Part shown: positions 1 through 64,000 of the stretch, piece after piece
Numbering within the stretch: position 1 is the first letter of the stretch
Layout: each line of letters starts with the position of its first letter
DNA from: Candidatus Eiseniibacteriota bacterium
GTDB lineage: Bacteria; Acidobacteriota; Terriglobia; Acidiferrales; UBA7541
DNA length: 64,000 nt
Direction: 5' to 3'
NCBI GenBank assembly: GCA_035607085.1
Contig: DATMZI010000096.1
Location: forward strand, 4,227-68,226
Position numbers and translations under genes: made by a program
The notes under the pieces: generated by a model
Database searches by the model: none
What the model saw: the letters and a program-made list of their open reading frames with translations, nothing else
Told to the model about the DNA's origin: nothing

Positions 1-1
1 G

Positions 2-1123
2 AAGGGCCCCGCGCGCGGCCAGGTTGTCGGCATCGGCATTCAGAAACTGGAGGACTTGAAACAATACTCGGGCAAACTCAAGGGAGCGATCATCCTGCTC
101 GATCGTCCCGGCGAAACCGAGCCACCCTCCAATCCCATGCTGACTCCATTTGCGGAAAGCAATTTGCCACTCGATCATCCGAAGAATATGGCGCTGCAGG
201 ATTTCCGCGGCCGCTTCCGCCTGCTGCAGGACGAAGTGAAGTTCCTGAAAGAGGAAGGCGCCGCCGCCGTCCTCATCGCTTCTGAAAAATGGTTCGGCAT
301 GATGAATATGGGCACCGGAATGTCCCGCCAATACCAGCCGGGTGTTCTCCCTTGCGCCTACATGGCGCGGGAAAGTGCCGCGCTGCTCTGGCGGCTGCTC
401 GATGCTGGTCCGGTCGAGGCCGAAGTGAACATCGAGGGCACACTCACCGGCAAGCCCGTGACCGTGTACAACACCGTTGCCGAAATCAGGGGCACGGAAA
501 AGCCCGATGAAGTCGTCATCATCGGCGGCCATCTCGATTCCTGGGATCTTGGCACCGGCGCCACCGACAACGGCACGGGCTCGATGGCCGTGCTTGCCGC
601 CGCCCGCGCACTCGTGAAATCGGGCGTCAAACCCAAGCGCACCATCCGTTTCATCCTCTTCACAGGTGAAGAGCAGGGCCTCAACGGCTCCCGCGCTTAC
701 GTCACCGCGCACCAGGACGAAATGAGCAAAATTTCCGGCGTCCTCGTCCACGACACCGGCACCGGCAAAGTTCTCACTATCGGCCTGATGCACAACTACG
801 CCGCTCGCGAAACTCTGGACCGTGTCCTCTACCCGCTCGCGAAAGAAAAATCTATCGGCCTTGCCGAGCCCAGCCTGCGCAGCGAAGGTGGCAGCGACCA
901 CGTTCCTTTTGACGGCGCCGGCGTCCCCGCTTCGTGGTGCATCCAGGAAGTGGCCAACTACGAAAAAGACCACCATTCGCAAGCCGACACCCTCGATCGG
1001 GTCAAGTGGGACGACCTCGCTGAAGGTGCGCAAGTGCTCGCCGTTTACGCGTACAACGTGGCGCAGCTTCCTGAGATGTTGGCGCGCAAGCCGGCCAAGC
1101 CAGCTTCTGCCGAGAACCGCTGA
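2..1123 (+). CDS. M28 family metallopeptidase (carboxypeptidase Q-like), 5' end truncated by the window
   Basis: Frame is open from position 2. Motifs [27 protein letters not shown] and DHHSQADT are typical of M28. Confidence 0.9.
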
Positions 1124-1197
1124 AACCAGAAGCAAACTCTGTCACCGCAGGATCTCGTAAGCTTCATGTAGCGTCTGCAGAGTCGAGGACGCAGCCT

Positions 1198-1647
1198 ATG
1201 CGAGCCGTAATCCAACGCGTCAGCCAGGCGAAAGTCACCGTCAACTCGGCCGTTGCCGGCGAAATCTCGCACGGCCTAATGATCCTTCTCGGCGTCGGGC
1301 GCGAAGACACTCCTGCTGTCGCCGCAGCGCTCGCCGAAAAAGCCGCCAACCTTCGCATCTTCGAGGACAAAAACGGGAAAATGAATCTCTCGCTGCTCGA
1401 TGTGAAAGGCGCCACGCTGGTCGTCTCACAATTCACATTGTATGGCGATGCACGCGGCGGACGCCGCCCCAGCTTCATCGCTGCGGCTCCTCCGGAGCAG
1501 GCCAAAGCACTTTACGAGTCTTTTTGCGAGGCGTTGCGAAACCTCGGTGTCACTGTCGCCACCGGAATATTTCAGGTAATGATGTCCGTGGAGTTGGTGA
1601 ACGAAGGCCCCGTCACCATCCTCCTCGACTCCGAAAAGAGTTTTTGA
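1198..1647 (+). CDS. dtd: D-aminoacyl-tRNA deacylase
   Basis: [24 protein letters not shown] and NEGPVTI motifs. Confidence 0.97.
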
Positions 1648-1997
1648 TCCGTATGTCCAGGCGCATCTGTCTGCCGCAATCGGCCCGGCGATACCTCGCG
1701 TCGCCATCCCAAGCAAATCTGCCTGCTGCAGACGCAGCTCCTGGCGCACATCCATGCCGATGTGCTTATTGCTATCCATTAGGGGCGTTCTTTCTGAAGT
1801 CTACGTGCAGGGTCTGGAATCCTAAAGGCTTTCTCGGTCGTTGACTCTAGCGCAGCGCGACCTGAGAACTTTGGCGATGGCGAGATAACTGCGACACCGC
1901 TTCCTTGAGACACAGCGAGGATCCCTCCTGATCCTTGCTCCGTTCTGCTAAACTTCTTCGGAGCTTTTCCGAGACTCGCCCGAAACTCCCCATTTGC

Positions 1998-2450
1998 ATG
2001 GCTGCCCTAGCCTCCAATCTCACCATTCGCAGAGCACGGCTCACGGACGCTCCCGCGGTCGCAGAACTCAGCGGACAGTTGGGCTATCCGGCGCAGCCAG
2101 ATGAAATGGCCGCGCGCCTTGCTCACTTGATCCGCCATCCGCGTTTCGGGAGCGTTCTGATTGCCGAAGCTCCCGAGGGCCAGGTGATCGGGTGGATGCA
2201 TGTCAGCGTTACGCCGCTCCTGGAAGCTCCCCTGCGCGCGGAAGTGAACGGCCTGATTGTCGGCGAAGGGCAGCGCAGCAGCGGCGCCGGCGCCAAACTT
2301 CTGCAAGCCGCCGAGGCGTGGGCCAGATCCAAAGGCTGCGCGAGTATGTCAGTTCGTTCCAACGTCTTACGCGACCGCGCGCATGCCTTCTATCTCCGTA
2401 ACGGCTACGAACACTACAAAACCCAGAAAGCTTTCCGCAAAGCGTTGTAA
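1998..2450 (+). CDS. GNAT family N-acetyltransferase
   Basis: Acetyl-CoA motif (LIVGEGQRSSGAGAKLL) and N..R..AHAFYLRNGY. Start moved to ATG 1998. Confidence 0.88.
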   Translation: MAALASNLTIRRARLTDAPAVAELSGQLGYPAQPDEMAARLAHLIRHPRFGSVLIAEAPEGQVIGWMHVSVTPLLEAPLRAEVNGLIVGEGQRSSGAGAKLLQAAEAWARSKGCASMSVRSNVLRDRAHAFYLRNGYEHYKTQKAFRKAL

Positions 2451-2488
2451 CCGGCAGGCGAAGCCTGTTCCCACTGGAATTAGGCTCT

Positions 2489-2518
2489 TTAGCAAATCCT
2501 ATCGCTCTACGATATAAT
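2489..2518 (+). promoter_or_regulatory. sigma70-like promoter of the marR-clc operon (probably leaderless)
   Basis: TTAGCA-N18-TATAAT; ATG 6 nt downstream; no SD. Confidence 0.5.
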
Positions 2519-2524
2519 AGTCTT

Positions 2525-2944
2525 ATGAAGCGCATCAGTCCCTCCGAATATCAGGCTATGGCCGAACTCCGCTTCCGGATCCGTCTTTTCCTCCGCGAAG
2601 GCGACGCAGCCGCCCGGTCCGCAGGACTCGAGCCGCAGCAATACTTGCTGCTCCTCGCCATCCGTGGTCTTCCGGAAGGTTCCTCGGCGAAAATCCAGGC
2701 CCTGGCCGACAGCCTGCTCATCCGTCATCACAGCGCTGTCGAGTTGGTGGACCGTCTGGAAAAAAATGGCTACGTAAGGCGCAACCGTGGCAAGGAAGAT
2801 CGCCGCGAAGTTCTGGTTTCGCTTCTTCCCAAGGGCCAGCGCGTCCTTGATCGCGTCATACAGCAGCGCATCAGTGAACTGCGCAGCGGCGGCCGCCAGC
2901 TCATCCGCGCCTTGGACGCCGTGCTCAGCAACGGCAAACGCTGA
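2525..2944 (+). CDS. MarR family transcriptional regulator
   Basis: wHTH pattern HHSAVELVDRLEKNGYVRR..EDRREVLVSLLPKG. Confidence 0.92.
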   Translation: MKRISPSEYQAMAELRFRIRLFLREGDAAARSAGLEPQQYLLLLAIRGLPEGSSAKIQALADSLLIRHHSAVELVDRLEKNGYVRRNRGKEDRREVLVSLLPKGQRVLDRVIQQRISELRSGGRQLIRALDAVLSNGKR

Positions 2945-3015
2945 ACGGGATTACGCAGCCAAATCCTTCAACAAACGCCGGTTGCCCGCCGGGGCTTACA
3001 AGGAGAAACGAGTTC

Positions 3016-4911
3016 GTGCCGACAAAACTGTCAAGAAGAGAAACTTCCCCGAACCATTCCTCCAGCCCTTCCTGGGAAACCCTCGGTGACTTCACCACGA
3101 CGTTGCGCGTGCTGCCCATCTCGGGTTTGGCTATCCTGATTGGCGCTGTCTGCGCATTTGTCGCACTGGCCCTGCTGCGCCTGATTGGACTCTTCACCAA
3201 CCTCTTCTATTACGGTCGCTGGAGCTCCGCGATGGTTTCGCCCGTTGGCAATCATCTCGGCTGGTTCAGCGTGCTGATTCCCGTGGCCGGAGCTCTGATC
3301 ATCGGAGTCATGGCGCGCTACGGTTCGGAACGAATTCGTGGCCACGGCATTCCCGAAGCCATCGAAGCGATTTTGATGAACGGCAGCCGCGTCGAACCCA
3401 AAGTGGCGTTGCTCAAGCCGATTTCCTCCGCGATCTCCATCGGTTCGGGCGGCCCGTTCGGCGCCGAAGGTCCGATCATCATGACCGGCGGCGCGTTCGG
3501 TTCAATGATCGCGCAGCTGTTCCATCTCACTGCTGCTGAGCGAAAAACCCTGCTCGTTGCGGGAGCCGCAGGCGGAATGTCGGCTACTTTCGCTTCGCCT
3601 GTCGCCGCCGTGCTCCTTGCCGTGGAACTTCTACTGTTTGAATGGAAACCGCGAAGCTTGATTCCCGTCGCGCTGGCCAGCGCGGTTGCTGCCGTCTTGC
3701 GCCGCTACCTCCTCGGCTTCGGACCACTCTTCCCAGTTCCCGAACATCCTTTGTTCATCGGACCAAAAGCATTAATGGCATGCGTTCTCGTCGGACTCCT
3801 GGCGGGCGCGCTCTCCGCTCTGCTGACGCTTTCCGTTTACGCCGCGGAAGATTTCTTTCAGCGGATTCCCATTCACTGGATGTGGTGGCCCGCTATTGGC
3901 GGCCTGGCTATCGGTTTAGGCGGTTTGATTTTTCCGCAAGCGCTCGGCGTCGGTTACGACACCATCGGAAATTTGCTGCAAGGCAGCGTCACGACAAAGG
4001 TCATTCTCGGTGTTCTGCTCGTCAAATGGTTCATCTGGGCGGTTTCGCTCGGCTCGGGAACGTCGGGCGGCGTCCTCGCGCCCTTGCTGATGATGGGTGG
4101 CGCGCTCGGGGGCCTGGAAGCTATGTTTCTTCCCAACGAAGGCGCAGGATTTTGGCCGCTGGTCAGCATGGGCGCCATTCTTGGCGGCACCATGCGATCG
4201 CCGTTTACCAGCATCATTTTTGCCTTTGAATTGACACACGATGCCAATGTATTTCTGCCATTACTGGTGGGCAGTGTCGTCGCTCATGCTTTCACGGTGC
4301 TGACACTGAAGCGTTCCATCCTTACGGAAAAGGTCGCTCGCCGCGGCTACCATGTTAGTCGTGAATACTCCATCGACCCACTCGAGCTTCTCTTCGCTCG
4401 TGAAGTCATGCGCACCAAAATTGCCGCGCTATCCGCGACCAGCACCCTGCGCGAAGTGCAACGCTGGCTTCGTGCTGACCACCGGCAGAAGCAGCGCTTG
4501 CTGCCGGTGGTAGACGGCGACGGCCGTCTCGCAGGCGTCGTCACCCGCGGCGCCATTCGCGAACAGATCGAACTCGGAGGCGAATCATCGCTTAACAAGT
4601 GTCTGTCTGAGCTCGCGCAATCCTCCTTCGTGGCCGCATATCCCGATGAGCCGCTGCGCATCGTGGTACATCGCATGGCAGAAAAAGGAATTACTCGTCT
4701 ACCCGTCATCGAACGCGATTCCCGCAAGCTCCTGGGGCTGCTTTCCCTTGACGATCTGCTAAAAGCCAGATCCCGTCACCTCGAAGAAGAGCGTCATCGC
4801 GAGCAGACGCTGCGTTTCCCCTTTTCCGGTGGCGGCACATCAGCCGATTCCGGCGGCACGATCGCAACCGTACAATCTGGCAGTTCGGAGAGTCTGCTGC
4901 AGAAAGTCTGA
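3016..4911 (+). CDS. ClC/EriC chloride channel-H+ antiporter with C-terminal CBS pair
   Basis: GHGIPE, GxEGP (GAEGP) and GSGTSGG motifs, many TM helices, CBS domains; SD AAGGAG upstream. Confidence 0.93.
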   Translation: MPTKLSRRETSPNHSSSPSWETLGDFTTTLRVLPISGLAILIGAVCAFVALALLRLIGLFTNLFYYGRWSSAMVSPVGNHLGWFSVLIPVAGALIIGVMARYGSERIRGHGIPEAIEAILMNGSRVEPKVALLKPISSAISIGSGGPFGAEGPIIMTGGAFGSMIAQLFHLTAAERKTLLVAGAAGGMSATFASPVAAVLLAVELLLFEWKPRSLIPVALASAVAAVLRRYLLGFGPLFPVPEHPLFIGPKALMACVLVGLLAGALSALLTLSVYAAEDFFQRIPIHWMWWPAIGGLAIGLGGLIFPQALGVGYDTIGNLLQGSVTTKVILGVLLVKWFIWAVSLGSGTSGGVLAPLLMMGGALGGLEAMFLPNEGAGFWPLVSMGAILGGTMRSPFTSIIFAFELTHDANVFLPLLVGSVVAHAFTVLTLKRSILTEKVARRGYHVSREYSIDPLELLFAREVMRTKIAALSATSTLREVQRWLRADHRQKQRLLPVVDGDGRLAGVVTRGAIREQIELGGESSLNKCLSELAQSSFVAAYPDEPLRIVVHRMAEKGITRLPVIERDSRKLLGLLSLDDLLKARSRHLEEERHREQTLRFPFSGGGTSADSGGTIATVQSGSSESLLQKV

Positions 4912-5237
4912 GCATGGCCACAACTCCGGCGAAGAGGATTTGGCAATTGCGGAGTTAACGCTTTTCGCGGGTTTCTCTCCGGGGGCGAAGATCAAATCTT
5001 GCCTATTTTACGAAGTTTTGGCGGAAGTTTTGGCGCATCAGGACGGCATTCCGTTGCCGTTGCCCTAACCGCGCACCGCGGAAGGCAATCGGCAGGTTTT
5101 GCGCGCGATGAGTCCTGCCGCGGAAGTTCTGCGGGCCAACCAGAAACTAAGCCAAGCGCTACGGACGATCGAGGCGAGCGACCTTCCTTAGGATCACCAT
5201 CTCAGAACGACAGCGGTCGTGCTAGATTCTAGCGGCG

Positions 5238-7859
5238 ATGCGTCTCGCCTCCCTTCGCCCGATCCAACTGAGTTTTGCCGACACAGACTGCAGTCTGCGC
5301 GTGGTGTTCGCGAAATCCTATGGTTTTTATTCGCCGAAGTATTTCCTGCACCGGGTATTTTGCTGGATTACTCTGCTGTTCCTGAGCGTGCCGCTAGCTT
5401 CCCTTAGCGCAAAAGCCGAAACCGGCCGCGAGGGCTGGTTGCGCTACAAAGCTAAGAGCGCGGCGGAGAAGCAACCGTACATATCCTTGCCAAAGGACAT
5501 CGTGGTGGTGGGCGATTCGCCTGTGTTGATTTCCGCGCGACAGGAATTGATTCGCGGTCTCACGTCGATGCTGGGTGTCAAATTCCGCATAACGGACGAG
5601 ATGCCGCGCGGCGCGATCTTCCTGGGACGCAGCTGGTCGATGAACAAATTGCTGCCCGATTTCCAGCCACGAGCGGATGTTTCCGAGGAGGGCTTTTGGT
5701 TGAACGCGCGAGAGACTCACGGCGAACCGCGCATCACGATTGTGGGTGGGAGCGACCGTGGTGTGCTGTATGGCGTGTTTGCGTTGCTCGGCAAGATTGA
5801 GCGCGGGGAAGATATTTCCGCGCTCGATGAAGTAGAGAATCCCCGCGCAAAGGTTCGCTGGGTCGACCAGTGGGACAACCTGGATGGCACGATTGAACGA
5901 GGCTATGCGGGCGCATCGATCTTTTTCGAAGGCGGGAAAGTGCGCGCGGACTTGACGCGAGCGTCGGATTACGGGCGGCTGCTCGCTTCGGTTGGCATCA
6001 ACGGCTGCAACGTGAACAATGTCAATGCGAACCCGCGAACCTTGCAAAGCGATTTCCTGCTGCAGGTTGCACGAATAGCAGGTGCGTTTCGGCCGTGGGG
6101 AGTGCGGCTTTCGCTTTCGGTGGATTTGAGCAGTCCGAAAACGATCGGTGGACTCGATACGTTTGATCCGCTCGATCCAAGGGTTGCAGCGTGGTGGAGC
6201 GCCAAAGCCGATGAAATTTACGGGCTAATTCCAGACTTTGGCGGATTTACGGTGAAAGCCGACTCCGAGGGGCGGGTAGGACCTTCCTCCTACGGAAGAA
6301 CACCTGCCGATGCGGCGAATGCAGTTGCGCTTTCGCTCGCGCCTCATGGCGGAGTCCTTTTTTACCGTGCGTTTGTGTACAACCGCAATCTGGATTGGCG
6401 CGATCCGAAAGCGGACCGCGCGCGAGCCGCGTACGACATCTTTCATCCGCTGGACGGAAAATTCGACGACAACGTCATCATTCAGATCAAGCATGGACCG
6501 GTTGATTTTCAAGCGCGCGAGCCGGTTTCGCCCCTGTTCAGCGGCCTGGAAAAAACAAACGAGGCCATCGAGCTGCAAGTCACGCAGGAATACACCGGCC
6601 AGCAGCGGCACTTGGTATACCTCGCGCCGATGTGGAAAGAGGTCCTCGATTTCGATTTGCGCGCGGGTGCCGACAAGACCCCTGTGAAAGATATGGTTTC
6701 CGGGAAAGTATTTCGTCGCCCCTTCGGTGGATATGTCGCTGTTGTGAATGTTGGAATGGATGAGAACTGGCTGGCGCATCCGTTTGCAATGGCGAATTTG
6801 TACGCCTACGGCCGGCTGGCTTGGAACCCGGATTTGAGTCCAGGTGAAATGTGCGAAGCGTGGGCGCGGCTTACCTTCGGAAATGATCCCACCGTTGTGA
6901 AAACCGTCAGCGAGAGTGCGATGAAATCGTGGCGCACTTATGAAAATTACACGGGGTTTCTGGGAACGCAGACGCTAACGGACATTACTGGCAGCCACTA
7001 TGGGCCGAATATCGAAAGCTCGGAGGAGAACGGTTGGGGGCAGTGGCACCGCGCAGACCACGTGGGGATCGGGATGGATCGGAGCGCAGCGACGGGAACG
7101 GGATTTGCGGGGCAATATCAGCCGGGTATCGCGAAGATGTACGAGTCGGTGGCCACGACTCCGGATGAGCTGATGCTGTTCTTTCATCATGTTCCGTACG
7201 CAACGAAACTGCATTCGGGAAAGACAGTGATTCAGTATGTCTACGATTCTCATTACGAGGGCGCAAACGAAGTTGCGGAGTCTGTGCGCGATTGGAAAAC
7301 GCTGAAAGGAAAGATTGACGATCAGCGATATAGCGATGTGCTTTCCCGGTTGGAGTATCAGGCGGGCCATGCAATCGTCTGGCGCGACGCCATTTGCAAT
7401 TATTTTTTGCGGCTCTCGGGAATTCCTGATGCGAAGGGCCGCGCGGGAAGTTTTCCGAACCGAATTGAAGCAGAGAATATGGCGCTGAGCGGATATGTTC
7501 CGGTAGAGGTGACGCCGTGGGAGAACGCCTCTGGCGGGAAGGCAATCGAGTGTTCTGATGCGAAAGGCTGCTCGGCGTCGTTTCGGGTTTCCGGTGAACC
7601 CGGAAAATACGAAATCGACGTGCAGTATTTCGACCAGAACAATGGCAAGTCACGGTTTCGCGTTTTGGTGAACAATAACAAAGTGGATGAGTGGGCGGCG
7701 GAGGATTGCTTGCCCGCGAAGAAGATTGGCGGCGACTCGTCTACGCGACGGCGAATTTATGAGCTGCCATTGCAACCTGGGGACGAGATCCGGCTCGAAG
7801 GAGTCCCGGACGGCCAGGAGAAGGCAGGACTTGACTACGTCGAAATCTTCCCCAAATGA
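5238..7859 (+). CDS. aguA: GH67 alpha-glucuronidase with C-terminal CBM-like beta-sandwich (start uncertain)
   Basis: GH67 motifs WDNLDGTIERGY, KADSEG, YRAFVY, QIKHGPVDFQAREP, ELQVTQEYTGQ and GIGMDRS; signal-like hydrophobic N-region. Confidence 0.92.
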   Translation: MRLASLRPIQLSFADTDCSLRVVFAKSYGFYSPKYFLHRVFCWITLLFLSVPLASLSAKAETGREGWLRYKAKSAAEKQPYISLPKDIVVVGDSPVLISARQELIRGLTSMLGVKFRITDEMPRGAIFLGRSWSMNKLLPDFQPRADVSEEGFWLNARETHGEPRITIVGGSDRGVLYGVFALLGKIERGEDISALDEVENPRAKVRWVDQWDNLDGTIERGYAGASIFFEGGKVRADLTRASDYGRLLASVGINGCNVNNVNANPRTLQSDFLLQVARIAGAFRPWGVRLSLSVDLSSPKTIGGLDTFDPLDPRVAAWWSAKADEIYGLIPDFGGFTVKADSEGRVGPSSYGRTPADAANAVALSLAPHGGVLFYRAFVYNRNLDWRDPKADRARAAYDIFHPLDGKFDDNVIIQIKHGPVDFQAREPVSPLFSGLEKTNEAIELQVTQEYTGQQRHLVYLAPMWKEVLDFDLRAGADKTPVKDMVSGKVFRRPFGGYVAVVNVGMDENWLAHPFAMANLYAYGRLAWNPDLSPGEMCEAWARLTFGNDPTVVKTVSESAMKSWRTYENYTGFLGTQTLTDITGSHYGPNIESSEENGWGQWHRADHVGIGMDRSAATGTGFAGQYQPGIAKMYESVATTPDELMLFFHHVPYATKLHSGKTVIQYVYDSHYEGANEVAESVRDWKTLKGKIDDQRYSDVLSRLEYQAGHAIVWRDAICNYFLRLSGIPDAKGRAGSFPNRIEAENMALSGYVPVEVTPWENASGGKAIECSDAKGCSASFRVSGEPGKYEIDVQYFDQNNGKSRFRVLVNNNKVDEWAAEDCLPAKKIGGDSSTRRRIYELPLQPGDEIRLEGVPDGQEKAGLDYVEIFPK

Positions 7860-7901
7860 AGACTGGAACCAACGCGCCCCTCCCTCCTCTTATCGTGAGT
7901 C

Positions 7902-8770
7902 GTGGACGAGCAGGGACATTTGGCCGCGGTGCACAGCGCGTTTTACTCCCCGCACATGACCGATCCATGGCCGATGGGAGCGTTGCTGGCGGGAATGCCG
8001 AGCGCGACGTCGAAACCGGCGGGCTTTGTGGCTACGGAGTGGCCATACCACAAGATTCAGCGACCGGGGGAGGCGTTTGGGATGCCGAATGTGGGAGGGG
8101 AGGCGGCGTCGGGCGGCCTGCGCGGAAACATCATGCGGGCTCCGGGGCAGCGGCAGCAGGGTTTTGCGCTCGAAAGGTTCCTGAATGAAGCAGCGGCCGC
8201 GGCCGGGATGGATCCGATTGAATTCCGGATTGCGCACACCACGGATTAAAGGCTGATCGATATTTTGCAGGCGACGGCGAAGGCGGCGCGGTGGGAAGCA
8301 CGCCGAAGGAACTGACTGGGCGAGGCGTGTGCTTCCATCGTGCGGTCCAATGCGTACTCGGTGGGCATTGCGGAAGCAACGGTGGCACCGGCGACCGGTG
8401 CGGGTGACAAAATTCACGATTGGGTGTGAACACGGGAAAATCATCAATCCGCGGCAACTGGAGCGGTGTATGAAGAGCGGGGTGGTGATGGGATTGAGCG
8501 AGGCGCCGAAGGAAGAGGTTACATTTGATCGATCGAAAGTGAGGAGCACCAATTGGAGCCGCTACAAAATTTTGATGATGGAAGAGAAGCCGGAGATTCA
8601 ACTGGTAACGATTTCGCGGGACGATAAGGGATTCGTCGGCGGGTCCGAGGCGGCGAATGCAGTTGTGCCGGGCGGCAGTGGCTGCAGCATCGTTTGAAGC
8701 GACCGGAGTGTGGGCGCGCAGGATACCGCTGACGGCGGGGTATGTGAAGGAGTTGCTGCAGAATGGCTGA
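7902..8770 (+). pseudogene. Degraded 3' fragment of a xanthine dehydrogenase/IorB-like molybdopterin oxidoreductase subunit
   Basis: Pieces MRAPG..Q.GFALERFLNE.A..AGMDPIEFR, TAA stop at 8247, RLIDILQATAKAARWE, then frameshifted VRVTKF..EHGKIINP..GVVMGLSEA..EEVTFD and ..FEATGVWARRIPLT. N-terminal part is missing. Confidence 0.85.
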
Positions 8771-8775
8771 GATGG

Positions 8776-8874
8776 TTACTGGCGGTTGATCCAGCGGCGG
8801 AATACGAAAACCAGGAGGCCGATGCCGAGGATTAGGCCGGCTACGGTGAGTTCGAATTCCATGTAGTAGGACAT
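8776..8874 (-). CDS. Small single-pass membrane protein (32 aa, not in ORF track)
   Basis: Hand translation MSYYMEFELTVAGLILGIGLLVFVFRRWINRQ: one hydrophobic helix followed by RR..R; host-like C-ending codons. Confidence 0.55.
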   Translation of the reverse strand: MSYYMEFELTVAGLILGIGLLVFVFRRWINRQ

Positions 8875-9021
8875 TGGAAGTTTGCCTAGAGGTCTTCAGG
8901 CTAAAACCATTTTTCTTGTGCGGCGTTTGCGCGGCGCTGACACCCCCGCATCCTGAAAACTTTGACGATACCATGCAGCTGGATTCGCATTTCAGCCGAA
9001 CGTGGCCGCTACAAACGCAGG

Positions 9022-10797
9022 CTAGAAACCGCCGCCGCCGCCGCCGCCGAACCCGCCACCAGAGGAACTGCCGCCGCCACCGCTGAAGCCGGATCCGCCG
9101 GAACTGCGTGGAGCGGAGGCGAAGGTGGTGGCGGCCTGCGACGACATGGCGTTGATGTTGTTGACGAACAGGTAGGGGTAAAAGCCGGAACTGAAATTGC
9201 CGCCCTGGTACCAACTGGGCGGTTGGGTGTAGATGTTGGCGAAGGCCTTGCTCCAGTTTTTCTCGACGCCTAGAGCCATGGCGAAGGGCAAGAATTTTTC
9301 GAACATTTCAGGCGTTTTGATCATGCGGTTGAAGCGGTCGGCTTCGACGTGAGTCAGGAAGTCTTCGAAGCCGAGTACGCCTTCGAGGGCGCGGGTGCCG
9401 CTGCCAGTGCGCGCAGGCATGAACCAGCCGAAGCCGCAGACGATAGCGGCGCTGAGGATTCCCGCGATGAAGAACGGCGCGCCGGCCATACCGAGACCGC
9501 GGCCGACGGCGGCGCCTCCCCAGATGGCAAGAAAGCCGATGACGAGGCCGGCGCCGATGTACGTGGCGCGCACAGTGTCGGGACGGTGGAGGTAGTAGCC
9601 GCGGCCGAGAAGTTGTGCGAAGACTTGATTCTTGATGATGGGGATATTTTTGTAGAAGACGTTGTGGAGGTCTTCTATATCCACGACTTCTTCAGGTTGG
9701 CCGACACTGAAGATGCCGTCAAGGAGAGACTGTTCGTGGGGCTTAAGAGAGGACCATTCGGCGCGGCCTTTCTTGAGGATGAAGCTGTAGTCCTGCGATT
9801 TGTATAAGCCCATCATGCGGGATTCGGAGCGTTCCTGGATGACGAGGTAGCCGCGGACAGCCAGGTCCACGATGGCGGCGGTGATGTCGCGCATATCGGC
9901 GGAGTTGTCGACAAGCGTGCCTGCTTCGCTGGGCGTCAGCTGATCGGGCGGTTCGTATTGCGCAGCGATGGGGCGCAGGCGGGGATCGCGGCCGTTGGTG
10001 TACCAGATCCAAAACATGATGGCGGCGATGAGCAAGGGAAGGAGCAGCGGCCAGTTACTGCGGAAGAAGAGAACGGCTTTATCGAAGGCGGTGGGCTCGC
10101 GGAGAGCGCCTTTGTCGAAAGCGATGGCGACGGTGAGGCCGTGATGATAGGGGAGCGGTGCGGAGGTGTGAATTTCAACTCCGTTGCCGGTGATGGAGAG
10201 TTCGGCATCCTGTCCACGCGAGCGATAGGCTCCGGTGGCGAAGTTAGCCCGGAGGTTTTTCGCGGAGGAGGGAAGAGTGATGGTGGCAGAGGCGGAGTTG
10301 ATGGGGACATCCCACTCGTCCCCGGTGACGTTCCAGTAGAACTCATCGAAGTCTTCGTGAAATTTCAATGCGTCGGAGACGGTGTATTCAATGTTGATGG
10401 TCTGGACGGAGTCGTCGGCGTTGTCGATGAAGACTTTGAGTTTGCAGTAGTGGCGTTCGCGAGAGGATTCGTACTTGAGCGGGCGGCCGGCGCCGTCGCT
10501 AATCCGTTTGACGTCGAGAAACAGGGAATAGTTCATGCCTTGCGGGGTGAAGTACTCGACCGGGATTTTGCGGTAGAGGCCGTGCCAGGGACCGCCGAGG
10601 AAATGGGCGGTGATGGATTCAGTGACGGAGACGGTGGAGTCAGGGAGAACGTCGATTTGTGCGTTGAAGCGTTCGATGCGGAGTTCTTTGGCGAGCAGGG
10701 GAAAGGAAAGAAGAAGCAAGGAAGTAATGAGGTAAAGAAAAAAGCGGGCAGGGTCAAGTCGATACGGGCGGAACGATTTCTGTTGCGTTGCGATCAC
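9022..10797 (-). CDS. DUF2207 domain membrane protein
   Basis: Signal peptide, FYWNVTGDEWDVPI, PPDQLTP, AAIVDLAVRGYL, FEKFLPFAMALGV, Gly/Ser-rich tail ending GGGGF. Confidence 0.9.
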   Translation of the reverse strand: MIATQQKSFRPYRLDPARFFLYLITSLLLLSFPLLAKELRIERFNAQIDVLPDSTVSVTESITAHFLGGPWHGLYRKIPVEYFTPQGMNYSLFLDVKRISDGAGRPLKYESSRERHYCKLKVFIDNADDSVQTINIEYTVSDALKFHEDFDEFYWNVTGDEWDVPINSASATITLPSSAKNLRANFATGAYRSRGQDAELSITGNGVEIHTSAPLPYHHGLTVAIAFDKGALREPTAFDKAVLFFRSNWPLLLPLLIAAIMFWIWYTNGRDPRLRPIAAQYEPPDQLTPSEAGTLVDNSADMRDITAAIVDLAVRGYLVIQERSESRMMGLYKSQDYSFILKKGRAEWSSLKPHEQSLLDGIFSVGQPEEVVDIEDLHNVFYKNIPIIKNQVFAQLLGRGYYLHRPDTVRATYIGAGLVIGFLAIWGGAAVGRGLGMAGAPFFIAGILSAAIVCGFGWFMPARTGSGTRALEGVLGFEDFLTHVEADRFNRMIKTPEMFEKFLPFAMALGVEKNWSKAFANIYTQPPSWYQGGNFSSGFYPYLFVNNINAMSSQAATTFASAPRSSGGSGFSGGGGSSSGGGFGGGGGGGF

Positions 10798-10926
10798 GCT
10801 GAGGTGCCTCGGCTACGCACGCCGACATGTGCTTCGCGCATGAGAGAAAAATTGGCCCGTGCTGCTCGCGATGACAAGTCTTTAGAGATGGAGAAGGGCA
10901 AGGCCAAGGGATTCCCTCTCTGAACC

Positions 10927-11505
10927 TCAGGCGGTCGGAGCGGATGGCGTGCCGAAGCTGACTTTGGGGGCTTCGCGTTCGGCGGTGGAGGTGACTTCGA
11001 AAAATTCCCGGGGCTTGAAGCCGAGCATGCCGGCGAAAATGTTGGTGGGGAACTGCTGAATCTTGGTGTTGAGATCGCGCACAACGGCATTGTAGTAGCG
11101 GCGTGCATTTTGCACGGTATCTTCGATCTGGGTGAGGGAGTTTTGCAGGGAGGTGAAGCTTTCGATGGCGCGGAGCTGGGGATAGGCTTCTGAAAGAGCG
11201 AAAAGGCTCTTGAGGGCGCCGGAGAGCATGTTTTCCGCGGCGGCTTTCTCGCCGGGGTTGGTGGCGGTCATGGCGCGGTTGCGGGCATTGATGACGGCTT
11301 CGAGGGTGCCCTTTTCATGGCCGGCATAGCCTTTTACGGTTTCGACGAGGTTGGGGATAAGGTCGTAGCGGCGCTTGAGCTGAACGTCAATGTCCGCCCA
11401 GGCGTTGTCCACCTGAACTTTCAAGCGGACCAGGCTGTTGTACATCCCAATGAGGATGACGATGATGATGACGACGGCAATCAAGAGTACCCAGCCGATG
11501 GCCAT
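10927..11505 (-). CDS. lemA: LemA family protein
   Basis: YNSLV..NAWADIDVQLKRRYDLIPNLVETVKGY, EAYPQL, ARRYYN. True start is ATG 11505, not 11877. Confidence 0.96.
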   Translation of the reverse strand: MAIGWVLLIAVVIIIVILIGMYNSLVRLKVQVDNAWADIDVQLKRRYDLIPNLVETVKGYAGHEKGTLEAVINARNRAMTATNPGEKAAAENMLSGALKSLFALSEAYPQLRAIESFTSLQNSLTQIEDTVQNARRYYNAVVRDLNTKIQQFPTNIFAGMLGFKPREFFEVTSTAEREAPKVSFGTPSAPTA

Positions 11506-11991
11506 GCTATACCTCGCGCGGAGATGCGTTGGCGGACGCTGAAGGACACTATACGTGCGGCGCGAAAGCCTGTAAAGGGAACGCCCACCATGGGCCGATT
11601 GTGCGGTGCTTAGACGACTGGGCCTCTTACATCCCGGAGGGACGGAGGCGCCTGGCTTCGGCGAAGGCTTTTTGGATTCATCGAGGCGGCCGGTTTTTTG
11701 CAGTGCGGCGCCGAGATTTTCGCGGAGATCGTCATCGTCGGGGGCAAGTTCGCTGGCGCGTGAGCTCACCGGCCTGGTATTTCTGCGCGGCGGATCGCTG
11801 GAGCCGAGAGGCTTCGGGATTTTGCGCGGAAGTGCAAGCCAAACCAAGAAAAAGAAAGGCAAAAAAGCTTTGCACAAAACTCCGGCGTAGCGGGCCTGGG
11901 GCAGGGGATCTCCGGATAACGATTAGTGGAAAAAGGGAATACCACAGTACGTGTTGGATAGTTTACTAGACGGGAATCGAATGCCTAAAGT

Positions 11992-14151
11992 CTATTTTGC
12001 CGGCGCTGAAGGTTCGAGTTGGCTGGAGCCCAGGAGGGCGGAGTCTTTGGGGAAGGGGTCGCCCCAGAGGTAGTGGTTGAACCAGTCGAGGTTTGCTTGC
12101 AGGACGGCGCGATTGGATTTGGGTTTGGTGATGGGATGGCCGAAGCCGGTGTAGAGGATGAGGCGGGAGTCTACGTGTTGGTCCTGCAGGCCGCGGTAGA
12201 GCTCGAAACTGTCGGGAGGGGGAACGCGCTTGTCGGCACTGCCGGATTGGATAAGCGTCGGCGTTTTGGCTTTTTTGATATTGCTGATGGGCGAGGTTTT
12301 GGCGTAGATGGTGGGATCATCCCACGGCGTGGCGTGAAGATACTGGCGCGTGAAGGGCGTGATGTCGGTGCTGACGTAGTAGGTGGACCAGTCGCTGATG
12401 CCGGCGCCGACGGAGATGGCTTTGAAGCGGTCGGTGTTGGTGGTGAGGAAAGCGGAAATGTAGCCGCCCTGCGACCAGCCCATGGAGCCGAGCTTGCTCG
12501 GATCGACGATGCCTTTGGCGATGAGTGAGTCCACGCCGCTCATGACATCCCACATGTCGCCGACGCCCAGGTTGCGAACATTGAGGGCTCGGAAGGCGGC
12601 GCCGTAGCCGGCGCTGCCGCGATAGTTGGGCTGCAGGACGAGTGCGCCGCGCGCGAGCCAGGTTTGCATGGGATAGTAGGAATCGCCGGCGGAGAGGGTT
12701 GGGTCAGAGACGCCGGTGGGACCGCCGTGGATGACGACGAGCAACGGGTATTTTTTCCCGGGATCGTAGTCGGAAGGCTTGCGGAGGACGCCTTCTATGG
12801 TGGCGCCGTCCTGGGATTTCCATGAGATGACTTCGGCGGTGCCGAGTTTCCAGTCGGCGATCTGCGCGGTCATGTCGGTGAGCTTGCGCGGAGCGAAGTT
12901 GTCGGTGGGCGAGACGAAAAGTTCGACCATGTGCGTGGCGTCATCGGCGGCGACGGCCATGGTTTTGAAATCCTTGGTGAAAGAAACGCCGGAGAAGTAG
13001 AAGGCCTCGGGCGCGGTGATGCGCGTAACCTGCGCAGTTTGTGGATTGAGGCGAAAAAGGTGACCGGTGGTTTTTTGCTGGGCGGCGAAATAAATGCCGT
13101 CGGGACCCCAATCGATGAGGTCGGGGTCTTCGTCGAACTTGGCCGTGAGGTTGCGAACATCAGAGGTAGATCTGGCCGGTGCGGAGAAGACTTTGTCCAC
13201 GTCGACGACAGCGATGTGGCTGTTCGCGTAGAAGAAATATTGCTGATCGAGAGCGGAGGTGAAGGCGAGCTGCTTGCCGTCGGGAGAGAAAACGGGATTG
13301 TTGTCAGGAGCGGGGAGGGCGACAGCCAGACGGACCTGATTGTCGTGCGCGAGATCGAGAAGGTAGATGTCTGTGTCGATGGCGGCGGGAAGCGAAGGAC
13401 TTTTTGCGGCAGCGAAGGCGATGAGCTTGGAATCAGGGGACCAGCTGAAGCCGTTGATATTGAGCTTGGAGTCTTTGGTGAGCGGCGTGGCTTTTACGGG
13501 AAGAAACATTTTTTCGGCGGCGGGAACATCGACGGCCCAGATCTGGTTCTGACGGTAGTCTTCCTCGAAAACTTCGTAGTCGGAGTATTTTTCCTTACGG
13601 TCCTTTTCGGCTTTGCTCTCCGCCGCAGAGCTGGTGAAGGCGATTTGTGTCGAATCCTTTGACCAGTGGAAGCCGCCGATGTCGGTGGGATGTCGAGTGA
13701 GCTGCCAGGCTTCGCCGCCAGTGGGTGAGATGAGCCAAATCTGCTGAGCGGCGGGCTTTTCGCTCGAATCGTCGTCTTTCTTTTTGTCCTTGTCGTCTTT
13801 CTTTTCTTCGGGAAGGATGCCGGCGGGTTCGCGTTCGGTGACGAAGGCAAGCCAGCGGCCGTCGGGGGACCATTCCATCGCACCGGCAGATTTCTTGCCG
13901 CGGGTAAACTGGAACGATTCGCCGGTAGCTACGTTGAGCAACCAGATTTGACGGACGTAAGCGTTTTCTTTCCAATCGGTTTCGCGGATGCGATAGGCCA
14001 TGAATTTGCCGTCGGGAGAGATTTCGTGACCGTTGATGGCTCGAAGGCTGAGGCCTTCGCTGAGTGAGGGAGCGTGTTTGCTTTGAGCCTGCGCGGAATG
14101 TGAATCGCCAACCACGAAGAACAGGGAGAGAGCAAGAGCGAGCTTCTTCAA
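11992..14151 (-). CDS. S9 family peptidase (WD40/PD40 propeller + alpha/beta hydrolase), secreted
   Basis: IHGGPT, PNYRGSAGYG, GWSQGG nucleophile, DKRVP, GFGH; signal peptide; SD GGAGG before TTG. Confidence 0.93.
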   Translation of the reverse strand: MKKLALALSLFFVVGDSHSAQAQSKHAPSLSEGLSLRAINGHEISPDGKFMAYRIRETDWKENAYVRQIWLLNVATGESFQFTRGKKSAGAMEWSPDGRWLAFVTEREPAGILPEEKKDDKDKKKDDDSSEKPAAQQIWLISPTGGEAWQLTRHPTDIGGFHWSKDSTQIAFTSSAAESKAEKDRKEKYSDYEVFEEDYRQNQIWAVDVPAAEKMFLPVKATPLTKDSKLNINGFSWSPDSKLIAFAAAKSPSLPAAIDTDIYLLDLAHDNQVRLAVALPAPDNNPVFSPDGKQLAFTSALDQQYFFYANSHIAVVDVDKVFSAPARSTSDVRNLTAKFDEDPDLIDWGPDGIYFAAQQKTTGHLFRLNPQTAQVTRITAPEAFYFSGVSFTKDFKTMAVAADDATHMVELFVSPTDNFAPRKLTDMTAQIADWKLGTAEVISWKSQDGATIEGVLRKPSDYDPGKKYPLLVVIHGGPTGVSDPTLSAGDSYYPMQTWLARGALVLQPNYRGSAGYGAAFRALNVRNLGVGDMWDVMSGVDSLIAKGIVDPSKLGSMGWSQGGYISAFLTTNTDRFKAISVGAGISDWSTYYVSTDITPFTRQYLHATPWDDPTIYAKTSPISNIKKAKTPTLIQSGSADKRVPPPDSFELYRGLQDQHVDSRLILYTGFGHPITKPKSNRAVLQANLDWFNHYLWGDPFPKDSALLGSSQLEPSAPAK

Positions 14152-14562
14152 AGGGGCACCTCCGGCCGACGTAACTGTATCAGACGATGGTAGTTGGTTG
14201 TTGGTCTCCCGGTTTTTGGTGCCAACCGGCTAGTCCTGTCCATAGGACAGAAAGGCCAGAGGGAGCAGCTTAATACTTTACGCCTGGGCTTACAGGCGGA
14301 GGCCTGCTAGCAACGCCGACCCGGACCACGCCCCAAAAATGCGGATTGAGTTTCCGTATGGACGCAATCTTGCGCCTGCGATATCCGTAAGCAATCGCGC
14401 TGGCAAGCGTGCCGGTAATGTGAATTTCTGCCGGTTTACCTAGGTGACGGGAAAAATACTGAAGAAGCGCTTATACAGATCCGCTGAGCGCTTTCTCGCA
14501 AAGCTATGCGTGATAGCCTGGAATCATCAAGCCAAAGCGACTCTGGGCCGGCGACAACGCTT

Positions 14563-14751
14563 TCATTCGCCGTCTGGGCCGGGCTTGGCCTCGGCCTCCT
14601 TGGCCCGTTCGGCGATTTGCTCTCTCAGAGACTTGGAAGAATCGGCAGAGTCCTCAGTTTGCTCGCCCGATTTAAGTCGCTCGATTTGCTGACGAATGCG
14701 TTGGGCTCTTTCGTCCTGTCCTTTTTGCTTGTGAGATATGTTCTCCGGCAT
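14563..14751 (-). CDS. Small charged hypothetical protein (62 aa)
   Basis: SD GGAGG 6 nt before ATG; coiled-coil-like composition. Confidence 0.6.
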   Translation of the reverse strand: MPENISHKQKGQDERAQRIRQQIERLKSGEQTEDSADSSKSLREQIAERAKEAEAKPGPDGE

Positions 14752-14799
14752 TGGCGTCCTCCAACTTCAGGAGCCGCCAGATCGCTAGCCGCCCCTCTA

Positions 14800-15654
14800 C
14801 TATTTTAGCCCCTTTACGAATTCCCGAAGCGATTTCGCACGTGCGTCGCTCGTATTTGCGTAGGCAGTTACAGCGCTCGCCTTTGCGGCCATCACGCGTG
14901 GCTTGGTCCGATAGCTTTCGTCCTTGCGAATTTCGCGCACTTTCCGATCTACTGCTTCCCGAAGACTTGTGCCCCGATTCACTTGAATAACCCCAAGGTC
15001 TCGCACGCCGACCTGACCAGCTCTGACAAATATCTGATACCAGTGGTTGTCTACAGGGTTTCCAAAACTTACGTAACCATCGTCCAACACCTCATGCGGT
15101 TCGTGAACGTGACCGCGGAAACTGTAGCGGACTCCTGTTGCGCCGTTCGGATCGTAATAGTGATGAGTGATAAAGTCCGACACTCTTATTCCGTTAACGG
15201 AATACGCGAATTTGTCGCCCTCGCACGGGTCGCACACTTCTACGAGGTAAACGACGCGTTCGAACGTCGCGATCGGGTCAGGAGCTTGAGCGGGAGGAGC
15301 ACCTGCGACCGTCCGGTTGCCGAAAGGGTCCGCAAGCATTTCGAGCGCTTCATGACTCGCGGTCAACGGCCAGTTGTTGTCCACCTGCACGAGAGAAAAT
15401 GGCTGGCCATGGTCATCAGTATGAAAGCCGGCAGCCCCCGGCTCCTGAATGTCATCGCGTAAAATGATTGGCCAGTAATCGACTGGCACAGACTCCAGCT
15501 TGTCGAACGCATCCACGGTTGCCTGGACATTCCACAGAGGACCGAAGTCGCGGATGACCTGTTTCTGGAGCGCTGCCGCAACTGAAATTACTTCGGGAAG
15601 AGTGACGGCCGGAGTGTCAGAAACGACAGCAACATGGGCCGAGAGTATACTCAT
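14800..15654 (-). CDS. Hypothetical protein with HExxE motif, putative metalloprotein
   Basis: SD AAGGAG; GFHT and ASHEALEMLADP motifs; EVCDPCE. Confidence 0.75.
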   Translation of the reverse strand: MSILSAHVAVVSDTPAVTLPEVISVAAALQKQVIRDFGPLWNVQATVDAFDKLESVPVDYWPIILRDDIQEPGAAGFHTDDHGQPFSLVQVDNNWPLTASHEALEMLADPFGNRTVAGAPPAQAPDPIATFERVVYLVEVCDPCEGDKFAYSVNGIRVSDFITHHYYDPNGATGVRYSFRGHVHEPHEVLDDGYVSFGNPVDNHWYQIFVRAGQVGVRDLGVIQVNRGTSLREAVDRKVREIRKDESYRTKPRVMAAKASAVTAYANTSDARAKSLREFVKGLK

Positions 15655-15761
15655 GGGAAGCTCCTTGTGGCGAAGTACGACCGTCGGCGGGCGGCCGGGA
15701 CGTTCATACTCGGCTGAAGCGTTCCTTTAAGCAAGCAAGAGTTGTTGGCCAAAAGTGCTGT

Positions 15762-16148
15762 TTACGTACCATTACGAAGCGCAGTTCGTTTATGATCGGA
15801 CCGATACTTTCTGGGGCAGACACCGGTCAGCGCCTTGAAATCCCGGCAAAAATGACTGGCGTCGGCGAATCCTACCGAAATCATTATTTCTTTAATTGAT
15901 GCTGGGCTCTGTTCGAGGAGTCGCCTCGCTTCGAAAAGGCAAGATTGCTTGACAAAGTGTCTAGGCGAGAGGCCCGTTCGTTGCCTGAAGAGGTGTTCGA
16001 AGCGCGAGTAGGACAATCCGCGTTGTACTGCCATACGCTCCCAGTCGGTTCGCTGCCATGCGACACCTTCTGCTTTCGAGACTTCCTGAAGTGCGGATTC
16101 GATTCTGCGATCCGCGGGTTGCCGTTGGCGCGGGAAACGTGTGAACAT
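15762..16148 (-). CDS. Stand-alone AraC-family DNA-binding protein
   Basis: Double HTH (LSYSRFEHLFRQRTGLSP..L.EARRLL..IKEI..VGF.D.SHF.RDFK..TG..P..YR); no sensor domain. Confidence 0.85.
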   Translation of the reverse strand: MFTRFPRQRQPADRRIESALQEVSKAEGVAWQRTDWERMAVQRGLSYSRFEHLFRQRTGLSPRHFVKQSCLFEARRLLEQSPASIKEIMISVGFADASHFCRDFKALTGVCPRKYRSDHKRTALRNGT

Positions 16149-16265
16149 CGCCTTATCCTGACCTACCAACCGGATGCTTGCGGTGATTAGTGATGCCGGT
16201 CGTGTTTTCGTTTCAGCAAATCTGCCGGGTTGGTTGGAGCTCGCGCGGGTCACTCCGCGACGCCT

Positions 16266-16460
16266 TCAATCCTTCTTGGCGCGCTTGAAGAACGCCCTCC
16301 AGGCTGGAGATGCGGAGACGCGAACGACGCTCACAAGTTTCCATCCTTGTATCCCGAGCTGGTTGGCTTGATCGATCACATCTTGCTCGCTCGCAGCGCT
16401 GATGAGCTTGTACTCCCATTGCTCTGCATCCGGACTCGACGCCAGATTCGAAACGTTCAA
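16266..16460 (-). CDS. DUF4177-like small protein
   Basis: WEYKLIS..ANQLGIQGWKLVSV..AFFKR pattern at the end of the long ORF; TTG start proposed. Confidence 0.65.
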   Translation of the reverse strand: MNVSNLASSPDAEQWEYKLISAASEQDVIDQANQLGIQGWKLVSVVRVSASPAWRAFFKRAKKD

Positions 16461-16745
16461 GGCAAGGGCCTGACTGTGTGAGTGCCCATTGGAAAAGCCC
16501 GCTGCCCGGTGCTGATGCAAGTTCCGAAGCCAATGCCAATCATGCGGGGAAAGGGCTTGAAGTCCGCAAAAACAGCATTTTCTCCATGAAAATCGGCGGG
16601 CCCTCACACGATGCCCGACAGATGGTCCGGGCGTGACGACCAGGTGTAACTCGTTTGAACCGTACCTATACGTTGGCCACTCCATTGACGTTGGGAAGGG
16701 CATTGTGTTACCCATACAAAGCCCTAAATTCACTCGGTTTGCGCG

Positions 16746-17252
16746 GTGACCGACCCTCGCATGGCGCAAGAAGACAAACACCTGGAAGTCGTTCTCGACA
16801 CGCAGGTCGACAGCGTGAATCTGGCAGAGGAAATGTGTCTGCGCGTGGCCGAGGCTGCGGGTTTCGACGAAGAGATGTGCTACCGCATTGGGATGAGCGT
16901 GCGGGAGGGTGTAATCAACGCGTTTCACTACGGCAACCAGGAGCGGCCGGACAAAAAGATTCACCTGGCGCTCGATATAACCAACGAAAAGTTAGTAATT
17001 CACGTGATGGATGAGGGCAAAGGGTTCAAGCTGACTGATGTCCCGGATCCTCTGGCGGAGGAGAATATTCTGAGTACCTCTGGCCGAGGAATATTCCTGA
17101 TGCGCGCCTTTATGGACGAGTTCAATGTTGTATCGGGCCGCACAGGCGGCGCGGAAATTATTATGTCCAAGTGGCTGCCTGGCGCGGTCAATGCGCCGAC
17201 CAATGGCGCGAGCGGCTCAGACGGGGAAAAAGACCCGGGAAAAGCACACTGA
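16746..17252 (+). CDS. RsbW-like anti-sigma factor Ser kinase (HATPase_c)
   Basis: EGVINAFHYGN, DEGKGF, SGRGIFLM motifs. Confidence 0.92.
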   Translation: MTDPRMAQEDKHLEVVLDTQVDSVNLAEEMCLRVAEAAGFDEEMCYRIGMSVREGVINAFHYGNQERPDKKIHLALDITNEKLVIHVMDEGKGFKLTDVPDPLAEENILSTSGRGIFLMRAFMDEFNVVSGRTGGAEIIMSKWLPGAVNAPTNGASGSDGEKDPGKAH

Positions 17253-17258
17253 ACGAAT

Positions 17259-17603
17259 ATGGCGCTTCACGCCACTTATCGGGACGTAGGGCAGGTTACT
17301 GTCGTGGACTTCGGCGGAAAGATTACGCTGGGAGACGGTAGCGCGCTGCTGCGCAAGACAGTCCGCCTATTGTTGGACGAAAACCGCAAAAAAATTCTGA
17401 TCAACCTGGCGGACGTGGATTACATAGATAGCTCCGGGATCGGCGAACTGGTGCACGCCTATACGTCGGTGCAAAACCGGGAGGGCGAGCTGAAGCTGCT
17501 GCATCTCACCAGGAAGGTCCGCGACCTGTTGCAGATCACCAAGCTCTACACCGTATTCGATGTGCACACCGAGGAAGCCGCAGCAGTTCGCAGCTTCCGC
17601 TAG
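17259..17603 (+). CDS. STAS anti-sigma factor antagonist (RsbV-like)
   Basis: YIDSSGIGELV phosphorylation motif. Confidence 0.94.
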   Translation: MALHATYRDVGQVTVVDFGGKITLGDGSALLRKTVRLLLDENRKKILINLADVDYIDSSGIGELVHAYTSVQNREGELKLLHLTRKVRDLLQITKLYTVFDVHTEEAAAVRSFR

Positions 17604-17779
17604 GCCAACGCCACCGAAGGTAATCATTCTTTCTGGACTGGCGCCGTAATTTGTGCCAGCATACCGCCGCGTTTCAAGAACGAGGTTTCCCGCCGGCCTC
17701 GCCAATTCCCCTATCGGGCTTCCAGCTGCCGGTGCGGAAACGCCGCTCGAGAGCGCGAATTCAGCGCAGGGGAATCTCC

Positions 17780-17989
17780 GTGAGCAAAGAGCAGGGTACC
17801 GTCAAGTGGTTTAATGCTTCGAAGGGTTATGGATTCATTCAGCGCCAGTCGGGAGAAGATGTGTTCGTGCACTTCTCGGCAATTCAGTCCGATGGCTACA
17901 AATCACTCAATGAGGGCCAGCGAGTAGAATTCGAGGTGAAGCAGGGCCCGAAGGGGCTGCAGGCGGAAAACGTAACGCCGCAAGGTTAG
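17780..17989 (+). CDS. cspA: Cold-shock protein
   Basis: [34 protein letters not shown]; GTG start at 17780. Confidence 0.97.
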
Positions 17990-18025
17990 GGAGTTCGCAA
18001 ATCAAACGCTTGTTAGGAGTGGTCG

Positions 18026-18053
18026 ACCCCTCGCTTCCGGCGAGGGGTTTTTC
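18026..18053 (+). terminator. Intrinsic terminator after csp
   Basis: ACCCCTCGC-ttccg-GCGAGGGGT followed by a T run. Confidence 0.85.
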
Positions 18054-18099
18054 TTCTTGCCGGCTTTCGGCCGGACGAGAATTCGGGCAGGCTTGATAG

Positions 18100-19260
18100 A
18101 TGGAGCCGGCTGCGCTGAACGCAAGCGATACTCAATGGATATGTGACAGGGCCCAGCACGTTGGCTTCGAACTGTGCGGAGTGGCAGCTGCCGAAAAATT
18201 TCCGGAACTGGAGCGGTTTCCCGAATGGCTCAAACGCGGATATGCGGGCGAGATGAAGTATCTGAGCGACCCGCGGCGTCTCGACCCGCAGAGCGCCATG
18301 AGCAACGTACGTAGCCTGATTGTCTGCGCGCTCAACTACAACTCGGCACTCCCCTACTCGACCGATAGAACTGTGCTCGACGGCGAAGAAAGCCCGCGCG
18401 GCTGGATCTCGCGCTATGCCTGGGGCGGCGACTACCACGAAGTTTTGTGGACAAAGTTGAACGCGCTGGTCGCAGAAATGAAGGCGCATTTTGCCAGCTC
18501 GGAGCCCTTCGAAGCGCGGGCTTATGCCGACACCGGGCCAATCCACGAACGTGCCGCGGCAAAATATGCGGGGCTCGGCTGGCTCGGCAAGAATACGCTG
18601 CTAATTAACCAAGGGGCGGGGTCCTGGCTATTTCTTGGCGCAATCCTGACCACATTGAGGTTCGCGCCTACGCTCGGCCCGGATAAGATGCCGCCGCCCG
18701 ACCGTTGCGGAACGTGCCGTGCGTGCATCGATGCCTGTCCAACGCAAGCGATCGTTGAACCATACCTTCTCGATGCCACGCGTTGTATTTCGTACCTCAC
18801 GATTGAGCTTCGCGGTTCCATTGCAGAAGATCTTCGAGAGCCGATGGGACACCATGTTTTCGGCTGTGATATTTGCCAGGATGTCTGCCCGTGGAACCGC
18901 AAATCGGCGCGTACGGATGCTCCGGAATTTGAGCCGCGAAAACTCAGCAAAGACACGGGGAACCCCGAAGAGTCCTCGCTGTTTCGGCCCGACCTACTGC
19001 AGCTAGCGAATCTCAGCGAAGCGGAATTCCGCGAGGATTTTCGTGACAGTCCAATCAAGAGGGCCAAGTGGCGAGGCTTGCTGCGCAATGCTTGCATCGC
19101 TCTCGGAAACTCGGGATTAAGACCGGGAAACTCCGTTTACCCGGAGGCCTTGAGTTCACTGCTGAAATTGTCTGAATCTAGAGATGTAGTTATCTCCGAA
19201 TCTGCCCGCTGGGCGCTCTCGCGCATCCAACCGGGAGACAATCGCTTCGGCGGCGGGTAG
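18100..19260 (+). CDS. queG: Epoxyqueuosine reductase
   Basis: YAWGGDYH, DTGPIHER, GWLGKN, CGTCRACIDACPT, CISYLTIE, GCDICQDVCPWN. Confidence 0.96.
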   Translation: MEPAALNASDTQWICDRAQHVGFELCGVAAAEKFPELERFPEWLKRGYAGEMKYLSDPRRLDPQSAMSNVRSLIVCALNYNSALPYSTDRTVLDGEESPRGWISRYAWGGDYHEVLWTKLNALVAEMKAHFASSEPFEARAYADTGPIHERAAAKYAGLGWLGKNTLLINQGAGSWLFLGAILTTLRFAPTLGPDKMPPPDRCGTCRACIDACPTQAIVEPYLLDATRCISYLTIELRGSIAEDLREPMGHHVFGCDICQDVCPWNRKSARTDAPEFEPRKLSKDTGNPEESSLFRPDLLQLANLSEAEFREDFRDSPIKRAKWRGLLRNACIALGNSGLRPGNSVYPEALSSLLKLSESRDVVISESARWALSRIQPGDNRFGGG

Positions 19261-19271
19261 ACGGCCGGGAG

Positions 19272-19301
19272 TTGAGTGCCGGAACGGTACGGCAGTATAA
19301 T
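19272..19301 (+). promoter_or_regulatory. sigma70-like promoter of sodA
   Basis: TTGAGT-N18-TATAAT. Confidence 0.55.
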
Positions 19302-19344
19302 CCGCGGTGTACATCTGTCGGCCCACCGCGCTGAGGAGTTCCTC

Positions 19345-20094
<750 letters not shown>

Positions 20095-20122
20095 GCCGCA
20101 AGAAAGAATCGAGCTGCAATTG

Positions 20123-20158
20123 AAAAGCCCGTGGTGCTTAAGCCCACGGGCTTTTTTT
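20123..20158. terminator. Bidirectional intrinsic terminator between sodA and the convergent LuxR gene
   Basis: AAAAGCCCGTGG...CCACGGGCTTTTTTT. Confidence 0.88.
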
Positions 20159-20187
20159 ATGAGTGCTGCTTGAAACTGCTTTGCGAA

Positions 20188-20802
20188 TTACTGTGCGACG
20201 GCTTCACGACCGGGTATGGCCATGAAAGCGCCGCCGCCGCGGTAGTTCATCACACGCGAAACCAGTGGTCTCGATTCGCGAGTGGCGACCGGGGCGTGAA
20301 CGGGGATATTCGGCGACGTATGCTGCGTCGCTTCGCGGACCAGCTCCATCCTGCCGCGCACGCGGAACTTCGCCAGCAGCGACGAAACATGGAATTTTAC
20401 GGTGCGCTCTGAAAGGTTGAGGGCAGCTGCGATTTCTTTGTTGGCTTGGCTGCGCATCACGCCGTTCAAAACTTCTTCCTCCCGGCGTGTCAGCTTCACG
20501 TGACTTTTGACCGATCGGCCCGCTTCCAGAAGCTTCTGGGCTTTTTCGGTTAGACCAGCAAGGTGAGAAGACTCGGCTTGGACCATCACCACATAGTCTT
20601 CGGGAATCTGGTTGCGGACCATGCAGTGCATGGCCAGCAGCCCGGCAGCCTGTTCGACGGGGAAACGGCCTTGGTCGTCGGACTCGACTTGGAAATGGGA
20701 CACTCCGGTGTTTTTTTCGTAGAAGAAAAACTTCTCTCTTGCAATCGCAGGCTGGGTGGGGTGCATGGAATGCACCTGTGCACTTCTGCGGATCACTCTC
20801 AC
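20188..20802 (-). CDS. LuxR/GerE-type HTH regulator with unrecognised N-terminal domain
   Basis: LTRREEEVL..NKEIAAALNLSERTVKFHVSSLLAKF. Confidence 0.85.
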   Translation of the reverse strand: MRVIRRSAQVHSMHPTQPAIAREKFFFYEKNTGVSHFQVESDDQGRFPVEQAAGLLAMHCMVRNQIPEDYVVMVQAESSHLAGLTEKAQKLLEAGRSVKSHVKLTRREEEVLNGVMRSQANKEIAAALNLSERTVKFHVSSLLAKFRVRGRMELVREATQHTSPNIPVHAPVATRESRPLVSRVMNYRGGGAFMAIPGREAVAQ

Positions 20803-21252
20803 TGGACCTCTCCGTTCGCATTTCCGCCCTGGGGCCAGAAATGCCTCGACGAATATAAATGCACCTCGGAGCGAGGCTAACGTTTACATCTAGATTCAAA
20901 TTGACAGAGAACGGCACCCCGAAACCGGACAAGAGGGCGGATGTCGCGGCCACCGAGCTTCGAGAACGGGTGACGCCGAGGCGCGAGAAGGAGCTGGAAG
21001 GAGCCCGCCTGCGTTCACAACCGAACTGCCATGAGGCGAGCAACTTCAAGGCCAAAGGACCGTACCAGAACTGCCGAAAAATGGTAGAGATATGCACACA
21101 TTTACCCGAAACATTGTATTCGGCTCTGTAGGAATTGCACTCCGAGTGAAAAAAATTCCCTAGTCAACTGGGAAAACTACTAGCGAGCAACTTACAAAAA
21201 GCAGGTCACTGTTTCGCTTTTTATCCGCCGAAGGAGGATTTCCGGTTTTATT

Positions 21253-22449
21253 TCAGCGGTTTACAATTCTTGTCTGATGCGGTGAAACGAGCTCATAGCG
21301 GATTCCACGCCAGCGCATGGTTCGCGTGCACGCCGAGGAGATGAAATTCGCGCAGTATAGATAGGGAATCCACACGCCGATAAGCAAGTGAATCCAAGCC
21401 TGCTGTTGAATCTGTGATCTCAGCGAAGACAGCATCTCTTGTGCGACGGTGACGCGAATGGCGCCGCGGATGGCCGCCAGTAACAGCGGCAAGAATGTAA
21501 GCGCGGCAAATTGCGTAGCGGGATGCCCGGTAAACAGATTTTTCAGGGTAACAAAAACACCCAGCAGTATGGTTGCGGAAAAAAGCAGCTGGGTCAGGCC
21601 GGCCATCATCCACATTTTAGACGAATAAACCCGCGTGATGAGAATCTGGCGGTTGGTAAACTCCATCAATCCGCCGAAGTCGTTTTCGATATAAGAAGCA
21701 GTAAGACATTCCGGAAGAAAAACGATTGGGAGGTTGCGCCGCTGCAGCGCGTTGGTCATCGAATAGTCATCGCTGACTGAATGGCTCCACTCTTCCAGGA
21801 CCGCGGACTGGTCGAAGACGCTGCGCCGGATGGCAGTGCCACCGCCCCAGCAGAAATTCCTGTCCGTGTTTTCGCCCAGCATCGTCACGATCGGTGCGTT
21901 CCACGCCGCTAACAGCAACGTGGCAAGCTCGTTGTTGTTGGCGATGATCCAGCGCATCGTGGTAGTAGCGCCAATACGGGAATCGGTCAAGGGACCGGTC
22001 AACCTGCGGAGCCAGGAGCGGCCGGGCCTCCCATCGGAGTCTGCGAATACCAGTACTTCAAAGTCGGGCGTCAATTGTTCAATTGCGGCGCGGAGGTTAT
22101 TGATTTTTTCTCCGCACTCCTGCGGGGCCCCCGCAATAATCACGTGTGCTTTGCCGTGTGAGCCTGCAACGACTCGCTTGACGATGCTAGCCGCCGGGTC
22201 GGATTCGGATGCCAGCGCGAAAAACACTTCATAGTTTTGGTGATCGAATTCGCAAAGCGCGGTGAGATTCCGTTCCAGGCCGGGTTCCACACCTTTGCAC
22301 GGACACAAAACCGCCGTGCGCGGCGAATAAAATCCCGGATCGGTGGCATTACGACGGCGCGCATAGCCAAGCCAGCGGATCGCTTCGTACACCAGATACA
22401 GCCCAACGGCGATCTCCGCCAAAGCCAGGAAAACAAAAAGATTGTCCAT
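21253..22449 (-). CDS. GT2 glycosyltransferase (ceramide glucosyltransferase/HpnI-like)
   Basis: PCKG, EKINNL, FADSD, GGGTAIR, SDDY, RQILITR, RWRG.Y; TM helices. Confidence 0.85.
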   Translation of the reverse strand: MDNLFVFLALAEIAVGLYLVYEAIRWLGYARRRNATDPGFYSPRTAVLCPCKGVEPGLERNLTALCEFDHQNYEVFFALASESDPAASIVKRVVAGSHGKAHVIIAGAPQECGEKINNLRAAIEQLTPDFEVLVFADSDGRPGRSWLRRLTGPLTDSRIGATTTMRWIIANNNELATLLLAAWNAPIVTMLGENTDRNFCWGGGTAIRRSVFDQSAVLEEWSHSVSDDYSMTNALQRRNLPIVFLPECLTASYIENDFGGLMEFTNRQILITRVYSSKMWMMAGLTQLLFSATILLGVFVTLKNLFTGHPATQFAALTFLPLLLAAIRGAIRVTVAQEMLSSLRSQIQQQAWIHLLIGVWIPYLYCANFISSACTRTMRWRGIRYELVSPHQTRIVNR

Positions 22450-22566
22450 GCGGACCGAGCATAACAAACGCCTGCGGCTCGCGCAGCAGGCGTGTCCGCG
22501 GGTAGAATCGCAGAGGTAAACGGCAGCCCAGCCGCTTATATAGGCTGCCCTCGAGAGGAGAAATCA

Positions 22567-22911
22567 ATGGCGGGGCGTGTGGACTCATCTATGGTGACGA
22601 CGGCGCTGGAACTGCCGGGTTATCGGATCGTTCGCAATTTCGGAGTGGTACGAGGGATTATCGTGCGTTCGCGCAGCGTAATCGGAAATTTGGGTGCGGC
22701 TTTGCAGACGATCGTTGGCGGAAATATCACCATTTTGACCGATCTCTGCGAAAGGACACGCATCGAAGCCTACGAGCTGCTGCTGATGCATGCGGCCGAG
22801 CACGGTGCGAATGCGGTAGTTGGCTTCCGCTACGACGCTACGGAAGTGATGCAAGGCGTTACCGAAGTGCTTGCTTACGGCACGGCCGTTCAAGTCGAGC
22901 CGCATTCCTGA
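22567..22911 (+). CDS. YbjQ/UPF0145 family protein
   Basis: GVVRGIIVRSR..GG....T.L....R..A...GANAVVGFRYD..EVLAYGTAV. Confidence 0.93.
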   Translation: MAGRVDSSMVTTALELPGYRIVRNFGVVRGIIVRSRSVIGNLGAALQTIVGGNITILTDLCERTRIEAYELLLMHAAEHGANAVVGFRYDATEVMQGVTEVLAYGTAVQVEPHS

Positions 22912-22918
22912 TTTGCCG

Positions 22919-23500
22919 CTAGCACTTTCCTACGGCTTCCCGCGCCAGTTTGGCGGCGATTTCTTCGACGCTGGTAAGCGCGCGGCTGGCGGCCAGGCGC
23001 GCCTTTTCCAGAAAGTCCGAGTCCAGCATGAAGGCGCAGCGGTCCACGAAAGGGTGATTAGCCGCTTCGTAGGGCTTGCGGGGGCGGCGCGATGACGCTG
23101 CGCGGGCGAGCAGGTCCTGGTACATTTTCAGATCTGATTGAAAGTCCAGGGAGTCGCCGGCGTTCCAATTCTGCTGACGCGCCAACGCGGAAAGAAATCT
23201 TCGACGGAAGCTCTCCGCGCCCTTGCGCATGACTACCCTTTGTTTTCCGCGGCTGTTCTCGACTGATTCAAACGTGGCAATTTCCAGCGCCCGGACACAG
23301 GCGGCCAGCAGCGCCTCACGCTGCAAGATGGTAAGCAAGTCGCGATAAAGCGGCGCATGTACCTGCAGCGCGTGACGGCCGTTTTCGACGACGTAGGAAT
23401 CCACGAAGCGCGGAATCACCCGTTCGCGCGTCAGGGTCTGTACCAGGTCTTCCGCGAGCTGTGCTGGTGTGTCGCTTGCCGAACTTTGCCCTCGCGCCAT
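22919..23500 (-). CDS. Hypothetical protein (193 aa)
   Basis: Long ORF filling the gap; no recognisable motif. Confidence 0.7.
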   Translation of the reverse strand: MARGQSSASDTPAQLAEDLVQTLTRERVIPRFVDSYVVENGRHALQVHAPLYRDLLTILQREALLAACVRALEIATFESVENSRGKQRVVMRKGAESFRRRFLSALARQQNWNAGDSLDFQSDLKMYQDLLARAASSRRPRKPYEAANHPFVDRCAFMLDSDFLEKARLAASRALTSVEEIAAKLAREAVGKC

Positions 23501-23546
23501 GGTCTTCGGCCATGTTAACAGGACTCCTGTCTTTCCGACGGCATGG

Positions 23547-24869
23547 CTAATTAAAGCGCGTTGTCTTGAAAAGAGAGTATGCGGCGACTGCGAGCATTAG
23601 AAGCGAAGCGAGCGAAAGGAGCAGCAAAGCAGGCCAGTGGAAAGGAATTTGCGGCGTGCGGGCGATTGCCCCGAGATAAAGGAAGGCGCCGGAAGTCGCT
23701 GCTAGTAAAAGCCAGTCTGCCCAGGACCGTGAGGCGTGAATTTCGCTCGATTCGCCAGCGATTGCAGCTCTGGCGTACTCACCGCCGATACCGTATTTTC
23801 TGATTTCGCGCTGCGTCGCTTCTTCCCAGTTTGCGTGTTCGCTGCGCGTTACGGAGGCCAGTGCAATGGCGCCGGCTCCCGCGGCCATCAGTAGCGAGCC
23901 ACCCACGATCTTCGCCGAGTGACCGGCGGTCGCGGCATGCAGTTCGCCAAAGACAAAGACTCCCCATAAAAGTCCCCAAAGCTGATTGGTATTGGACAAG
24001 GGAATGCCGCGGCTGATTCCCAGATACTTCGCGGCATACTGCTGGAACAGGTCTCCGATAACCCAAACAAATCCACCCAACATCAGCCAGAACGCTACAT
24101 CACCGGCCTTCGATAGTTCCTTGATCAGAGCGCCCGCACTACCCGTGTCGACAAGCGCCAGAGTGAGCATCATACCCAGTTCTCCGACGGTGAAAAACGC
24201 AACGAAGGAGAGGGGGTTCATCCCGCTGAGATACGCTTTGCGGTAGGGGATGTACATGGTGCCCCAAAGTGCCCCGGCCGCGAGGGCTGCGACGATTCCA
24301 CGCGCCGCGGCAGTGCCCCCGGATTGAGCCGAAGAGGCCACCGCCAACATCGTGGCGCCAAAAAACATTACTATGGCGCCGCCCACCACCGACCACAAGC
24401 GGCGTTTTTCGGCTCCGCGAAGCTCGCGAAACAACAACCATCCCCAAAACATTCCCAGCAGACTGTTCAGATTCCACAGCGGAAAAGCGACAATAAGGCC
24501 GATGTCGCGAATGGCAAAAACGGTGAGCGTGTTGGCGACGGCCCAGAGGCAGCCCGCCAGAACGCCCCAAAGAATTAGATGTGGCGCCTGGCGTGTGTCT
24601 ACGCTCATCTGCGCAGTGCCGCGAATCAACGCTGGCAGCGTCCAGCGTGCCAGGAATACGCCGGAGACCATCAGCAGGGAAATAATGACCGGTGAGATTC
24701 CAAGGTTCACCAGCTTCGTCGGCGCTTCCGCCGCGCCAAGCCATGCACCCGCGGCGAAGCCCGAAAGGATGCCCACGAATTGCAATTTGCGTAAGCGGCT
24801 CGCGTCCACCTGCATGTTCGCCGCCCGGGGTTGCGGGGAGGCGGTCATCGGGTCCAATGCAGCACCCAA
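23547..24869 (-). CDS. GRP/DMT family sugar transporter-like membrane protein
   Basis: About 12 TM helices; twin repeats GCLWAVAN / GGFVWVIGD, AFPLWNLNSL / GIPLSNTNQLWGLLWG. Confidence 0.8.
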   Translation of the reverse strand: MGAALDPMTASPQPRAANMQVDASRLRKLQFVGILSGFAAGAWLGAAEAPTKLVNLGISPVIISLLMVSGVFLARWTLPALIRGTAQMSVDTRQAPHLILWGVLAGCLWAVANTLTVFAIRDIGLIVAFPLWNLNSLLGMFWGWLLFRELRGAEKRRLWSVVGGAIVMFFGATMLAVASSAQSGGTAAARGIVAALAAGALWGTMYIPYRKAYLSGMNPLSFVAFFTVGELGMMLTLALVDTGSAGALIKELSKAGDVAFWLMLGGFVWVIGDLFQQYAAKYLGISRGIPLSNTNQLWGLLWGVFVFGELHAATAGHSAKIVGGSLLMAAGAGAIALASVTRSEHANWEEATQREIRKYGIGGEYARAAIAGESSEIHASRSWADWLLLAATSGAFLYLGAIARTPQIPFHWPALLLLSLASLLMLAVAAYSLFKTTRFN

Positions 24870-25020
24870 AGACCGAACAGCAACATCCCAGCAGGGATCC
24901 AGAAATGAACGTCGGTGAGGATCGCCGAAACTACGGAACTCGGTTTAGGGCTTTCGAGTGCTCTCATTTGGGCAAGAAAGTACCACAGATTGCTGGCGGT
25001 GCCGGAACCGGGGTTGCGCT

Positions 25021-26742
25021 TCACGGCACGGCTTGCGGAAAAACATACGCATAAAGCATCACCATCGCGCCAACGATGGCCGCGAGCGATACGGAATGCC
25101 AGAACACAAAGCGGAAAATGCTGCCTTCCGCGCCGACCTGGTTGGTGGCGGCGGTTGCGATGCAAATAGATTGCGCGTCGATCATCTTGCCCATCACTCC
25201 GCCAGCGCTGTTTGCAGAGCACATCAGCACTGGGTTCAGCTGAAGTTGCTCCGCTGTGATGCGCTGCAGGCTGCCAAACAGTGCGTTAGACGATGTGTCG
25301 CTGCCAGTCAACGCCACGCCCAGCCATCCAATGTAGGTTCCGAAAAACGGAAACAGCCATCCGGTGCGAGTGAAGGCCAGGCCCAACACCGCGTCCATGC
25401 CTGAATAACGAGTCACGTAACCTAATCCCAGCATGCAGGCCATGGCCACTATCGCAAAGCGCATGCGATACAGCGTTTTGCCAAAGATTTTCAGCATTAC
25501 GCCCGGGCCCAAGCCCAGCACCGCCCCAGCCAGCAGCGCCGCCAGAAAACAAGCCGTGCCAGTTGCGCTCAGCCAATTGAAATCAAACTTTGCGTTCTCC
25601 GGCGTAGGCTTGGCCACCACCGGTTGCGCGCGCAAGACTGCCCTGTGCAGGTAAGGCACGTTCCAGCCGCCGCTGGCAAATGCGGGTGTCGTCGCTTTGC
25701 CCATCGCTGTCTTGATGGAAGGCAGTCCCCAGCACAGCACGAGTACCGACAAGATCGCAAAGGGCATCCAGGCTCTCACAATCTGCCGGCCCGCATACTG
25801 AGCACCTTGCCCCATGGGATGAGCCATGCCGACTTGCCATTGGTCTCCGGTCGCCGCTTTCACTACTTCTTGCTCCTGCTCAGGGCGAACTTGCCTAGCC
25901 GCCCGCTCCTCAGGGAAGCGCCAGACCCGCCTCGGCCGCCAAACGCGCAGAAAGACCAACGTCGCTAGCAGGGAGAAGATTCCGGCGGCGATATCCACCA
26001 GATTGCTGTCCACGTGGTTTGACCAAAAATACTGTGTTCCCGCGAACGAAACGCCCACCGCGAGAATTGCCGGAAGGACTTCCAGTGTCTCGCTCCAGCT
26101 GACCATCGTGCGCACCAGCCAGAAGGGAACAATCACAGCCGTAAAAGGCAGAATCCGACCAATCATCTTGCTCAGATCCCCGTCCGGCAGCCCCGAGACT
26201 AGCGCCAGCGTATGTACGGGTATACCGATCGCGCCCCATGCGACGGGTGCAGTATTCGCAATCAGGTTTAGCACCGCGGCTTGAAACGGCCGAAAGCCCA
26301 GTCCAATCATGAACGCGCCGGCGATAGCGACCGGTGCGCCGAATCCTGCGCACCCTTCGATAAATGATCCGAAGCAAAACGCCACCAGCAACAGCTGCAA
26401 GCGCCGATCCGGCGTAATCGCCGCTACCGATTCCTTCATGATCTCGAACTGCCCGGTCTCCACCGAAATGTCGTAAAGGAAAACCGCGGCGATCACGATC
26501 CAGATAATTTTCAACAGCCCGAACGCGACACCGTAGCCGAAGCTGGCCACTGCCAGTTGCACCGGCATCTTGAATACGGTGATGGCGCAGAGCACCGCCG
26601 TAGCCGCCCCTGCTACTGCGCAGACGTGCGGGCGAACCTTTAACCCTGCCAATAGTCCTAACAGAATTAGGATGGGAAGCGCGGCCAGCAACGTGGAAAG
26701 CCACCAATAGCCCAAGGGATCGTAGTTCTGCGTCCAAGTCAC
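25021..26742 (-). CDS. lctP: L-lactate permease
   Basis: MTWTQNYDP, FIEGCAGFGAPVA, ANTAPVAWGAIGIP, LTGSDTSSNALFG, GKMIDAQSI. Confidence 0.94.
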   Translation of the reverse strand: MTWTQNYDPLGYWWLSTLLAALPILILLGLLAGLKVRPHVCAVAGAATAVLCAITVFKMPVQLAVASFGYGVAFGLLKIIWIVIAAVFLYDISVETGQFEIMKESVAAITPDRRLQLLLVAFCFGSFIEGCAGFGAPVAIAGAFMIGLGFRPFQAAVLNLIANTAPVAWGAIGIPVHTLALVSGLPDGDLSKMIGRILPFTAVIVPFWLVRTMVSWSETLEVLPAILAVGVSFAGTQYFWSNHVDSNLVDIAAGIFSLLATLVFLRVWRPRRVWRFPEERAARQVRPEQEQEVVKAATGDQWQVGMAHPMGQGAQYAGRQIVRAWMPFAILSVLVLCWGLPSIKTAMGKATTPAFASGGWNVPYLHRAVLRAQPVVAKPTPENAKFDFNWLSATGTACFLAALLAGAVLGLGPGVMLKIFGKTLYRMRFAIVAMACMLGLGYVTRYSGMDAVLGLAFTRTGWLFPFFGTYIGWLGVALTGSDTSSNALFGSLQRITAEQLQLNPVLMCSANSAGGVMGKMIDAQSICIATAATNQVGAEGSIFRFVFWHSVSLAAIVGAMVMLYAYVFPQAVP

Positions 26743-26809
26743 AAAACCTCGCAAGCCGTGCCTAAAAGATTGCACCTCGAATCTGACGCGCCGTTTCGTC
26801 AAGCGGGGG

Positions 26810-27964
26810 CTAGTCGTGAGCAGTAGAGAGAGAAATCGCCCGCGTGGATTCGCGAATCACCAGTTCCGGTGTAATCCGCTGATGCGTAATCGTCCAGTCG
26901 CGCTTTTCCTGGGCAGCGGCAACGCCTTCCATGATGATGTTCACCGCCAGGTTGCCCATCACTTCAAGAGGCTGGCGCACGGTGGTCAACGAAGGCGCAG
27001 CCAAAGCCGACAACGCCACATCGTCAAATCCGATGACCGAGCACTGCTCGGGGGCGTGGATGCCTGCTTTATTCAACGCGCGAATGGCACCCAGTGCCGT
27101 CAAATCGTCAAACGCCAGCAGTGCTGTGAACTTTTTTCGCTTTTGCAGAAGTTCCTCGGTCAAACGGAATCCGCCCTCGAACCCGGAATTCGGGTCGAAA
27201 GCCTCCGGCAACTGCGCAGTGAGCCCCGCATCAATCTCCAGGCCCGCCGAGTGCGCAAACTTTTGAATCCCTTTCCAGCGCGGGCCCGAGTCAATCAGCG
27301 TTTTCGGGCCGCGAATGAACGCGATCTTGCGGTGGCCCAGCTTGTGGAGATGCTCGAGCGCCATGCGCCCGCCGGTTTCATTGTCGACCATCACCGAGCT
27401 TACCGTGTCGCCCGGTAGTTCCCATCCAATCGTCGCAGCGGGGATGTTGCGTTTCGAGAAGTCGGCCAGCAGATGGATGTCCACAAACAGCCAGTTTGCC
27501 ACCACAATCAGCGCTTCCACGTGGCGTTCCAGCAACAATTCCAGGTAACGCTCAAAGCGATTCCTCTGGTTGTGCGCGTCCGCCAGGATCGGCACATACG
27601 ATGCCTGGAACAGGGAATTCTCAATGCCGCGCAAAATCGGCGTGCAAAAAGGGTCCGTAATGTCGAAAAACATCACGCCCACGCTGTTGGTCCGTTTGCT
27701 GCGCAGGAACCGCGCCATTACGTTCGGCCGGTAGCCCAGCTTACGCGCAGACTCTTCGATTTTCTTCTTGGTTGCAGGGGCGATGTAACGAGCCAGCGGC
27801 GCGTTGTTCAATACAATGGAAACAGTCGCAGGCGAAAAACCGCTTGAATTCGCCACATCCCTCATGGTTACTGCCGTGGATTTGCCAGACGGCCGTTTCA
27901 CCAATTTTTCCGTGCCAGCATCATCCGGCAGAAGCGTCTCGCTTGGCAATGGCCCAGGCTTCAT
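26810..27964 (-). CDS. LacI family transcriptional regulator
   Basis: TMRDVANSSGFSPATVSIVLN HTH; SVIGFDD, LTTVRQP. Confidence 0.95.
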   Translation of the reverse strand: MKPGPLPSETLLPDDAGTEKLVKRPSGKSTAVTMRDVANSSGFSPATVSIVLNNAPLARYIAPATKKKIEESARKLGYRPNVMARFLRSKRTNSVGVMFFDITDPFCTPILRGIENSLFQASYVPILADAHNQRNRFERYLELLLERHVEALIVVANWLFVDIHLLADFSKRNIPAATIGWELPGDTVSSVMVDNETGGRMALEHLHKLGHRKIAFIRGPKTLIDSGPRWKGIQKFAHSAGLEIDAGLTAQLPEAFDPNSGFEGGFRLTEELLQKRKKFTALLAFDDLTALGAIRALNKAGIHAPEQCSVIGFDDVALSALAAPSLTTVRQPLEVMGNLAVNIIMEGVAAAQEKRDWTITHQRITPELVIRESTRAISLSTAHD

Positions 27965-27969
27965 CGCTG

Positions 27970-29307
27970 TTACTCCGCCGGCACTTCAAACGACAGGGGC
28001 TCGCGAAACCACCGCGTCTTCCAGATTCCGAACGCGATTCCTAGCCCCATCCAAATGCTTCCCAGAATTTTTGCCGGCACGCTCAGGCTCCACCACAATC
28101 CGAGGCAAATAAAAAATCCCAACAGTGGCGGGACAAAGTTGATTATCTTCTTCTCGCCGTGCACAAAATAGCGCATGAACGCTGCCGCGTTCACGCCCAT
28201 AAATGCGATCAACGCCCCGAAGTTCAGCAACTCAATCCCGCGGCCAAAGGTCAGGAAAAACGACCCGACTAACACAATGACTCCGATGAACATCACGTTA
28301 TTGCGCGGAATATGGTGCTTCGCGTCCACTTTGCCGAAAAAGGACTTAGGCAATGCGTTGCTCCTGCCCATTCCGTAGAGGAGCCGCGCCGCGCCAATCT
28401 GAGCGCCCATGCCGGAGCCAAAATTCGCCACCAGCAGTGTCAATCCGACAATCTTAAACAGCGGAGCCCAGGTCAGCGCGGCGGCGTATACGTACGCCGT
28501 GTCCTGGTCCGGGAACGGACGAGCGGCTGGCCACACCAGCTGCGCGATGTATACCTCGGCGGCGGAAAGAAGCCCGATCACCAGGCATGTGCCAACCGTC
28601 GCCAATAAAATATTTCGTTTTGGATTTTCTGCTTCTTCCGAAAGTGTCGAAATTGCGTCGAATCCGATGTAGGTCAGCACCGCCAGAGACGTGCAGCCAA
28701 ACAGATTGCCCCACGTAAAGGTCTCCGGGTCGTAAAACGGCTTGGTGAAGAATCCGGGATCGCTGTGCGGCTGACCCAGAATGTAGCGGATCGCCGCAAC
28801 AAAAACCACGACGACTACCGCGCTCATCGCCGCCGCCATCCCCGCATTCACGCGCGCCGAAGTTTTGATCCCCTGCAGATTCAGCAGCGTGAACACCAAA
28901 GCGAAAAAAATCTTCCAGCCCCATACTGGCAGCCCCGGAGCGAACACGTGCGCCTGCCCGGCGCACCAAATCGTGCAAATCAGCGGATTTACGATGTAGT
29001 CCATCACCATGCTCCACCCGGTGATGTATCCGGCCGAAGGATGGATCTCCTGGGCCACATACGTGAACGCGGAGCCTGCGCTCGGATAAACCCGCGCCAT
29101 TCGCCCGTAACTGATCGCGGTAGAAAGCATGGCTACCATCGCAATCAATACCGCTGTGACCACGTGCCCGCGGCCACGGTCGCTTAGCGCGCCAAACGCG
29201 GACATCGGCGCCACCGGCTGCAGCACGATCATTCCGTACAAGATCAAGTCCCACAGCGTCAGCGTTCGTCTTAGGCCCGGTCCTGCCGAGCCTGCCTGGC
29301 TGCTCAT
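27970..29307 (-). CDS. APC family amino acid/polyamine permease
   Basis: LRRTLTLWDL, PSAGSAFTY, YIGFDAISTLSEE, ARLLYGMGR. Confidence 0.92.
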   Translation of the reverse strand: MSSQAGSAGPGLRRTLTLWDLILYGMIVLQPVAPMSAFGALSDRGRGHVVTAVLIAMVAMLSTAISYGRMARVYPSAGSAFTYVAQEIHPSAGYITGWSMVMDYIVNPLICTIWCAGQAHVFAPGLPVWGWKIFFALVFTLLNLQGIKTSARVNAGMAAAMSAVVVVVFVAAIRYILGQPHSDPGFFTKPFYDPETFTWGNLFGCTSLAVLTYIGFDAISTLSEEAENPKRNILLATVGTCLVIGLLSAAEVYIAQLVWPAARPFPDQDTAYVYAAALTWAPLFKIVGLTLLVANFGSGMGAQIGAARLLYGMGRSNALPKSFFGKVDAKHHIPRNNVMFIGVIVLVGSFFLTFGRGIELLNFGALIAFMGVNAAAFMRYFVHGEKKIINFVPPLLGFFICLGLWWSLSVPAKILGSIWMGLGIAFGIWKTRWFREPLSFEVPAE

Positions 29308-29559
29308 CGCGCTCTGGCCTCCGCGCTGCCTTGTGCTGCCTATAAATTGAAACGATTTAAGTCACAGATTGTGCGGAATTTGCGCGTCCCATGCAACTCT
29401 TTTCCGAACCGGCCGAGTCGCCTGGTGCAGTCTTTGACCTGTTCTAACGGACAGTTTGGCTGCCGGCAACATACTGCGAAATCCGGCAACGAATACCCCC
29501 TACAATACAGTCTAATTAGGTGGACGCGCCCAACTCCCAGGTACGGGCCAGTTGTGTCT

Positions 29560-30879
29560 ATGGGCGAGGGGACTATCAATCCGGAGCGGTGGGAAGCAAC
29601 GCCCGCGTTTTGGCATGCGGTGGCGCTGCTTTTGATTCTGCTTTTTGCCTTATGGCTGCGGCCGGTGCCGCTGCACGCCGATACCTCCCTGCAGGGGTAC
29701 CTTCAAGTTGTAACCGGCCTTTTGGCCTTTGTGTTTTCCGCCGTCACTCTGGTTCGCTTTCAGGGTACGCAAGACCGCATTTCGCTGATCCTTGGCGCGG
29801 GCTTCATGCTTTCTGGCGCCGTGCTCGCAGGCTCCAGCGTTCTTTTTTTCCAACTTCCCGCCGAACAGCAGCTCCGCATTCAATGGGCTCCTGTGGCGTT
29901 ATGGGTTGGGCGAATCATCCTTGGGCTGCTGCTTGTTGTGGCCTTGCTCGTCGAGCATTTTTTGCCGCGTTCCCGTCGGCCCAAAATCGAAATTGCCGGG
30001 GCCTTGCTCAGCGTCGTCGCTCTGACCTACGCCATAACCGTCGCGCTGCGGCGTCTGCCCACCGAAACCTCGGCGCATCCCGGCGCATTTTTCCCTTCGC
30101 CGCAGCAGCTGTTGCCCGGTGCGGTTTTTCTTCTGGCTGCGATTTGGTATCGCCGTCGCCTCAACCAGGTCTACACCGCTTTTGATCGTTCCATCTACGT
30201 GGCCGCTTGGATGAATCTCGCCTCGCAGCTTGCTGCTTCTCAGTCGCAACGCCTGCTCGACGCACCATTCCTGCTTTCGCAGGCGTTTACTGTACTCGGT
30301 TACGCCATTGCTCTCGGCGGCGCGCTGCTGGATAACGCCCGTCTGTTTGAACAGGTCCGCCATCTCGCCGTCAGCGATCCGCTTACTGGTCTGGCCAATT
30401 ATCGCCGGCTCCTTGATGTTCTTGAGACCGAAACCGAGCGCACCAATCGCAGCGGGCGCCCGTTCGCCATTCTTTTGTTGGATCTCGATGGCTTGAAAAA
30501 AATCAACGATACCTACGGCCACCTGGTAGGCAGCCGCGCCATCTGCCGCGTGGGAGATATTCTCCGGATCCACTGCCGGTCGATTGACACCGCCGCGCGT
30601 TACGGCGGTGACGAATTTGCCCTGGTGCTTCCGGAGTCGGAAGAAACCGAAGCCGAAAGCGTGGCCGGTCGTGTTCGTCACGTAATGGAGATGGATCCAG
30701 AAAAACCGGCACTCTCGGCCAGCATTGGGATCAGCGTCTATCGCGGAGGCGGCACGCGCATTGAAAAACTGTTGTCCGACGCCGACGCCCGCCTGTATCA
30801 GGAAAAATCCAAGCGCGGTCGTAGGGCAGCGTCCGGCGGAGCGGCGCGCCGCCGCGTTCCACGTCCGGGCCACGCCTGA
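29560..30879 (+). CDS. Membrane-anchored diguanylate cyclase
   Basis: About 8 TM helices, then SDPLTGLAN, DLDGLKKINDTYGH, I-site RSID and GGDEF. Confidence 0.92.
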   Translation: MGEGTINPERWEATPAFWHAVALLLILLFALWLRPVPLHADTSLQGYLQVVTGLLAFVFSAVTLVRFQGTQDRISLILGAGFMLSGAVLAGSSVLFFQLPAEQQLRIQWAPVALWVGRIILGLLLVVALLVEHFLPRSRRPKIEIAGALLSVVALTYAITVALRRLPTETSAHPGAFFPSPQQLLPGAVFLLAAIWYRRRLNQVYTAFDRSIYVAAWMNLASQLAASQSQRLLDAPFLLSQAFTVLGYAIALGGALLDNARLFEQVRHLAVSDPLTGLANYRRLLDVLETETERTNRSGRPFAILLLDLDGLKKINDTYGHLVGSRAICRVGDILRIHCRSIDTAARYGGDEFALVLPESEETEAESVAGRVRHVMEMDPEKPALSASIGISVYRGGGTRIEKLLSDADARLYQEKSKRGRRAASGGAARRRVPRPGHA

Positions 30880-30956
30880 AACGGCGGGCAAATTCGCAAG
30901 TTGCGTCAGGGTACGGGAAGGGCAACGCTAGGCACGTCGCCTGAACCTGCAGTCCG

Positions 30957-32351
30957 TTACTGCTTGGCCCCATAAGGAGCCAGCTGTTCCGCCACCGTGG
31001 ACTTGTCGCCCACCACCACAATCGTCATCTGGTCCGGTTTGATGTACTGTGCGGTCATTTTCGTCACGTCCGACGGTGTGACCGCATTCACTTTTTGCAC
31101 GTAGGTTTTCAAATAATCCTCGCCCAGGCCTTGAAGGTCCACGAAACGAAGCTGGTTGACCAGCGCTCCGCGCGAAGAGTTCTGGATCACAAATAAGCCG
31201 GAGAGATAGCTCTGGATCCCTTTCAGTTCGCTATCGGCAGGCGGCTCCTTCGCCAGCCTGTTGATTTCCCCAAAAATTTCCTTCAGCGAAGCGCCAGTGT
31301 ATTGCGTTGTCACGTCCGCCGTCTCCGCCCAGTACGCGTCGTGGTAGCGGCGCGAAACCTGACTGGTGGGCGAATACGTGTAGCCTTTCTGCTCGCGAAT
31401 ATTCGACGTAATGCGCGATCCGAACGAGCCGCCCAGCAGCGCGTTGGTAACGCCGAGTGGGATGGAGTCTGGACTCGTCGCATTGGGCACGGGCATTCCT
31501 ACCAGTAGTGTGGATTGCGGGGTGCCGGGCCGGTCGGTCAAATCCAGCACATGCTGCGGCTTCACTTTCGGCACATTGTTCACCGCGGCCGGTCCCTTCG
31601 CCCAGTCTCCGAAGCTCGCGGCAATCGCTTTCTTGGCTGCCGCCACGTCAAATCGGCCCGCGACATACAAGTGCGACCGAGCGGCGCCAAAGTTTCCTTC
31701 GTAAAATTTCCTGATCTCCGCGACGCTCGTTTTCTCGATGCTCTCCTGCGTGGGGAACACCGTGCCGTAAGGATGATCGCCATAAAGAATTTTGCGAAAC
31801 TTCTCCAGCGCCATGTTTTGCGGCACCGACTTGGAAATCGTAAGCTGCCGCTGCGCGTCGTTCTTCAAGCGCGGCAACTCCGATTCCGGGAAAAGCGGAT
31901 GCTGCACGACATCCGCAAGAAGTGCAACGGCCTTCGGACCGAACTCGCTCAGAACATCGGTCGTCACGTCGCTTTCGTCTGCGCCCACCGTGATCGTCAC
32001 AGCACCGCCCATGCCGGCGGCTTCTTCAGCAATTTGCTTGGAGCTCTTTGCAGCTGTTCCTTCTTTCATCAGCTTGCCGGCCATGTCGGCGAGGCCGGGC
32101 ATGTCGGCCGGGTCGTTCAGATTGCCGCTGCGTACGACCAGACTTAGCGTGACCTTCGGCAAATTGCCGTAAGGCACCAGCGTGACCTTCATTCCGTTGG
32201 CCAGTGCGTAGCTTTCATTCGCCGGCACAACAAACGGTTTTGGCGGACCACCTGCCGGAGGAGCCTGCTTCTCCTGCGCGGCAAGCGGCAAAGTGCAAAG
32301 AGCGAACGTTGCGGCGGCGATGGCAATTTTGTTCGTCATGTTCGTGCTCAT
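30957..32351 (-). CDS. M16B peptidase, non-catalytic subunit
   Basis: LGGSFGSRITSNIREQKGYTY; no HxxEH; adjacent to the catalytic partner. Confidence 0.9.
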   Translation of the reverse strand: MSTNMTNKIAIAAATFALCTLPLAAQEKQAPPAGGPPKPFVVPANESYALANGMKVTLVPYGNLPKVTLSLVVRSGNLNDPADMPGLADMAGKLMKEGTAAKSSKQIAEEAAGMGGAVTITVGADESDVTTDVLSEFGPKAVALLADVVQHPLFPESELPRLKNDAQRQLTISKSVPQNMALEKFRKILYGDHPYGTVFPTQESIEKTSVAEIRKFYEGNFGAARSHLYVAGRFDVAAAKKAIAASFGDWAKGPAAVNNVPKVKPQHVLDLTDRPGTPQSTLLVGMPVPNATSPDSIPLGVTNALLGGSFGSRITSNIREQKGYTYSPTSQVSRRYHDAYWAETADVTTQYTGASLKEIFGEINRLAKEPPADSELKGIQSYLSGLFVIQNSSRGALVNQLRFVDLQGLGEDYLKTYVQKVNAVTPSDVTKMTAQYIKPDQMTIVVVGDKSTVAEQLAPYGAKQ

Positions 32352-32360
32352 TTCGCTCTC

Positions 32361-33773
32361 CTAGTTCTTTGCCGGCGCCTCGGCCGGTTTCGCCGCTTCA
32401 GGTTTGACTTCCAGTACCAGCACGGTCCGGTTTTCCGGTTTCAAATATTCCTGTGCTGTCTTCTGAATCAATTCCGGCGTGACTTTCTCGAACTCTGAAA
32501 CCAGCGTGTTGATGCGCGCCGGGTTGTCGTCAAAGAGCGCGAAGCTGGCCAGCAGGTCCGCCAGTCCGAATCCATTCAATTGGTTGACATTGTCATAAAA
32601 ATCGGAACGCAGCTTCACGCGTGCCCGGTCCAGAACCGCCTTGTCCACCGGCTTGGTGCGCAGCGGTTCGACCGCCGTGTCCCAGGCTTTCACAATTGTC
32701 TCTGGCTTCGTCGCCGCGTCATGTCGCAGGTCCGCCATGAATAGCATCGGCCCTTTGTAATTGAACATATTACCGAGGTAGTTGATTCCGCCCTGCACCG
32801 CTGCGGTCAATCCCTGCTTCTGCACCAGTTCCTGATACGCCAGGCTGTCGTCGCCTTCGATCAGCATCTGATCAATCAAACCCATTGCGTAGTACTCCGG
32901 AGAGTTGCGTTCCGGCATGTGGTACGCGATGGCGATGCCGGGCCGTTTGGCGAGTGCGTCCACACGGCTGGCGTTCTTTTCTTTCGTCTGTTTCGGTTCT
33001 GCCAGGTCGGGCTGCGCGGGCAGGTCCGACGCTTTGATTCCGCCAAAGTACTTTTCCACCCACTGTCGCGCTTGCACCACCTCGAAGTCACCGACAATTG
33101 CCAGCGCCGCGTTATTGGGGGCGTAGTAGGTTTTGAAGAACGCCTGCACGTCGCTCAGTGTGGCCGCCTCAATGTCCTTCAAATCGCCGTAAAAATTGTG
33201 CGCGTTGTACCAGTTGGTGTTCGCATACTGCGGCATGTCCAGCCACGGGAATCCGCCATACGGCCGGTTGATTACATTGACTTTCACTTCGTTGCCGACC
33301 ACGCCCTGCTGATTCTTTAAATTGTCTTCGGTGACCGCCAAACCGTTCATGCGGTCGGCTTCGGCCCATAGTGCCGTTTCCAGTTTGTTCGATGGCAAAA
33401 TCTCAAAGTAGTTCGTGAAGTCAAAACGCGTCGAACCGTTCAGGATTCCGCCGTTCTGCTGCACCAGCTTGATGAACTCCATCTTGCCCAAGTTCTGCGA
33501 ACCCTGAAACATCATGTGTTCGAAAAGGTGCGCAAATCCCGTGCGATCCTTGGGCTCCACGCGAAACCCGATCCGGTAATACACCGCCACACAAACGGTC
33601 GGCGCCGTGTGGTCCGGCGAGAGCACCACGCGCAGGCCGTTGGGCAATTTGTAATACTCCACCGGGACTTTTAACTCAGCCGCCGGCGCGGCCACCATAC
33701 TCCCCGCGCACAGCGCCAGCAAAGCTGCAATCGCCGTCAGCCAGCAAAATCCCCGCCACACGCGCGCAACCAT
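32361..33773 (-). CDS. M16B peptidase, catalytic subunit
   Basis: GFAHLFEHMMFQGS inverted zinc motif; YYAPNNA. Confidence 0.93.
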   Translation of the reverse strand: MVARVWRGFCWLTAIAALLALCAGSMVAAPAAELKVPVEYYKLPNGLRVVLSPDHTAPTVCVAVYYRIGFRVEPKDRTGFAHLFEHMMFQGSQNLGKMEFIKLVQQNGGILNGSTRFDFTNYFEILPSNKLETALWAEADRMNGLAVTEDNLKNQQGVVGNEVKVNVINRPYGGFPWLDMPQYANTNWYNAHNFYGDLKDIEAATLSDVQAFFKTYYAPNNAALAIVGDFEVVQARQWVEKYFGGIKASDLPAQPDLAEPKQTKEKNASRVDALAKRPGIAIAYHMPERNSPEYYAMGLIDQMLIEGDDSLAYQELVQKQGLTAAVQGGINYLGNMFNYKGPMLFMADLRHDAATKPETIVKAWDTAVEPLRTKPVDKAVLDRARVKLRSDFYDNVNQLNGFGLADLLASFALFDDNPARINTLVSEFEKVTPELIQKTAQEYLKPENRTVLVLEVKPEAAKPAEAPAKN

Positions 33774-33887
33774 AGCTCCTCCAAACTTTCGTTGGACCCT
33801 ATAAACCAGCATTTGGGCACACCAACCGCTTCATCTACACAGACGTATTCGGCGCTAATAAGTTTCCTGGCCTTCCTCACTCGCACC

Positions 33888-35045
33888 TCAGTACACAGTC
33901 CGCTTTTGTACCGTCTCCTTGCTCGCCAGCGCGAACCGCAACTCGCCGCCGGCTCCATCCAGGAGCCGCCGCGTAACGTGCTCCCCCACAGCCGGGCCAT
34001 GCTTGAACCCATGACCCGATCCTCCTCCTGCCAGCCACACATTCTTCATCTCAGGATGCCGGTCGATAAGGAACTCCCCACTGGACGTGTTTTCGTACTG
34101 GCACACCCGCGTTTCCACGATTGGCGAGCCCTTTAGAGCCGGGAAGCGGTAAGCCACGTATCGCTGGATTTCGGTGACCTCCTTCTCCGTTACGATCCGC
34201 GACTGCGTGTCGGGATCAATTTGCTCGCCATGCCGGTCCAGCGCAATCTTCAAGCCGCGGCTTTCCAGGTTCGGCATTCCATAACATTCGTCATTTTTGA
34301 AAAGCCAGGTTGGCAGATGCGGCGGCGAAAACCGGGTGTCGCCGGGCGGAATTCCGAAATAAAAGACGGGCTGGCGCGTCGGAAAGATTTTCGTCCCGAG
34401 GATTTCCGGGAACAGGGTCGCCAGCCACGCTCCGCAGGCAAAGACATAGTCTCCGGCCGAGAACCTTTCTCCCAACTTGGTCTCGATTTGACTGATCTTC
34501 CCCATTCCTTGCGGAACGCTCACTTCAGCCGGTAGGTAGTGCACTCCGATTCGCACCGCCTCCGCCACCGTTGCTGCCACGGCCCGGCGAGCCATCAATA
34601 CCCCGCTCTCCGGTTCGTAAACTCCTACGCTGATTTCTTCCATATGGATCTGCGGATATCTTTTTGCAAGCGACGCGCTATCGTGTTCGCAAAAAGGAAC
34701 TCCACACCGTCTCAGCACCTGTCGCGTCGCCTGCAACGCTGGATTTCCCGCCTCCGCCAGCCACAGCACTCCAGTCTTTTGAAACAGCGGCTCATTTCGC
34801 GTAGCGGCGAACAACTCATTCCATTGCAGCAGCGATTCCTGCGACCACCGCGTGTAAATCTCATCCGCGCCGTACCCCATCCGGATGATGCGCGATTCGT
34901 CCCCGGAACTCGATCGTGAGTGCCCCGGCCCGTGCGCTTCCAGCAGCACTACCCGTTTGCCGCGGCGGGCCAGTTGCAGTGCCGTCCACGCGCCAAACAC
35001 TCCCGCGCCCACCACCGCTACGTCATAAGTTTTTGCAAGACTCAT
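33888..35045 (-). CDS. FAD-dependent oxidoreductase (monomeric sarcosine oxidase/SolA-like)
   Basis: VVGAGVFG, SSGDESRIIR, VCQYENT, GSGHGFKHGP. Confidence 0.88.
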   Translation of the reverse strand: MSLAKTYDVAVVGAGVFGAWTALQLARRGKRVVLLEAHGPGHSRSSSGDESRIIRMGYGADEIYTRWSQESLLQWNELFAATRNEPLFQKTGVLWLAEAGNPALQATRQVLRRCGVPFCEHDSASLAKRYPQIHMEEISVGVYEPESGVLMARRAVAATVAEAVRIGVHYLPAEVSVPQGMGKISQIETKLGERFSAGDYVFACGAWLATLFPEILGTKIFPTRQPVFYFGIPPGDTRFSPPHLPTWLFKNDECYGMPNLESRGLKIALDRHGEQIDPDTQSRIVTEKEVTEIQRYVAYRFPALKGSPIVETRVCQYENTSSGEFLIDRHPEMKNVWLAGGGSGHGFKHGPAVGEHVTRRLLDGAGGELRFALASKETVQKRTVY

Positions 35046-35105
35046 CGCGGATTATCGTACCGCACGCCCGTTTGTGCGGTGCAGAGAGATTGGCTGCGCT
35101 ACCCC

Positions 35106-35900
35106 TTACAACTTAAAGCCTTTGGCAAACGCCCCCAGCGGTTCCGCCCACCGCGCCAGCCGCTCCAGCGACTCATCATGCGTAGGATCCAGATGCAGCG
35201 GCGTCACGCTCGCATCTCCTGCGAACACCGCCTGGTAATCCGTGCCCGGTTCCACGTCCTTGTCAAACTTCTGCTCGAAAATCCAATAATATGAGCGCCC
35301 CTTGGGATCTTTTCCTTCACTCAACTGATTCCGCGTGATCTTTTTCGATTGCCGCGTGAACCGCACCTCGCCGCTCCACGGCTCCGGCACATTCACATTC
35401 AACAGCACCTGGTCCGGCAACCCTTCCTTCAAAATAATTTCCGCCGCCGATCGTGCAATCCGCGCCGCATTCGCAAAATTCTGTTCCATCTTCCGCGCGG
35501 CCAGCGACATCGCCACCGCCGGAATGTGATGCAACGCCGCCTCCCGCGCTGCCCCCACCGTTCCGGAGTAATACACGTTCTCGCCCATGTTTGCGCCGTG
35601 GTTGATTCCGGAAATCACCAGGTCCGGCCGCTCCGGTAACAGTTTATGCAGCGCCACAATCACCGCATCCGCCGGCGTTCCCTCCACACCCCAGTGCCGC
35701 TCAGTTTTCGGATGCACCACAATCGGCCGCCGCAGCGTCAGCGATTGCGCCGTCCCGCTCTGCTCTGCAAACGGCGCCACCACCCACACCGTCGCGAAGT
35801 CCTGCAGCACCTCTTGCAGCGCCCGCAACCCGTCCGCGCCGTACCCATCATCATTGGTCAGCAGGATATTTGCTTTGCTCAAAATGGTCGAAGAAACCAA
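35106..35900 (-). CDS. surE: 5'/3'-nucleotidase SurE
   Basis: ILLTNDDG, GTPADAV, SGINHGANMG..YSGTVGAA, SVTPL. Confidence 0.96.
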   Translation of the reverse strand: MVSSTILSKANILLTNDDGYGADGLRALQEVLQDFATVWVVAPFAEQSGTAQSLTLRRPIVVHPKTERHWGVEGTPADAVIVALHKLLPERPDLVISGINHGANMGENVYYSGTVGAAREAALHHIPAVAMSLAARKMEQNFANAARIARSAAEIILKEGLPDQVLLNVNVPEPWSGEVRFTRQSKKITRNQLSEGKDPKGRSYYWIFEQKFDKDVEPGTDYQAVFAGDASVTPLHLDPTHDESLERLARWAEPLGAFAKGFKL

Positions 35901-35942
35901 TGTAGCGCCGGGCTTTTACCCGGCTTTTCAGGAATGAGAAAC

Positions 35943-36019
35943 TGGTCGGGGCGCCCGGATTTGAACCGGGGACCTCACGCACCCCAAGCGTGCGCGCTAC
36001 CAGACTGCGCTACGCCCCG
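35943..36019 (-). tRNA. tRNA-Pro(GGG)
   Basis: CGGGGCGTAGCGCAGTCTGGTAGCGCGCACGCTTGGGGTGCGTGAGGTCCCCGGTTCAAATCCGGGCGCCCCGACCA; cloverleaf, GGG anticodon, encoded CCA. Confidence 0.97.
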
Positions 36020-36040
36020 ACAATCCAAGTCTACCGCGAA

Positions 36041-36436
36041 TCAACCTTTTTCGAGAAGTGTCAAGAACGCCCGCAGCGAATCGCGCATGTCCAGCAGCAG
36101 CTTGCGATTCAGCAACTGATGCGCGCCATGCCCGGGAGGAATCGCAGCGCCCTCTTCCGGCGCCGTGCCGCCTTCGCGTAAATGCCGCCGTGCTCCCGCA
36201 ATCGTGAATCCCTCGTCATACAGCAACCGCTTGATCTTCAAAATCAACCGCACATCTTCTTCGCGATATAGCCGCCGCCCGTTCGGACCCTTCTCCGGCT
36301 CCAGCATGGGAAACTCGGTCTCCCAATACCGCAGCACAAACGCCTTCACGCTGGTCATCCGGCTGACCTCGCCGATGCGATACACTCCCTCTTCGGTTTC
36401 GAGCGAAGTCTGCGTAGCCGCCCCGTTATTCGCCAT
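36041..36436 (-). CDS. MerR family transcriptional regulator
   Basis: YRIGEVS..VLRYWETEFP..GRRLY..LLYDEGFTIAGAR; typical merR-tRNA-Pro context. Confidence 0.93.
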   Translation of the reverse strand: MANNGAATQTSLETEEGVYRIGEVSRMTSVKAFVLRYWETEFPMLEPEKGPNGRRLYREEDVRLILKIKRLLYDEGFTIAGARRHLREGGTAPEEGAAIPPGHGAHQLLNRKLLLDMRDSLRAFLTLLEKG

Positions 36437-36597
36437 AGCCGCGATTCTAGCAACTTGTTGCGCACTCGTGTAGTGGCCCGGGTAGTGACTCTAGTGACCG
36501 GACTTCACGCCGGCTTTCTAGCCCGCTTGCCGCCAGCCAGCGCCCTCGTCATTCCGGGCAAAGCGAGGCATCTCTCTTCGCTTTGCATCAACGCGAT

Positions 36598-38160
36598 CTA
36601 CTCGTCGTCGCTCGCAGAGCACTTCTCCCGATTATCCCGCTTCCGCAACCGCTGCACCCACCGCACCGGCGTCCCCGCAAAATCAAACTTCGCCCGCAGC
36701 TGATTCTCCAAAAATCGCTCATATGCAAAATGCAGCGGCTGCTTCTGATTTGTAAACAATAAGAATGTCGGCGGCCCGGTCTTCGCCTGCGTCACGTAAT
36801 AAATCCGGATCGGACGGGACTTCGGCAGCGTCCCGCGCTGCAAATCAATGGACTTCAGCCACCGATTCAGTTCCGGCGTTGAAATTTTTCGCTTCCGCGC
36901 CGCCGCCACGTGATCAATCAGCGGAAAAAGTTTCTCCGCCCGCTCGCCCGACTTCGCCGATAAAAACTCGATTGGCGCATAACTCAAGAATTTCAGCTTC
37001 TTGCGAATAAGCTCTTCGTACTCCTCCATCAGCTTGCCCTTATCCACATACTCGGTCGCCGCCTTGCGGTCCGCCGCGCGCCGCGCCTTCCCGCGCGCTG
37101 TAGCGCCTTCCCGATTCGCCGCCACCTGTGCCGCCGCTACCGCCAAATCCCATTTGTTCACCACAATAATTACGCTGCGCCCGGACTCTTCTGCGTAGCT
37201 CGCAATCTGCGCGTCACCCTGTGTGACCCCCATTTCGCCATCGACGATCAGCAGTGCCACGTCGCAGCGTTCCAGCCCGCGCCTCGCCATCACCACGCTC
37301 AATTTTTCGGCCACCAGATTCGTCTTGCCCTTGCGCCGGATCCCCGCCGTATCCACAAATCGATACTGTTTGCCGCCGCGCTGCACATCCGTATCCACCG
37401 AATCCACCGTCGTCCCCGGCATTGGCGACACGATCGATCGCTCTTCCCCCGCCATCCGATTCAGCAGCGTACTCTTGCCCACATTCGGCCGCCCGATAAT
37501 CGCAATCTCCGTAAACTGTTTTTCTTCCGCGCTCTCCTGCTTCGCCGGAACGCCCGCTGCGTCCTGGTCTTCGTAGGGGCGCAGCATGCTATGCTCCATC
37601 TGGACACGATGTAAGCCGGAAACAGCCTCCGGATCCTGCACCTTCGGTTCCTTCAACTCGGCCGCCGTCTTCTCCAACGCAAAATCCAGCAAATCGTCCA
37701 CGCCCGTCCCCTGCTCCGCCGCAATCGGAAAAATCCGTGCCCCCAGCGAATGGAACTCCGCCGCGTGCATTTCCTGCGCCACCGCATCCACTTTGTTCAC
37801 CGCCACCACGAACGGTTTGCCTGTCCCGCGCAGCAGTTGCGCCAGCTCCTGGTCCAGCGGCGTCACGCCGGTCTGGTTGTCCACCACCATCACCAGCAGC
37901 GAGGCTTTCTCGAACGCCATGCGCGCCTGCCGCAAAATTTCCTGCGGAATCAGGGCCTTGTCGTCCGGAATAATTCCGCCCGTATCCACAATCTCCAGTT
38001 CCCGCCCGCGCCACTCCGCTTTGCCATAAATCCGGTCGCGCGTAATCCCCGGCTCATTGGTCACAATCGAGCGCCGCGTCCCCGTAAGCCGGTTAAAGAG
38101 CGTGGACTTGCCCACATTGGGCCGCCCGACAATCACCAGAGATGGCATTTTCGTCGACAT
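36598..38160 (-). CDS. der: Ribosome biogenesis GTPase Der (EngA)
   Basis: Two G domains (GRPNVGKST twice, DTGG/DTAG, NKVD/NKWD) and a C-terminal KH-like domain. Confidence 0.97.
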   Translation of the reverse strand: MSTKMPSLVIVGRPNVGKSTLFNRLTGTRRSIVTNEPGITRDRIYGKAEWRGRELEIVDTGGIIPDDKALIPQEILRQARMAFEKASLLVMVVDNQTGVTPLDQELAQLLRGTGKPFVVAVNKVDAVAQEMHAAEFHSLGARIFPIAAEQGTGVDDLLDFALEKTAAELKEPKVQDPEAVSGLHRVQMEHSMLRPYEDQDAAGVPAKQESAEEKQFTEIAIIGRPNVGKSTLLNRMAGEERSIVSPMPGTTVDSVDTDVQRGGKQYRFVDTAGIRRKGKTNLVAEKLSVVMARRGLERCDVALLIVDGEMGVTQGDAQIASYAEESGRSVIIVVNKWDLAVAAAQVAANREGATARGKARRAADRKAATEYVDKGKLMEEYEELIRKKLKFLSYAPIEFLSAKSGERAEKLFPLIDHVAAARKRKISTPELNRWLKSIDLQRGTLPKSRPIRIYYVTQAKTGPPTFLLFTNQKQPLHFAYERFLENQLRAKFDFAGTPVRWVQRLRKRDNREKCSASDDE

Positions 38161-38391
38161 TTTACGTAGTCGCCTGTTAACAGAGCGCAATCGCGCTCGC
38201 GCGGCAACCTTCCAGTGTAGCAGCCCTCGCTCTCTGGCGGTCCGTCTTGTCTCCCAAGCACCTCATCGATACCGGTTGCTTGACGCACCGACAACCCCGC
38301 ACTACCGTAAATGCACTACGGATTTCGTGTAAAACCGAATCTCCGCTGGTTTCGGCTGGGGTGCCGCCAGGGAGCAGTCTTGGGGGGGTCT

Positions 38392-41300
38392 ATGAAGTCA
38401 GAATATGTACAGGAGAATGTAACGATGGGGTGTGTGCGCATCTGCAAAACCGCATTTGCTGTTTGTCTGACCGCAATGCTGCTCCTCTTGGGAACTGGCA
38501 CTGCCGCGCAAACCTTTCGCGGCACCATTCTTGGCACGGTCACCGACTCTTCCGGAGCAGCCATGGCCGGGGCTGCTGTCGCGGTAAAGAACGTCAACAC
38601 GGGCCTATCCCGCACCGTCACCACCAGCGAAGATGGCACATATTCCGTTCCTGAACTCCCCATCGGCACGTACTCCGTCACGGTGGAGAAGTCTGGCTTC
38701 AAGCAAGGCGCCGTGACTGGCATCCATGTCGAAGTTTCCAGCGAGGTCCGCGCCGACATTGCGCTTCAACCTGGCGATGTCGCGCAGAGAATCGAAGTCA
38801 GGGCCGAAGAACTTCCGCAAGTCGAATCCACCAGCAACGTTCTTGGTGGCATCGTCGAATCCAAGGTCGTCACCAACCTACCGGTCAATGGCCGCGACTA
38901 CCAGAAGTTAATCTTCCTGGTTCCCGGTGTTACTGGTTCACCTGACCAGATCACCGACTCTCCCGGCTCCTACGGCGTCTTCTCCGTCAACGGCGCTCGC
39001 GGCCGCTCCAACAATTTCCTCCTCGACGGCACCGATATGAACGACGGCTACCGCAATGACCCCGCCATCAACGAAGCCGGTGTCTTCGGCACTCCCGCCA
39101 CTATTCTTCCCGTCGAAGCGATCGCGGAGCTCCGTGTCGCCTCCAACTTCGAAGCGGAGTACGGCCGCAGCGCCGGCGGCGTCATTAACGTCGTCACCAA
39201 AAGCGGTACCAACTCCCTGCACGGCTCCATCTTCGAATTCTTCCGCAACGACGCACTTGATGCCCGCAACTACTTCAACGAAGTCGGTCAGCAGCAAAAT
39301 CCCTTCCACAACAATCAGTTCGGCGGTTCCCTGGGCGGACCGATCTTCAAAGACAAGACCTTCTTCTTCGTGGACTATGAGGGCATGCGCGAGAGCGGCA
39401 AGGAGGCCAGTCCGGCCTGCGTCCCCACATCGGCGGATTTTGCCACTGCCACAGCGAATATCGGTGGCGCTGCGAACATCAATCCGATCATCGTGAAATT
39501 GCTCGCCTTGAACCCGTGGCCTCAGGCAACCGATCCGAATACCGACTGTTTGGCGAGTGGCGGCGGTACTAACGCAGCGCTCGCCACTCCTTTCTCCAAC
39601 CGCGTTGACAGCGCCATCGTCAAGATCGATCACAGCTTTAATGCCAACAATCTCCTTACCGGCCGCTATTACATCGGCGATAGCGATCAAAGCTTCCCGC
39701 TTGCTCTCGTCGGCGGTGGTTTGCTTCCCAACTACAACACCTTGACGCCTACTCGGGTTCAGCTCATTTCTCTCTCCTATGTCTCGACTCTCACTCCTTC
39801 CATCGTCAACGAAGCTCGCCTCGGCTGGAACCGCTTCGCTGAAGGCTTTTTTCCTCAGGATCGCAACTTCGATCCCGCCTCTATCGGTCTCAACACGGGC
39901 GTCACCAAGCAGAATTTCGGCTTGCCCATTATTAACGTCGCTAACTTGGCCCAGCTCGGCGCCGACAAAGGTGATCCGCGCCAGCGCGTGGATAGCAACT
40001 GGCACTACATTGACAACGTGTCCTGGAAGGCTGGCAAACAGGACATCAAATTTGGTTATGAATTTCGCCGCACGTCCATTTCGCAAATCTTCAACCGCCG
40101 GTTCCGCGGCAACTTGAAGTTCGAGGATAGTTTTGACAAAGCGGGAAATCTCATCAATACAGCGCTTGAGAATTTTCTTTTGGGCCTCCCCGATAGTGGG
40201 TTCCAGTATGCTGGCGACACCAATCGCAATACCTTCGAAAATTCCTATTCCGGCTACGTTCAGGACAGCGTGCACCTCAACCGCAGGTTCGTTCTGAACC
40301 TTGGTTTGCGTTATGACTACTACGGCATCATCCAAGAAAAGAAGGGACAATTTACTCTGGTCGATCCCACTACCGCTAATTTGAGCTTAACCGGCCCAGC
40401 TCGCCTCTATCAGCCCGACTACAATAATTGGGCTCCTCGGGTGAGCGCCGCCTGGGATCTCACCGGCAAAGGCACATCGGTCGTTCGTGCAGGCTACGGA
40501 ATTTTCTATGACGCTTTCTCGCAGGACATGTTCCTGGGACACCTGCCATTCGGCACTTTCTTCGATCCCGGCCCGGCCTACAGTCCTCTTAACGGCATCA
40601 CCGTAGCCAACGTCACCGGCTCACAGCTGGTCTCCGGCGACCCGGTCTTTCCATTTGCATCGTCCATGCCGGACGCCTTCGGTGTCGACCCGAAGATCCG
40701 CACCCCGTACATGCAGAACTTCAATTTGAATTTCCAGCAGCAGCTCGGCAAGAAAACGGTTTTCCAATTAGGTTATGTCGGTTCGAACGGCCACAAACTC
40801 CTGCGTTTCCGCGACATTAACCAGCCTAACCAGGCTCAAATCACCGCCGCCGACCTCGACTGCGCCTGCATTAACGACGCTTCCATTCGCGTCCTTCCTA
40901 CCAGTCTCTTCTACGTTTACTGGATGGAGGCCGCCGGCAACTCTACCTATAACTCATTACAGGGCAGCCTTCGCGTGAACGATTGGCATGGTCTTACTTC
41001 AACCCTCAACTACAACTGGTCGCACTCCATCGACGATTCCAGCGATGGCGACGACTTTGTCCAGAATGCGGCCCAGCCGACCGACAGCACGCGCCCTGAA
41101 ACCAACCGCGGCAATTCCAACTTCGATGTCCGCAACCGCCTGACTTGGAATTTCATCTACAACTTCCCGAATCCTTCTGCGATGAAGAAACTCACCAATG
41201 GTTGGGGAATCAACGGCATCGTCACTGTCCAATCCGGCCAGCCTTTCCACTTGGTTTTCTCCGAAGATGACTTCGATGGCAGCGGACAATTTTTCCCCAA

Positions 41301-41763
41301 ACCGGACGTTGTCGGACCGATCGTTTACCACACTCGTGATCCGCGCAATTTTCTTGACCTGACTGCTTTTGCGGTCCCCTGCACAGTACCAGCAGGCACC
41401 TTCGATGGCTTCGCAGATTCCTGCACGCCCGGAACGCGCCACTTCGGAAACCTTGGGCGCAATTCGCTACTCGGTCCCAACTTCCGTCAATTTGATTTTT
41501 CTATTTTCAAGATCACTCCGATTACCGAGCGGCTCAAATTGGAGCTGCGCTTCGAGGCCTACAACCTCTTGAACCACCCAAATTTCGCGAATCCTTACCT
41601 GCCCAATTTCTTTGCTGACGGCGCGCCCAATGGCTTTGACACGAACGGTCGAGCGGTTGGCTCTTTGGCCCTAGGGGTAACGGGAGACGTCGGCATCGGT
41701 TATCCGTTTCTCGGCAGCGGTGGGCCACGCAGCCTGCAAATCGCCGCCAAATTTACCTTCTAA
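38392..41763 (+). CDS. TonB-dependent receptor (Oar-type) with carboxypeptidase-regulatory N-domain
   Basis: GTILGTVTDSSGA, LPVNGRDY, NNFLLDG, EYGRSAGG, NNQFGGSLGGP, C-terminal PRSLQIAAKFTF; start uncertain. Confidence 0.93.
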   Translation: MKSEYVQENVTMGCVRICKTAFAVCLTAMLLLLGTGTAAQTFRGTILGTVTDSSGAAMAGAAVAVKNVNTGLSRTVTTSEDGTYSVPELPIGTYSVTVEKSGFKQGAVTGIHVEVSSEVRADIALQPGDVAQRIEVRAEELPQVESTSNVLGGIVESKVVTNLPVNGRDYQKLIFLVPGVTGSPDQITDSPGSYGVFSVNGARGRSNNFLLDGTDMNDGYRNDPAINEAGVFGTPATILPVEAIAELRVASNFEAEYGRSAGGVINVVTKSGTNSLHGSIFEFFRNDALDARNYFNEVGQQQNPFHNNQFGGSLGGPIFKDKTFFFVDYEGMRESGKEASPACVPTSADFATATANIGGAANINPIIVKLLALNPWPQATDPNTDCLASGGGTNAALATPFSNRVDSAIVKIDHSFNANNLLTGRYYIGDSDQSFPLALVGGGLLPNYNTLTPTRVQLISLSYVSTLTPSIVNEARLGWNRFAEGFFPQDRNFDPASIGLNTGVTKQNFGLPIINVANLAQLGADKGDPRQRVDSNWHYIDNVSWKAGKQDIKFGYEFRRTSISQIFNRRFRGNLKFEDSFDKAGNLINTALENFLLGLPDSGFQYAGDTNRNTFENSYSGYVQDSVHLNRRFVLNLGLRYDYYGIIQEKKGQFTLVDPTTANLSLTGPARLYQPDYNNWAPRVSAAWDLTGKGTSVVRAGYGIFYDAFSQDMFLGHLPFGTFFDPGPAYSPLNGITVANVTGSQLVSGDPVFPFASSMPDAFGVDPKIRTPYMQNFNLNFQQQLGKKTVFQLGYVGSNGHKLLRFRDINQPNQAQITAADLDCACINDASIRVLPTSLFYVYWMEAAGNSTYNSLQGSLRVNDWHGLTSTLNYNWSHSIDDSSDGDDFVQNAAQPTDSTRPETNRGNSNFDVRNRLTWNFIYNFPNPSAMKKLTNGWGINGIVTVQSGQPFHLVFSEDDFDGSGQFFPKPDVVGPIVYHTRDPRNFLDLTAFAVPCTVPAGTFDGFADSCTPGTRHFGNLGRNSLLGPNFRQFDFSIFKITPITERLKLELRFEAYNLLNHPNFANPYLPNFFADGAPNGFDTNGRAVGSLALGVTGDVGIGYPFLGSGGPRSLQIAAKFTF

Positions 41764-41790
41764 CTTTAGCCAAAACAGCAGTTTACAGAC

Positions 41791-41822
41791 GGCCTCCCGA
41801 TTCATCCTCGGGAGGCCTTTTT
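41791..41822 (+). terminator. Intrinsic terminator after the TonB-dependent receptor
   Basis: GGCCTCCCGA-N7-TCGGGAGGCC-TTTTT. Confidence 0.9.
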
Positions 41823-41955
41823 CATGTTTGCCGCAGGATTCCGGGCAGACGCCTTTGATGATTCTGATAAAGTGCTGTCTGCGAGGCGCAAGTTCCTTGG
41901 GCGGAGTGCCACTCAGGGCCGTGCAATTTTTACGGCTTGCCCTGCGTACTAGTCT

Positions 41956-42564
41956 ATGGACGTTCAGAAACCAGGCCGGATGAACGCGGCGGATACAAAG
42001 CAGTCGAGCGAAACCGTCGCTCGGGCCAGGGCCGGGGATGCCGAGGCCTGGGGTGATCTGTACCGGGAACACGCTCCGGCGATTTTCCGTTTTTGCAGGA
42101 GGGCGTTACCAACCCGTGAAGATGCGGAAGACGCCACCATGGAAATTTTTATGAAGATTCGCGACAAACTGAATCAATACGACGCCAGCCGATCATTCAG
42201 CGCCTGGCTTTACCGCGTCGCTGCCAACCACTGCTGGGATACGCTGCGCCGGCGCAAGATCCGCCAGGACAAAGAAACCGACGATCTTGAAACTGTGCCT
42301 CTGGAGCATCCCGATCCTAGCCAGCTCGATCAATTGATCGAGCAGCGCACCAGTGAAGAAGTTCGCAAAGCGCTCGATAAACTCGGCGCGCGCGCACGCA
42401 TGGCGCTGGTCCTCCGCTACTACTCCGATATGAGTTACGACGAAATTGCCGACGCACTCGGTGTACGCCGCGCCTTTGTGGGCGTAGTGCTCCTTCGCGC
42501 GCGGCATGAACTGCGTCAGGCGCTCGAAGGTACGGGCGCAATGGCGGCGGGAGGTGCCGGATGA
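41956..42564 (+). CDS. ECF sigma factor
   Basis: DAEDATMEIF, FSAWLYRVAANHC, MSYDEIA; overlaps the next gene (ATGA). Confidence 0.94.
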   Translation: MDVQKPGRMNAADTKQSSETVARARAGDAEAWGDLYREHAPAIFRFCRRALPTREDAEDATMEIFMKIRDKLNQYDASRSFSAWLYRVAANHCWDTLRRRKIRQDKETDDLETVPLEHPDPSQLDQLIEQRTSEEVRKALDKLGARARMALVLRYYSDMSYDEIADALGVRRAFVGVVLLRARHELRQALEGTGAMAAGGAG

Positions 42565-44264
42565 GCATGAGTTCGCCACCGGGTTCGAATCAAGGTTCTG
42601 GCAAAGGCGACGATATGGAACATCTCGACGAAATGAGCTGCATGCTGTATCTCGAAGGGCAGCTCGACCGCACCCGCGCGATGGAAGTTTCCAATCACAC
42701 GCAAACCTGCTCCGCCTGCCGCACGCTCCTCCGCGCCATCGAACGCGAATCGCGTCTTCTCACCCGCGCCATGCTGGAAGAAGAAGAGCCCCTCCCGTCG
42801 CGCATCGCCATGTTTCAGGAAAAAGTCCAGCGCTCCATGCAGTGGATCTGGATGGTTGTGTTTGGTCTTGCGGCCACTGCAATTTATGCCATGTACACCG
42901 GTTACATCGAGCCCTGGGAACAGCGCCTCGAACAAGCCGGATTTGGAGGAACCAGTTTGCTGAGCATGCTCATTTTCCAAGGTAGTTTCTGGAAAGGATG
43001 GCAGTCGATGCTTTCACTCGTGGAGGTGCTGGCCCTGGTCACCATTTGCGGATTCGCCGCCATCCTGCTGCGCAAGCGCTTCCGCCGCGGCTCCGCTGTG
43101 GCTTTGCTGTTGGCCAGCTTGGGCGCGGTATTTTCCATGCCGGCTCCGGCGGCGGCCACAGAATTTCGCAAGGGCGCCAGCGCCGAAATCGCCAAAGATG
43201 AAACCGTGAAAGGCGATCTATATTTCACCGGGCAGCAACTCAGCGTCGACGGCACCGTGGACGGCGATCTTTACGTCTGGGGACAGGAAGTTACGATCCG
43301 CGGCCACGTCACCGGCGATGTTTTTGCCTTCGTTCAGACGGCGCGCATTGACGGTCAGGTAGATGGCAGCGTACGCGGCTTCTGCAACAACATCACGATC
43401 TCCGGCACCGTGGACCGCAGCCTGATGGCATGGGCGCAGGTGATTCATGTGGACAATCGGGGATCGGTCGGCCGCAGCATTACTTCCTTCTCGCAAACCC
43501 TCAGCCTCGACGGCAAAGTCGGGCGCGACATGCTGCTTTTTAACCAGTCGACGCGCATTGCCGGCACGGTTGGCGGAAACGTCAAAGAGCGAGGCGAATC
43601 GCTCACGATCGAGGAAAACGCGCAGGTCGATGGTTCGTTCCAGTTCGAAGGTGAGAAAGAACCCATCGTTTCCAAGTCCGCAAAACTCGCTTCACCGGTT
43701 CAATTCACCCATCACGTCAAGAAGCGCGAGGAATTTAGCAAGCACTCCGCAGTGTGGGCGGGATTTCTGGCGGCGGCATTTGTGCTGTTTGGCTTGGTGC
43801 TGTTCCGCGTGATGCCGCAATTTTCGCTGGACGCCACTCGCGCCGCGGAAAGCTACGGCGCTTCCATCGGACTCGGCGTGCTGGTGATGTTTGCGGTGCC
43901 CATCGCTTCGCTGATCGCCTGCGTGACTTTTGTCGGTTTGTTCGTCGGCCTTTCCACCTTTGTGTTGTGGCTGATTGCGCTCTACGCCGCGCAAACCGTG
44001 GTCGGCGCAGTGATCGGCCAGTGGATTCTCGGCCGCGCTGCGGATATTTGGGGCCGCATCGGCCGCATGGCCCTGGGCGTTGTGATCATTCGCGCCATTA
44101 CGTTACTGCCGCACCTTGGATGGTGGATCAAGTTGGGCGTTCTGCTGTGGGGTATGGGCGCAATTTCCCTGGGGCTGTATCGTCGCTTCCAGCCGCCGGC
44201 CGCGGCGCAACCGGCGTACGTTCCGCCACCGATGGCTCCGACCGCCAGCGCTCCCGCGATCTGA
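42561..44264 (+). CDS. Zinc-binding anti-sigma factor fused to a bactofilin-like beta-helix and multi-TM domain
   Basis: HTQTCSAC (HxxxCxxC); TM helices; repeated VDGTVDGD/VTGDV/VDGSV turns; C-terminal TM bundle. Confidence 0.8.
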   Translation: MSMSSPPGSNQGSGKGDDMEHLDEMSCMLYLEGQLDRTRAMEVSNHTQTCSACRTLLRAIERESRLLTRAMLEEEEPLPSRIAMFQEKVQRSMQWIWMVVFGLAATAIYAMYTGYIEPWEQRLEQAGFGGTSLLSMLIFQGSFWKGWQSMLSLVEVLALVTICGFAAILLRKRFRRGSAVALLLASLGAVFSMPAPAAATEFRKGASAEIAKDETVKGDLYFTGQQLSVDGTVDGDLYVWGQEVTIRGHVTGDVFAFVQTARIDGQVDGSVRGFCNNITISGTVDRSLMAWAQVIHVDNRGSVGRSITSFSQTLSLDGKVGRDMLLFNQSTRIAGTVGGNVKERGESLTIEENAQVDGSFQFEGEKEPIVSKSAKLASPVQFTHHVKKREEFSKHSAVWAGFLAAAFVLFGLVLFRVMPQFSLDATRAAESYGASIGLGVLVMFAVPIASLIACVTFVGLFVGLSTFVLWLIALYAAQTVVGAVIGQWILGRAADIWGRIGRMALGVVIIRAITLLPHLGWWIKLGVLLWGMGAISLGLYRRFQPPAAAQPAYVPPPMAPTASAPAI

Positions 44265-44311
44265 GAATTTTTTGACCGAAACCTAACTCTTCTCTGCAAA
44301 ACAGTTGCAAA

Positions 44312-45775
44312 TCAATGGGTGCGGACGGACTGGGCGGCGAAGTCCGGGCTGGAGTTCGGCCCGAGATACAGCGCGCTGGTGGAGATGGTGTTGCCGACCG
44401 GGATGGCGGTGATGGTTTGCGCGCCATCGATGCTCAGCCGGCCCGGATTGGTGCGGACCAGCTGATTGCTGGTGATGCCGAAGAAGGGTGGCAGAGCAGT
44501 GCCCGTTACGCTGAAGTCGGGACTTACAGCATTCGCCATGGTCGCGGTGATGCGGCTGAAGCGGAGCGCAAATGAGACGGTGGATGCGGCACCGGGCGTG
44601 GTGCCGGACGGCGCGGTGTACGCAGTCACCGGAAACAAAACAGTCATTCCGGGATGAATCGAGGTGATGCTGGTGGATCCGTCAAAACCGTTGGCGGGAA
44701 GAGTCGGGTTGCCGAGCCCTTTGTCCACGATGACGAAAGGCTCGACGGTGCCGGCAAGCGTGACGACCATCTGATCGCCAAGGCCGAGCGCACCATCCAA
44801 AACACTATTGCTGGGTGCGAAGACGCTGTCGGTGGCGACGAGTGAGAATGTGTGGCTGATAGTGTCGGGAACAGTCGTGACCACGCCTTCGATCAAATCG
44901 CCCGAATCAATAATTGGCTGAAAGAATGTAGCGGTGATGGTGCCATCGGAATTCAAAACGGCGTCCATCACGGCGACCTGATTGGTCTGCACGCAGCTGG
45001 AGTTCTGCGCGGCGCAGTCGAATACCGTCGAGGAATTGGTGCTGGCGGTGATGCTCCCGCGGGTGGAAGTCTGAATGGTAATGGAAGTGGAAGTCGCACC
45101 GGTGACCAGGCCCAGGATGTCGTCAAGATGAGAAAGCTGGGTTGACGCAAGATTGGTGGCGGAAGCAGCGGGCGGAAGAGTTGACGCGGAAAAGACATTC
45201 GCGACGGTCAGATCCACGGCAGTGATGGTTTGCCCGGTTCGCGTAAGCGCGTTCCCGAGATTCACGTTGAGCGCGATGCCGGTCAATGCGTTGTCAACGA
45301 TGTTGAGATTCGTGGAGATTGTGGCGCTGCCGGGAAGCCCTCCCTTCACCGTGGTCAGAGTAGCGTTGGCACAGCCTTGTACTCCGGGGTCGGATTGGGT
45401 GCAGAAAGTAACCAGAGGAGCGGAGAACGTGACGGTCAGCTGATTGTAGCTGCCGAAGGGAATCGAGATGTTGGAGGCAATAAGCGTGGAATCGCTGGTG
45501 ACGCGATTGAACTCGGCGATATAGCTGGCGGAATTGAGATGGATCGCGACCGGGCTGCCTCCGCCGGAGGGAGTGAGCGTAAGCCCCGTGATGGTCGCGG
45601 TGAAGGCTTGGAGGGAGAGCGCGTCGGTTGGCGGCGGCGGAGTGGCGGTGAGGACAACGGAAACAGAGCCGCCGGTGGAGCAATTGGAGATGCAGCCGCC
45701 ACCAGGAGTGCCACTGCAGGAAGCAAGTGCAGATCCGATCAGGACGAGAAGAACTGCTTTCGAGGCCAGGCGCAT
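44312..45775 (-). CDS. Lipoprotein, DUF4382/DUF5666-like
   Basis: Lipobox LASC after MRLASKAVLLVLIG; Ser/Thr-rich beta repeats (IEGVVTT, GLVTGAT). Confidence 0.72.
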   Translation of the reverse strand: MRLASKAVLLVLIGSALASCSGTPGGGCISNCSTGGSVSVVLTATPPPPTDALSLQAFTATITGLTLTPSGGGSPVAIHLNSASYIAEFNRVTSDSTLIASNISIPFGSYNQLTVTFSAPLVTFCTQSDPGVQGCANATLTTVKGGLPGSATISTNLNIVDNALTGIALNVNLGNALTRTGQTITAVDLTVANVFSASTLPPAASATNLASTQLSHLDDILGLVTGATSTSITIQTSTRGSITASTNSSTVFDCAAQNSSCVQTNQVAVMDAVLNSDGTITATFFQPIIDSGDLIEGVVTTVPDTISHTFSLVATDSVFAPSNSVLDGALGLGDQMVVTLAGTVEPFVIVDKGLGNPTLPANGFDGSTSITSIHPGMTVLFPVTAYTAPSGTTPGAASTVSFALRFSRITATMANAVSPDFSVTGTALPPFFGITSNQLVRTNPGRLSIDGAQTITAIPVGNTISTSALYLGPNSSPDFAAQSVRTH

Positions 45776-46222
45776 CAGGACTACCCCATTTTGTGGATTC
45801 CGCGCCGCCGATGACCGGGACGGCCAGCGCGGTGGTTTTTTCTCGATTCTCGAAACCGTACTGTTTGCTTTCCAATGTACGCCGGAGCGGTACGGCGCCG
45901 GGCGCGGTAATCGGTGGTACTTGCCCAATCGCGTAAGGGGAAGAGAAGGGCTCCCTCAGAGGACTCCAGATCAAAGGTAAGGGTGACGCGGCTCGGGAGA
46001 GAATGAGGAGCTCTGCTAGCCTGGCCTGGTATTTACGCACGCGGGGATGCCAAAGGAGATAGACAGGAGTGCAAGTATGAATACGCACCCACAAGAACGA
46101 GCACAATGCTCCCGAGAAAACCAGAGCATAACGGGGTCAAACGGCAACGCGGGCCTGTGTTTTTCGGTTTCCGTCTTGCCCATAATGTATCGGTGTAAGC
46201 TACGGTAGTTTGGAGGGTGAAG

Positions 46223-47110
46223 ATGGTTCTTGTTGTTGGTGCCACCGGTCTAGTAGGAAATGAAATATGCCGGAGACTAGCGATGCGAGGCGAAAGCGTC
46301 AGGGCTCTGGTTCGCGCGACGAGTCCCAAGAACAGGGTGGAGACCCTGCGGTCGTGCAATGTCGAAATACTAGTGGGCGATCTAAAAGACTATGAGTCCA
46401 TCAGCCTCTCATGCCAGGGAGTCGATGCCGTGATCTCGACGGCGTCGTCGACACTATCGCGGCAAGCCGGAGACTCCATTGAGTCGGTGGATGCTGCCGG
46501 ACAGATGAACTTAGTCAAGGCGGCCAAAGCCGCGAAGGTGGAGCGGTTCGTGTTCCTGTCGTTTCGCCATTCACCCCACATTTCCTTTCCGCTGGGCGAG
46601 GCCAAGCACGAAGTCGAGAAGGCCATCGCGAGCATGAACTTTACCGTGATCCAGGCAAGTTGGTTCATGGAGTTATGGCTAAGCCCAGCTTTAGGTTTCG
46701 ACTATGCAAATCTAACGGCTCGTATTTATGGGCCAGGCAGCAACCCGATCAGCTGGGTTTCGTTTCTAGACGTGGCCGAAATGTGCACCCTGGCCCTGCG
46801 AAATCCAGATGCTGGGAGGAAAACGATCGAGTTTGGCGGGCCCGAAGCGATCAGTCCGCTCGAGGTTGTGGCTCGTTTTGAAAAGATCGGCGGAAGGCCG
46901 TTCCAGATCGAACACGTTCCGGAAACCTTGCTCCGCGCACAGTTTGCGCAAGCGACCGATTCGATGCAAAAGAGTTTCGCGGCGCTGATGCTCCAGTACG
47001 TGTCAGGTGATGCCATGAATATGGGCTCGATTGTGCAGCAGTTCGGGATCAGACTCGCGAGCGTTGATGAGTATGCTCGCGGCGTGCTGGGGAATATCGC
47101 GAGAGCGTAA
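46223..47110 (+). CDS. NmrA-like/atypical SDR NAD(P)-binding protein
   Basis: VVGATGLVG Rossmann motif, GDL.D, VDAAGQMNL, GGPEAIS; SD GGAGG 6 nt before ATG 46223. Confidence 0.9.
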   Translation: MVLVVGATGLVGNEICRRLAMRGESVRALVRATSPKNRVETLRSCNVEILVGDLKDYESISLSCQGVDAVISTASSTLSRQAGDSIESVDAAGQMNLVKAAKAAKVERFVFLSFRHSPHISFPLGEAKHEVEKAIASMNFTVIQASWFMELWLSPALGFDYANLTARIYGPGSNPISWVSFLDVAEMCTLALRNPDAGRKTIEFGGPEAISPLEVVARFEKIGGRPFQIEHVPETLLRAQFAQATDSMQKSFAALMLQYVSGDAMNMGSIVQQFGIRLASVDEYARGVLGNIARA

Positions 47111-47155
47111 GCGTGTTGCGCGCACGCGAGAAGCCAGGCTGGTCGGTGAATTGAT

Positions 47156-49678
47156 TCACCGGACGCCGGGCGACGGGCTCGGTTTAAATTCGAGAGCCGG
47201 TTCAAGCCTGAGAGTTTCTTGTAAGGTCTGAAAGGGGGCCAGCTCACGCAACGCAATGAGCTCCGGGTCGGCGCCAAGCCAGTGCCTGTCTCTCCAGCCG
47301 GCCAAGACCGCCTTGTGGAGACAATCGAGCGCAGTATCCTGATCGTGAAGCCGTGCGTATGCGGCCCCGAGTCCGTAATAGAGTTGCCCGAGCGTCCCCT
47401 CCCAGAGCCACGTTTGCGGGCTGCGGGCAATCTCCATTAGGAACTGTTCGGCTTCCTCCAGTAACTCGCGTGCATGGAGGGTTTCGCCTCGCGCTGCGTG
47501 GACCGCAGCCATCCCCGCCAATGTCCGACTGAGAACGCGTTGGCGGCCCAGCATACGAGGGTATTCTTTTACCAGGCGGGAGGCCCGGCGAAACTCCTTC
47601 GTTGCCGTCTCGGCACGGCCTTCGCGCAGCTGCAACTCTCCAAGGCCGCAGGCGGTCAAAGCCTGGAAAGCTTCGCGGTACAGGTGGTCGGTCGACTCGA
47701 GGGCGGAGGCGGAGGCGGCATACAACTCATGGGCTCTATCATTCTGCCCGCGACGTTGCGCGACCGTGGCAAGGAGCATCTCCGGCCCGATGAAAAATCC
47801 GTAGCCGGGTCCGCGGCGCGCGATCTCGAGCCCCCTTTGAAGAAACTGCTCCGCACGGCCGTATTCTCCCCACGATAAAGTGATTTGTCCGAGACAGAGC
47901 CAGGTTGCTCCCCAGCGGGGGTCAGCCAGGCTTGCGTCCAACAGCGCCGTCAGCGCAGATTGAAACGCGGTCGGGTCGCGTTCACTGGCTGACAGATAAG
48001 CTGCTCCCAGGAAATAGTGAGCCAAGACCAAATCCGGCTGGCGCTCCACGCCCTGGTGGCCGGTGCGAATGGATTGCTCGACTCTTCCCTGCCGCATATA
48101 GGCATAGCTGAGCCACGGATAAGGCTCGCCGAGTTCGGGGTCCAGTTCGATTGCGCGTTCGGAATATCGTGCAGAGCGGTCGAGGTCCGCGGGATCGGTG
48201 AGGTGAATATAGCGCATTGCGTGGGTGGCCCCGAGGGCCGCGTAGGCCAGGGAGTAATGTGAATCCAGCGCGATGGCACGTTCCAGATGCTGGCGAGCAC
48301 GCTCCAGTGATTCCTTGCCGAACAGGTGGAACTGCTGGCGGCCTTGTGCGTATTGCTCATAGGCTTCAAGATGCAACGTTTCGGGTGGAGCAATTCGCTG
48401 CATCGCGCTGCTGTCGACCTTTACTTTGAGTACGCTCATGACGTCGGCGACAACACGATCCTGCAGGGCAAAGACGTCCTCCCAGCAGCCATCTATCTTC
48501 GCAGTAGCCGTTTCCTCGCCAGTCGCTACTTCTATAACCGTTGGCAAGATCCGGAGGCGCTCGCCTGAACGCTGATAGCTCCCCAGCACCAGCCACCGCG
48601 CGCCGAGCTCTTTGCCCAACGCGATAAGCCCTGAGTGACCCGCATCCGCAAGATGATGGCGTCGCGCTGCCTCTTGGATACGCTGCCGGCTGGTTACACT
48701 TACCAGTTTGAGTCTTTTCAAATCCGTGGTGAGCGTTTCGGCCAATCCGGAGCCGAGCCAGTCTACACTTCGATCGACGGTGATGTTGTGGAAGTCCAGC
48801 ACCGCGAGCACCGACGCGGTTTGCGATGCCATGGTTTGTGGACTCGAGTTGGAACCGGCTAGCACGTCGCGCAAATTCCGGGACAGTTCCGCAGCGTTCT
48901 GAGGACGTAGATCAGCGTCAACGGAAATGGCCCGCATTAAGAACCGTTCCATGGCGGTGTTGATAAGCGGGTTACTGCTAGTTGCGGATCGCGGCTGTCC
49001 GCTCAGGATCGCGCTGACCAAGGCATGCCCGTCGAGGCCTTCGAAAGGCAACCGCCCGCAGGCCATCTGATAAAGGACGATCCCCAGGCTATAGAGGTCA
49101 CTGCGGCGGTCGGCTTCATGGCCACGCAGCACCTCCGGCGAGCAATAATGAACAGTGCCCATCCATGTTCCTGGAGCGGTCAGCGCCGTACGGCCGTCGT
49201 CTTTATCCTGCAAGAGTTTAGCGAGCCCGAAGTCGAGAAGTTTCACCCGGCCTTCAGAATTGATCATAATGTTCGCGGGCTTGATATCGCGATGCAGGAT
49301 GCCCCGATGATGCGCGTGCTCGAGAGCGTCCGCGATCTGAAGGGCGTAGTCGGCCAGGCGATCCATCGGTAACTGCCCGGTGGCTAAATGTTCGCCGAGG
49401 CTCTGACCCTCCACGTATTCCATGGCCAGGTAATGAATCCCGTCGGACTCCCCGATTGCGTATAGCACGGCAATTCCAGGATGATTCAAAGCCGCGACAG
49501 CGCGCGCCTCTTGCTCAAACCGCGACACTCTGTCCTGGTCGCGAGCGAATTCCCTAGGCAGTACCTTGAGAGCGACCCGGCGTTCGAGACGAGCATCTTG
49601 CGCCAGGTAGACAACTCCCATCCCACCGGCGCCAAGTTCCGCCAGGATGCGATACTGCGCTACCGCGTGCCCGATCAT
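47156..49678 (-). CDS. Hanks-type Ser/Thr kinase with TolB-N-like domain and TPR repeats
   Basis: GAGGMGVVY, VALK, HRDIKPAN, DFGLAK, GTVHYCSPE; LAVLDFHN..; TPR helices. Confidence 0.93.
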   Translation of the reverse strand: MIGHAVAQYRILAELGAGGMGVVYLAQDARLERRVALKVLPREFARDQDRVSRFEQEARAVAALNHPGIAVLYAIGESDGIHYLAMEYVEGQSLGEHLATGQLPMDRLADYALQIADALEHAHHRGILHRDIKPANIMINSEGRVKLLDFGLAKLLQDKDDGRTALTAPGTWMGTVHYCSPEVLRGHEADRRSDLYSLGIVLYQMACGRLPFEGLDGHALVSAILSGQPRSATSSNPLINTAMERFLMRAISVDADLRPQNAAELSRNLRDVLAGSNSSPQTMASQTASVLAVLDFHNITVDRSVDWLGSGLAETLTTDLKRLKLVSVTSRQRIQEAARRHHLADAGHSGLIALGKELGARWLVLGSYQRSGERLRILPTVIEVATGEETATAKIDGCWEDVFALQDRVVADVMSVLKVKVDSSAMQRIAPPETLHLEAYEQYAQGRQQFHLFGKESLERARQHLERAIALDSHYSLAYAALGATHAMRYIHLTDPADLDRSARYSERAIELDPELGEPYPWLSYAYMRQGRVEQSIRTGHQGVERQPDLVLAHYFLGAAYLSASERDPTAFQSALTALLDASLADPRWGATWLCLGQITLSWGEYGRAEQFLQRGLEIARRGPGYGFFIGPEMLLATVAQRRGQNDRAHELYAASASALESTDHLYREAFQALTACGLGELQLREGRAETATKEFRRASRLVKEYPRMLGRQRVLSRTLAGMAAVHAARGETLHARELLEEAEQFLMEIARSPQTWLWEGTLGQLYYGLGAAYARLHDQDTALDCLHKAVLAGWRDRHWLGADPELIALRELAPFQTLQETLRLEPALEFKPSPSPGVR

Positions 49679-49853
49679 GTGTGGAAAACAGCTCCGTTGG
49701 CCCGGCATGGTAGGCTGCGCTCGGGTAAGAAGTCAATTCGGCATTAGAGAAGCATTAGAGAAGTCTTGTCGTACCGAGAGGTCGTCGTAGTACGGTGGCG
49801 ATGGTTTGAGTTACGGGGAGAAAGAGGAATACAGGCCGGTGGCGGCAGGGAAG

Positions 49854-51059
49854 CTACCGAAGCGAGTTCGAGAGCAGACGGCGGAGTTGTGGGATGGGGA
49901 TGGCGTCAGCGCGGTGATTTTGGAAGCCGCGCACCGTGGTGGCTTTTAGGAGGGAGTTGACGATGGCTTCTTCGGTGGCGTCTATGGCGGCTTCGAAAAG
50001 CGGCGAGAGGGCGTCTTCTGCGAGTAGCGCGATCGGTTGGCTGCGTGGGGCGGTCTGGGCAATGCGGTTGGTGGTGGAGAAGGCGATGGCGTAGTCGCCG
50101 CTGCCGTTGCTGGCGGTGGAGCCGACGCGGGCCATGCCGAGAATGGCCCGGGCGGCGAGACGGCGAAGCTGGCGCGCATCGAGTGGGGCGTCGGTGGCCA
50201 CGACGATCATGCAGGAGCCGTCGGCGGAATTTGCTGCGGGAGTATCTTCGCCAGAATCGCCGCGAAGGCTTGCTTCTTCTTTGGGGCGCAACTCTTTCCA
50301 GACGGGGACGCCTGCGATGGTGAGGCGGCCGCCGAAGTTGGTTTGCACCAAGACGCCGACGGTGAAGCCGCCCTCTTTTTCGGGGAGATGGCGAGAGCTG
50401 GTGCCGATCCCGCCTTTCCACCCGAAAGCGATGGTGCCGGTGCCGGCGCCGACGGAGCCTTCTTCGACCGGACCACCTCCTCTTGAGCTTGAGGAGGCTT
50501 CGTTGATCGCGCGGGCGACGTTATCGGCTTTGACATGAAAACCACGAATGTCATTGAGCCAGCCGTCATTGGTTTCACCGACGAGCGGGTTGGCGCGCGG
50601 AACGTTTTCATTGCCGGGTTGAGCGATGGTCCAATGGGCGATGGCGGAGGCGGCGTCAAACACGCTGAGGGTGTTGGTGAGAACGATCGGAGTTTCAATC
50701 TGGCCGAGTTCATTGACTTGCGTGGAGCCGATGAGTTTGCCGTAGGCGTTGTAGACGAAGACGGCGCCAGCCACTTTGTCCTGAAAAAGATTGCCGGCGT
50801 GAGGAAGGATGGCGGTGACGCCGGTGCGCACGTTGTCGCCGTAGGAGAGAGTGAGCTGGCCGACCAGGACGCCGGGTACGTCGGTGATGGCGTTTTTCGG
50901 GCCGGGGTCGTAGAGGCCGAAGGTGAGGCCGAGGTCGCGGGCACGTGGGCGGGCGGTGTCAGGAGAAGTGGTCTGGGCGGTGAGCGGCAGAGTGAGAGGG
51001 AATACGGCGAGAAACAGGCGAGCGCCAGTGACGCTGATGAAGAATTTGGATCGCATCAT
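49854..51059 (-). CDS. P1/S58 family peptidase (DmpA-like aminopeptidase)
   Basis: NAITDVPGVLVG, VGETNDG, GAGTG, GKGGIGTSS-like (WKGGIGTSS), DGSC cleavage motif, NGSGD. Confidence 0.92.
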   Translation of the reverse strand: MMRSKFFISVTGARLFLAVFPLTLPLTAQTTSPDTARPRARDLGLTFGLYDPGPKNAITDVPGVLVGQLTLSYGDNVRTGVTAILPHAGNLFQDKVAGAVFVYNAYGKLIGSTQVNELGQIETPIVLTNTLSVFDAASAIAHWTIAQPGNENVPRANPLVGETNDGWLNDIRGFHVKADNVARAINEASSSSRGGGPVEEGSVGAGTGTIAFGWKGGIGTSSRHLPEKEGGFTVGVLVQTNFGGRLTIAGVPVWKELRPKEEASLRGDSGEDTPAANSADGSCMIVVATDAPLDARQLRRLAARAILGMARVGSTASNGSGDYAIAFSTTNRIAQTAPRSQPIALLAEDALSPLFEAAIDATEEAIVNSLLKATTVRGFQNHRADAIPIPQLRRLLSNSLR

Positions 51060-51419
51060 TTCGAGGAGATTCTATGGTTGCAAGCGAGAACGAGTCAACG
51101 GACGTCAGAAAGTGAAAAAACCTTGAATTCAATTCCTCAGCGGCTAAAGCCGGGTAGTAAGGCTCGGGTTCGATGTCCGACCGATAGATCCGCCCCCGGT
51201 TTCACTGATAGACACCAGAGTTCCGCCCATCGGGAGAACGCCGTGGTGGGGCAAGGTTGGCAGTCGCGGGGGAGATTCGCCAGTGTGTTATTGTCGAGGA
51301 TTGGATGGACGGGTCAGGAGAAAGAAGTTCTGGAAGAACCGATACAGAAAGTTGCGACGAAAGGGAAACGGCGCAAGAAGGGGGCGGAGGGTACGGGTGT
51401 GTCTGATGTGGGGACGCAC

Positions 51420-53507
51420 ATGTCGGAGCTTGGCGTAGAGAGGCGGTATGTTTCGTTGGAAGAAGTATATCCGCCCTTAGCAACCAAGAGTGGGGCACTT
51501 GGGAGAAATTCAGAATCGTCGGGCGATGCGCGAACACCGGTCGGGGGCGGACAAGTTGAGATGCGAGATGTGTTTGGGCCGGGCGGCATGCTTGAGAAGA
51601 GCATGTTTGGCGGGTATGAGCACCGGGCGGCACAGCTGGAGATGGCGGAGGCGGTGCACGACGCGTTTCAGGAAAAGCACCACGCGATTGTGGAGGGGGG
51701 GACGGGGACGGGCAAGACGCTGGCTTACTTGTTGCCGGCGATTTGCAGCGGACGGCGGGTAGTGATTTCGACGGCGACGAAATCACTGCAGGAGCAGCTG
51801 TATCAGAAGGACATTCCGTTTTTACAGAAACATTTTGCGCCGAACCTGAAAGTCGCGGTGATGAAGGGGCGGGGAAATTTTTTGTGCCGCGCGAAGCTTC
51901 ACGCGATAGCGGACACGCCGATGTTGAAGGGGATGGAGGAGCTGGATCAGTTTCAGCAGATTCGCGATTGGGCGAAATTGACGGAGACGGGAGACCGGGC
52001 GGAACTGACGTTTTTAGCCGACGATGCGGAATTGTGGACGCGGCTGGACGCGCGACGGGACGCGTGTACGGGGCAGAAGTGCGCGGACTTCAATGCCTGC
52101 TTTGTGACGGCGATGCATGGGCGGGCACGCGAAGCAGATTTGATTATCGTGAATCACCATTTGTTTTTTGCGGATTTGGCGCTGAAGCAGGACGATTTTG
52201 GCAGCATTCTGCCGGAGTATTCGGCGGTGGTGTTTGACGAAGCGCACGAGATTGAAGATGTTGCGAGCGATTATTTCGGACGGCAGATTTCAAATTACAG
52301 GTTTGAGGAGTTGGCCCGGGACGCGGACGCGGCACTGCGTCTGCTGAAGCTGGGGGCGCCGTCGTTGCTGCGGCGGACACAGAGGATTCGCGAGCGGGGC
52401 CGCACGTTTTTTGAGTTGTTTCCGCCACGAGAGGGGCGGTTTCCGTTTTCGCGGATTGAGCGGGAAGCATTTTTGGAGCAGAACTACGAGGCGTACACGG
52501 CGCTGATGGACGCACTGAAGGGGCTGGAGACGGAATTTGCTGCGGTGGCGCAGAAGCCGGAAGAGTTGACGCGCCTGGCGCGGCGGAGTTTTGAGCTGCG
52601 GCAGGAGATGGCGTTTCTGTTCGAGTCGAATGAAAAGAATCTTGTGTATTGGTTTGAGCGGCGGAACAAAGGCGTGTTTTTGGCGGCTACGCCGATCGAT
52701 GTGAGCCAGATTTTGCGCGAGAGGTTGTTCGAACAGTTCGACACCGTAGTGATGACGTCGGCGACGCTCACGGTAGGCGGGCGGTTTGATTACATCAAGC
52801 AGCGACTGGGGCTCGATCACGTGAAGGAGCGGACGCTACCGCCGGAGTTTCGTTATGACGAGCAGGTGTTGCTGTACTTGCCGCAGCGGATGCCGGATGT
52901 ACGCGATGCGGGATTTCAGGCGAAGGCGTCGGACGAAATTTTGCGGCTGCTGGAGCTGAGCGAAGGGCGAGCGTTTTGTTTGTTTACGAGCTATTCGCAG
53001 ATGCGGGATTTGTACGAGCGAGTGAGCGCGCGGTCGGCCTATCCGTTGCTGCTGCAGGGCACGGCCCCGCGGTCAGTTTTACTGGAGCGATTCAAGACGA
53101 CGCCAAACGCGGTGCTGTTTGCGACGGCGAGTTTCTGGCAGGGAGTGGACGTGCCAGGCGAGCAGCTGTCGTGCGTGATTGTGGACCGGCTGCCGTTCGC
53201 TGTGCCGAGCGACCCGGTTGTGGCAGCGCGGGTAAATGCATTGAACGAAGAAGGGCGGAATGCGTTCGCGGAATATCAGGTGCCGGCTGCGGTGCTGGCG
53301 CTGAAGCAAGGGTTCGGCAGATTGATTCGGTCGAAGACGGATCGCGGCGTGTTGTCGATTCTGGACAACCGCATTCAGCGGATGGCGTATGGTAAAATTT
53401 TTATAGAGTCGCTGCCGGAATATGGGAAAACGCAGGAATTGGGAGAGGTTGAGAGGTTTTTTGGAAGTCGGAAACAATCCGGTAAAGAAGTAACGAACTC
53501 AAGATAA
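51420..53507 (+). CDS. dinG: ATP-dependent DNA helicase DinG/YoaA family (start uncertain, 51420 or 51561)
   Basis: GGTGTGKTLAY, KGRGNFLC, Fe-S Cys, DEAH, TSATL, FWQGVDVPG, QGFGRLIR. Confidence 0.93.
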   Translation: MSELGVERRYVSLEEVYPPLATKSGALGRNSESSGDARTPVGGGQVEMRDVFGPGGMLEKSMFGGYEHRAAQLEMAEAVHDAFQEKHHAIVEGGTGTGKTLAYLLPAICSGRRVVISTATKSLQEQLYQKDIPFLQKHFAPNLKVAVMKGRGNFLCRAKLHAIADTPMLKGMEELDQFQQIRDWAKLTETGDRAELTFLADDAELWTRLDARRDACTGQKCADFNACFVTAMHGRAREADLIIVNHHLFFADLALKQDDFGSILPEYSAVVFDEAHEIEDVASDYFGRQISNYRFEELARDADAALRLLKLGAPSLLRRTQRIRERGRTFFELFPPREGRFPFSRIEREAFLEQNYEAYTALMDALKGLETEFAAVAQKPEELTRLARRSFELRQEMAFLFESNEKNLVYWFERRNKGVFLAATPIDVSQILRERLFEQFDTVVMTSATLTVGGRFDYIKQRLGLDHVKERTLPPEFRYDEQVLLYLPQRMPDVRDAGFQAKASDEILRLLELSEGRAFCLFTSYSQMRDLYERVSARSAYPLLLQGTAPRSVLLERFKTTPNAVLFATASFWQGVDVPGEQLSCVIVDRLPFAVPSDPVVAARVNALNEEGRNAFAEYQVPAAVLALKQGFGRLIRSKTDRGVLSILDNRIQRMAYGKIFIESLPEYGKTQELGEVERFFGSRKQSGKEVTNSR

Positions 53508-53533
53508 AGACGACAAAAAGAAAAAGAGATTGC

Positions 53534-53935
53534 ATGTTTGAAGTGAGAGTTGAGGAGACATTTTCTTCGGGGCATGCGCTCCGGGGATACCAGGGAAAGT
53601 GTGAGAACGTGCACGGGCACAACTACCGGGTGCGGGTGACGCTGGCGGGGCCGGCGCTGAATGAGATCGGGTTGCTGGTGGATTTTACGGATTTGAAGCG
53701 AGTGGTACGCGGGATTATTGCTGGGATTGATCACCAGTTTTTGAATGATCTGGAGCCGTTTCGAACGGTGAACCCTTCGGCGGAAAATTTGGCGAAATAT
53801 TTTTATGACGAGACTGCGCGCGGGTTGAGTGCGTTGCCGGCGGAAGCGAAGATTACCGAAGTGATCGTGTGGGAGACCGATACGTCCAGCGCGATTTACA
53901 GGCCGGGAGTAGTTGGGTCGCGCTCAGAAAAGTAA
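53534..53935 (+). CDS. queD: 6-carboxy-5,6,7,8-tetrahydropterin synthase
   Basis: CENVHGHNY, DHQFLN, PSAENLA, VWET. Confidence 0.95.
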   Translation: MFEVRVEETFSSGHALRGYQGKCENVHGHNYRVRVTLAGPALNEIGLLVDFTDLKRVVRGIIAGIDHQFLNDLEPFRTVNPSAENLAKYFYDETARGLSALPAEAKITEVIVWETDTSSAIYRPGVVGSRSEK

Positions 53936-53968
53936 GCGAAACGGCGGGGAAATAGCTGGTTCTTCTTG

Positions 53969-54664
53969 ATGTTTATCACGGAGATATTCAAATCGGTGCA
54001 GGGAGAAGGGACGCGCGCTGGGCTGCCCTGCGTGTTTGTGCGTTTGACGGGATGCAATTTGCGCTGCACGTGGTGCGATACGGCGTATGCATTCCATGGC
54101 GGGAAGAAGATGAGCGTGGACGAAGTGCTGGCGCGCGTGGATGAGCTGTGTGGACGGCGCGATGGCGTGAGCGGCGCGGCAGCGGATGTGCCGCTAGTGG
54201 AACTGACGGGAGGGGAGCCGCTGCTGCAGGAGGAGATTTATCCGCTGGCGGAGGCGTTGCTGAAGCGTGGCTACACGGTCATGATCGAGACGAGCGGAGA
54301 ACGGTTCGTGGGGCGGCTGCCGAAAGAAGTGATCAAGATTGTGGATGTGAAGTGCCCGGACTCCGGCGAGGCAGATACGTTCAACGAGAAGAACCTGGGA
54401 GCCATAGACGAGAAGGACGAGATTAAATTTGTGCTTTCCACGCGACGGGATTATGAATTTGCGAGAGAGTTTACGCGGGAAAGGGGGCTGGCGAAACTTG
54501 TCAGGCAGGTGCTGTTTGCGCCGGTCTTCGCGGATCCGAACGGGAAATGGGAAGGGCTGGAGCCGCGCCAGCTGGTCGAGTGGATCCTGGCGGACGGATT
54601 GCCAGTGCGGCTGGGGCTGCAACTGCACAAATTTATTTGGCACCCCGCGACGAAGGGCGTTTAA
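53969..54664 (+). CDS. queE: 7-carboxy-7-deazaguanine synthase (radical SAM)
   Basis: EIFKSVQGEG, CNLRCTWCDT, TGGEPLLQ, LQLHK. Confidence 0.96.
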   Translation: MFITEIFKSVQGEGTRAGLPCVFVRLTGCNLRCTWCDTAYAFHGGKKMSVDEVLARVDELCGRRDGVSGAAADVPLVELTGGEPLLQEEIYPLAEALLKRGYTVMIETSGERFVGRLPKEVIKIVDVKCPDSGEADTFNEKNLGAIDEKDEIKFVLSTRRDYEFAREFTRERGLAKLVRQVLFAPVFADPNGKWEGLEPRQLVEWILADGLPVRLGLQLHKFIWHPATKGV

Positions 54665-55268
54665 AGCCCTCTTGGAGGAGATTCTGCCAGGTGCCGTGTG
54701 CGCCGGCTCCGGCTCCTTGGGGAACTGTTTGTCCGGCGGAACCTTCCACGGCGACGGGGCTGGTAAAAATGATCGCGTTGGGAATGATGACTCGCCGTCC
54801 CTCCTTGGTGGTGATCACGGTGGCGCGCGACTGGATGTCGTGGACGGTACCCTCGATGCCGGTGACGCTGATGAAATCGCCGATGCGAAACGGTTCCTGC
54901 ACGAGCAGGAGAATGCCGGCCAGGAAATTCTGCAAAATGTTCTGGAAGGCGAAACCGACAGCCACGCTGCCGATACCGAGAATTTTGATGAGATCGGAAG
55001 CCTGGAACGACGGAGCGATTACGGAAAGACCGACCAGGAAGCCGATCACCACTATGGCCGTGTACACCAGGCGCCCCAAAAGAAGAGCGATGCCTTGATG
55101 TTTGCGGCGCTGGATGGCGAAGCGGCGCACCAACGCACGGCAAATGGATGCCACTAGCAGAAACAGAATGAAGACGAACAGCGCAAGAACCAGATTCGGG
55201 ATCAGGGAAATACATTGGTTAATGATCCGGACTCCGGTTTTCCAGGCCGCGGAAAAGTCGAGAGGCAT
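54633..55268 (-). CDS. mscS: Small mechanosensitive channel protein, C-terminally truncated
   Basis: GIGSVAVGFAFQNILQNFLAG, EPFRIGD.I, GTV.DI..R.T, IPN; cytoplasmic alpha/beta domain absent. Confidence 0.85.
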   Translation of the reverse strand: MPLDFSAAWKTGVRIINQCISLIPNLVLALFVFILFLLVASICRALVRRFAIQRRKHQGIALLLGRLVYTAIVVIGFLVGLSVIAPSFQASDLIKILGIGSVAVGFAFQNILQNFLAGILLLVQEPFRIGDFISVTGIEGTVHDIQSRATVITTKEGRRVIIPNAIIFTSPVAVEGSAGQTVPQGAGAGAHGTWQNLLQEGFKRPSSRGAK

Positions 55269-55389
55269 GCTGTGCCCTCCTGTCTGTGAGGGCGGCATGG
55301 AAAAAGGATAGGCCAACAGCCGGCGGAAGGCCATGCGGGTAATCCCTGAGGTTTTCGGACCGCAGTAGCCAGGCTTATAATTTGTAGCG

Positions 55390-56109
55390 ATGGCGAATAC
55401 GACTCCAAAAGCAGTGGTGCTCCTGAGTGGGGGGATGGATTCGTGCGTGTGCGCGGCGACCGCACGCGAGCGGCACGGAGCGGGTAATGTTGCGTTGTTG
55501 CACGCGAGTTATGGGCAGCGAACCGAAGCCAGGGAAGCGAAAGCATTCGGCGACATCGCGGAGTTTTACAGTGTCAAGCAGCGGCTGATGGTGCAGCTGG
55601 AGCACTTTCGCGCGATTGGTGGATCGGCACTGACGGATCCGAACATCGCGGTTCCGGAAAATGATTTGGGCACACCAGGGCCACAGGGCAGCCTGATTCC
55701 AGTGACGTATGTGCCGTTTCGCAATGCACATTTTCTTTCGGTGGCGGTGAGCTGGGCGGAAGCGATTGGCGCGGCAGCGATTTACATCGGGGCGGTGGCG
55801 CAGGATAGTTCGGGCTATCCGGATTGCCGGCCGGAGTATTACAAAGTGTTTCAGGAGTTAATTCGCGTGGGGACGCGGCCCGAGACCGAGATCGAAATTG
55901 TTACGCCGGTGATTGATCGCAAGAAGAGCGAGATCATCCGTCGGGGCATCGAGCTGGGAGCACCGCTGCATCTGACCTGGTCGTGCTACCAGAATGCCGA
56001 GGAAGCCTGCGGTGTGTGTGATAGCTGCTTGCTGCGGTTACGGGCATTTGAGGAAGCGGGCGTACCCGATCCGATTCCTTATCGGCGCGCGGTATCTGCC
56101 CGGCCCTGA
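55390..56109 (+). CDS. queC: 7-cyano-7-deazaguanine synthase
   Basis: LLSGGMDS, TYVPFRN, YPDCRPEY, TWSCY, CGVCDSCLLR. Confidence 0.97.
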   Translation: MANTTPKAVVLLSGGMDSCVCAATARERHGAGNVALLHASYGQRTEAREAKAFGDIAEFYSVKQRLMVQLEHFRAIGGSALTDPNIAVPENDLGTPGPQGSLIPVTYVPFRNAHFLSVAVSWAEAIGAAAIYIGAVAQDSSGYPDCRPEYYKVFQELIRVGTRPETEIEIVTPVIDRKKSEIIRRGIELGAPLHLTWSCYQNAEEACGVCDSCLLRLRAFEEAGVPDPIPYRRAVSARP

Positions 56110-56280
56110 CGGGCAGTCGCCGTTCGGATGTGGGCACTTGGAATTGCGGGCCGATAGGTGATAATAAGGCCCACACGCAGTCCCCGCAGAGCTTGGGTAG
56201 AAGCTTTGCTTTGGTCTAAACAGGGATGTTCGTGCGGTGGATCAATTCGTGGATGCGTTGGGCTAAAAGGAGAACAAAGC

Positions 56281-57420
56281 ATGAAGAAACTGGCATATTC
56301 GTGCGCATTCGCCGCATTGGTGTTTGCAATGACGGTGGCGGGGCTGGCGCCTCGAGCCGGTGCGCAAGACAGCGGAATCGCCGGAACGATTTTGGATTTG
56401 CAGGCCAATCCGTGGCCGGACCTGGGGGTCACGGTAGTCAGCGACCAGGGAACAAAGTTTGAGGCCAAGACCGATAACAAGGGAAAGTATGAGTTTCACA
56501 ACCTCCGCGCGGGGGTGTACACGCTGACGGTACAACTGCCGAACCAGGTGTTCCAGGGTGGTCAGGTGAAAGTTGGCGCCGGGCAAACGGTGCCGGCCGA
56601 CTTGAATTTTAAAGAAATCGCTGCGAAGAACAATCCGGATTTCGCAAAGCAAGTCGCGAAGCAGGAAGAGGAAAAGCAGAAGTTTCAGGGGATGAAGCAG
56701 CACTTTGACGCGGGCGTGGCGCAGTTGGAACTGGTCAAGCAAGCGAGGGACAAGCTTTCGAAGGCGCCTGCGGATCAGCGCGATGCGGCCAAGCAGGAAG
56801 TGCTGGACAACAGCAACAAAGCGATCACTGAGTTTGAAGCTGCGAAGGCGGCTTCGAATGAAAAGGATCCGAACCTGCAGCTGATCATGGCGCGGCTTGG
56901 AGATGCGTACGATTCGGCGGGCCGGGCCGACGATGCGATCGGCGCGTATAAGCGTGCGATTGAACTGAAACCGTCGTTTGCTTATTACAACAACCTGGGC
57001 GGCATTTATGGTCGCGCGAACAAGATCGATGACGCGACCGCAGCGTATCAAAAGGCTGCCGAGATCGATCCGGCAAATGCATCACAAGCCTGGTTGAATT
57101 GCGGCATTACGCTATCGAACGTGGGAAAGTACAAGGAAGCGATTGAACCGCTGAAGAAAGCGACGGAGCTTGATCCCAAAAGCGCGAAAGCTTGGTATTT
57201 GCTGGCGTCGGCGCAGGTTGCAGACCCGAGCATCTACAAACAGACGGCAGGGAAAATTGAAGTGACCCCGTTGCCGGGAACGGCTGAGGCTTACCAAAAG
57301 GCAATTGATCTGGACCCCAACGGACCGTATGGGCAGCAGGCGAAGCAGGGCTTAGATCAACTGAACCAGATGACCGGCGGCATCAACACGCAGGTGGGAG
57401 CCAAGAAGAAGAAACCTTAA
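56281..57420 (+). CDS. Secreted protein with carboxypeptidase-regulatory-like domain and TPR repeats
   Basis: Signal peptide MKKLAYSC..AGA|QD; GI.GTI.D; TPR motifs (AYYNNLGGIY, KAAEIDP, KATELDP). Confidence 0.85.
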   Translation: MKKLAYSCAFAALVFAMTVAGLAPRAGAQDSGIAGTILDLQANPWPDLGVTVVSDQGTKFEAKTDNKGKYEFHNLRAGVYTLTVQLPNQVFQGGQVKVGAGQTVPADLNFKEIAAKNNPDFAKQVAKQEEEKQKFQGMKQHFDAGVAQLELVKQARDKLSKAPADQRDAAKQEVLDNSNKAITEFEAAKAASNEKDPNLQLIMARLGDAYDSAGRADDAIGAYKRAIELKPSFAYYNNLGGIYGRANKIDDATAAYQKAAEIDPANASQAWLNCGITLSNVGKYKEAIEPLKKATELDPKSAKAWYLLASAQVADPSIYKQTAGKIEVTPLPGTAEAYQKAIDLDPNGPYGQQAKQGLDQLNQMTGGINTQVGAKKKKP

Positions 57421-57443
57421 GCTGTGAGAAGAACCGAAAGAGG

Positions 57444-57469
57444 GGCCGGCACAATCCGCCGGCCTTTTT
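57444..57469 (+). terminator. Intrinsic terminator just upstream of the lasso cluster
   Basis: GGCCGGC-N7-GCCGGCC-TTTTT. Confidence 0.85.
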
Positions 57470-57639
57470 GTTTGTGGTGGAGCATCTCTCCTGCTAACTT
57501 CTGAAAGAAGTGTCGAAGGCGTTTGCCGTAGTCAGAGGCGCGCGAGAACGTTAGAATACGGGGCAGTCGTGGTGGCAATTCCATCGGTTAAGTGGAAGTC
57601 GTCCCAGCCATAGAAAACCAGAAAGGTAAGCGCAGCGCT

Positions 57640-57945
57640 ATGATTTCCTTTTCGGAGCGCGCCGTAGTTCCGTCCCATGTGCTGATTCGCTTTCTGGAGC
57701 AGGAATCGGTGCTGTTGAACCTGGAAACGGAGCGGTACTTTGGGTTGGATGCGGTGGGGACACGGATGTGGCAGGTTGTGACGGCGGCGGCGACGGTAGA
57801 GGCGGCGCTGGCGCAACTGGTGCAAGAATACGACACCTCGCCGGAGACGCTACGCACGGACCTGACCAATTTGCTGCAGCACCTGGTGGAAAACGGATTG
57901 ATTGCGACGCAACCCGCAGATGTGGGCACGGCTTCGTCGGTTTAG
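57640..57945 (+). CDS. PqqD-family RiPP recognition element (lasso B1)
   Basis: ESVLLNLETERYFGLDAVGTRMW..L..EYD..LRTDL..LL..L.ENGLI; adjacent to B2 and C genes. Confidence 0.93.
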   Translation: MISFSERAVVPSHVLIRFLEQESVLLNLETERYFGLDAVGTRMWQVVTAAATVEAALAQLVQEYDTSPETLRTDLTNLLQHLVENGLIATQPADVGTASSV

Positions 57946-58375
57946 CGCGCTGCCGCGCGCTGCGAAGATGGACTTCGTGCGGGCGTCGCTGCTGTTGCCT
58001 CTGATTCGAATGAGCCTGCGTTTGCGCGGATTTCGCGCCACACAAAAATCCTTGCAGTTACGGATTGGACGAGGCGTGGCGGCGTTGTCGGAGTCTGCCG
58101 CGGCTGACGAAACAAAGCAGACGTGCCGAATGGTATTTGCAGCAGCGCGCTATTCGCCGATTTCCGTCACTTGTCTGGAACGATCGCTGGTGTTGTGGTG
58201 GCTGCTGGCGCGACGAGGAATGGCAACGCAGCTCCGCATCGGGGCGCGAAAATCCGGTAAGAAATTTGAAGCGCACGCTTGGTTAGAACAGAATGGCGTG
58301 GCCATAGGCGAGCCTGACGGCACGCACCTGCACTATGCTGCGTTCGAGAAAGAATTCTCCGAGGAAATTTCGTGA
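57920..58375 (+). CDS. Lasso leader peptidase B2 (transglutaminase-like)
   Basis: TCLERSL (Cys), LRIG, FEAHAWLE (His). Confidence 0.93.
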   Translation: MWARLRRFSALPRAAKMDFVRASLLLPLIRMSLRLRGFRATQKSLQLRIGRGVAALSESAAADETKQTCRMVFAAARYSPISVTCLERSLVLWWLLARRGMATQLRIGARKSGKKFEAHAWLEQNGVAIGEPDGTHLHYAAFEKEFSEEIS

Positions 58376-60231
58376 GCGGCTTTGCGGGCATTGTGCGGAT
58401 GGAGCCAACGCTGGACACCGCTGAAGCCGACCGCGCGGCCATCGCGCGCATGGCGGAGGCCATTGCGTTTCGTGGGCCAGACGCTCAGCAGCAGTTCAGC
58501 CGGGACGGGGCATCGTTCGCGTTCTCACTATTGACTACCGGGCCAGCGCCGCAAGCGGCGGAGCAGCCGTTGACGCTGGATGGGGAAACGTTCTTCCTAG
58601 GCGAAGCGCGCGTTGACGGGCGAGGCGAACTAATCGCCAAGTTACAGCAGCACAGTGCCGAGGTCCTACCGTCGAGCGGTGACGAGCAGCTGGTACTCAA
58701 TTTTATTGCTCTCTTTGGTATTGAGTCGCTGCCCCAACTCGACGGCGATTTCAGTTTTGTGTTGTGGAAACCGCGCGAGCGCAGACTATTCGCGTTTCGC
58801 GACCTCAGCGGCTCAAGGCCGTTTTTCTACTCACAGAGTGGCGGCCAACTCGTTTTCAGCAACACGCTACAGGCACTGTTAGTCTCCGGAAACGTCGCTC
58901 GCCGCGACTACGATCAACAGTTCATTGCGAACTTTCTGCTTGGCGCTCCCCATTTCGATGCGGAGAGGACGATCTATCGCGATGTTCGCAGGCTTCCAGC
59001 CGGGAACTTGTTGGACTTTTTTTCCGGCGAAGTTTCTTCGCGCTCCATCGCCAGATACCCGATCGAGGAACTGCTTTCATTCCGGCGGGATGACGAGGTG
59101 CTCGACGAATTTCGGCGGTTGTTTATGCTAGCCGTTCGCGATCGCCTGCCAGAATCGGACACGACGATCCTTTTAAGCGGCGGGCTGGACTCCACCAGCG
59201 TCGCAGCGGCCGCGGTTGCCGAGCGGAAGAGCCAAAACAACCCCAACCTGAAGCTCAACGCTTTTACACTCGATTTCTGTCCGCTGTTTCAGGACGAAGA
59301 AGCCTCACTGGCACAGGATTTTGCAGAGTCTCTCAATCTTCCATTCCAGCTGATTCACTTGGCGCACATTCTTCCGCTGGTCGGTGCGGACGGCGGGCCT
59401 TTCAAGCTGCCCGAGCCATGCGATTATCCTTACCCGGGACTTCAACAGTTTTACGTTTCGCGCTTTCGTCCGGATTCGCGGGTTGTGTTGAGCGGAGATG
59501 GTGGAGACGAAATTATGAGAGCGGAGGGCGCACCGTTCCTCCGCGATCTGAGTTCGCGCTTCGGCAAGGCTCGTGCGGCGATGGTGGTATTGGATTACAT
59601 ATTCTCGCGCCGGCGCCTGCCGGCATTGGGAGCCGGACTGCGCATCCGCTTTTTGCGGCTGATCGGAAAAGGCGCGCAGCTTCCCACTTTCCCGACATGG
59701 ATCGAACCTGCGTTTGAGAGGCAATTTGAGCTCCGCAAGCGATTTCTCGAACTTACGGAAAAGCCTTCGTCCGCCCATCCCTGGCATCCCTGGTCGTACG
59801 CCAAACTCGTTCGCTTCATTCCGCCGCTAATGGAAGGGCAAGATGCCATGTTTAGCGGCCGCCCGCTTGAGGTACGTGCCCCATTTCTCGACCGGCGCCT
59901 GATCCGATTCCTGCTTTGCCTGCCGCCCATTCCCTGGTACATGGAAAAGGAGTTACTTCGGCGAGCACAGCGCGGCGTCCTGCCGGATGAAATTCGTCTT
60001 CGGCCGAAAGTGCCGCTCCAGCACGATCCCCTTGAGTTGCACGTTGCTGCGGGAAAGTGGTCTCCGAGCGCACCGGACGTGTGCCCACCTGCTCTCCGAG
60101 GCATGATTGACTGGCCACGCCTGCAGCATTCCTTGACAATCGCCCACGGTACCGAGTTATATGTACATCTGTGCCCGGTCCTGCTAGCTCTCTGGCTAAA
60201 CGCTGTTGAAAAGAGCGATTGGATTCAGTAG
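58372..60231 (+). CDS. Lasso cyclase (asparagine-synthetase-like, protein C)
   Basis: MSGFAG (Ntn Cys replaced by Ser), RGPD, RD.SG.RP, LSGGLDS, SGDGGDE, PFLDRRL, RPK; GTGA overlap with B2. Confidence 0.93.
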   Translation: MSGFAGIVRMEPTLDTAEADRAAIARMAEAIAFRGPDAQQQFSRDGASFAFSLLTTGPAPQAAEQPLTLDGETFFLGEARVDGRGELIAKLQQHSAEVLPSSGDEQLVLNFIALFGIESLPQLDGDFSFVLWKPRERRLFAFRDLSGSRPFFYSQSGGQLVFSNTLQALLVSGNVARRDYDQQFIANFLLGAPHFDAERTIYRDVRRLPAGNLLDFFSGEVSSRSIARYPIEELLSFRRDDEVLDEFRRLFMLAVRDRLPESDTTILLSGGLDSTSVAAAAVAERKSQNNPNLKLNAFTLDFCPLFQDEEASLAQDFAESLNLPFQLIHLAHILPLVGADGGPFKLPEPCDYPYPGLQQFYVSRFRPDSRVVLSGDGGDEIMRAEGAPFLRDLSSRFGKARAAMVVLDYIFSRRRLPALGAGLRIRFLRLIGKGAQLPTFPTWIEPAFERQFELRKRFLELTEKPSSAHPWHPWSYAKLVRFIPPLMEGQDAMFSGRPLEVRAPFLDRRLIRFLLCLPPIPWYMEKELLRRAQRGVLPDEIRLRPKVPLQHDPLELHVAAGKWSPSAPDVCPPALRGMIDWPRLQHSLTIAHGTELYVHLCPVLLALWLNAVEKSDWIQ

Positions 60232-60251
60232 AGTCGAAACAGGAGATTTCC

Positions 60252-60392
60252 ATGAAGCCACCGGCGGAAGTCGCACCGAAAAAGAACTACGTGCCGCCGC
60301 AATTATTGAAGTACGGAACTCTAACCGAAATGACCGCGGCCGCCGGCAAAGGGGCTCATGCGGACGCGTCGAAGGGAAAAAGCAAGACCTAA
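60252..60392 (+). CDS. Lasso peptide precursor A (46 aa, not in ORF track)
   Basis: SD AGGAG; MKPPAEVAPKKNYVPPQLLKYGTLTEMTA-AAGKGAHADASKGKSKT; YxxPxL leader motif, Thr at -2, Asp at +9. Confidence 0.92.
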   Translation: MKPPAEVAPKKNYVPPQLLKYGTLTEMTAAAGKGAHADASKGKSKT

Positions 60393-60426
60393 GACTCCGC
60401 GTCCGACCTGTGAATATCCCCATACG

Positions 60427-61431
60427 ATGGACTATTGGGCCTATGGCTTAAGTATTACTTCAAATGTGGAAATACCGGCCTTCGGAACTTTCACAAGCTT
60501 AGGGACTTTCGATATCAGTTTCCAAATGGGTCCGGCTCCAAGCTGGGCCGATGAGGCCTCTTCCGATCGCGGCGAAGTTGTTTATTCACCTTCCTTGCCG
60601 GCGCGGACCGACTCAAAACTGACGATTACCCGGCTGCTCTCTGGAAAATTCCTGGAACTCCGTTATGACGACGGGACCCGGTTCATTATGGATGGAGGAG
60701 CAAAGTCGATATGGGCTGAAGAAGGCCCCGGCCTGAGCCGCGACGACGTCTTCACCTATCTCGTTGGTCCTATCATGGGCTTTGTTTTACGGCGCCGGGA
60801 AAAACTGGCGCTCCACGCAAGCTCGGTTATTGTCGATGACATGGCAATTGCAATCTGTGGAGAAGCTGGATCGGGCAAATCAACGACTGCTGCAGCGCTT
60901 GCTCTCCGGGGCAATCAGGTGTTATGCGAAGACATTTGTGCCTTGCAGAATTTGTATGGGCACAAATATGTGTTGCCCGCTTACCCGAGAATCAGCTTGT
61001 GGCCAGATTCGGCGAGCCGCCTGTTCTCTTCCGCCGATGTCTTGCCGCTGGTCGCCAAAGGGTGGGATAAGCGGTATCTCCAGCTCGATGGGCAGCGGGC
61101 TGGCTTTAGCAACAGTCCGGCACCGCTCGGTGCGATCTATTTGCTGGCTGCGCGTTCGGATGCGCGGACCGCGCCATCTATTGAGCGGCTATCGCAGAGA
61201 GAAGCGGCGCTGGCCCTTGTGCAAAACACATATATGAATTACCTTTTGACGAAAAAGCAGCGTGCCGCCGAATTTTACACAATAGCCAGTTTGGTGAGCG
61301 AAGTGGATTGCTACTGCATCACTCCTCACGCCGATCCCGCGCGCATCCGGGACTTGGCGTTACTGGTAGAGGCGCACGCGACTAATTTTATATCCGGGCT
61401 GAAATCTTCCTCCGCCCACTTAGTGCCCTGA
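60427..61431 (+). CDS. HPr kinase-like lasso peptide kinase
   Basis: LHAS, Walker A GEAGSGKST, CED; directly after the precursor. Confidence 0.85.
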   Translation: MDYWAYGLSITSNVEIPAFGTFTSLGTFDISFQMGPAPSWADEASSDRGEVVYSPSLPARTDSKLTITRLLSGKFLELRYDDGTRFIMDGGAKSIWAEEGPGLSRDDVFTYLVGPIMGFVLRRREKLALHASSVIVDDMAIAICGEAGSGKSTTAAALALRGNQVLCEDICALQNLYGHKYVLPAYPRISLWPDSASRLFSSADVLPLVAKGWDKRYLQLDGQRAGFSNSPAPLGAIYLLAARSDARTAPSIERLSQREAALALVQNTYMNYLLTKKQRAAEFYTIASLVSEVDCYCITPHADPARIRDLALLVEAHATNFISGLKSSSAHLVP

Positions 61432-62570
61432 TGTACAGCCTTGAGCAGTTCGCCAACATGTTCTCCGACCCGCTGCGCATGGACGCTTATCGCGGCGCGA
61501 TTGCCAAATACGTTCAGCCCGGCAACGTGGTCGTGGATCTTGGCTGCGGTCCCGGTGTTTTTGCTCTTCTCGCTTGCAAAGCCGGCGCTCGCCGGGTGTA
61601 CGCGATCGACCTGAATGGCATCGTGGATTTCGGCCGGCATTTGGCTGCGGCGAATGGCATGGCCGACCGCATCCATTTCCTGTGTGGAGATTCTCGGCAA
61701 ATTCATTTACCAGAACGCGCGGACGTGATTGTCTCGGACGTAAGGGGAGCATTGCCCCTTCACTCTCATGCCATCGAAACCATCGAAGACGCGCGCGAAC
61801 GTTTCCTGGCCCCGGGCGGCCGACTGCTTCCCTCAAGTGACACGTTGGTGTGCGCCCTGGTCGAGAATGAAAAGACGTACCGGGAAATCTGCGATGCTTG
61901 GAAGTCCCTTCCTCAACTGGATCTTTCTGCTGGTCTTCCGCTGGCATTGAACAGCATCTATAGCGAAAAACTCGAGCCCGACAATCTAATTTCGAGCCCT
62001 GCACCATGGCTTAAGCTTGACTACACGGTCGGCGCCAAAACTCACGTGTCGGGGCAATTACATCTCACCGCGTCCAGGGACGCAACAGGTCATGGGCTTG
62101 GTATGTGGTTTGAAACACAGCTCGGCGACGGATTTGGTTACTCCACGGCCCCGGGAAACGGCGATCGCGTTTATGGTCACAGATTCCTGCCATGGCTTGA
62201 ACCGGTTCGGCTGCGCAAGGGAGACGTTTGCTCGGTGACGTTGGGCGCCCACTTTGTCGGAGGCAATTACATTTGGCAATGGGAGATACAGATGCCGGCC
62301 ACGGCTAATCGAGCGCCGGTGCACATGCGGCAATCCACGTTTTACGGGGGCGTTTTGTCCCCCTCCTATCTCAAAAAGCATTCTAGTGATTTCGTACCAG
62401 TGCTCACGGAAACTGGGCTCGCTGAATCCTGGCTGTTTCAAGCTATCGATGGCAGGCGTTCGCTGGAAGAGATTGCCCGCGCGGCCACGAAAGCCTTTCC
62501 GCAAGTGTTTCGCCGCGTCGAAGACGCCTACAGCCGAGCCGCTGAAATCGCCGAAAGATTTTCCCGCTGA
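61431..62570 (+). CDS. PRMT-fold class I SAM methyltransferase with C-terminal PqqD/RRE-like helical domain
   Basis: D.LR..AY, VVDLGCGPG, ADVIVSD, LAPGGRLLP, beta-barrel HGLGMWFE; tail LTETG..W..IDGRRSLEEIA; TGATG coupling. Confidence 0.85.
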   Translation: MYSLEQFANMFSDPLRMDAYRGAIAKYVQPGNVVVDLGCGPGVFALLACKAGARRVYAIDLNGIVDFGRHLAAANGMADRIHFLCGDSRQIHLPERADVIVSDVRGALPLHSHAIETIEDARERFLAPGGRLLPSSDTLVCALVENEKTYREICDAWKSLPQLDLSAGLPLALNSIYSEKLEPDNLISSPAPWLKLDYTVGAKTHVSGQLHLTASRDATGHGLGMWFETQLGDGFGYSTAPGNGDRVYGHRFLPWLEPVRLRKGDVCSVTLGAHFVGGNYIWQWEIQMPATANRAPVHMRQSTFYGGVLSPSYLKKHSSDFVPVLTETGLAESWLFQAIDGRRSLEEIARAATKAFPQVFRRVEDAYSRAAEIAERFSR

Positions 62571-62626
62571 TGTTGCTCGCCGCGCTTCTCGCGTAGACTG
62601 GGAGCCTCGCTGCGAGGAGCACTTTT

Positions 62627-63802
62627 CTGCCGTCTCTGTTTCCACCTGCTAGCAATTTAACCGCTAATTGGCGGCTCCTGCTTGCCGCTTGTTCAGTCCC
62701 TCATGACGCCGCAAGGATTGCGGCTCTCGCGCTGGAGAATGAAGGAGTTGATGCCTTGCTGGATCTTGCTGGCGCACACGGAGTCATTCCTCACTTGGCT
62801 CGCGTGGTGGGTCAGACAGATTCCAACTCTTTGCCCTCCGCACTAGTGGAGGCGGTTCGCGCACCATGGAAGCGCCAGTTGCTTAAGTCCATGTCCTTGA
62901 CAGCAGAGCTGTTCCGTGTGGCTGCGCTCCTAGAGCAAGCGCCAATCGCGTTTTTGGTGACGAAAGGACCGGCGCTCGCGGCTCGCGCCTACGGCGACGT
63001 TGTTGCCAGACAGTACCGAGACTTCGACTTGTTGATCGGCCACGCCGATATTTTTCAGGCGGCGAAACTTCTGACTAGTGCAGGTTACGCGTCAGATACA
63101 AGTCTGAAAGCGTCGCAGTCCGGGCGTGTTCCCGGAGAATATATCTTTCAAAAACCCGAGACGGATCTGATCTTCGAGCTGCATACCGAACGGAGCTTCC
63201 GCTACTATCCGCGCCCGTTGCCCATCGAGGACTTCTTTCTTCGCAAAACGATTGTCTTAATGGATGGGCGCCCCGTGCCGGCCCTCTCGCTTGAGGATGA
63301 ATTCGTCCTGATTTCCATCCACGGCGCAAAGCATTTTTGGGAACGCCTGATGTGGATTTCGGATGTGGCCGCCCTGGTGCATCGCCATCCGGAACTCGAT
63401 TGGAGTCGCGTCCGCCAGTCCGCGGCCGATGTCGGCGCGGAGCGCATGGTCCGCGTGGCGTTGTTGCTGGCCGAGCGAGTGTTGCGGGTGCCGATTCCAA
63501 ACGAAATGAAAAAGGAGGTCGCCGCCGATTCGGCCTGCCTGTCTATCGTTAAAAAAATTGAAACGTGGCTGCCTTATGCTGGCCAGCAACCGCCTCAATT
63601 GATGCAACGCGCGCTTTTTCGTTTCCGCATGCGCGGGCAATTGGTCGACGGGGCCCGTTATCTTACGCGTCTGTCGCTGTCGCCCACGGAAGAAGACTGG
63701 TCAGCCGATGCAGAATCTGCCGAAGCCCCGTGGCGCGAAGCTCTCAGCCGGCCGTTTCGCCTGGCCAAGAAATATCGCCGCGATTCGAAGGGGCCGCACT
63801 AA
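62627..63802 (+). CDS. Nucleotidyltransferase family protein (NTP_transf_5-like), proposed CTG start
   Basis: KGPALA..YGD..R.Y.DFDLL, ELH, HGAKH.W.RL.W..D; SD GAGGAG 7 nt before CTG 62627. Confidence 0.85.
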   Translation: MPSLFPPASNLTANWRLLLAACSVPHDAARIAALALENEGVDALLDLAGAHGVIPHLARVVGQTDSNSLPSALVEAVRAPWKRQLLKSMSLTAELFRVAALLEQAPIAFLVTKGPALAARAYGDVVARQYRDFDLLIGHADIFQAAKLLTSAGYASDTSLKASQSGRVPGEYIFQKPETDLIFELHTERSFRYYPRPLPIEDFFLRKTIVLMDGRPVPALSLEDEFVLISIHGAKHFWERLMWISDVAALVHRHPELDWSRVRQSAADVGAERMVRVALLLAERVLRVPIPNEMKKEVAADSACLSIVKKIETWLPYAGQQPPQLMQRALFRFRMRGQLVDGARYLTRLSLSPTEEDWSADAESAEAPWREALSRPFRLAKKYRRDSKGPH

Positions 63803-63999
63803 CTATGTGAAGTCGCAGAGGTGCTGGCACTTGCCGTTGCTCCTGCCGCGCCACTCCACGCCGAAAATCCGCCGACCACGTTGTACACGGTTTTGAAGCC
63901 ATGCTTGGCGAGAATGCTCGTTCCTGCGCTCGAGCGGTAGCCGCCCTGACACATCACGGCGATCGGCCGCGACGAGTCAAACTTTGCCAGCTCGTCTTC
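63799..63999 (-). CDS. C-terminal rhodanese domain of a gene running off the window
   Basis: Hand translation ..RPIAVMCQGGYRSSAGTSILAKHGFKTVYNVVGGFSAW..; stop overlaps the NTase stop. Confidence 0.85.
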   Translation of the reverse strand, partial: EDELAKFDSSRPIAVMCQGGYRSSAGTSILAKHGFKTVYNVVGGFSAWSGAAGATASASTSATSHS

Positions 64000-64000
64000 C

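What the first reader, a model, noticed from the sequence alone, without database searches (positions are those of the whole stretch)
57640..63802. Complete lasso-peptide gene cluster with a kinase + PRMT-fold methyltransferase + nucleotidyltransferase tailoring set
Seen: seven co-oriented, mostly overlapping genes in the order B1(RRE)-B2-C-A-kinase-methyltransferase-nucleotidyltransferase. Established: B1/B2/C/A define lasso biosynthesis. HPr-like kinases and nucleotidyltransferases occur in Firmicutes paeninodin/pseudomycoidin-type clusters, and the lasso methyltransferases I know are C-terminal O-methyltransferases or PIMT-like aspartimide formers. Inference: a PRMT-fold enzyme together with kinase and NTase, in a probable Acidobacteriota host, points to a triply modified lasso class that I do not recognise as described.
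Basis: partly seen in the sequence, partly recalled or inferred. Interest (0 to 1): 0.92.

Follow-up and report, generated by a model that had tools for sequence, protein, structure and literature searches.

The report
Lasso-peptide cluster with PRMT-like methyltransferase
This is a real, intact gene cluster for a small knotted ("lasso") peptide in a soil Acidobacteriota-type bacterium; besides a kinase and a nucleotidyltransferase of kinds already known for lasso peptides, it carries a methyltransferase built like eukaryotic arginine methyltransferases, which I could not find characterised and which probably methylates lysines of the peptide.

Summary
Window 57640-63802 (+) holds seven co-oriented, tightly packed genes: B1 (PqqD/RRE), B2 (lasso protease), C (Asn-synthetase-like cyclase), A (46-aa precursor), K (HPr-kinase-like), M (PRMT-like methyltransferase) and N (PF14907 nucleotidyltransferase).

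- **Precursor:** YxxPxL leader, Thr-2, core AAGKGAHADASKGKSKT, predicted Ala1-Asp9 ring, 1565.827 Da.
- **M:** a true PRMT homologue (profile E 9e-59 to PRMT6; Foldseek E about 1e-28). It lacks the second Glu of the double-E loop and the THW loop. It carries an about 80-aa helical C-terminal tail found only in this enzyme family.
- **Distribution:** the B1-B2-C-A-K-M(-N) layout recurs in about a third of the genus and in 18 of 228 sampled genera of the phylum.
- **What is known:** K+N is a known pairing (pseudomycoidin, the Bradymonas bsf cluster). I found no description of M.
- **New here:** sister clusters that lost M (two independent losses) have Arg-rich, Met-poor cores (K11:R33). M-containing clusters have Lys-rich cores (K46:R11). 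This points to Lys N-methylation, most likely Lys16 next to the phospho-acceptor Thr17.
- **Other:** N starts at a CTG codon, and the cluster has no exporter.

Verdict: an uncharacterised variant of a known kind, not unique to this genome.

The parts
57439..57469 (+). Terminator-like hairpin plus T-run after the upstream TPR gene; marks the 5' boundary of the cluster's transcription unit
   Evidence: 12-bp stem, 7 GC pairs. Consensus match only.
57529..57557 (+). Sigma-70-like promoter candidate upstream of B1
   Evidence: 9 of 12 matches. The number of such sites is not above the shuffle expectation, so this is a weak call.
57640..57945 (+). B1: PqqD-like RiPP recognition element (101 aa)
   Evidence: PF05402 E 6e-17; NCBIfam lasso_PqqD models are the best hits; called as a 101-aa gene in relatives.
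57920..58375 (+). B2: transglutaminase-like lasso leader peptidase (151 aa from the ATG; 157 aa if it starts at TTG 57902)
   Evidence: PF13471 E 5.5e-23; NF033537 lasso_biosyn_B2 84.8 bits against a cut-off of 33. Cys (TCLERS) and His (AHAWLE) are present. Relatives are 151 aa.
58372..60231 (+). C: ATP-dependent Asn-synthetase-like lasso cyclase (619 aa)
   Evidence: PF00733 E 7.5e-31 and GATase_7; NF033535 lasso cyclase E 1.7e-57, below that model's high cut-off. SGGLDS at residue 269.
60252..60338 (+). A, leader part (29 aa): MKPPAEVAPKKNYVPPQLLKYGTLTEMTA with YxxPxL at -17 to -12 and Thr at -2
   Evidence: Homologous precursors sit at the same position in all related clusters. NF033528 lasso_cyano gives a weak hit, E 6.6e-5.
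60339..60392 (+). A, core part (17 aa plus stop): AAGKGAHADASKGKSKT. Predicted Ala1-Asp9 macrolactam with an 8-residue tail; S-K-T at the C-terminus.
   Evidence: Read from the sequence. Asp9 is the only acidic residue. Mass 1565.827 Da. A 97%-identical variant of this gene lies on a soil metatranscriptome contig.
60427..61431 (+). K: HPr-kinase-like lasso precursor kinase (334 aa)
   Evidence: Hpr_kinase_C E 1e-4 and TIGR04352 E 3e-11, both sub-threshold. H130, G145, G148, G150, K151, S152, E168 and D169 have the spacing of the BsfK catalytic motif and are conserved in 27 homologues: six positions invariant, +18 Gly in 26 of 27, +38 Glu or Asp (PMC10368454).
61431..62315 (+). M, catalytic part (residues 1-295): PRMT-like Rossmann domain plus beta-barrel
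   Evidence: Profile against PDB: PRMT6 E 9e-59. AF2 model pLDDT 82.8. Foldseek to PRMT6, PRMT1 and CARM1 E about 1e-28, TM 0.66-0.72. PF22528 PRMT_C. D103 replaces the first Glu of the double-E loop, S112 replaces the second, and V-Y-G replaces THW.
62316..62570 (+). M, C-terminal tail (residues 296-379): disordered linker, invariant VPxL, then a three-helix bundle; a family-specific domain
   Evidence: AF2. The tail profile finds 605 representative proteins, the listed matches lying at or near the C-terminus of about 380-aa enzymes or of shorter, probably truncated, proteins, with one 740-aa multi-stretch exception. Resemblance to PqqD/RRE is sub-threshold in three tests. M-like hits without the tail are not in lasso context.
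62615..62619 (+). AGGAG ribosome-binding site for N
   Evidence: It lies 7 nt upstream of CTG 62627. The same AGGAG(7-8 nt)CTG arrangement is kept in relatives L051 and L053, although their reading frame relative to M differs.
62627..63802 (+). N: PF14907 'uncharacterised nucleotidyltransferase' (391 aa from the CTG start), PsmN-like
   Evidence: PF14907 E 7.5e-46. The conserved N-terminal segment (W-x-L-L-L-x-x-C) is in frame upstream of the first canonical start codon. The DxD motif is at D132/D134, against PsmN D134/D136 (PMC6993621). Relatives are 390-400 aa.

Best explanation
The stretch is a functional operon for a class II (disulfide-free) lasso peptide.

**Proposed pathway**
1. B1 binds the YxxPxL leader of the 46-aa precursor.
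2. While the peptide is still linear, kinase K phosphorylates the hydroxyl of the conserved C-terminal [S/T]-[K/R]-[S/T] motif. Here that is most likely Thr17; Ser15 is the alternative.
3. The PRMT-derived methyltransferase M transfers methyl groups from SAM to the epsilon-amino group of one or more core lysines. The prime candidate is Lys16, next to the phospho-site.
4. B2 cuts after Ala-1, and C closes the Ala1-Asp9 isopeptide ring around the tail.
5. N, a PsmN-type enzyme, puts a hexose or a nucleotidyl group on the phosphate.

**Why the modifications matter**
The tail ASKGKSKT has no bulky residue. The phospho(glycosyl) group and the methyl-lysine(s) probably supply the steric and cationic plug that holds the thread. 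Arg does this job in sister clusters that lost M.

**Status of each step**
- Shown: gene identities, intact catalytic motifs, conservation of the gene set, and the PRMT fold with an altered active site.
- Inferred: every chemical step, the order of the steps and the acceptor residues.
For: **Core genes and motifs**
- Family hits and catalytic motifs are intact.
These features are conserved in relatives.

**Conservation of the layout**
- The order B1-B2-C-A-K-M-N sits in the same genomic slot (QueC-TPR ... MBL-rhodanese) in metagenome relatives with 64-88% M identity.
- The same order is found in other species of the genus.
- B1-B2-C-A-K-M-(ABC)-N occurs in other genera of the phylum.
- K and M are adjacent in most of the loci that hold both (separated by inserted genes in L035 and L036 and placed divergently in L041 and L043). 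Here their stop and start codons overlap.

**Kinase and N**
- The kinase motif matches the mutationally validated BsfK motif in spacing and is conserved in 27 homologues (six positions invariant, +18 G/A, +38 E/D) (PMC10368454).
- N has DxD at the PsmN positions. PsmN adds hexoses to the phospho-Ser of pseudomycoidin, and the authors propose that these act as a lock (PMC6993621).

**M**
- M is a PRMT homologue.
- It lacks the Arg-clamping second Glu and the THW loop. The precursor contains no Arg at all.

**Lysine as acceptor**
- Ten clusters in the same genus lack M, through two independent losses on the kinase tree.
- Their cores have K:R = 11:33, against 46:11 in 19 M-containing cores.
- The residue next to the conserved Thr/Ser includes Lys in 15 of 17 M-containing tree rows. 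In the M-less rows it is Arg in 9 of 10.
- The [K/R]-[S/T] motif itself is present with and without M. It therefore belongs to K and N, not to M.

**Expression**
- A soil metatranscriptome contig covers exactly the precursor gene of a 97%-identical variant.
Against: - There are no chemical data, so all modifications are inferred.
- The K-versus-R contrast rests on only two independent M-loss events. The Fisher test is not corrected for phylogeny.
- Two type-1 M-containing cores (L031, L034) have no Lys at all; they have 4 and 2 Met. One M-containing cluster (G019) has Arg-Arg beside the Thr. Lys therefore cannot be the universal acceptor.
- In the own clade an Arg (R105) sits in the loop that binds the cationic substrate in PRMTs. 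That would suit an anionic acceptor better.
- I know of no PRMT-fold enzyme shown to methylate lysine.
- The kinase's characterised relatives act on a C-terminal Ser or on Ser3, not on Thr.
- The cluster has no exporter, immunity gene or isopeptidase.
- N lacks a canonical start codon.
- The RRE nature of the M tail, and hence any dependence on the leader, is not established.
Confidence: 0.5

Rival explanations
1. The lasso pathway is the same, but M is an O-methyltransferase for an anionic group. It would methylate the phosphate that K installs on Thr17/Ser15, giving a methyl phosphodiester, or the C-terminal carboxylate.
For: - K and M always co-occur, are usually adjacent and are translationally coupled here.
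- The only chemical groups common to all M-containing cores are the C-terminal carboxylate and a kinase-installed phosphate. L031 has no Lys, Arg or His.
- The own clade has replaced PRMT's SEWMG with SD(V/I/L)RG, placing an Arg (R105) in the substrate loop, and has lost the second Glu.
- Another agent of this scan raised the same idea for a relative. That is not independent evidence.
Against: - This reading does not predict the Lys-to-Arg and Met-depletion shifts seen when M is lost.
- PRMT ancestry points to N-methylation.
- D103, the acid that contacts the substrate nitrogen in PRMTs, is retained.
- K-only and K+N clusters work without M, so the phosphate does not need capping.
Confidence: 0.2
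2. M builds fixed cationic, bulky side chains on either Lys (N-methylation) or Met (S-methylation to a sulfonium), depending on the precursor. In this genome only Lys is available.
For: - Met is 14-fold enriched in M-containing cores: 24 of 370 residues against 1 of 210.
- Every type-1 M-containing core has Lys or Met, and the two Lys-free ones have 2-4 Met.
- Lys and Met interchange at the same tail position (GKSKT here, GMSKT in the transcribed variant, GMRKT/GMKT in relatives).
- A Met sulfonium at a plug position exists in the lasso peptide longipeptin A (PMC10664482).
Against: - Dual N/S specificity in one active site is unprecedented.
- LopH, the presumed longipeptin enzyme, is not PRMT-like.
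- Six M-containing cores, including this one, have no Met.
- The Met enrichment could be a lineage effect.
Confidence: 0.12
3. M does not modify the lasso peptide. It is a self-protection or regulatory enzyme, for example one that methylates a cellular target protein of the peptide, in the manner of PrmA-type ribosomal protein methyltransferases.
For: - The best Pfam hit by E-value is PrmA, and some database records call homologues 'L11 methyltransferase'.
- The cluster has no other immunity or export gene.
Against: - The PrmA hit covers only the generic SAM-binding part; the whole protein is PRMT-like.
- M sits between K and N inside the operon.
- Its special tail occurs only in lasso-linked enzymes.
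- Core composition co-varies with the presence of M.
Confidence: 0.06
4. The cluster in this genome is silent or decaying: no exporter, N without a canonical start codon. It would make no mature product.
For: - The ABC exporter present between M and N, or upstream of B1, in relatives is missing here.
- N has no ATG, GTG or TTG upstream of its conserved N-terminus.
- Decay does happen in the genus. G009 keeps only a B1'::M-tail remnant plus N, and the C and K genes of G003 are frameshifted.
Against: - All seven frames are open with their catalytic motifs intact.
- The SD+CTG start of N is conserved in relatives.
- The exporter-less layout is kept at 64-88% M identity, so it is under selection.
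- RNA evidence exists for a near-identical precursor gene.
Confidence: 0.1

Closest known systems
Pseudomycoidin cluster of Bacillus pseudomycoides DSM 12442 (psmA, C, K, B1, B2, N, D; PMC6993621)
   Same: - Split-B lasso core.
- HPr-kinase-like PsmK plus the PF14907-type 'uncharacterised NTP transferase' PsmN, with a catalytic DxD at nearly the same residue numbers (D134/D136 against D132/D134).
- The modification is concentrated at the C-terminal hydroxyl residue.
- A tail that needs the modification to stay threaded.
   Different: - It has no methyltransferase.
- Its acceptor is a C-terminal Ser, against Thr here.
- It has an ABC exporter, PsmD; none is present here.
- The gene order differs.
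- It comes from Bacillota, not Acidobacteriota.
bsf cluster of Bradymonas sediminis FA350 (bsfA, B1, B2, C, D, K, N; PMC10368454)
   Same: - A Gram-negative split-B lasso cluster with K and N.
- The kinase motif H-G-G-G-K-S-D-D has identical spacing.
- B1 stimulates phosphorylation of the linear precursor.
   Different: - BsfK acts on Ser3 of the core; here position 3 is Gly.
- The leader has Ile at -2; here it is Thr.
- It has no methyltransferase.
- It has an ABC exporter.
Paeninodin-type phosphorylated lasso peptides (PadeK, ThcoK, SyanK; reviewed in PMC9266682 and PMC8498205)
   Same: - An HPr-kinase homologue phosphorylates the precursor before leader removal.
- The Ala1-Asp9 nine-membered ring (from my recollection of paeninodin).
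   Different: - The acceptor is a strictly C-terminal Ser.
- These clusters have no M.
- Not all of them have N.
Eukaryotic type I protein arginine methyltransferases (PRMT6, PRMT1, CARM1)
   Same: - The same two-domain fold.
- The D-x-x-R N-terminal helix, motif I and the first acidic residue of the double-E loop are kept.
- Profile E 9e-59 and TM 0.66-0.72.
   Different: - The second Glu is Ser112.
- THW is replaced by V-Y-G.
- An Arg sits in the SEWMG-equivalent loop.
- There is an extra about 80-aa helical tail.
- The apparent substrate has no arginine.
- The setting is a bacterial RiPP operon.
Characterised lasso methyltransferases: StspM/LasF (C-terminal carboxyl O-MT) and TceM/LihM (PIMT-like, aspartimide-forming)
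   Same: SAM-dependent tailoring of a lasso peptide or its precursor.
   Different: These are unrelated families. M gave no O-MT or PCMT family hit, and the core has no conserved Asp6-Thr7 aspartimide site.

Membership tests
Lasso peptide biosynthetic gene cluster (split-B type) | PqqD-like RRE (B1) | tested here: met
   PF05402 E 6e-17, 62.2 bits against a cut-off of 23.4.
Lasso peptide biosynthetic gene cluster (split-B type) | Transglutaminase-like Cys protease (B2) | tested here: met
   NF033537 84.8 bits against a cut-off of 33. Cys and His are present.
Lasso peptide biosynthetic gene cluster (split-B type) | Asn-synthetase-like ATP-dependent macrolactam synthetase (C) | tested here: met
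   PF00733 108.5 bits against a cut-off of 21. The lasso cyclase model is the best NCBIfam hit, although below its own high cut-off. SGGLDS is present.
Lasso peptide biosynthetic gene cluster (split-B type) | Short precursor with a YxxPxL leader, Thr at -2, a small residue at core position 1 and Asp/Glu at positions 7-9 | tested here: met
   YVPPQL, T-2, A1 and D9. The pattern is conserved in more than 30 related precursors.
Lasso peptide biosynthetic gene cluster (split-B type) | The product has a threaded lariat topology | not testable with these tools
   This needs isolation plus MS/NMR or carboxypeptidase and heat assays.
Phosphorylated / phosphoglycosylated lasso peptides (paeninodin, pseudomycoidin, bsf) | HPr-kinase-like kinase with the H...G..G.GKS...DD motif | tested here: met
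   H130, G145, G148, G150, K151, S152, E168 and D169. Six positions invariant in 27 homologues; +18 is Gly in 26 of 27 and +38 is Glu or Asp. The motif is taken from PMC10368454.
Phosphorylated / phosphoglycosylated lasso peptides (paeninodin, pseudomycoidin, bsf) | Acceptor is the C-terminal Ser (pade, thco, syan, psm) or Ser3 (bsf) | tested here: not met
   The core ends in Thr and position 3 is Gly. In relatives the conserved Thr/Ser lies 0-3 residues from the end.
Phosphorylated / phosphoglycosylated lasso peptides (paeninodin, pseudomycoidin, bsf) | PF14907-type nucleotidyltransferase with catalytic DxD | tested here: met
   PF14907 157 bits against a cut-off of 31.2. D132-F-D134.
Phosphorylated / phosphoglycosylated lasso peptides (paeninodin, pseudomycoidin, bsf) | Dedicated ABC exporter (D) | tested here: not met
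   No transporter lies between the upstream terminator at 57439 and 9 kb downstream. One is present in relatives L031, L036, L037, L057 and L058.
Protein arginine methyltransferases (type I PRMT) | Rossmann SAM domain plus PRMT beta-barrel | tested here: met
   hmmsearch E 9e-59 to PRMT6 over residues 4-269. Foldseek E 1.6e-28. PF22528 27.8 bits against a cut-off of 27.
Protein arginine methyltransferases (type I PRMT) | Double-E loop (two Glu that clamp the guanidinium) | tested here: not met
   D103 replaces the first Glu and S112 the second. The second position is variable across the family. Only the distant clade L041/L043 keeps SE..G....EE.
Protein arginine methyltransferases (type I PRMT) | THW loop | tested here: not met
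   It aligns to V247-Y248-G249.
Protein arginine methyltransferases (type I PRMT) | Arginine substrate | tested here: not met
   The 46-aa precursor has no Arg in either leader or core. The enzymatic substrate itself is not testable here.
RiPP recognition element (PqqD-like) as the identity of the M tail | Significant sequence or profile similarity to PF05402 or to lasso B1 proteins | tested here: not met
   Pfam E 0.15. hhalign against 19 B1 sequences gives E 0.037 over 23 columns. The best 150 of 605 tail-profile hits are about 380-aa enzymes with the tail at their C-terminus or shorter, probably truncated, proteins; none was checked for being a PqqD protein.
RiPP recognition element (PqqD-like) as the identity of the M tail | Winged-helix fold with a three-stranded sheet that pairs with the leader | tested here: inconclusive
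   AF2 gives three helices and no sheet. Foldseek hits to PqqD 3g2b (E 2.3, TM 0.46) and to the FusB1-leader complex 6jx3 (TM 0.48, rmsd 1.7 over 48 columns) are not significant.
Known lasso methyltransferases (StspM/LasF O-MT; TceM/LihM PIMT) | Membership of the O-methyltransferase (mitomycin-7-O-MT-like) or PCMT/PIMT families | tested here: not met
   Neither family appears among the 11 Pfam or 26 NCBIfam hits of M.

The most novel reading that the evidence does not exclude
The PRMT fold has been repurposed in bacteria as a RiPP tailoring enzyme that methylates lysine, and in Met-bearing relatives perhaps methionine. On an otherwise plug-less lasso tail it would make a permanently cationic, bulky residue directly beside a phospho(glycosyl)-threonine. 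Lineages that lost the enzyme compensated by replacing Lys with Arg.

If true, this would be the first N-methyl-lysine lasso peptide, the first PRMT-type enzyme in RiPP biosynthesis and a PRMT relative with non-arginine specificity.
Probability: 0.35. Interest if true: 0.8.

Novelty: new variant of a known kind. Interest (0 to 1): 0.62.

Why it matters
Lasso peptides are prized scaffolds, and each new tailoring enzyme widens what can be built on them.

- **A new enzyme type:** a PRMT-derived, kinase-linked methyltransferase would add side-chain N-methylation to lasso chemistry. In RiPPs, lysine N-methylation is so far reported only for fungal epichloecyclins (PMC11285071).
- **A natural experiment:** the enzyme shows how the arginine methyltransferase active site can be re-specified.
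- **A large, untouched family:** 605 representative clusters hold the tail domain. The family occurs in about 5% of sampled Acidobacteriota genomes and is present in many soil and rhizosphere metagenomes. Products from this hard-to-culture phylum are almost unknown.
- **A concrete prediction:** the Lys/Arg switch between clusters with and without M gives a cheap, testable guess at the acceptor site.

Tried and rejected
1. **Is the M tail an RRE?** All four tests were sub-threshold or negative: Pfam on the tail alone (E 0.15); hhalign of 64 tails against 19 B1s (E 0.037); AF2 of the tail plus Foldseek (no hit at E <= 0.001); and a tail-profile search of 1.84 billion proteins. I therefore do not call it an RRE.
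2. **A 'standalone' homologue of the tail in G009** turned out to be a deletion remnant that fuses the start of B1 to the end of M. It is not an independent RRE.
3. **The search for related loci in genome contigs** with M alone returned only two distant, tail-less relatives outside lasso context. The useful loci came from the genome search and the fetch from genomes.
4. **A universal acceptor residue.** I looked for one conserved in all M-containing cores and found none. Lys, Arg, His, Met and tail Ser/Thr each fail in at least one cluster.
5. **An attenuator hairpin between A and K.** The fold is no better than shuffled sequence (z 0.12).
6. **Promoter-like sites** are not more frequent than in shuffles.
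7. **The orphan M copy in G035 (L020)** is flanked by IS transposases and says nothing about function.
9. **Taxonomy look-up** of 'Candidatus Acidoferrum' found no entry.

Full report
**1. What is there**

Between a terminator-like hairpin after an upstream TPR gene (57439-57469) and a convergent MBL-rhodanese gene (stop at 63799) lie seven genes on the + strand.

| Gene | Coordinates | Evidence |
|---|---|---|
| B1 | 57640-57945 | PqqD, E 6e-17 |
| B2 | 57920-58375 | Transglut_core3; NCBIfam lasso B2 above its cut-off |
| C | 58372-60231 | Asn_synthase plus GATase; best NCBIfam hit 'lasso peptide isopeptide bond-forming cyclase'; SGGLDS present |
| A | 60252-60392 | 46-aa precursor |
| K | 60427-61431 | HPr-kinase-like |
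| M | 61431-62570 | PRMT-like methyltransferase |
| N | ends 63802 | PF14907 nucleotidyltransferase |

The genes overlap or are separated by at most 34 nt. The exception is the M-N spacer.

The precursor reads MKPPAEVAPKKNYVPPQLLKYGTLTEMTA|AAGKGAHADASKGKSKT. It has YxxPxL at -17 to -12 and Thr at -2. Asp9 is the only acidic residue of the core. A nine-membered Ala1-Asp9 ring with an eight-residue tail is therefore the only canonical solution.

**2. The start of N**

The first canonical start codon (TTG 62756) would cut off about 43 residues that are conserved in homologues (W-x-L-L-L-x-x-C-x-x-P).

Upstream, in frame, the only plausible start is CTG 62627, which lies 7 nt behind AGGAG (62615-62619). 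The same AGGAG-spacer-CTG arrangement is kept in two relatives, even though a 1-nt indel puts their N frame in a different register relative to M.

From the CTG, N is 391 aa, and homologues are 390-400 aa. Its DxD is then D132/D134. In PsmN the catalytic pair shown by mutation is D134/D136 (PMC6993621).

**3. The kinase**

Family scores are weak (Hpr_kinase_C E 1e-4, TIGR04352 E 3e-11). The catalytic signature reported and mutated for BsfK is H148-G163-G166-G168-K169-S170-D186-D187 (PMC10368454). It is reproduced here with identical spacing as H130-G145-G148-G150-K151-S152-E168-D169. Six of the eight positions are invariant in 27 homologues; +18 is Gly in 26 of 27 and +38 alternates between Glu and Asp.

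**4. The methyltransferase**

- A profile of 22 family members matches PRMT6, PRMT2, PRMT1, PRMT8, PRMT3 and CARM1, with E 9e-59 to 1e-45, over residues 4-277.
- The AF2 model (pLDDT 82.8, pTM 0.72) superposes on PRMT6, PRMT1 and CARM1 with Foldseek E about 1e-28 and TM 0.66-0.72.
- Conserved PRMT features: the N-terminal D13-x-x-R16 helix, motif I, the first acidic loop residue (D103) and the 'W...G.D.S' segment.
- Not conserved: the second Glu of the double-E loop (Ser112 here, variable elsewhere) and the THW loop (V-Y-G here).
- In this clade PRMT's SEWMG reads SD(V/I/L)RG.

Three active-site types exist in the phylum. Type 1 is this one. Type 2 reads TDQxGRFGFE. Type 3 reads SETIGNYGAEE, still has two Glu, and is found with Arg-only cores.

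Residues 296-379 form a linker (pLDDT below 50) with an invariant VPxL, followed by a three-helix bundle.

**5. Is the tail an RRE?**

It looks like the helical half of PqqD, but every test stayed below significance:
- Pfam E 0.15.
- hhalign against the B1 proteins, E 0.037.
- Foldseek to PqqD 3g2b, E 2.3, and to the FusB1-leader complex, TM 0.48.

No beta-sheet is predicted.

A tail-only profile searched against 1.84 billion representative proteins found 605 hits. The listed matches lie at or near the C-terminus of proteins of about 372-393 aa or of shorter, probably truncated, ones, with one 740-aa multi-stretch exception.

M-like proteins without the tail are not in lasso context (L001, L028, L029, L046, L047, L049). 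The tail is therefore a lasso-specific adaptor of unknown partner. Leader binding remains a hypothesis.

**6. Conservation**

- In the same genus, 12 of 36 other genomes have a full-length M (E <= 1e-90) and two more hold fragments or partial matches.
- B1-B2-C-A-K-M-N in the same order is seen in G019 and G036. It is also seen in G003, where it is decayed, and partially in G028. Six further genomes have B1-B2-C-A-K-M with N elsewhere or absent.
- Metagenome contigs with 64-88% identical M show the identical seven genes in the identical neighbourhood: QueC, TPR | cluster | MBL-rhodanese, PilT-like, PDZ, DUF4097.
- Across the phylum, 21 of 401 genomes (18 of 228 genera) have M at E <= 1e-40. 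Nearly every full-length copy lies beside lasso B1/B2/C and K.
- Distant members carry an ABC exporter between M and N (L031, L036, L037). Nearer ones carry a divergent ABC-2 pair upstream of B1. The window has neither.
- Near-identical DNA is present in at least 24 soil and rhizosphere metagenome runs from 2012-2025.
- A 240-nt contig of a soil metatranscriptome covers just the precursor gene of a 97%-identical variant, with core AAGKGVHGDASKGMSKT.

**7. What the precursors say**

In this genus all K-containing clusters share a C-terminal [S/T]-[K/R]-[S/T]-x(0-3) motif. Here it is S15-K16-T17.

A kinase search found homologues in 24 of the 37 genomes of the genus, more than hold M. For ten K-bearing loci from nine of those genomes M is absent; in four the order is B1-B2-C-A-K-N, with only 210-250 nt between K and N.

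On a kinase tree M is ancestral and was lost twice. Because the terminal motif is present with and without M, it belongs to K and N.

| Feature | M-containing | M-less |
|---|---|---|
| Lys : Arg in cores | 46 : 11 (19 cores) | 11 : 33 (10 cores) |
| Met | 24 of 370 residues | 1 of 210 residues |
| Residue beside the conserved Thr/Ser | includes Lys in 15 of 17 tree rows | Arg in 9 of 10 |

Uncorrected Fisher tests give p 2e-8 for Lys versus Arg and p 2e-4 for Met.

This is only two independent contrasts, so it is a lead and not a proof. It is, however, what one expects if M methylates lysine and a methylated Lys does the job that Arg does elsewhere.

Against a simple rule:
- Two type-1 M-containing cores have no Lys, though they have 2-4 Met.
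- One M-containing cluster has Arg-Arg beside the Thr.

**8. Mechanism proposed**

- K phosphorylates Thr17 (or Ser15) of the linear precursor, assisted by B1 as shown for BsfK (PMC10368454).
- M methylates Lys16, and possibly Lys4, Lys12 and Lys14.
- B2 and C mature the lasso.
- N decorates the phosphate as PsmN does, with hexose or via a nucleotidyl step (PMC6993621).

The tail has no aromatic or Arg plug. The pseudomycoidin authors proposed that the phospho-hexose acts as a lock and showed that the unmodified product is not threaded. Longipeptin's S-methyl-Met sits at a plug position (PMC10664482).

My odds for the methyl acceptor, given that M acts on the peptide:

| Acceptor | Odds |
|---|---|
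| Lys N-methylation | about 0.55 |
| Phosphate or carboxylate O-methylation | about 0.2 |
| Mixed Lys/Met | about 0.12 |
| Other | the rest |

**9. Literature**

The held library of open-access papers and preprints knows the following lasso modifications: phosphorylation, phospho-glycosylation, C-terminal O-methylation, PIMT-type aspartimide, acetylation, citrullination, hydroxylation, epimerisation, biaryl links, a Met sulfonium and glycosylation (PMC9266682, PMC8498205, PMC10664482, PMC11912497).

- No paper that I could find describes a PRMT-like enzyme in a lasso or any other RiPP cluster.
- The 2024 review of RiPP methyltransferases mentions none.
- Subscription journals are not covered, so this is absence in what I could search.
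- Earlier notes of this scan report the same K+M+N module in at least 31 other genomes of several phyla, also without a characterised member. Those are unchecked AI notes and not independent support.

**10. Verdict**

This is a real, intact lasso cluster. K and N are known kinds, and M is an uncharacterised, widespread tailoring enzyme. I class it as a new variant of a known kind.

The wider test of the Lys/Arg correlation therefore could not be done.

Noticed in passing
L050 (G009:C63) 7880-8155, syntenic with window 57640-62570: In a congener the same genomic slot (QueD-QueE-QueC-TPR ... PDZ-DUF4097-TonB) holds only a 91-aa ORF plus an intact N gene. The ORF fuses the start of B1 to the last about 55 residues of M. 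A single internal deletion has therefore removed B2, C, A, K and most of M.
   Followed up: yes
window 62570-62627: N has no ATG, GTG or TTG upstream of its conserved N-terminus. It seems to start at CTG 62627 behind AGGAG. An ATG overlapping the stop codon of M (TGATG) opens a 9-codon ORF, ML(L/V)AALLA*, that is conserved in relatives L051 and L053. Its meaning (reinitiation or coupling?) is unknown.
   Followed up: partly
window 60217-60432: A soil metatranscriptome run (X26) holds a 240-nt contig that covers just the precursor gene of a 97%-identical strain. The differences give L18S in the leader and A6V, A8G and K14M in the core. The K14M change produces the GM-x-K-T tail seen in other species.
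   Followed up: partly
L031 10031-11992, L036 10111-11928, L037 9703-11544; L057 310-2012, L058 23-1695: Relatives carry exporters that the window lacks. In other genera a full-length ABC (TMD plus NBD) gene lies between M and N. In nearer relatives a divergent ABC-2 permease/ATPase pair lies upstream of B1.
   Followed up: yes
L019 (G003:C1) 5492-8486: The homologous cluster in G003 has C and K broken into several frames, and its precursor has no ring-forming Asp. This is a decaying copy.
   Followed up: partly
L020 (G035:C2) 8770-9912: An orphan full-length M copy lies among IS (DDE, ISL3) transposases and an FkbM-type methyltransferase, 68 kb from a complete cluster on the same contig.
   Followed up: yes
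L036 (G076:C48) 3045-8866: This cluster has two precursor genes. Between K and M it carries a PhyH-type dioxygenase and an IS200-like transposase. The dioxygenase may be an additional hydroxylase tailoring step.
   Followed up: no
L034 12354; L058 4487 and 4841: One relative has Val at leader position -2, the Ile/Val(-2) type discussed in PMC10368454. Another encodes two different precursors in one cluster, one with a T-R-T tail and the other with an S-K-T tail.
   Followed up: no
window 53966-57420: Upstream of the cluster are the queuosine genes QueE and QueC, an MscS-like channel on the - strand and a CarboxypepD_reg-TPR protein. These are conserved neighbours in all close relatives and are apparently unrelated to the cluster.
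   Followed up: partly

What the first reader, a model, noticed from the sequence alone, without database searches (positions are those of the whole stretch)
60252..60392. Unlisted lasso precursor with predicted core AAGKGAHADASKGKSKT
Seen: SD AGGAG 6 nt before ATG, a 46-codon ORF between cyclase and kinase, leader YVPPQL (YxxPxL) and G-T-L-T-E-M-T-A with Thr at -2. The only acidic core residue is Asp9, which predicts an Ala1-Asp9 macrolactam (the paeninodin ring size). The ORF is below the ORF-track cutoff, so standard annotation may miss it.
Basis: partly seen in the sequence, partly recalled or inferred. Interest (0 to 1): 0.85.

Follow-up and report, generated by a model that had tools for sequence, protein, structure and literature searches.

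The report
Lasso peptide precursor gene, soil Acidobacteriota
The 46-codon ORF is a genuine, conserved and transcribed precursor gene for a knotted ("lasso") peptide in a kinase/nucleotidyltransferase-type cluster of a soil acidobacterium; it is an uncharacterised member of a known kind, and public gene callers already list it.

Summary
ORF 60252-60392 (+) encodes MKPPAEVAPKKNYVPPQLLKYGTLTEMTA|AAGKGAHADASKGKSKT. AGGAG lies 6 nt upstream. The ORF sits between the lasso cyclase and an HprK-like kinase, in the gene order B1-B2-C-A-kinase-PRMT-like methyltransferase-NTP_transf_5.

It is a real gene. pN/pS is 0.20 overall and 0.08 over leader residues 13-29. Metagenome contigs share the same gene order, and a soil metatranscriptome contig covers just this gene.

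The leader register Y-17/P-14/L-12/T-2 matches the experimentally studied BsfA leader. Among 66 family representatives, Thr-2 is kept in 65 and Leu-12 in 62. Position 1 is A/S/T/G in 61, and the first acidic residue is at position 9 in 39. Asp9 is invariant in the 15 close homologs. An Ala1-Asp9 ring is therefore the best prediction.

The C-terminal Lys-Thr/Ser is conserved. It is the likely target of the kinase and then of the nucleotidyltransferase, as in pseudomycoidin.

The claim that annotation may miss the gene fails. The exact protein is already in NCBI nr, IMG, ENA and Logan, and its homologs are named only "hypothetical protein".

Verdict: a new member of a known kind, of modest interest. 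The open points are Thr instead of Ser, no bulky plug residue, and a PRMT-like enzyme with no Arg in the core.

The parts
60241..60245 (+). Shine-Dalgarno AGGAG, 6 nt before the ATG
   Evidence: Read directly. ACAGGAGA is conserved in 6 of 7 orthologous loci.
60252..60392 (+). Lasso precursor gene (A): 46 codons plus TAA
60252..60338 (+). Leader peptide, 29 residues (MKPPAEVAPKKNYVPPQLLKYGTLTEMTA)
   Evidence: Register Y-17, P-14, L-12, G-8, T-2. KYGTLTEMT is invariant in 15 homologs.
60288..60305 (+). YVPPQL, the YxxPxL motif predicted to be bound by B1/RRE
   Evidence: Y13, P15 and P16 are invariant. L-12 is kept in 62 of 66 family representatives. The spacing matches BsfA Tyr-17/Pro-14/Leu-12 (PMC10368454).
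60333..60335 (+). Thr28, the penultimate leader residue (-2)
   Evidence: Invariant in close homologs. Thr in 65 of 66 representatives.
60339..60389 (+). Predicted core AAGKGAHADASKGKSKT (17 aa, net charge about +3)
60363..60365 (+). Asp38 = core Asp9, the predicted isopeptide acceptor and only acidic core residue
   Evidence: Invariant in 15 close homologs and 16 same-genus copies.
60387..60389 (+). C-terminal Thr46 (core Thr17), the predicted phosphorylation site
   Evidence: Lys-Thr or Lys-Ser ends all 15 close homologs. An S/T lies within the last 4 residues in 61 of 66 representatives. The site assignment is by analogy with PadeK/PsmK (PMC6993621).
57640..57945 (+). B1 / PqqD-type RRE (the listed ORF starts at 57592; orthologs are 101 aa, which gives 57640)
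   Evidence: PF05402, 61.6 bits. Ortholog gene calls.
57902..58375 (+). B2 leader peptidase
   Evidence: NF033537, 84.8 bits against a cut-off of 33. It is the only B2 in the genome.
58372..60231 (+). Lasso cyclase (C), Asn-synthase-like
   Evidence: PF00733, 108.5 bits. Best NCBIfam hit is lass_lactam_cya at 195 bits, below its 525 cut-off.
60427..61431 (+). HprK-like peptide kinase
   Evidence: TIGR04352 and PF07475 hits, both below cut-off. Motif H130, G145, G148, G150, K151, S152, E168, D169 is invariant in 6 orthologs.
61431..62570 (+). PRMT-like SAM methyltransferase (accessory; present in only part of the genus)
   Evidence: PDB PRMT1/PRMT6 at E about 1e-26. Pfam PrmA and PRMT_C. Distribution.
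62756..63802 (+). NTP_transf_5 nucleotidyltransferase (PsmN-type by annotation class)
   Evidence: PF14907, 157 bits. Next to the kinase, or to the kinase and MT, in 8 of 16 same-genus genomes.

Best explanation
The ORF is the precursor (A) gene of a class II lasso peptide. It belongs to a split-B cluster of a soil acidobacterium close to Candidatus Acidoferrum.

Shown here: the gene is real, conserved under purifying selection, syntenic and transcribed. Its leader carries Y-17xxP-14xL-12...G-8...T-2 in the canonical register.

Inferred from characterised systems:
- The PqqD-type B1 binds the YxxPxL segment and presents the peptide.
- The HprK-like kinase phosphorylates the linear precursor on the conserved C-terminal Lys-Thr hydroxyl.
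- B2 cuts between Ala29 and Ala30.
- The cyclase adenylates the Asp38 side chain and joins it to the new Ala30 amine. This gives a 9-residue Ala1-Asp9 macrolactam with an 8-residue tail (ASKGKSKT).
- The NTP_transf_5 enzyme then decorates the phosphate, with hexose(s) in pseudomycoidin.
- The PRMT-like enzyme adds methyl group(s) at an unknown site.

The tail has no bulky residue, so the C-terminal decoration may be what holds the tail in the ring.
For: Context: B1, B2 and C lie immediately upstream, and the kinase, MT and NT immediately downstream, all on the same strand.

Coding: pN/pS is 0.20, and 0.08 in the recognition segment.

Homologs: 14 close ones at 67-98% identity keep Y13, P15-P16, KYGTLTEMT, A30, D38 and the C-terminal K-[TS] invariant. 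Sixteen same-genus copies keep YxxPxL, T-2 and D9; three of the four read with their flanks lie right after a cyclase.

Family: of 66 representatives, T-2 is kept in 65, L-12 in 62, position 1 is A/S/T/G in 61, and the first acid is at position 9 in 39.

Register: identical to BsfA Tyr-17/Pro-14/Leu-12.

Synteny: A-K-(MT)-NT across the genus, and identical order in metagenome contigs.

Expression: a 240-nt soil metatranscriptome contig covers only 60217-60432 at 97% identity.

Enzymes: the kinase catalytic motif is invariant.

[quoted passage not shown] BsfK accepts Thr in place of Ser.
Against: There is no chemical evidence for cleavage site, ring, threading or any modification.

The peptide scores below the curated cut-offs of the two NCBIfam lasso precursor models: 23.5 against 33, and 13.8 against 19.

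The characterised C-terminal kinases act on Ser, and this peptide ends in Thr.

The kinase has Glu where characterised ones have the first Asp.

Gly3 is nearly as conserved as Ala1, so a later ring start cannot be excluded from sequence alone.

Fourteen of 66 family representatives have their first acid at position 10 or 11. The T-2 to acid spacing is therefore not rigid in the family.

The tail has no bulky plug residue and the cluster has no exporter. Unmodified pseudomycoidin was found not to be threaded.

The RNA evidence is a single low-depth contig in a library that may contain DNA.
Confidence: 0.8

Rival explanations
1. It is a lasso precursor, but the ring starts later. Either Gly32 gives a Gly1-Asp7 seven-residue ring, or Ala31 gives an eight-residue ring. 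The leader would then end two or one residues further on, and Thr28 would be at -4 or -3.
For: Gly at the third predicted core position is nearly invariant in close homologs (14 of 15) and in most same-genus copies. Position 1 is hypervariable in the genus (A/S/T/K/Q/R/M/N). Gly is the commonest ring-forming residue in known lasso peptides (general knowledge).
Against: The register Y-17/P-14/L-12/T-2 fits only cleavage after Ala29. Family-wide, position 3 is Gly in only 32 of 66, whereas position 1 is A/S/T/G in 61 of 66. P0014 has Ala at position 3 and P0015 has Gln at position 2, while Ala1 is invariant in the clade. The kinase-type relatives paeninodin and pseudomycoidin use Ala1 with a 9-residue ring. 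Non-Gly position 1 is now documented even for Asn (PMC12670498).
Confidence: 0.1
2. The precursor is processed and cyclised, or only cleaved, but the mature product is not a threaded lasso. It would be a branched-cyclic or essentially linear phospho-decorated cationic peptide, and its function would lie in the C-terminal phospho-adduct.
For: The tail ASKGKSKT has no aromatic, Arg or other bulky plug for a 9-residue ring (sequence). Unmodified pseudomycoidin behaved as unthreaded (PMC6993621). Related kinase/NT/RRE cassettes make linear polyphosphorylated peptides without any cyclase (PMC13381572). The cluster has no exporter or isopeptidase.
Against: An intact cyclase with both GATase and Asn-synthase domains is conserved next to the precursor in every ortholog. 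Asp9 is invariant. Both argue that ring closure is selected. Threading cannot be judged from sequence.
Confidence: 0.09
3. The ORF is a chance open frame in the cyclase-kinase spacer and is not translated.
For: It is short and has no match above threshold in curated libraries.
Against: pN/pS is 0.08-0.20 with many synonymous changes. The SD is conserved. There are dozens of homologs with the same architecture in the same position. An RNA contig covers it.
Confidence: 0.01

Closest known systems
Pseudomycoidin (psm cluster, Bacillus pseudomycoides DSM 12442; PMC6993621)
   Same: Split B1/B2, a cyclase, an HprK-like kinase and an 'uncharacterised NTP transferase' all in the cluster. Ala1 and a 9-residue ring. 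A hydroxyl residue at the very C-terminus that is (poly)phosphorylated and then hexosylated. The modification was proposed to act as the lock for threading.
   Different: Ring acceptor is Glu9 there and Asp9 here. The C-terminus is Ser there and Thr here. The psm cluster has an ABC exporter; this one has none. Gene order differs. No PRMT-like methyltransferase in psm. Different phylum (Bacillota versus Acidobacteriota). The core here is shorter (17 aa) and strongly cationic. No detectable sequence-level family match was obtained.
Paeninodin (pade cluster, Paenibacillus dendritiformis C454; Zhu et al. 2016, as summarised in PMC9266682 and PMC8498205)
   Same: Ala1-Asp ring and an HprK-like kinase that acts on the linear precursor at the C-terminal hydroxyl residue.
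   Different: Strictly C-terminal Ser, an exporter present, no nucleotidyltransferase and no methyltransferase. The primary paper could not be read here.
BsfA / bsf cluster of Bradymonas sediminis (PMC10368454)
   Same: The same leader register (Tyr-17, Pro-14, Leu-12). Kinase plus nucleotidyltransferase tailoring set. The kinase motif H-G-G-G-K-S-D-D is in the same register. B1 assists the kinase. Thr is accepted in place of Ser.
   Different: Bsf has Ile at -2 and phosphorylates Ser3 of the core. Here -2 is Thr and position 3 is Gly, so the site must differ. Bsf has an ABC transporter.
Acidobacteriia soil-metagenome lasso BGCs 44.1 and 482.1 (PMC9064862)
   Same: B1-B2-C-A gene order with A genes of 141-150 bp, from uncultured soil Acidobacteriia. 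One was labelled 'Predicted lasso peptide' by antiSMASH.
   Different: Those clusters carry other accessory genes (ABC transporter; aminoglycoside-phosphotransferase-type kinase). Their precursor sequences were not compared here.
NCBIfam NF033528 lasso_cyano / NF033535 lass_lactam_cya (cyanobacterial-type lasso peptide and cyclase)
   Same: These are the best-scoring curated models for both the precursor (residues 10-38) and the cyclase.
   Different: Both scores are below the curated cut-offs (23.5 against 33; 195 against 525), so this is not a member by NCBI's criteria.

Membership tests
Lasso peptide precursor (class II, split-B pathway) | Small ORF co-oriented with, and adjacent to, the RRE (B1), B2 peptidase and Asn-synthase-like cyclase | tested here: met
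   PF05402, NF033537 (above cut-off) and PF00733 lie directly upstream. The same holds in all orthologous contigs.
Lasso peptide precursor (class II, split-B pathway) | Leader YxxPxL motif and penultimate Thr at canonical spacing | tested here: met
   Y-17, P-14, L-12, T-2, matching BsfA. T-2 in 65 of 66 and L-12 in 62 of 66 family representatives.
Lasso peptide precursor (class II, split-B pathway) | Asp or Glu at core position 7-9, and a small residue at position 1 | tested here: met
   Asp9 is the only acidic core residue, and position 1 is Ala. Both are invariant in 15 homologs.
Lasso peptide precursor (class II, split-B pathway) | Isopeptide macrolactam with the tail threaded through the ring | not testable with these tools
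   Needs MS/MS, NMR or ion mobility. The tail lacks an obvious plug residue.
NCBIfam lasso precursor models (NF033528 lasso_cyano, NF033521 lasso_leader_L3) | Score at or above the curated cut-off | tested here: not met
   23.5 against 33 bits, and 13.8 against 19 bits.
Phosphorylated / phosphoglycosylated lasso peptides (paeninodin, pseudomycoidin type) | HprK-like kinase in the cluster with the catalytic His / P-loop Lys / Asp-Asp motif | tested here: inconclusive
   The motif is in the exact BsfK register and is invariant in 6 orthologs, but it reads Glu168-Asp169 instead of Asp-Asp. Pfam and NCBIfam HprK hits are below cut-off.
Phosphorylated / phosphoglycosylated lasso peptides (paeninodin, pseudomycoidin type) | Conserved C-terminal Ser as the phosphorylation site | tested here: not met
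   The window peptide ends in Thr. Of 15 close homologs, 12 end in Thr and 3 in Ser. More distant relatives carry the [KR]-T 1-4 residues from the end.
Phosphorylated / phosphoglycosylated lasso peptides (paeninodin, pseudomycoidin type) | NTP_transf_5-type nucleotidyltransferase (pseudomycoidin subtype) | tested here: met
   PF14907, 157 bits against a cut-off of 31. Next to the kinase, or to the kinase and MT, in 8 of 16 same-genus genomes. Direct homology to PsmN itself was not tested.
Phosphorylated / phosphoglycosylated lasso peptides (paeninodin, pseudomycoidin type) | Dedicated ABC exporter (D gene) | tested here: not met
   None lies between the upstream TPR gene and the convergent rhodanese/lactamase_B gene, in the window or in the orthologous contigs.

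The most novel reading that the evidence does not exclude
The mature product is a lasso peptide locked by its post-translational modification. The plug-less, Lys-rich tail would be held in a 9-residue ring only by a bulky group built on the C-terminal phospho-threonine by the kinase and the NTP_transf_5 enzyme. A PRMT-fold enzyme would add a further tailoring step, acting on a substrate that has no arginine (Lys, His or the phospho-adduct). That would give the first Thr-phosphorylated lasso peptide, and a PRMT-type methyltransferase as a lasso tailoring enzyme, for which no report was found in the held literature.
Probability: 0.2. Interest if true: 0.6.

Novelty: new member of a known kind. 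Interest (0 to 1): 0.3.

Why it matters
No lasso peptide from Acidobacteriota has been isolated, as far as the held literature shows. This cluster recurs in many soil and rhizosphere metagenomes. It gives a compact, well-defined test case of seven genes and a 17-residue core.

Expressing it would address three questions left open by the paeninodin and pseudomycoidin work. Can C-terminal Thr be phosphorylated? What does the NTP_transf_5 enzyme actually attach? Can such a modification serve as the steric lock?

The precursor itself is an ordinary, correctly predicted A gene. It is not a hidden or new kind of element.

Tried and rejected
- The longer TTG start at 60219 (57 aa) was rejected. That sequence is not in public collections. 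All orthologs are called from the MKP start, and the SD fits the ATG.
- The kinase start at 60358, which would overlap the precursor, was rejected. Relatives align from residue 2-3 of the 60427 start.
- An 8-bp hairpin at 60361-60405 spanning the stop codon has z = -2.2, but it is not conserved in orthologous loci. It was not pursued as an attenuator.
- A sigma-70-like site at 60206-60234 and a terminator-like site at 60435-60451 are no more than the shuffles give. The RNA contig also starts upstream of the implied +1.
- P0018 (1906 aa, 10 stretches) from the profile search is an unrelated repeat protein and a false positive.
- The primary paeninodin paper is not held.
- A literature search by the motif LTEMT, and by 'arginine methyltransferase' plus 'lasso peptide', found nothing relevant.
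- Most loci from related genomes were not available in the Python box. Family tabulation therefore used sequences pasted from tool outputs.
- No leader-B1 complex model could be made, because the structure tool folds single chains only.

Full report
**What is there.**
- An ATG at 60252 opens a 46-codon frame that ends with TAA at 60390-60392.
- AGGAG lies at 60241-60245, with a 6-nt spacer.
- The product is MKPPAEVAPKKNYVPPQLLKYGTLTEMTAAAGKGAHADASKGKSKT.
- The gene begins 20 nt after the stop of a 619-aa Asn-synthase-like protein (58372-60231).
- It ends 34 nt before the supported start (60427) of an HprK-like kinase.
- The listed longer kinase ORF, from 60358, would overlap the peptide gene. 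However, orthologs align only from residue 2-3 of the 60427 start.

**The neighbourhood.** Pfam and NCBIfam scans give the following genes on the + strand:

| Gene | Coordinates | Evidence |
|---|---|---|
| B1, PqqD-type RRE | 57640-57945 | PF05402, 61.6 bits |
| B2 peptidase | 57902-58375 | NF033537, 84.8 bits (cut-off 33) |
| Cyclase | 58372-60231 | PF00733 plus GATase domains; best NCBIfam model lass_lactam_cya, below cut-off |
| Small ORF (A) | 60252-60392 | see below |
| HprK-related kinase | 60427-61431 | hits below cut-off |
| Methyltransferase | 61431-62570 | closest solved relatives are eukaryotic PRMT1/PRMT6, E about 1e-26 |
| Nucleotidyltransferase | 62756-63802 | NTP_transf_5, PF14907, 157 bits |

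- This is the only B2 in the 5.3-Mb genome, and the only copy of the peptide.
- The closest named genome is a Candidatus Acidoferrum MAG, with a cyclase 72% identical.
- The sequence recurs in many soil and rhizosphere metagenomes.

**Is it a real gene?** Yes.
- The exact 46-aa protein is already in NCBI, NCBI nr, IMG, ENA and Logan.
- A word-based search found 12 clusters of 46-47 aa homologs at 69-98% identity. Their contigs show the same order: queD/E/C, TPR, B1, B2, C, A, kinase, MT, NT, then a convergent rhodanese/lactamase_B gene. The small gene is called by the JGI, ENA and Logan pipelines.
- Across five orthologous genes, pN/pS is 0.20 overall and 0.08 for residues 13-29, with abundant synonymous change.
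- The SD is conserved in 6 of 7 loci.
- A soil metatranscriptome holds a 240-nt contig that matches only 60217-60432 at 97% identity. That span is the SD, the ORF and about 40 nt downstream, with nothing from the flanking genes. This is weak evidence: one low-depth contig, in a library where DNA carry-over is possible. It does fit the usual excess of precursor mRNA.
- The contig's five coding differences are all non-synonymous (L19S, A35V, A37G, K43M), and four of them lie in the core.

**Leader and core.**
- Counting back from Ala29, the leader has Y-17, P-14, L-12, G-8 and T-2. This is the register reported for the experimentally dissected BsfA leader, Tyr-17/Pro-14/Leu-12 (PMC10368454).
- In the 15-sequence alignment, Y13, P15, P16, KYGTLTEMT, A30, G34, D38 and K45 are invariant. 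The last residue is Thr in 12 and Ser in 3.
- Sixteen more divergent copies in same-genus genomes keep the pattern YxxPxL-xx-YG-x5-T-x | x8-D. Three of the four read with their flanks lie directly after a cyclase gene.
- A profile search of 1.84 billion representatives returned 72 hits at E<=1e-3. I tabulated the 66 sequences that carry the leader register: 65 of those representatives plus the window's own peptide:

| Feature | Count of 66 |
|---|---|
| Thr at -2 | 65 |
| Leu at -12 | 62 |
| Core position 1 is A/S/T/G | 61 (A 36) |
| First acidic residue at position 9 | 39 |
| First acidic residue at position 8 | 10 |
| First acidic residue at position 10 | 12 |
| First acidic residue at position 11 | 2 |
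| S/T within the last four residues | 61 |

- The Ala1-Asp9 assignment is the best reading for three reasons. Only cleavage after Ala29 fits the canonical register. Ala1 is invariant in the clade, whereas position 2 (Gln in P0015) and position 3 (Ala in P0014) are not. Asp9 is the only acid in the core.
- A later start at Gly3 (a seven-residue ring) remains a minority alternative. Gly3 is well conserved in the genus, but it is Gly in only 32 of 66 family-wide.

**How it most likely works.** Steps shown here are gene presence, conservation, synteny and the motif register. All enzymology is inferred from characterised relatives.
- In paeninodin and pseudomycoidin, the ring is Ala1 to Asp/Glu9. 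The HprK-like kinase phosphorylates the C-terminal Ser of the linear precursor. In pseudomycoidin, the 'uncharacterised NTP transferase' PsmN is needed to add one or two hexoses to that phosphate. Unmodified pseudomycoidin was not threaded, and the authors proposed the bulky adduct as a lock (PMC6993621; PMC9266682; PMC8498205).
- In the Bsf system, B1 accelerates the kinase as well as B2 cleavage, and Thr is accepted in place of Ser.
- Here the kinase keeps H130, G145, G148, G150, K151, S152, E168 and D169, invariant in six orthologs. These lie in the exact BsfK register, with Glu in place of the first Asp.
- A-K-NT is the conserved core of the arrangement across the genus. The PRMT-like gene is inserted between K and NT only in a subset.
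- The conserved hydroxyl is the Thr/Ser of a [KR]-[TS] motif at, or 1-4 residues from, the C-terminus. For this peptide, Thr46 is therefore the likely phospho-site.
- The tail ASKGKSKT has no bulky residue. A modification-dependent lock is thus plausible but untested.
- The target of the PRMT-like enzyme is unknown, because this core has no Arg.

**Comparison and novelty.**
- Kinase-type and kinase-plus-NT lasso clusters are established in Bacillota, Proteobacteria and Bradymonadales.
- Acidobacterial B1-B2-C-A clusters with 141-150 bp A genes have been recovered from soil, and antiSMASH labelled one of them 'Predicted lasso peptide' (PMC9064862).
- The window peptide scores below the cut-offs of NCBIfam's lasso precursor models, and its homologs are named only 'hypothetical protein'. 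Its function is thus unannotated, but the gene is not missed.
- I found no report of this peptide family, or of a PRMT-type lasso tailoring enzyme, in the held literature. That is absence in one library only.
- I file it as a new, uncharacterised member of a known kind. The specific unresolved features belong more to the cluster than to the precursor ORF: Thr terminus, plug-less cationic tail, PRMT-like enzyme, no exporter.

**Verdict.** The precursor and core interpretation is supported by comparative evidence. The 'unlisted' claim is not supported. Interest is modest at 0.3. The most novel reading still open, a modification-locked lasso with phospho-Thr and PRMT-type tailoring, has about a one-in-five chance.

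Noticed in passing
Family representatives P0025, P0040, P0043, P0049, P0054, P0057-P0059, P0063, P0064, P0073, P0075 (acid at 10); P0045, P0047 (acid at 11): With the same leader register and Thr-2, 14 of 66 family representatives have their first acidic residue at core position 10 or 11. This implies either rings larger than any characterised lasso or a shifted cleavage site.
   Followed up: partly
L003, L007, L010, L012, L014, L015, L017 (same-genus genomes): A subfamily with leader YGTVRELT-x and core x-V-G-x-x-G-x-x-D has Lys, Gln, Arg or Met at predicted core position 1. These are unusual ring-forming residues; only Asn1 (metanodin, PMC12670498) was recently shown as a non-canonical case.
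   Followed up: no
window 61431-62570; G019, G036, G028, G011, G031: The PRMT-homologous methyltransferase (E about 1e-26 to PRMT1/PRMT6) sits between the kinase and NT in only part of the genus. The window-clade cores contain no arginine, while other MT-bearing clusters have G-M-R-[RK]-T tails.
   Followed up: partly
window 60217-60432 (metatranscriptome run X25): The only RNA contig found covers just the precursor gene. Its allele differs by five coding changes, all non-synonymous and four in the core, which suggests rapid core diversification between close strains.
   Followed up: partly
P0019, P0039, P0028: Some family members are single ORFs containing two (P0019, P0039) or four (P0028) tandem leader-core units. 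These are fused or multi-core precursors.
   Followed up: no
L013 (G005:C10:107420-107533); G020:C6:110966-111949: One same-genus precursor copy has an in-frame TGA in the leader (IAN*PYQAPKL) and no ATG at the usual start. One kinase ortholog has an in-frame TAG. These may be decaying clusters or assembly errors.
   Followed up: no
window 60361-60405: A perfect 8-bp inverted repeat (CGGACGCG / CGCGTCCG) spans the 3' end of the precursor ORF and its stop. The fold has z = -2.2, but it is not conserved in orthologous loci.
   Followed up: yes
window 60928-60933 (kinase residues 168-169): The kinase has Glu-Asp where characterised lasso kinases have the metal-binding Asp-Asp. The Glu is invariant in six orthologs.
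   Followed up: partly
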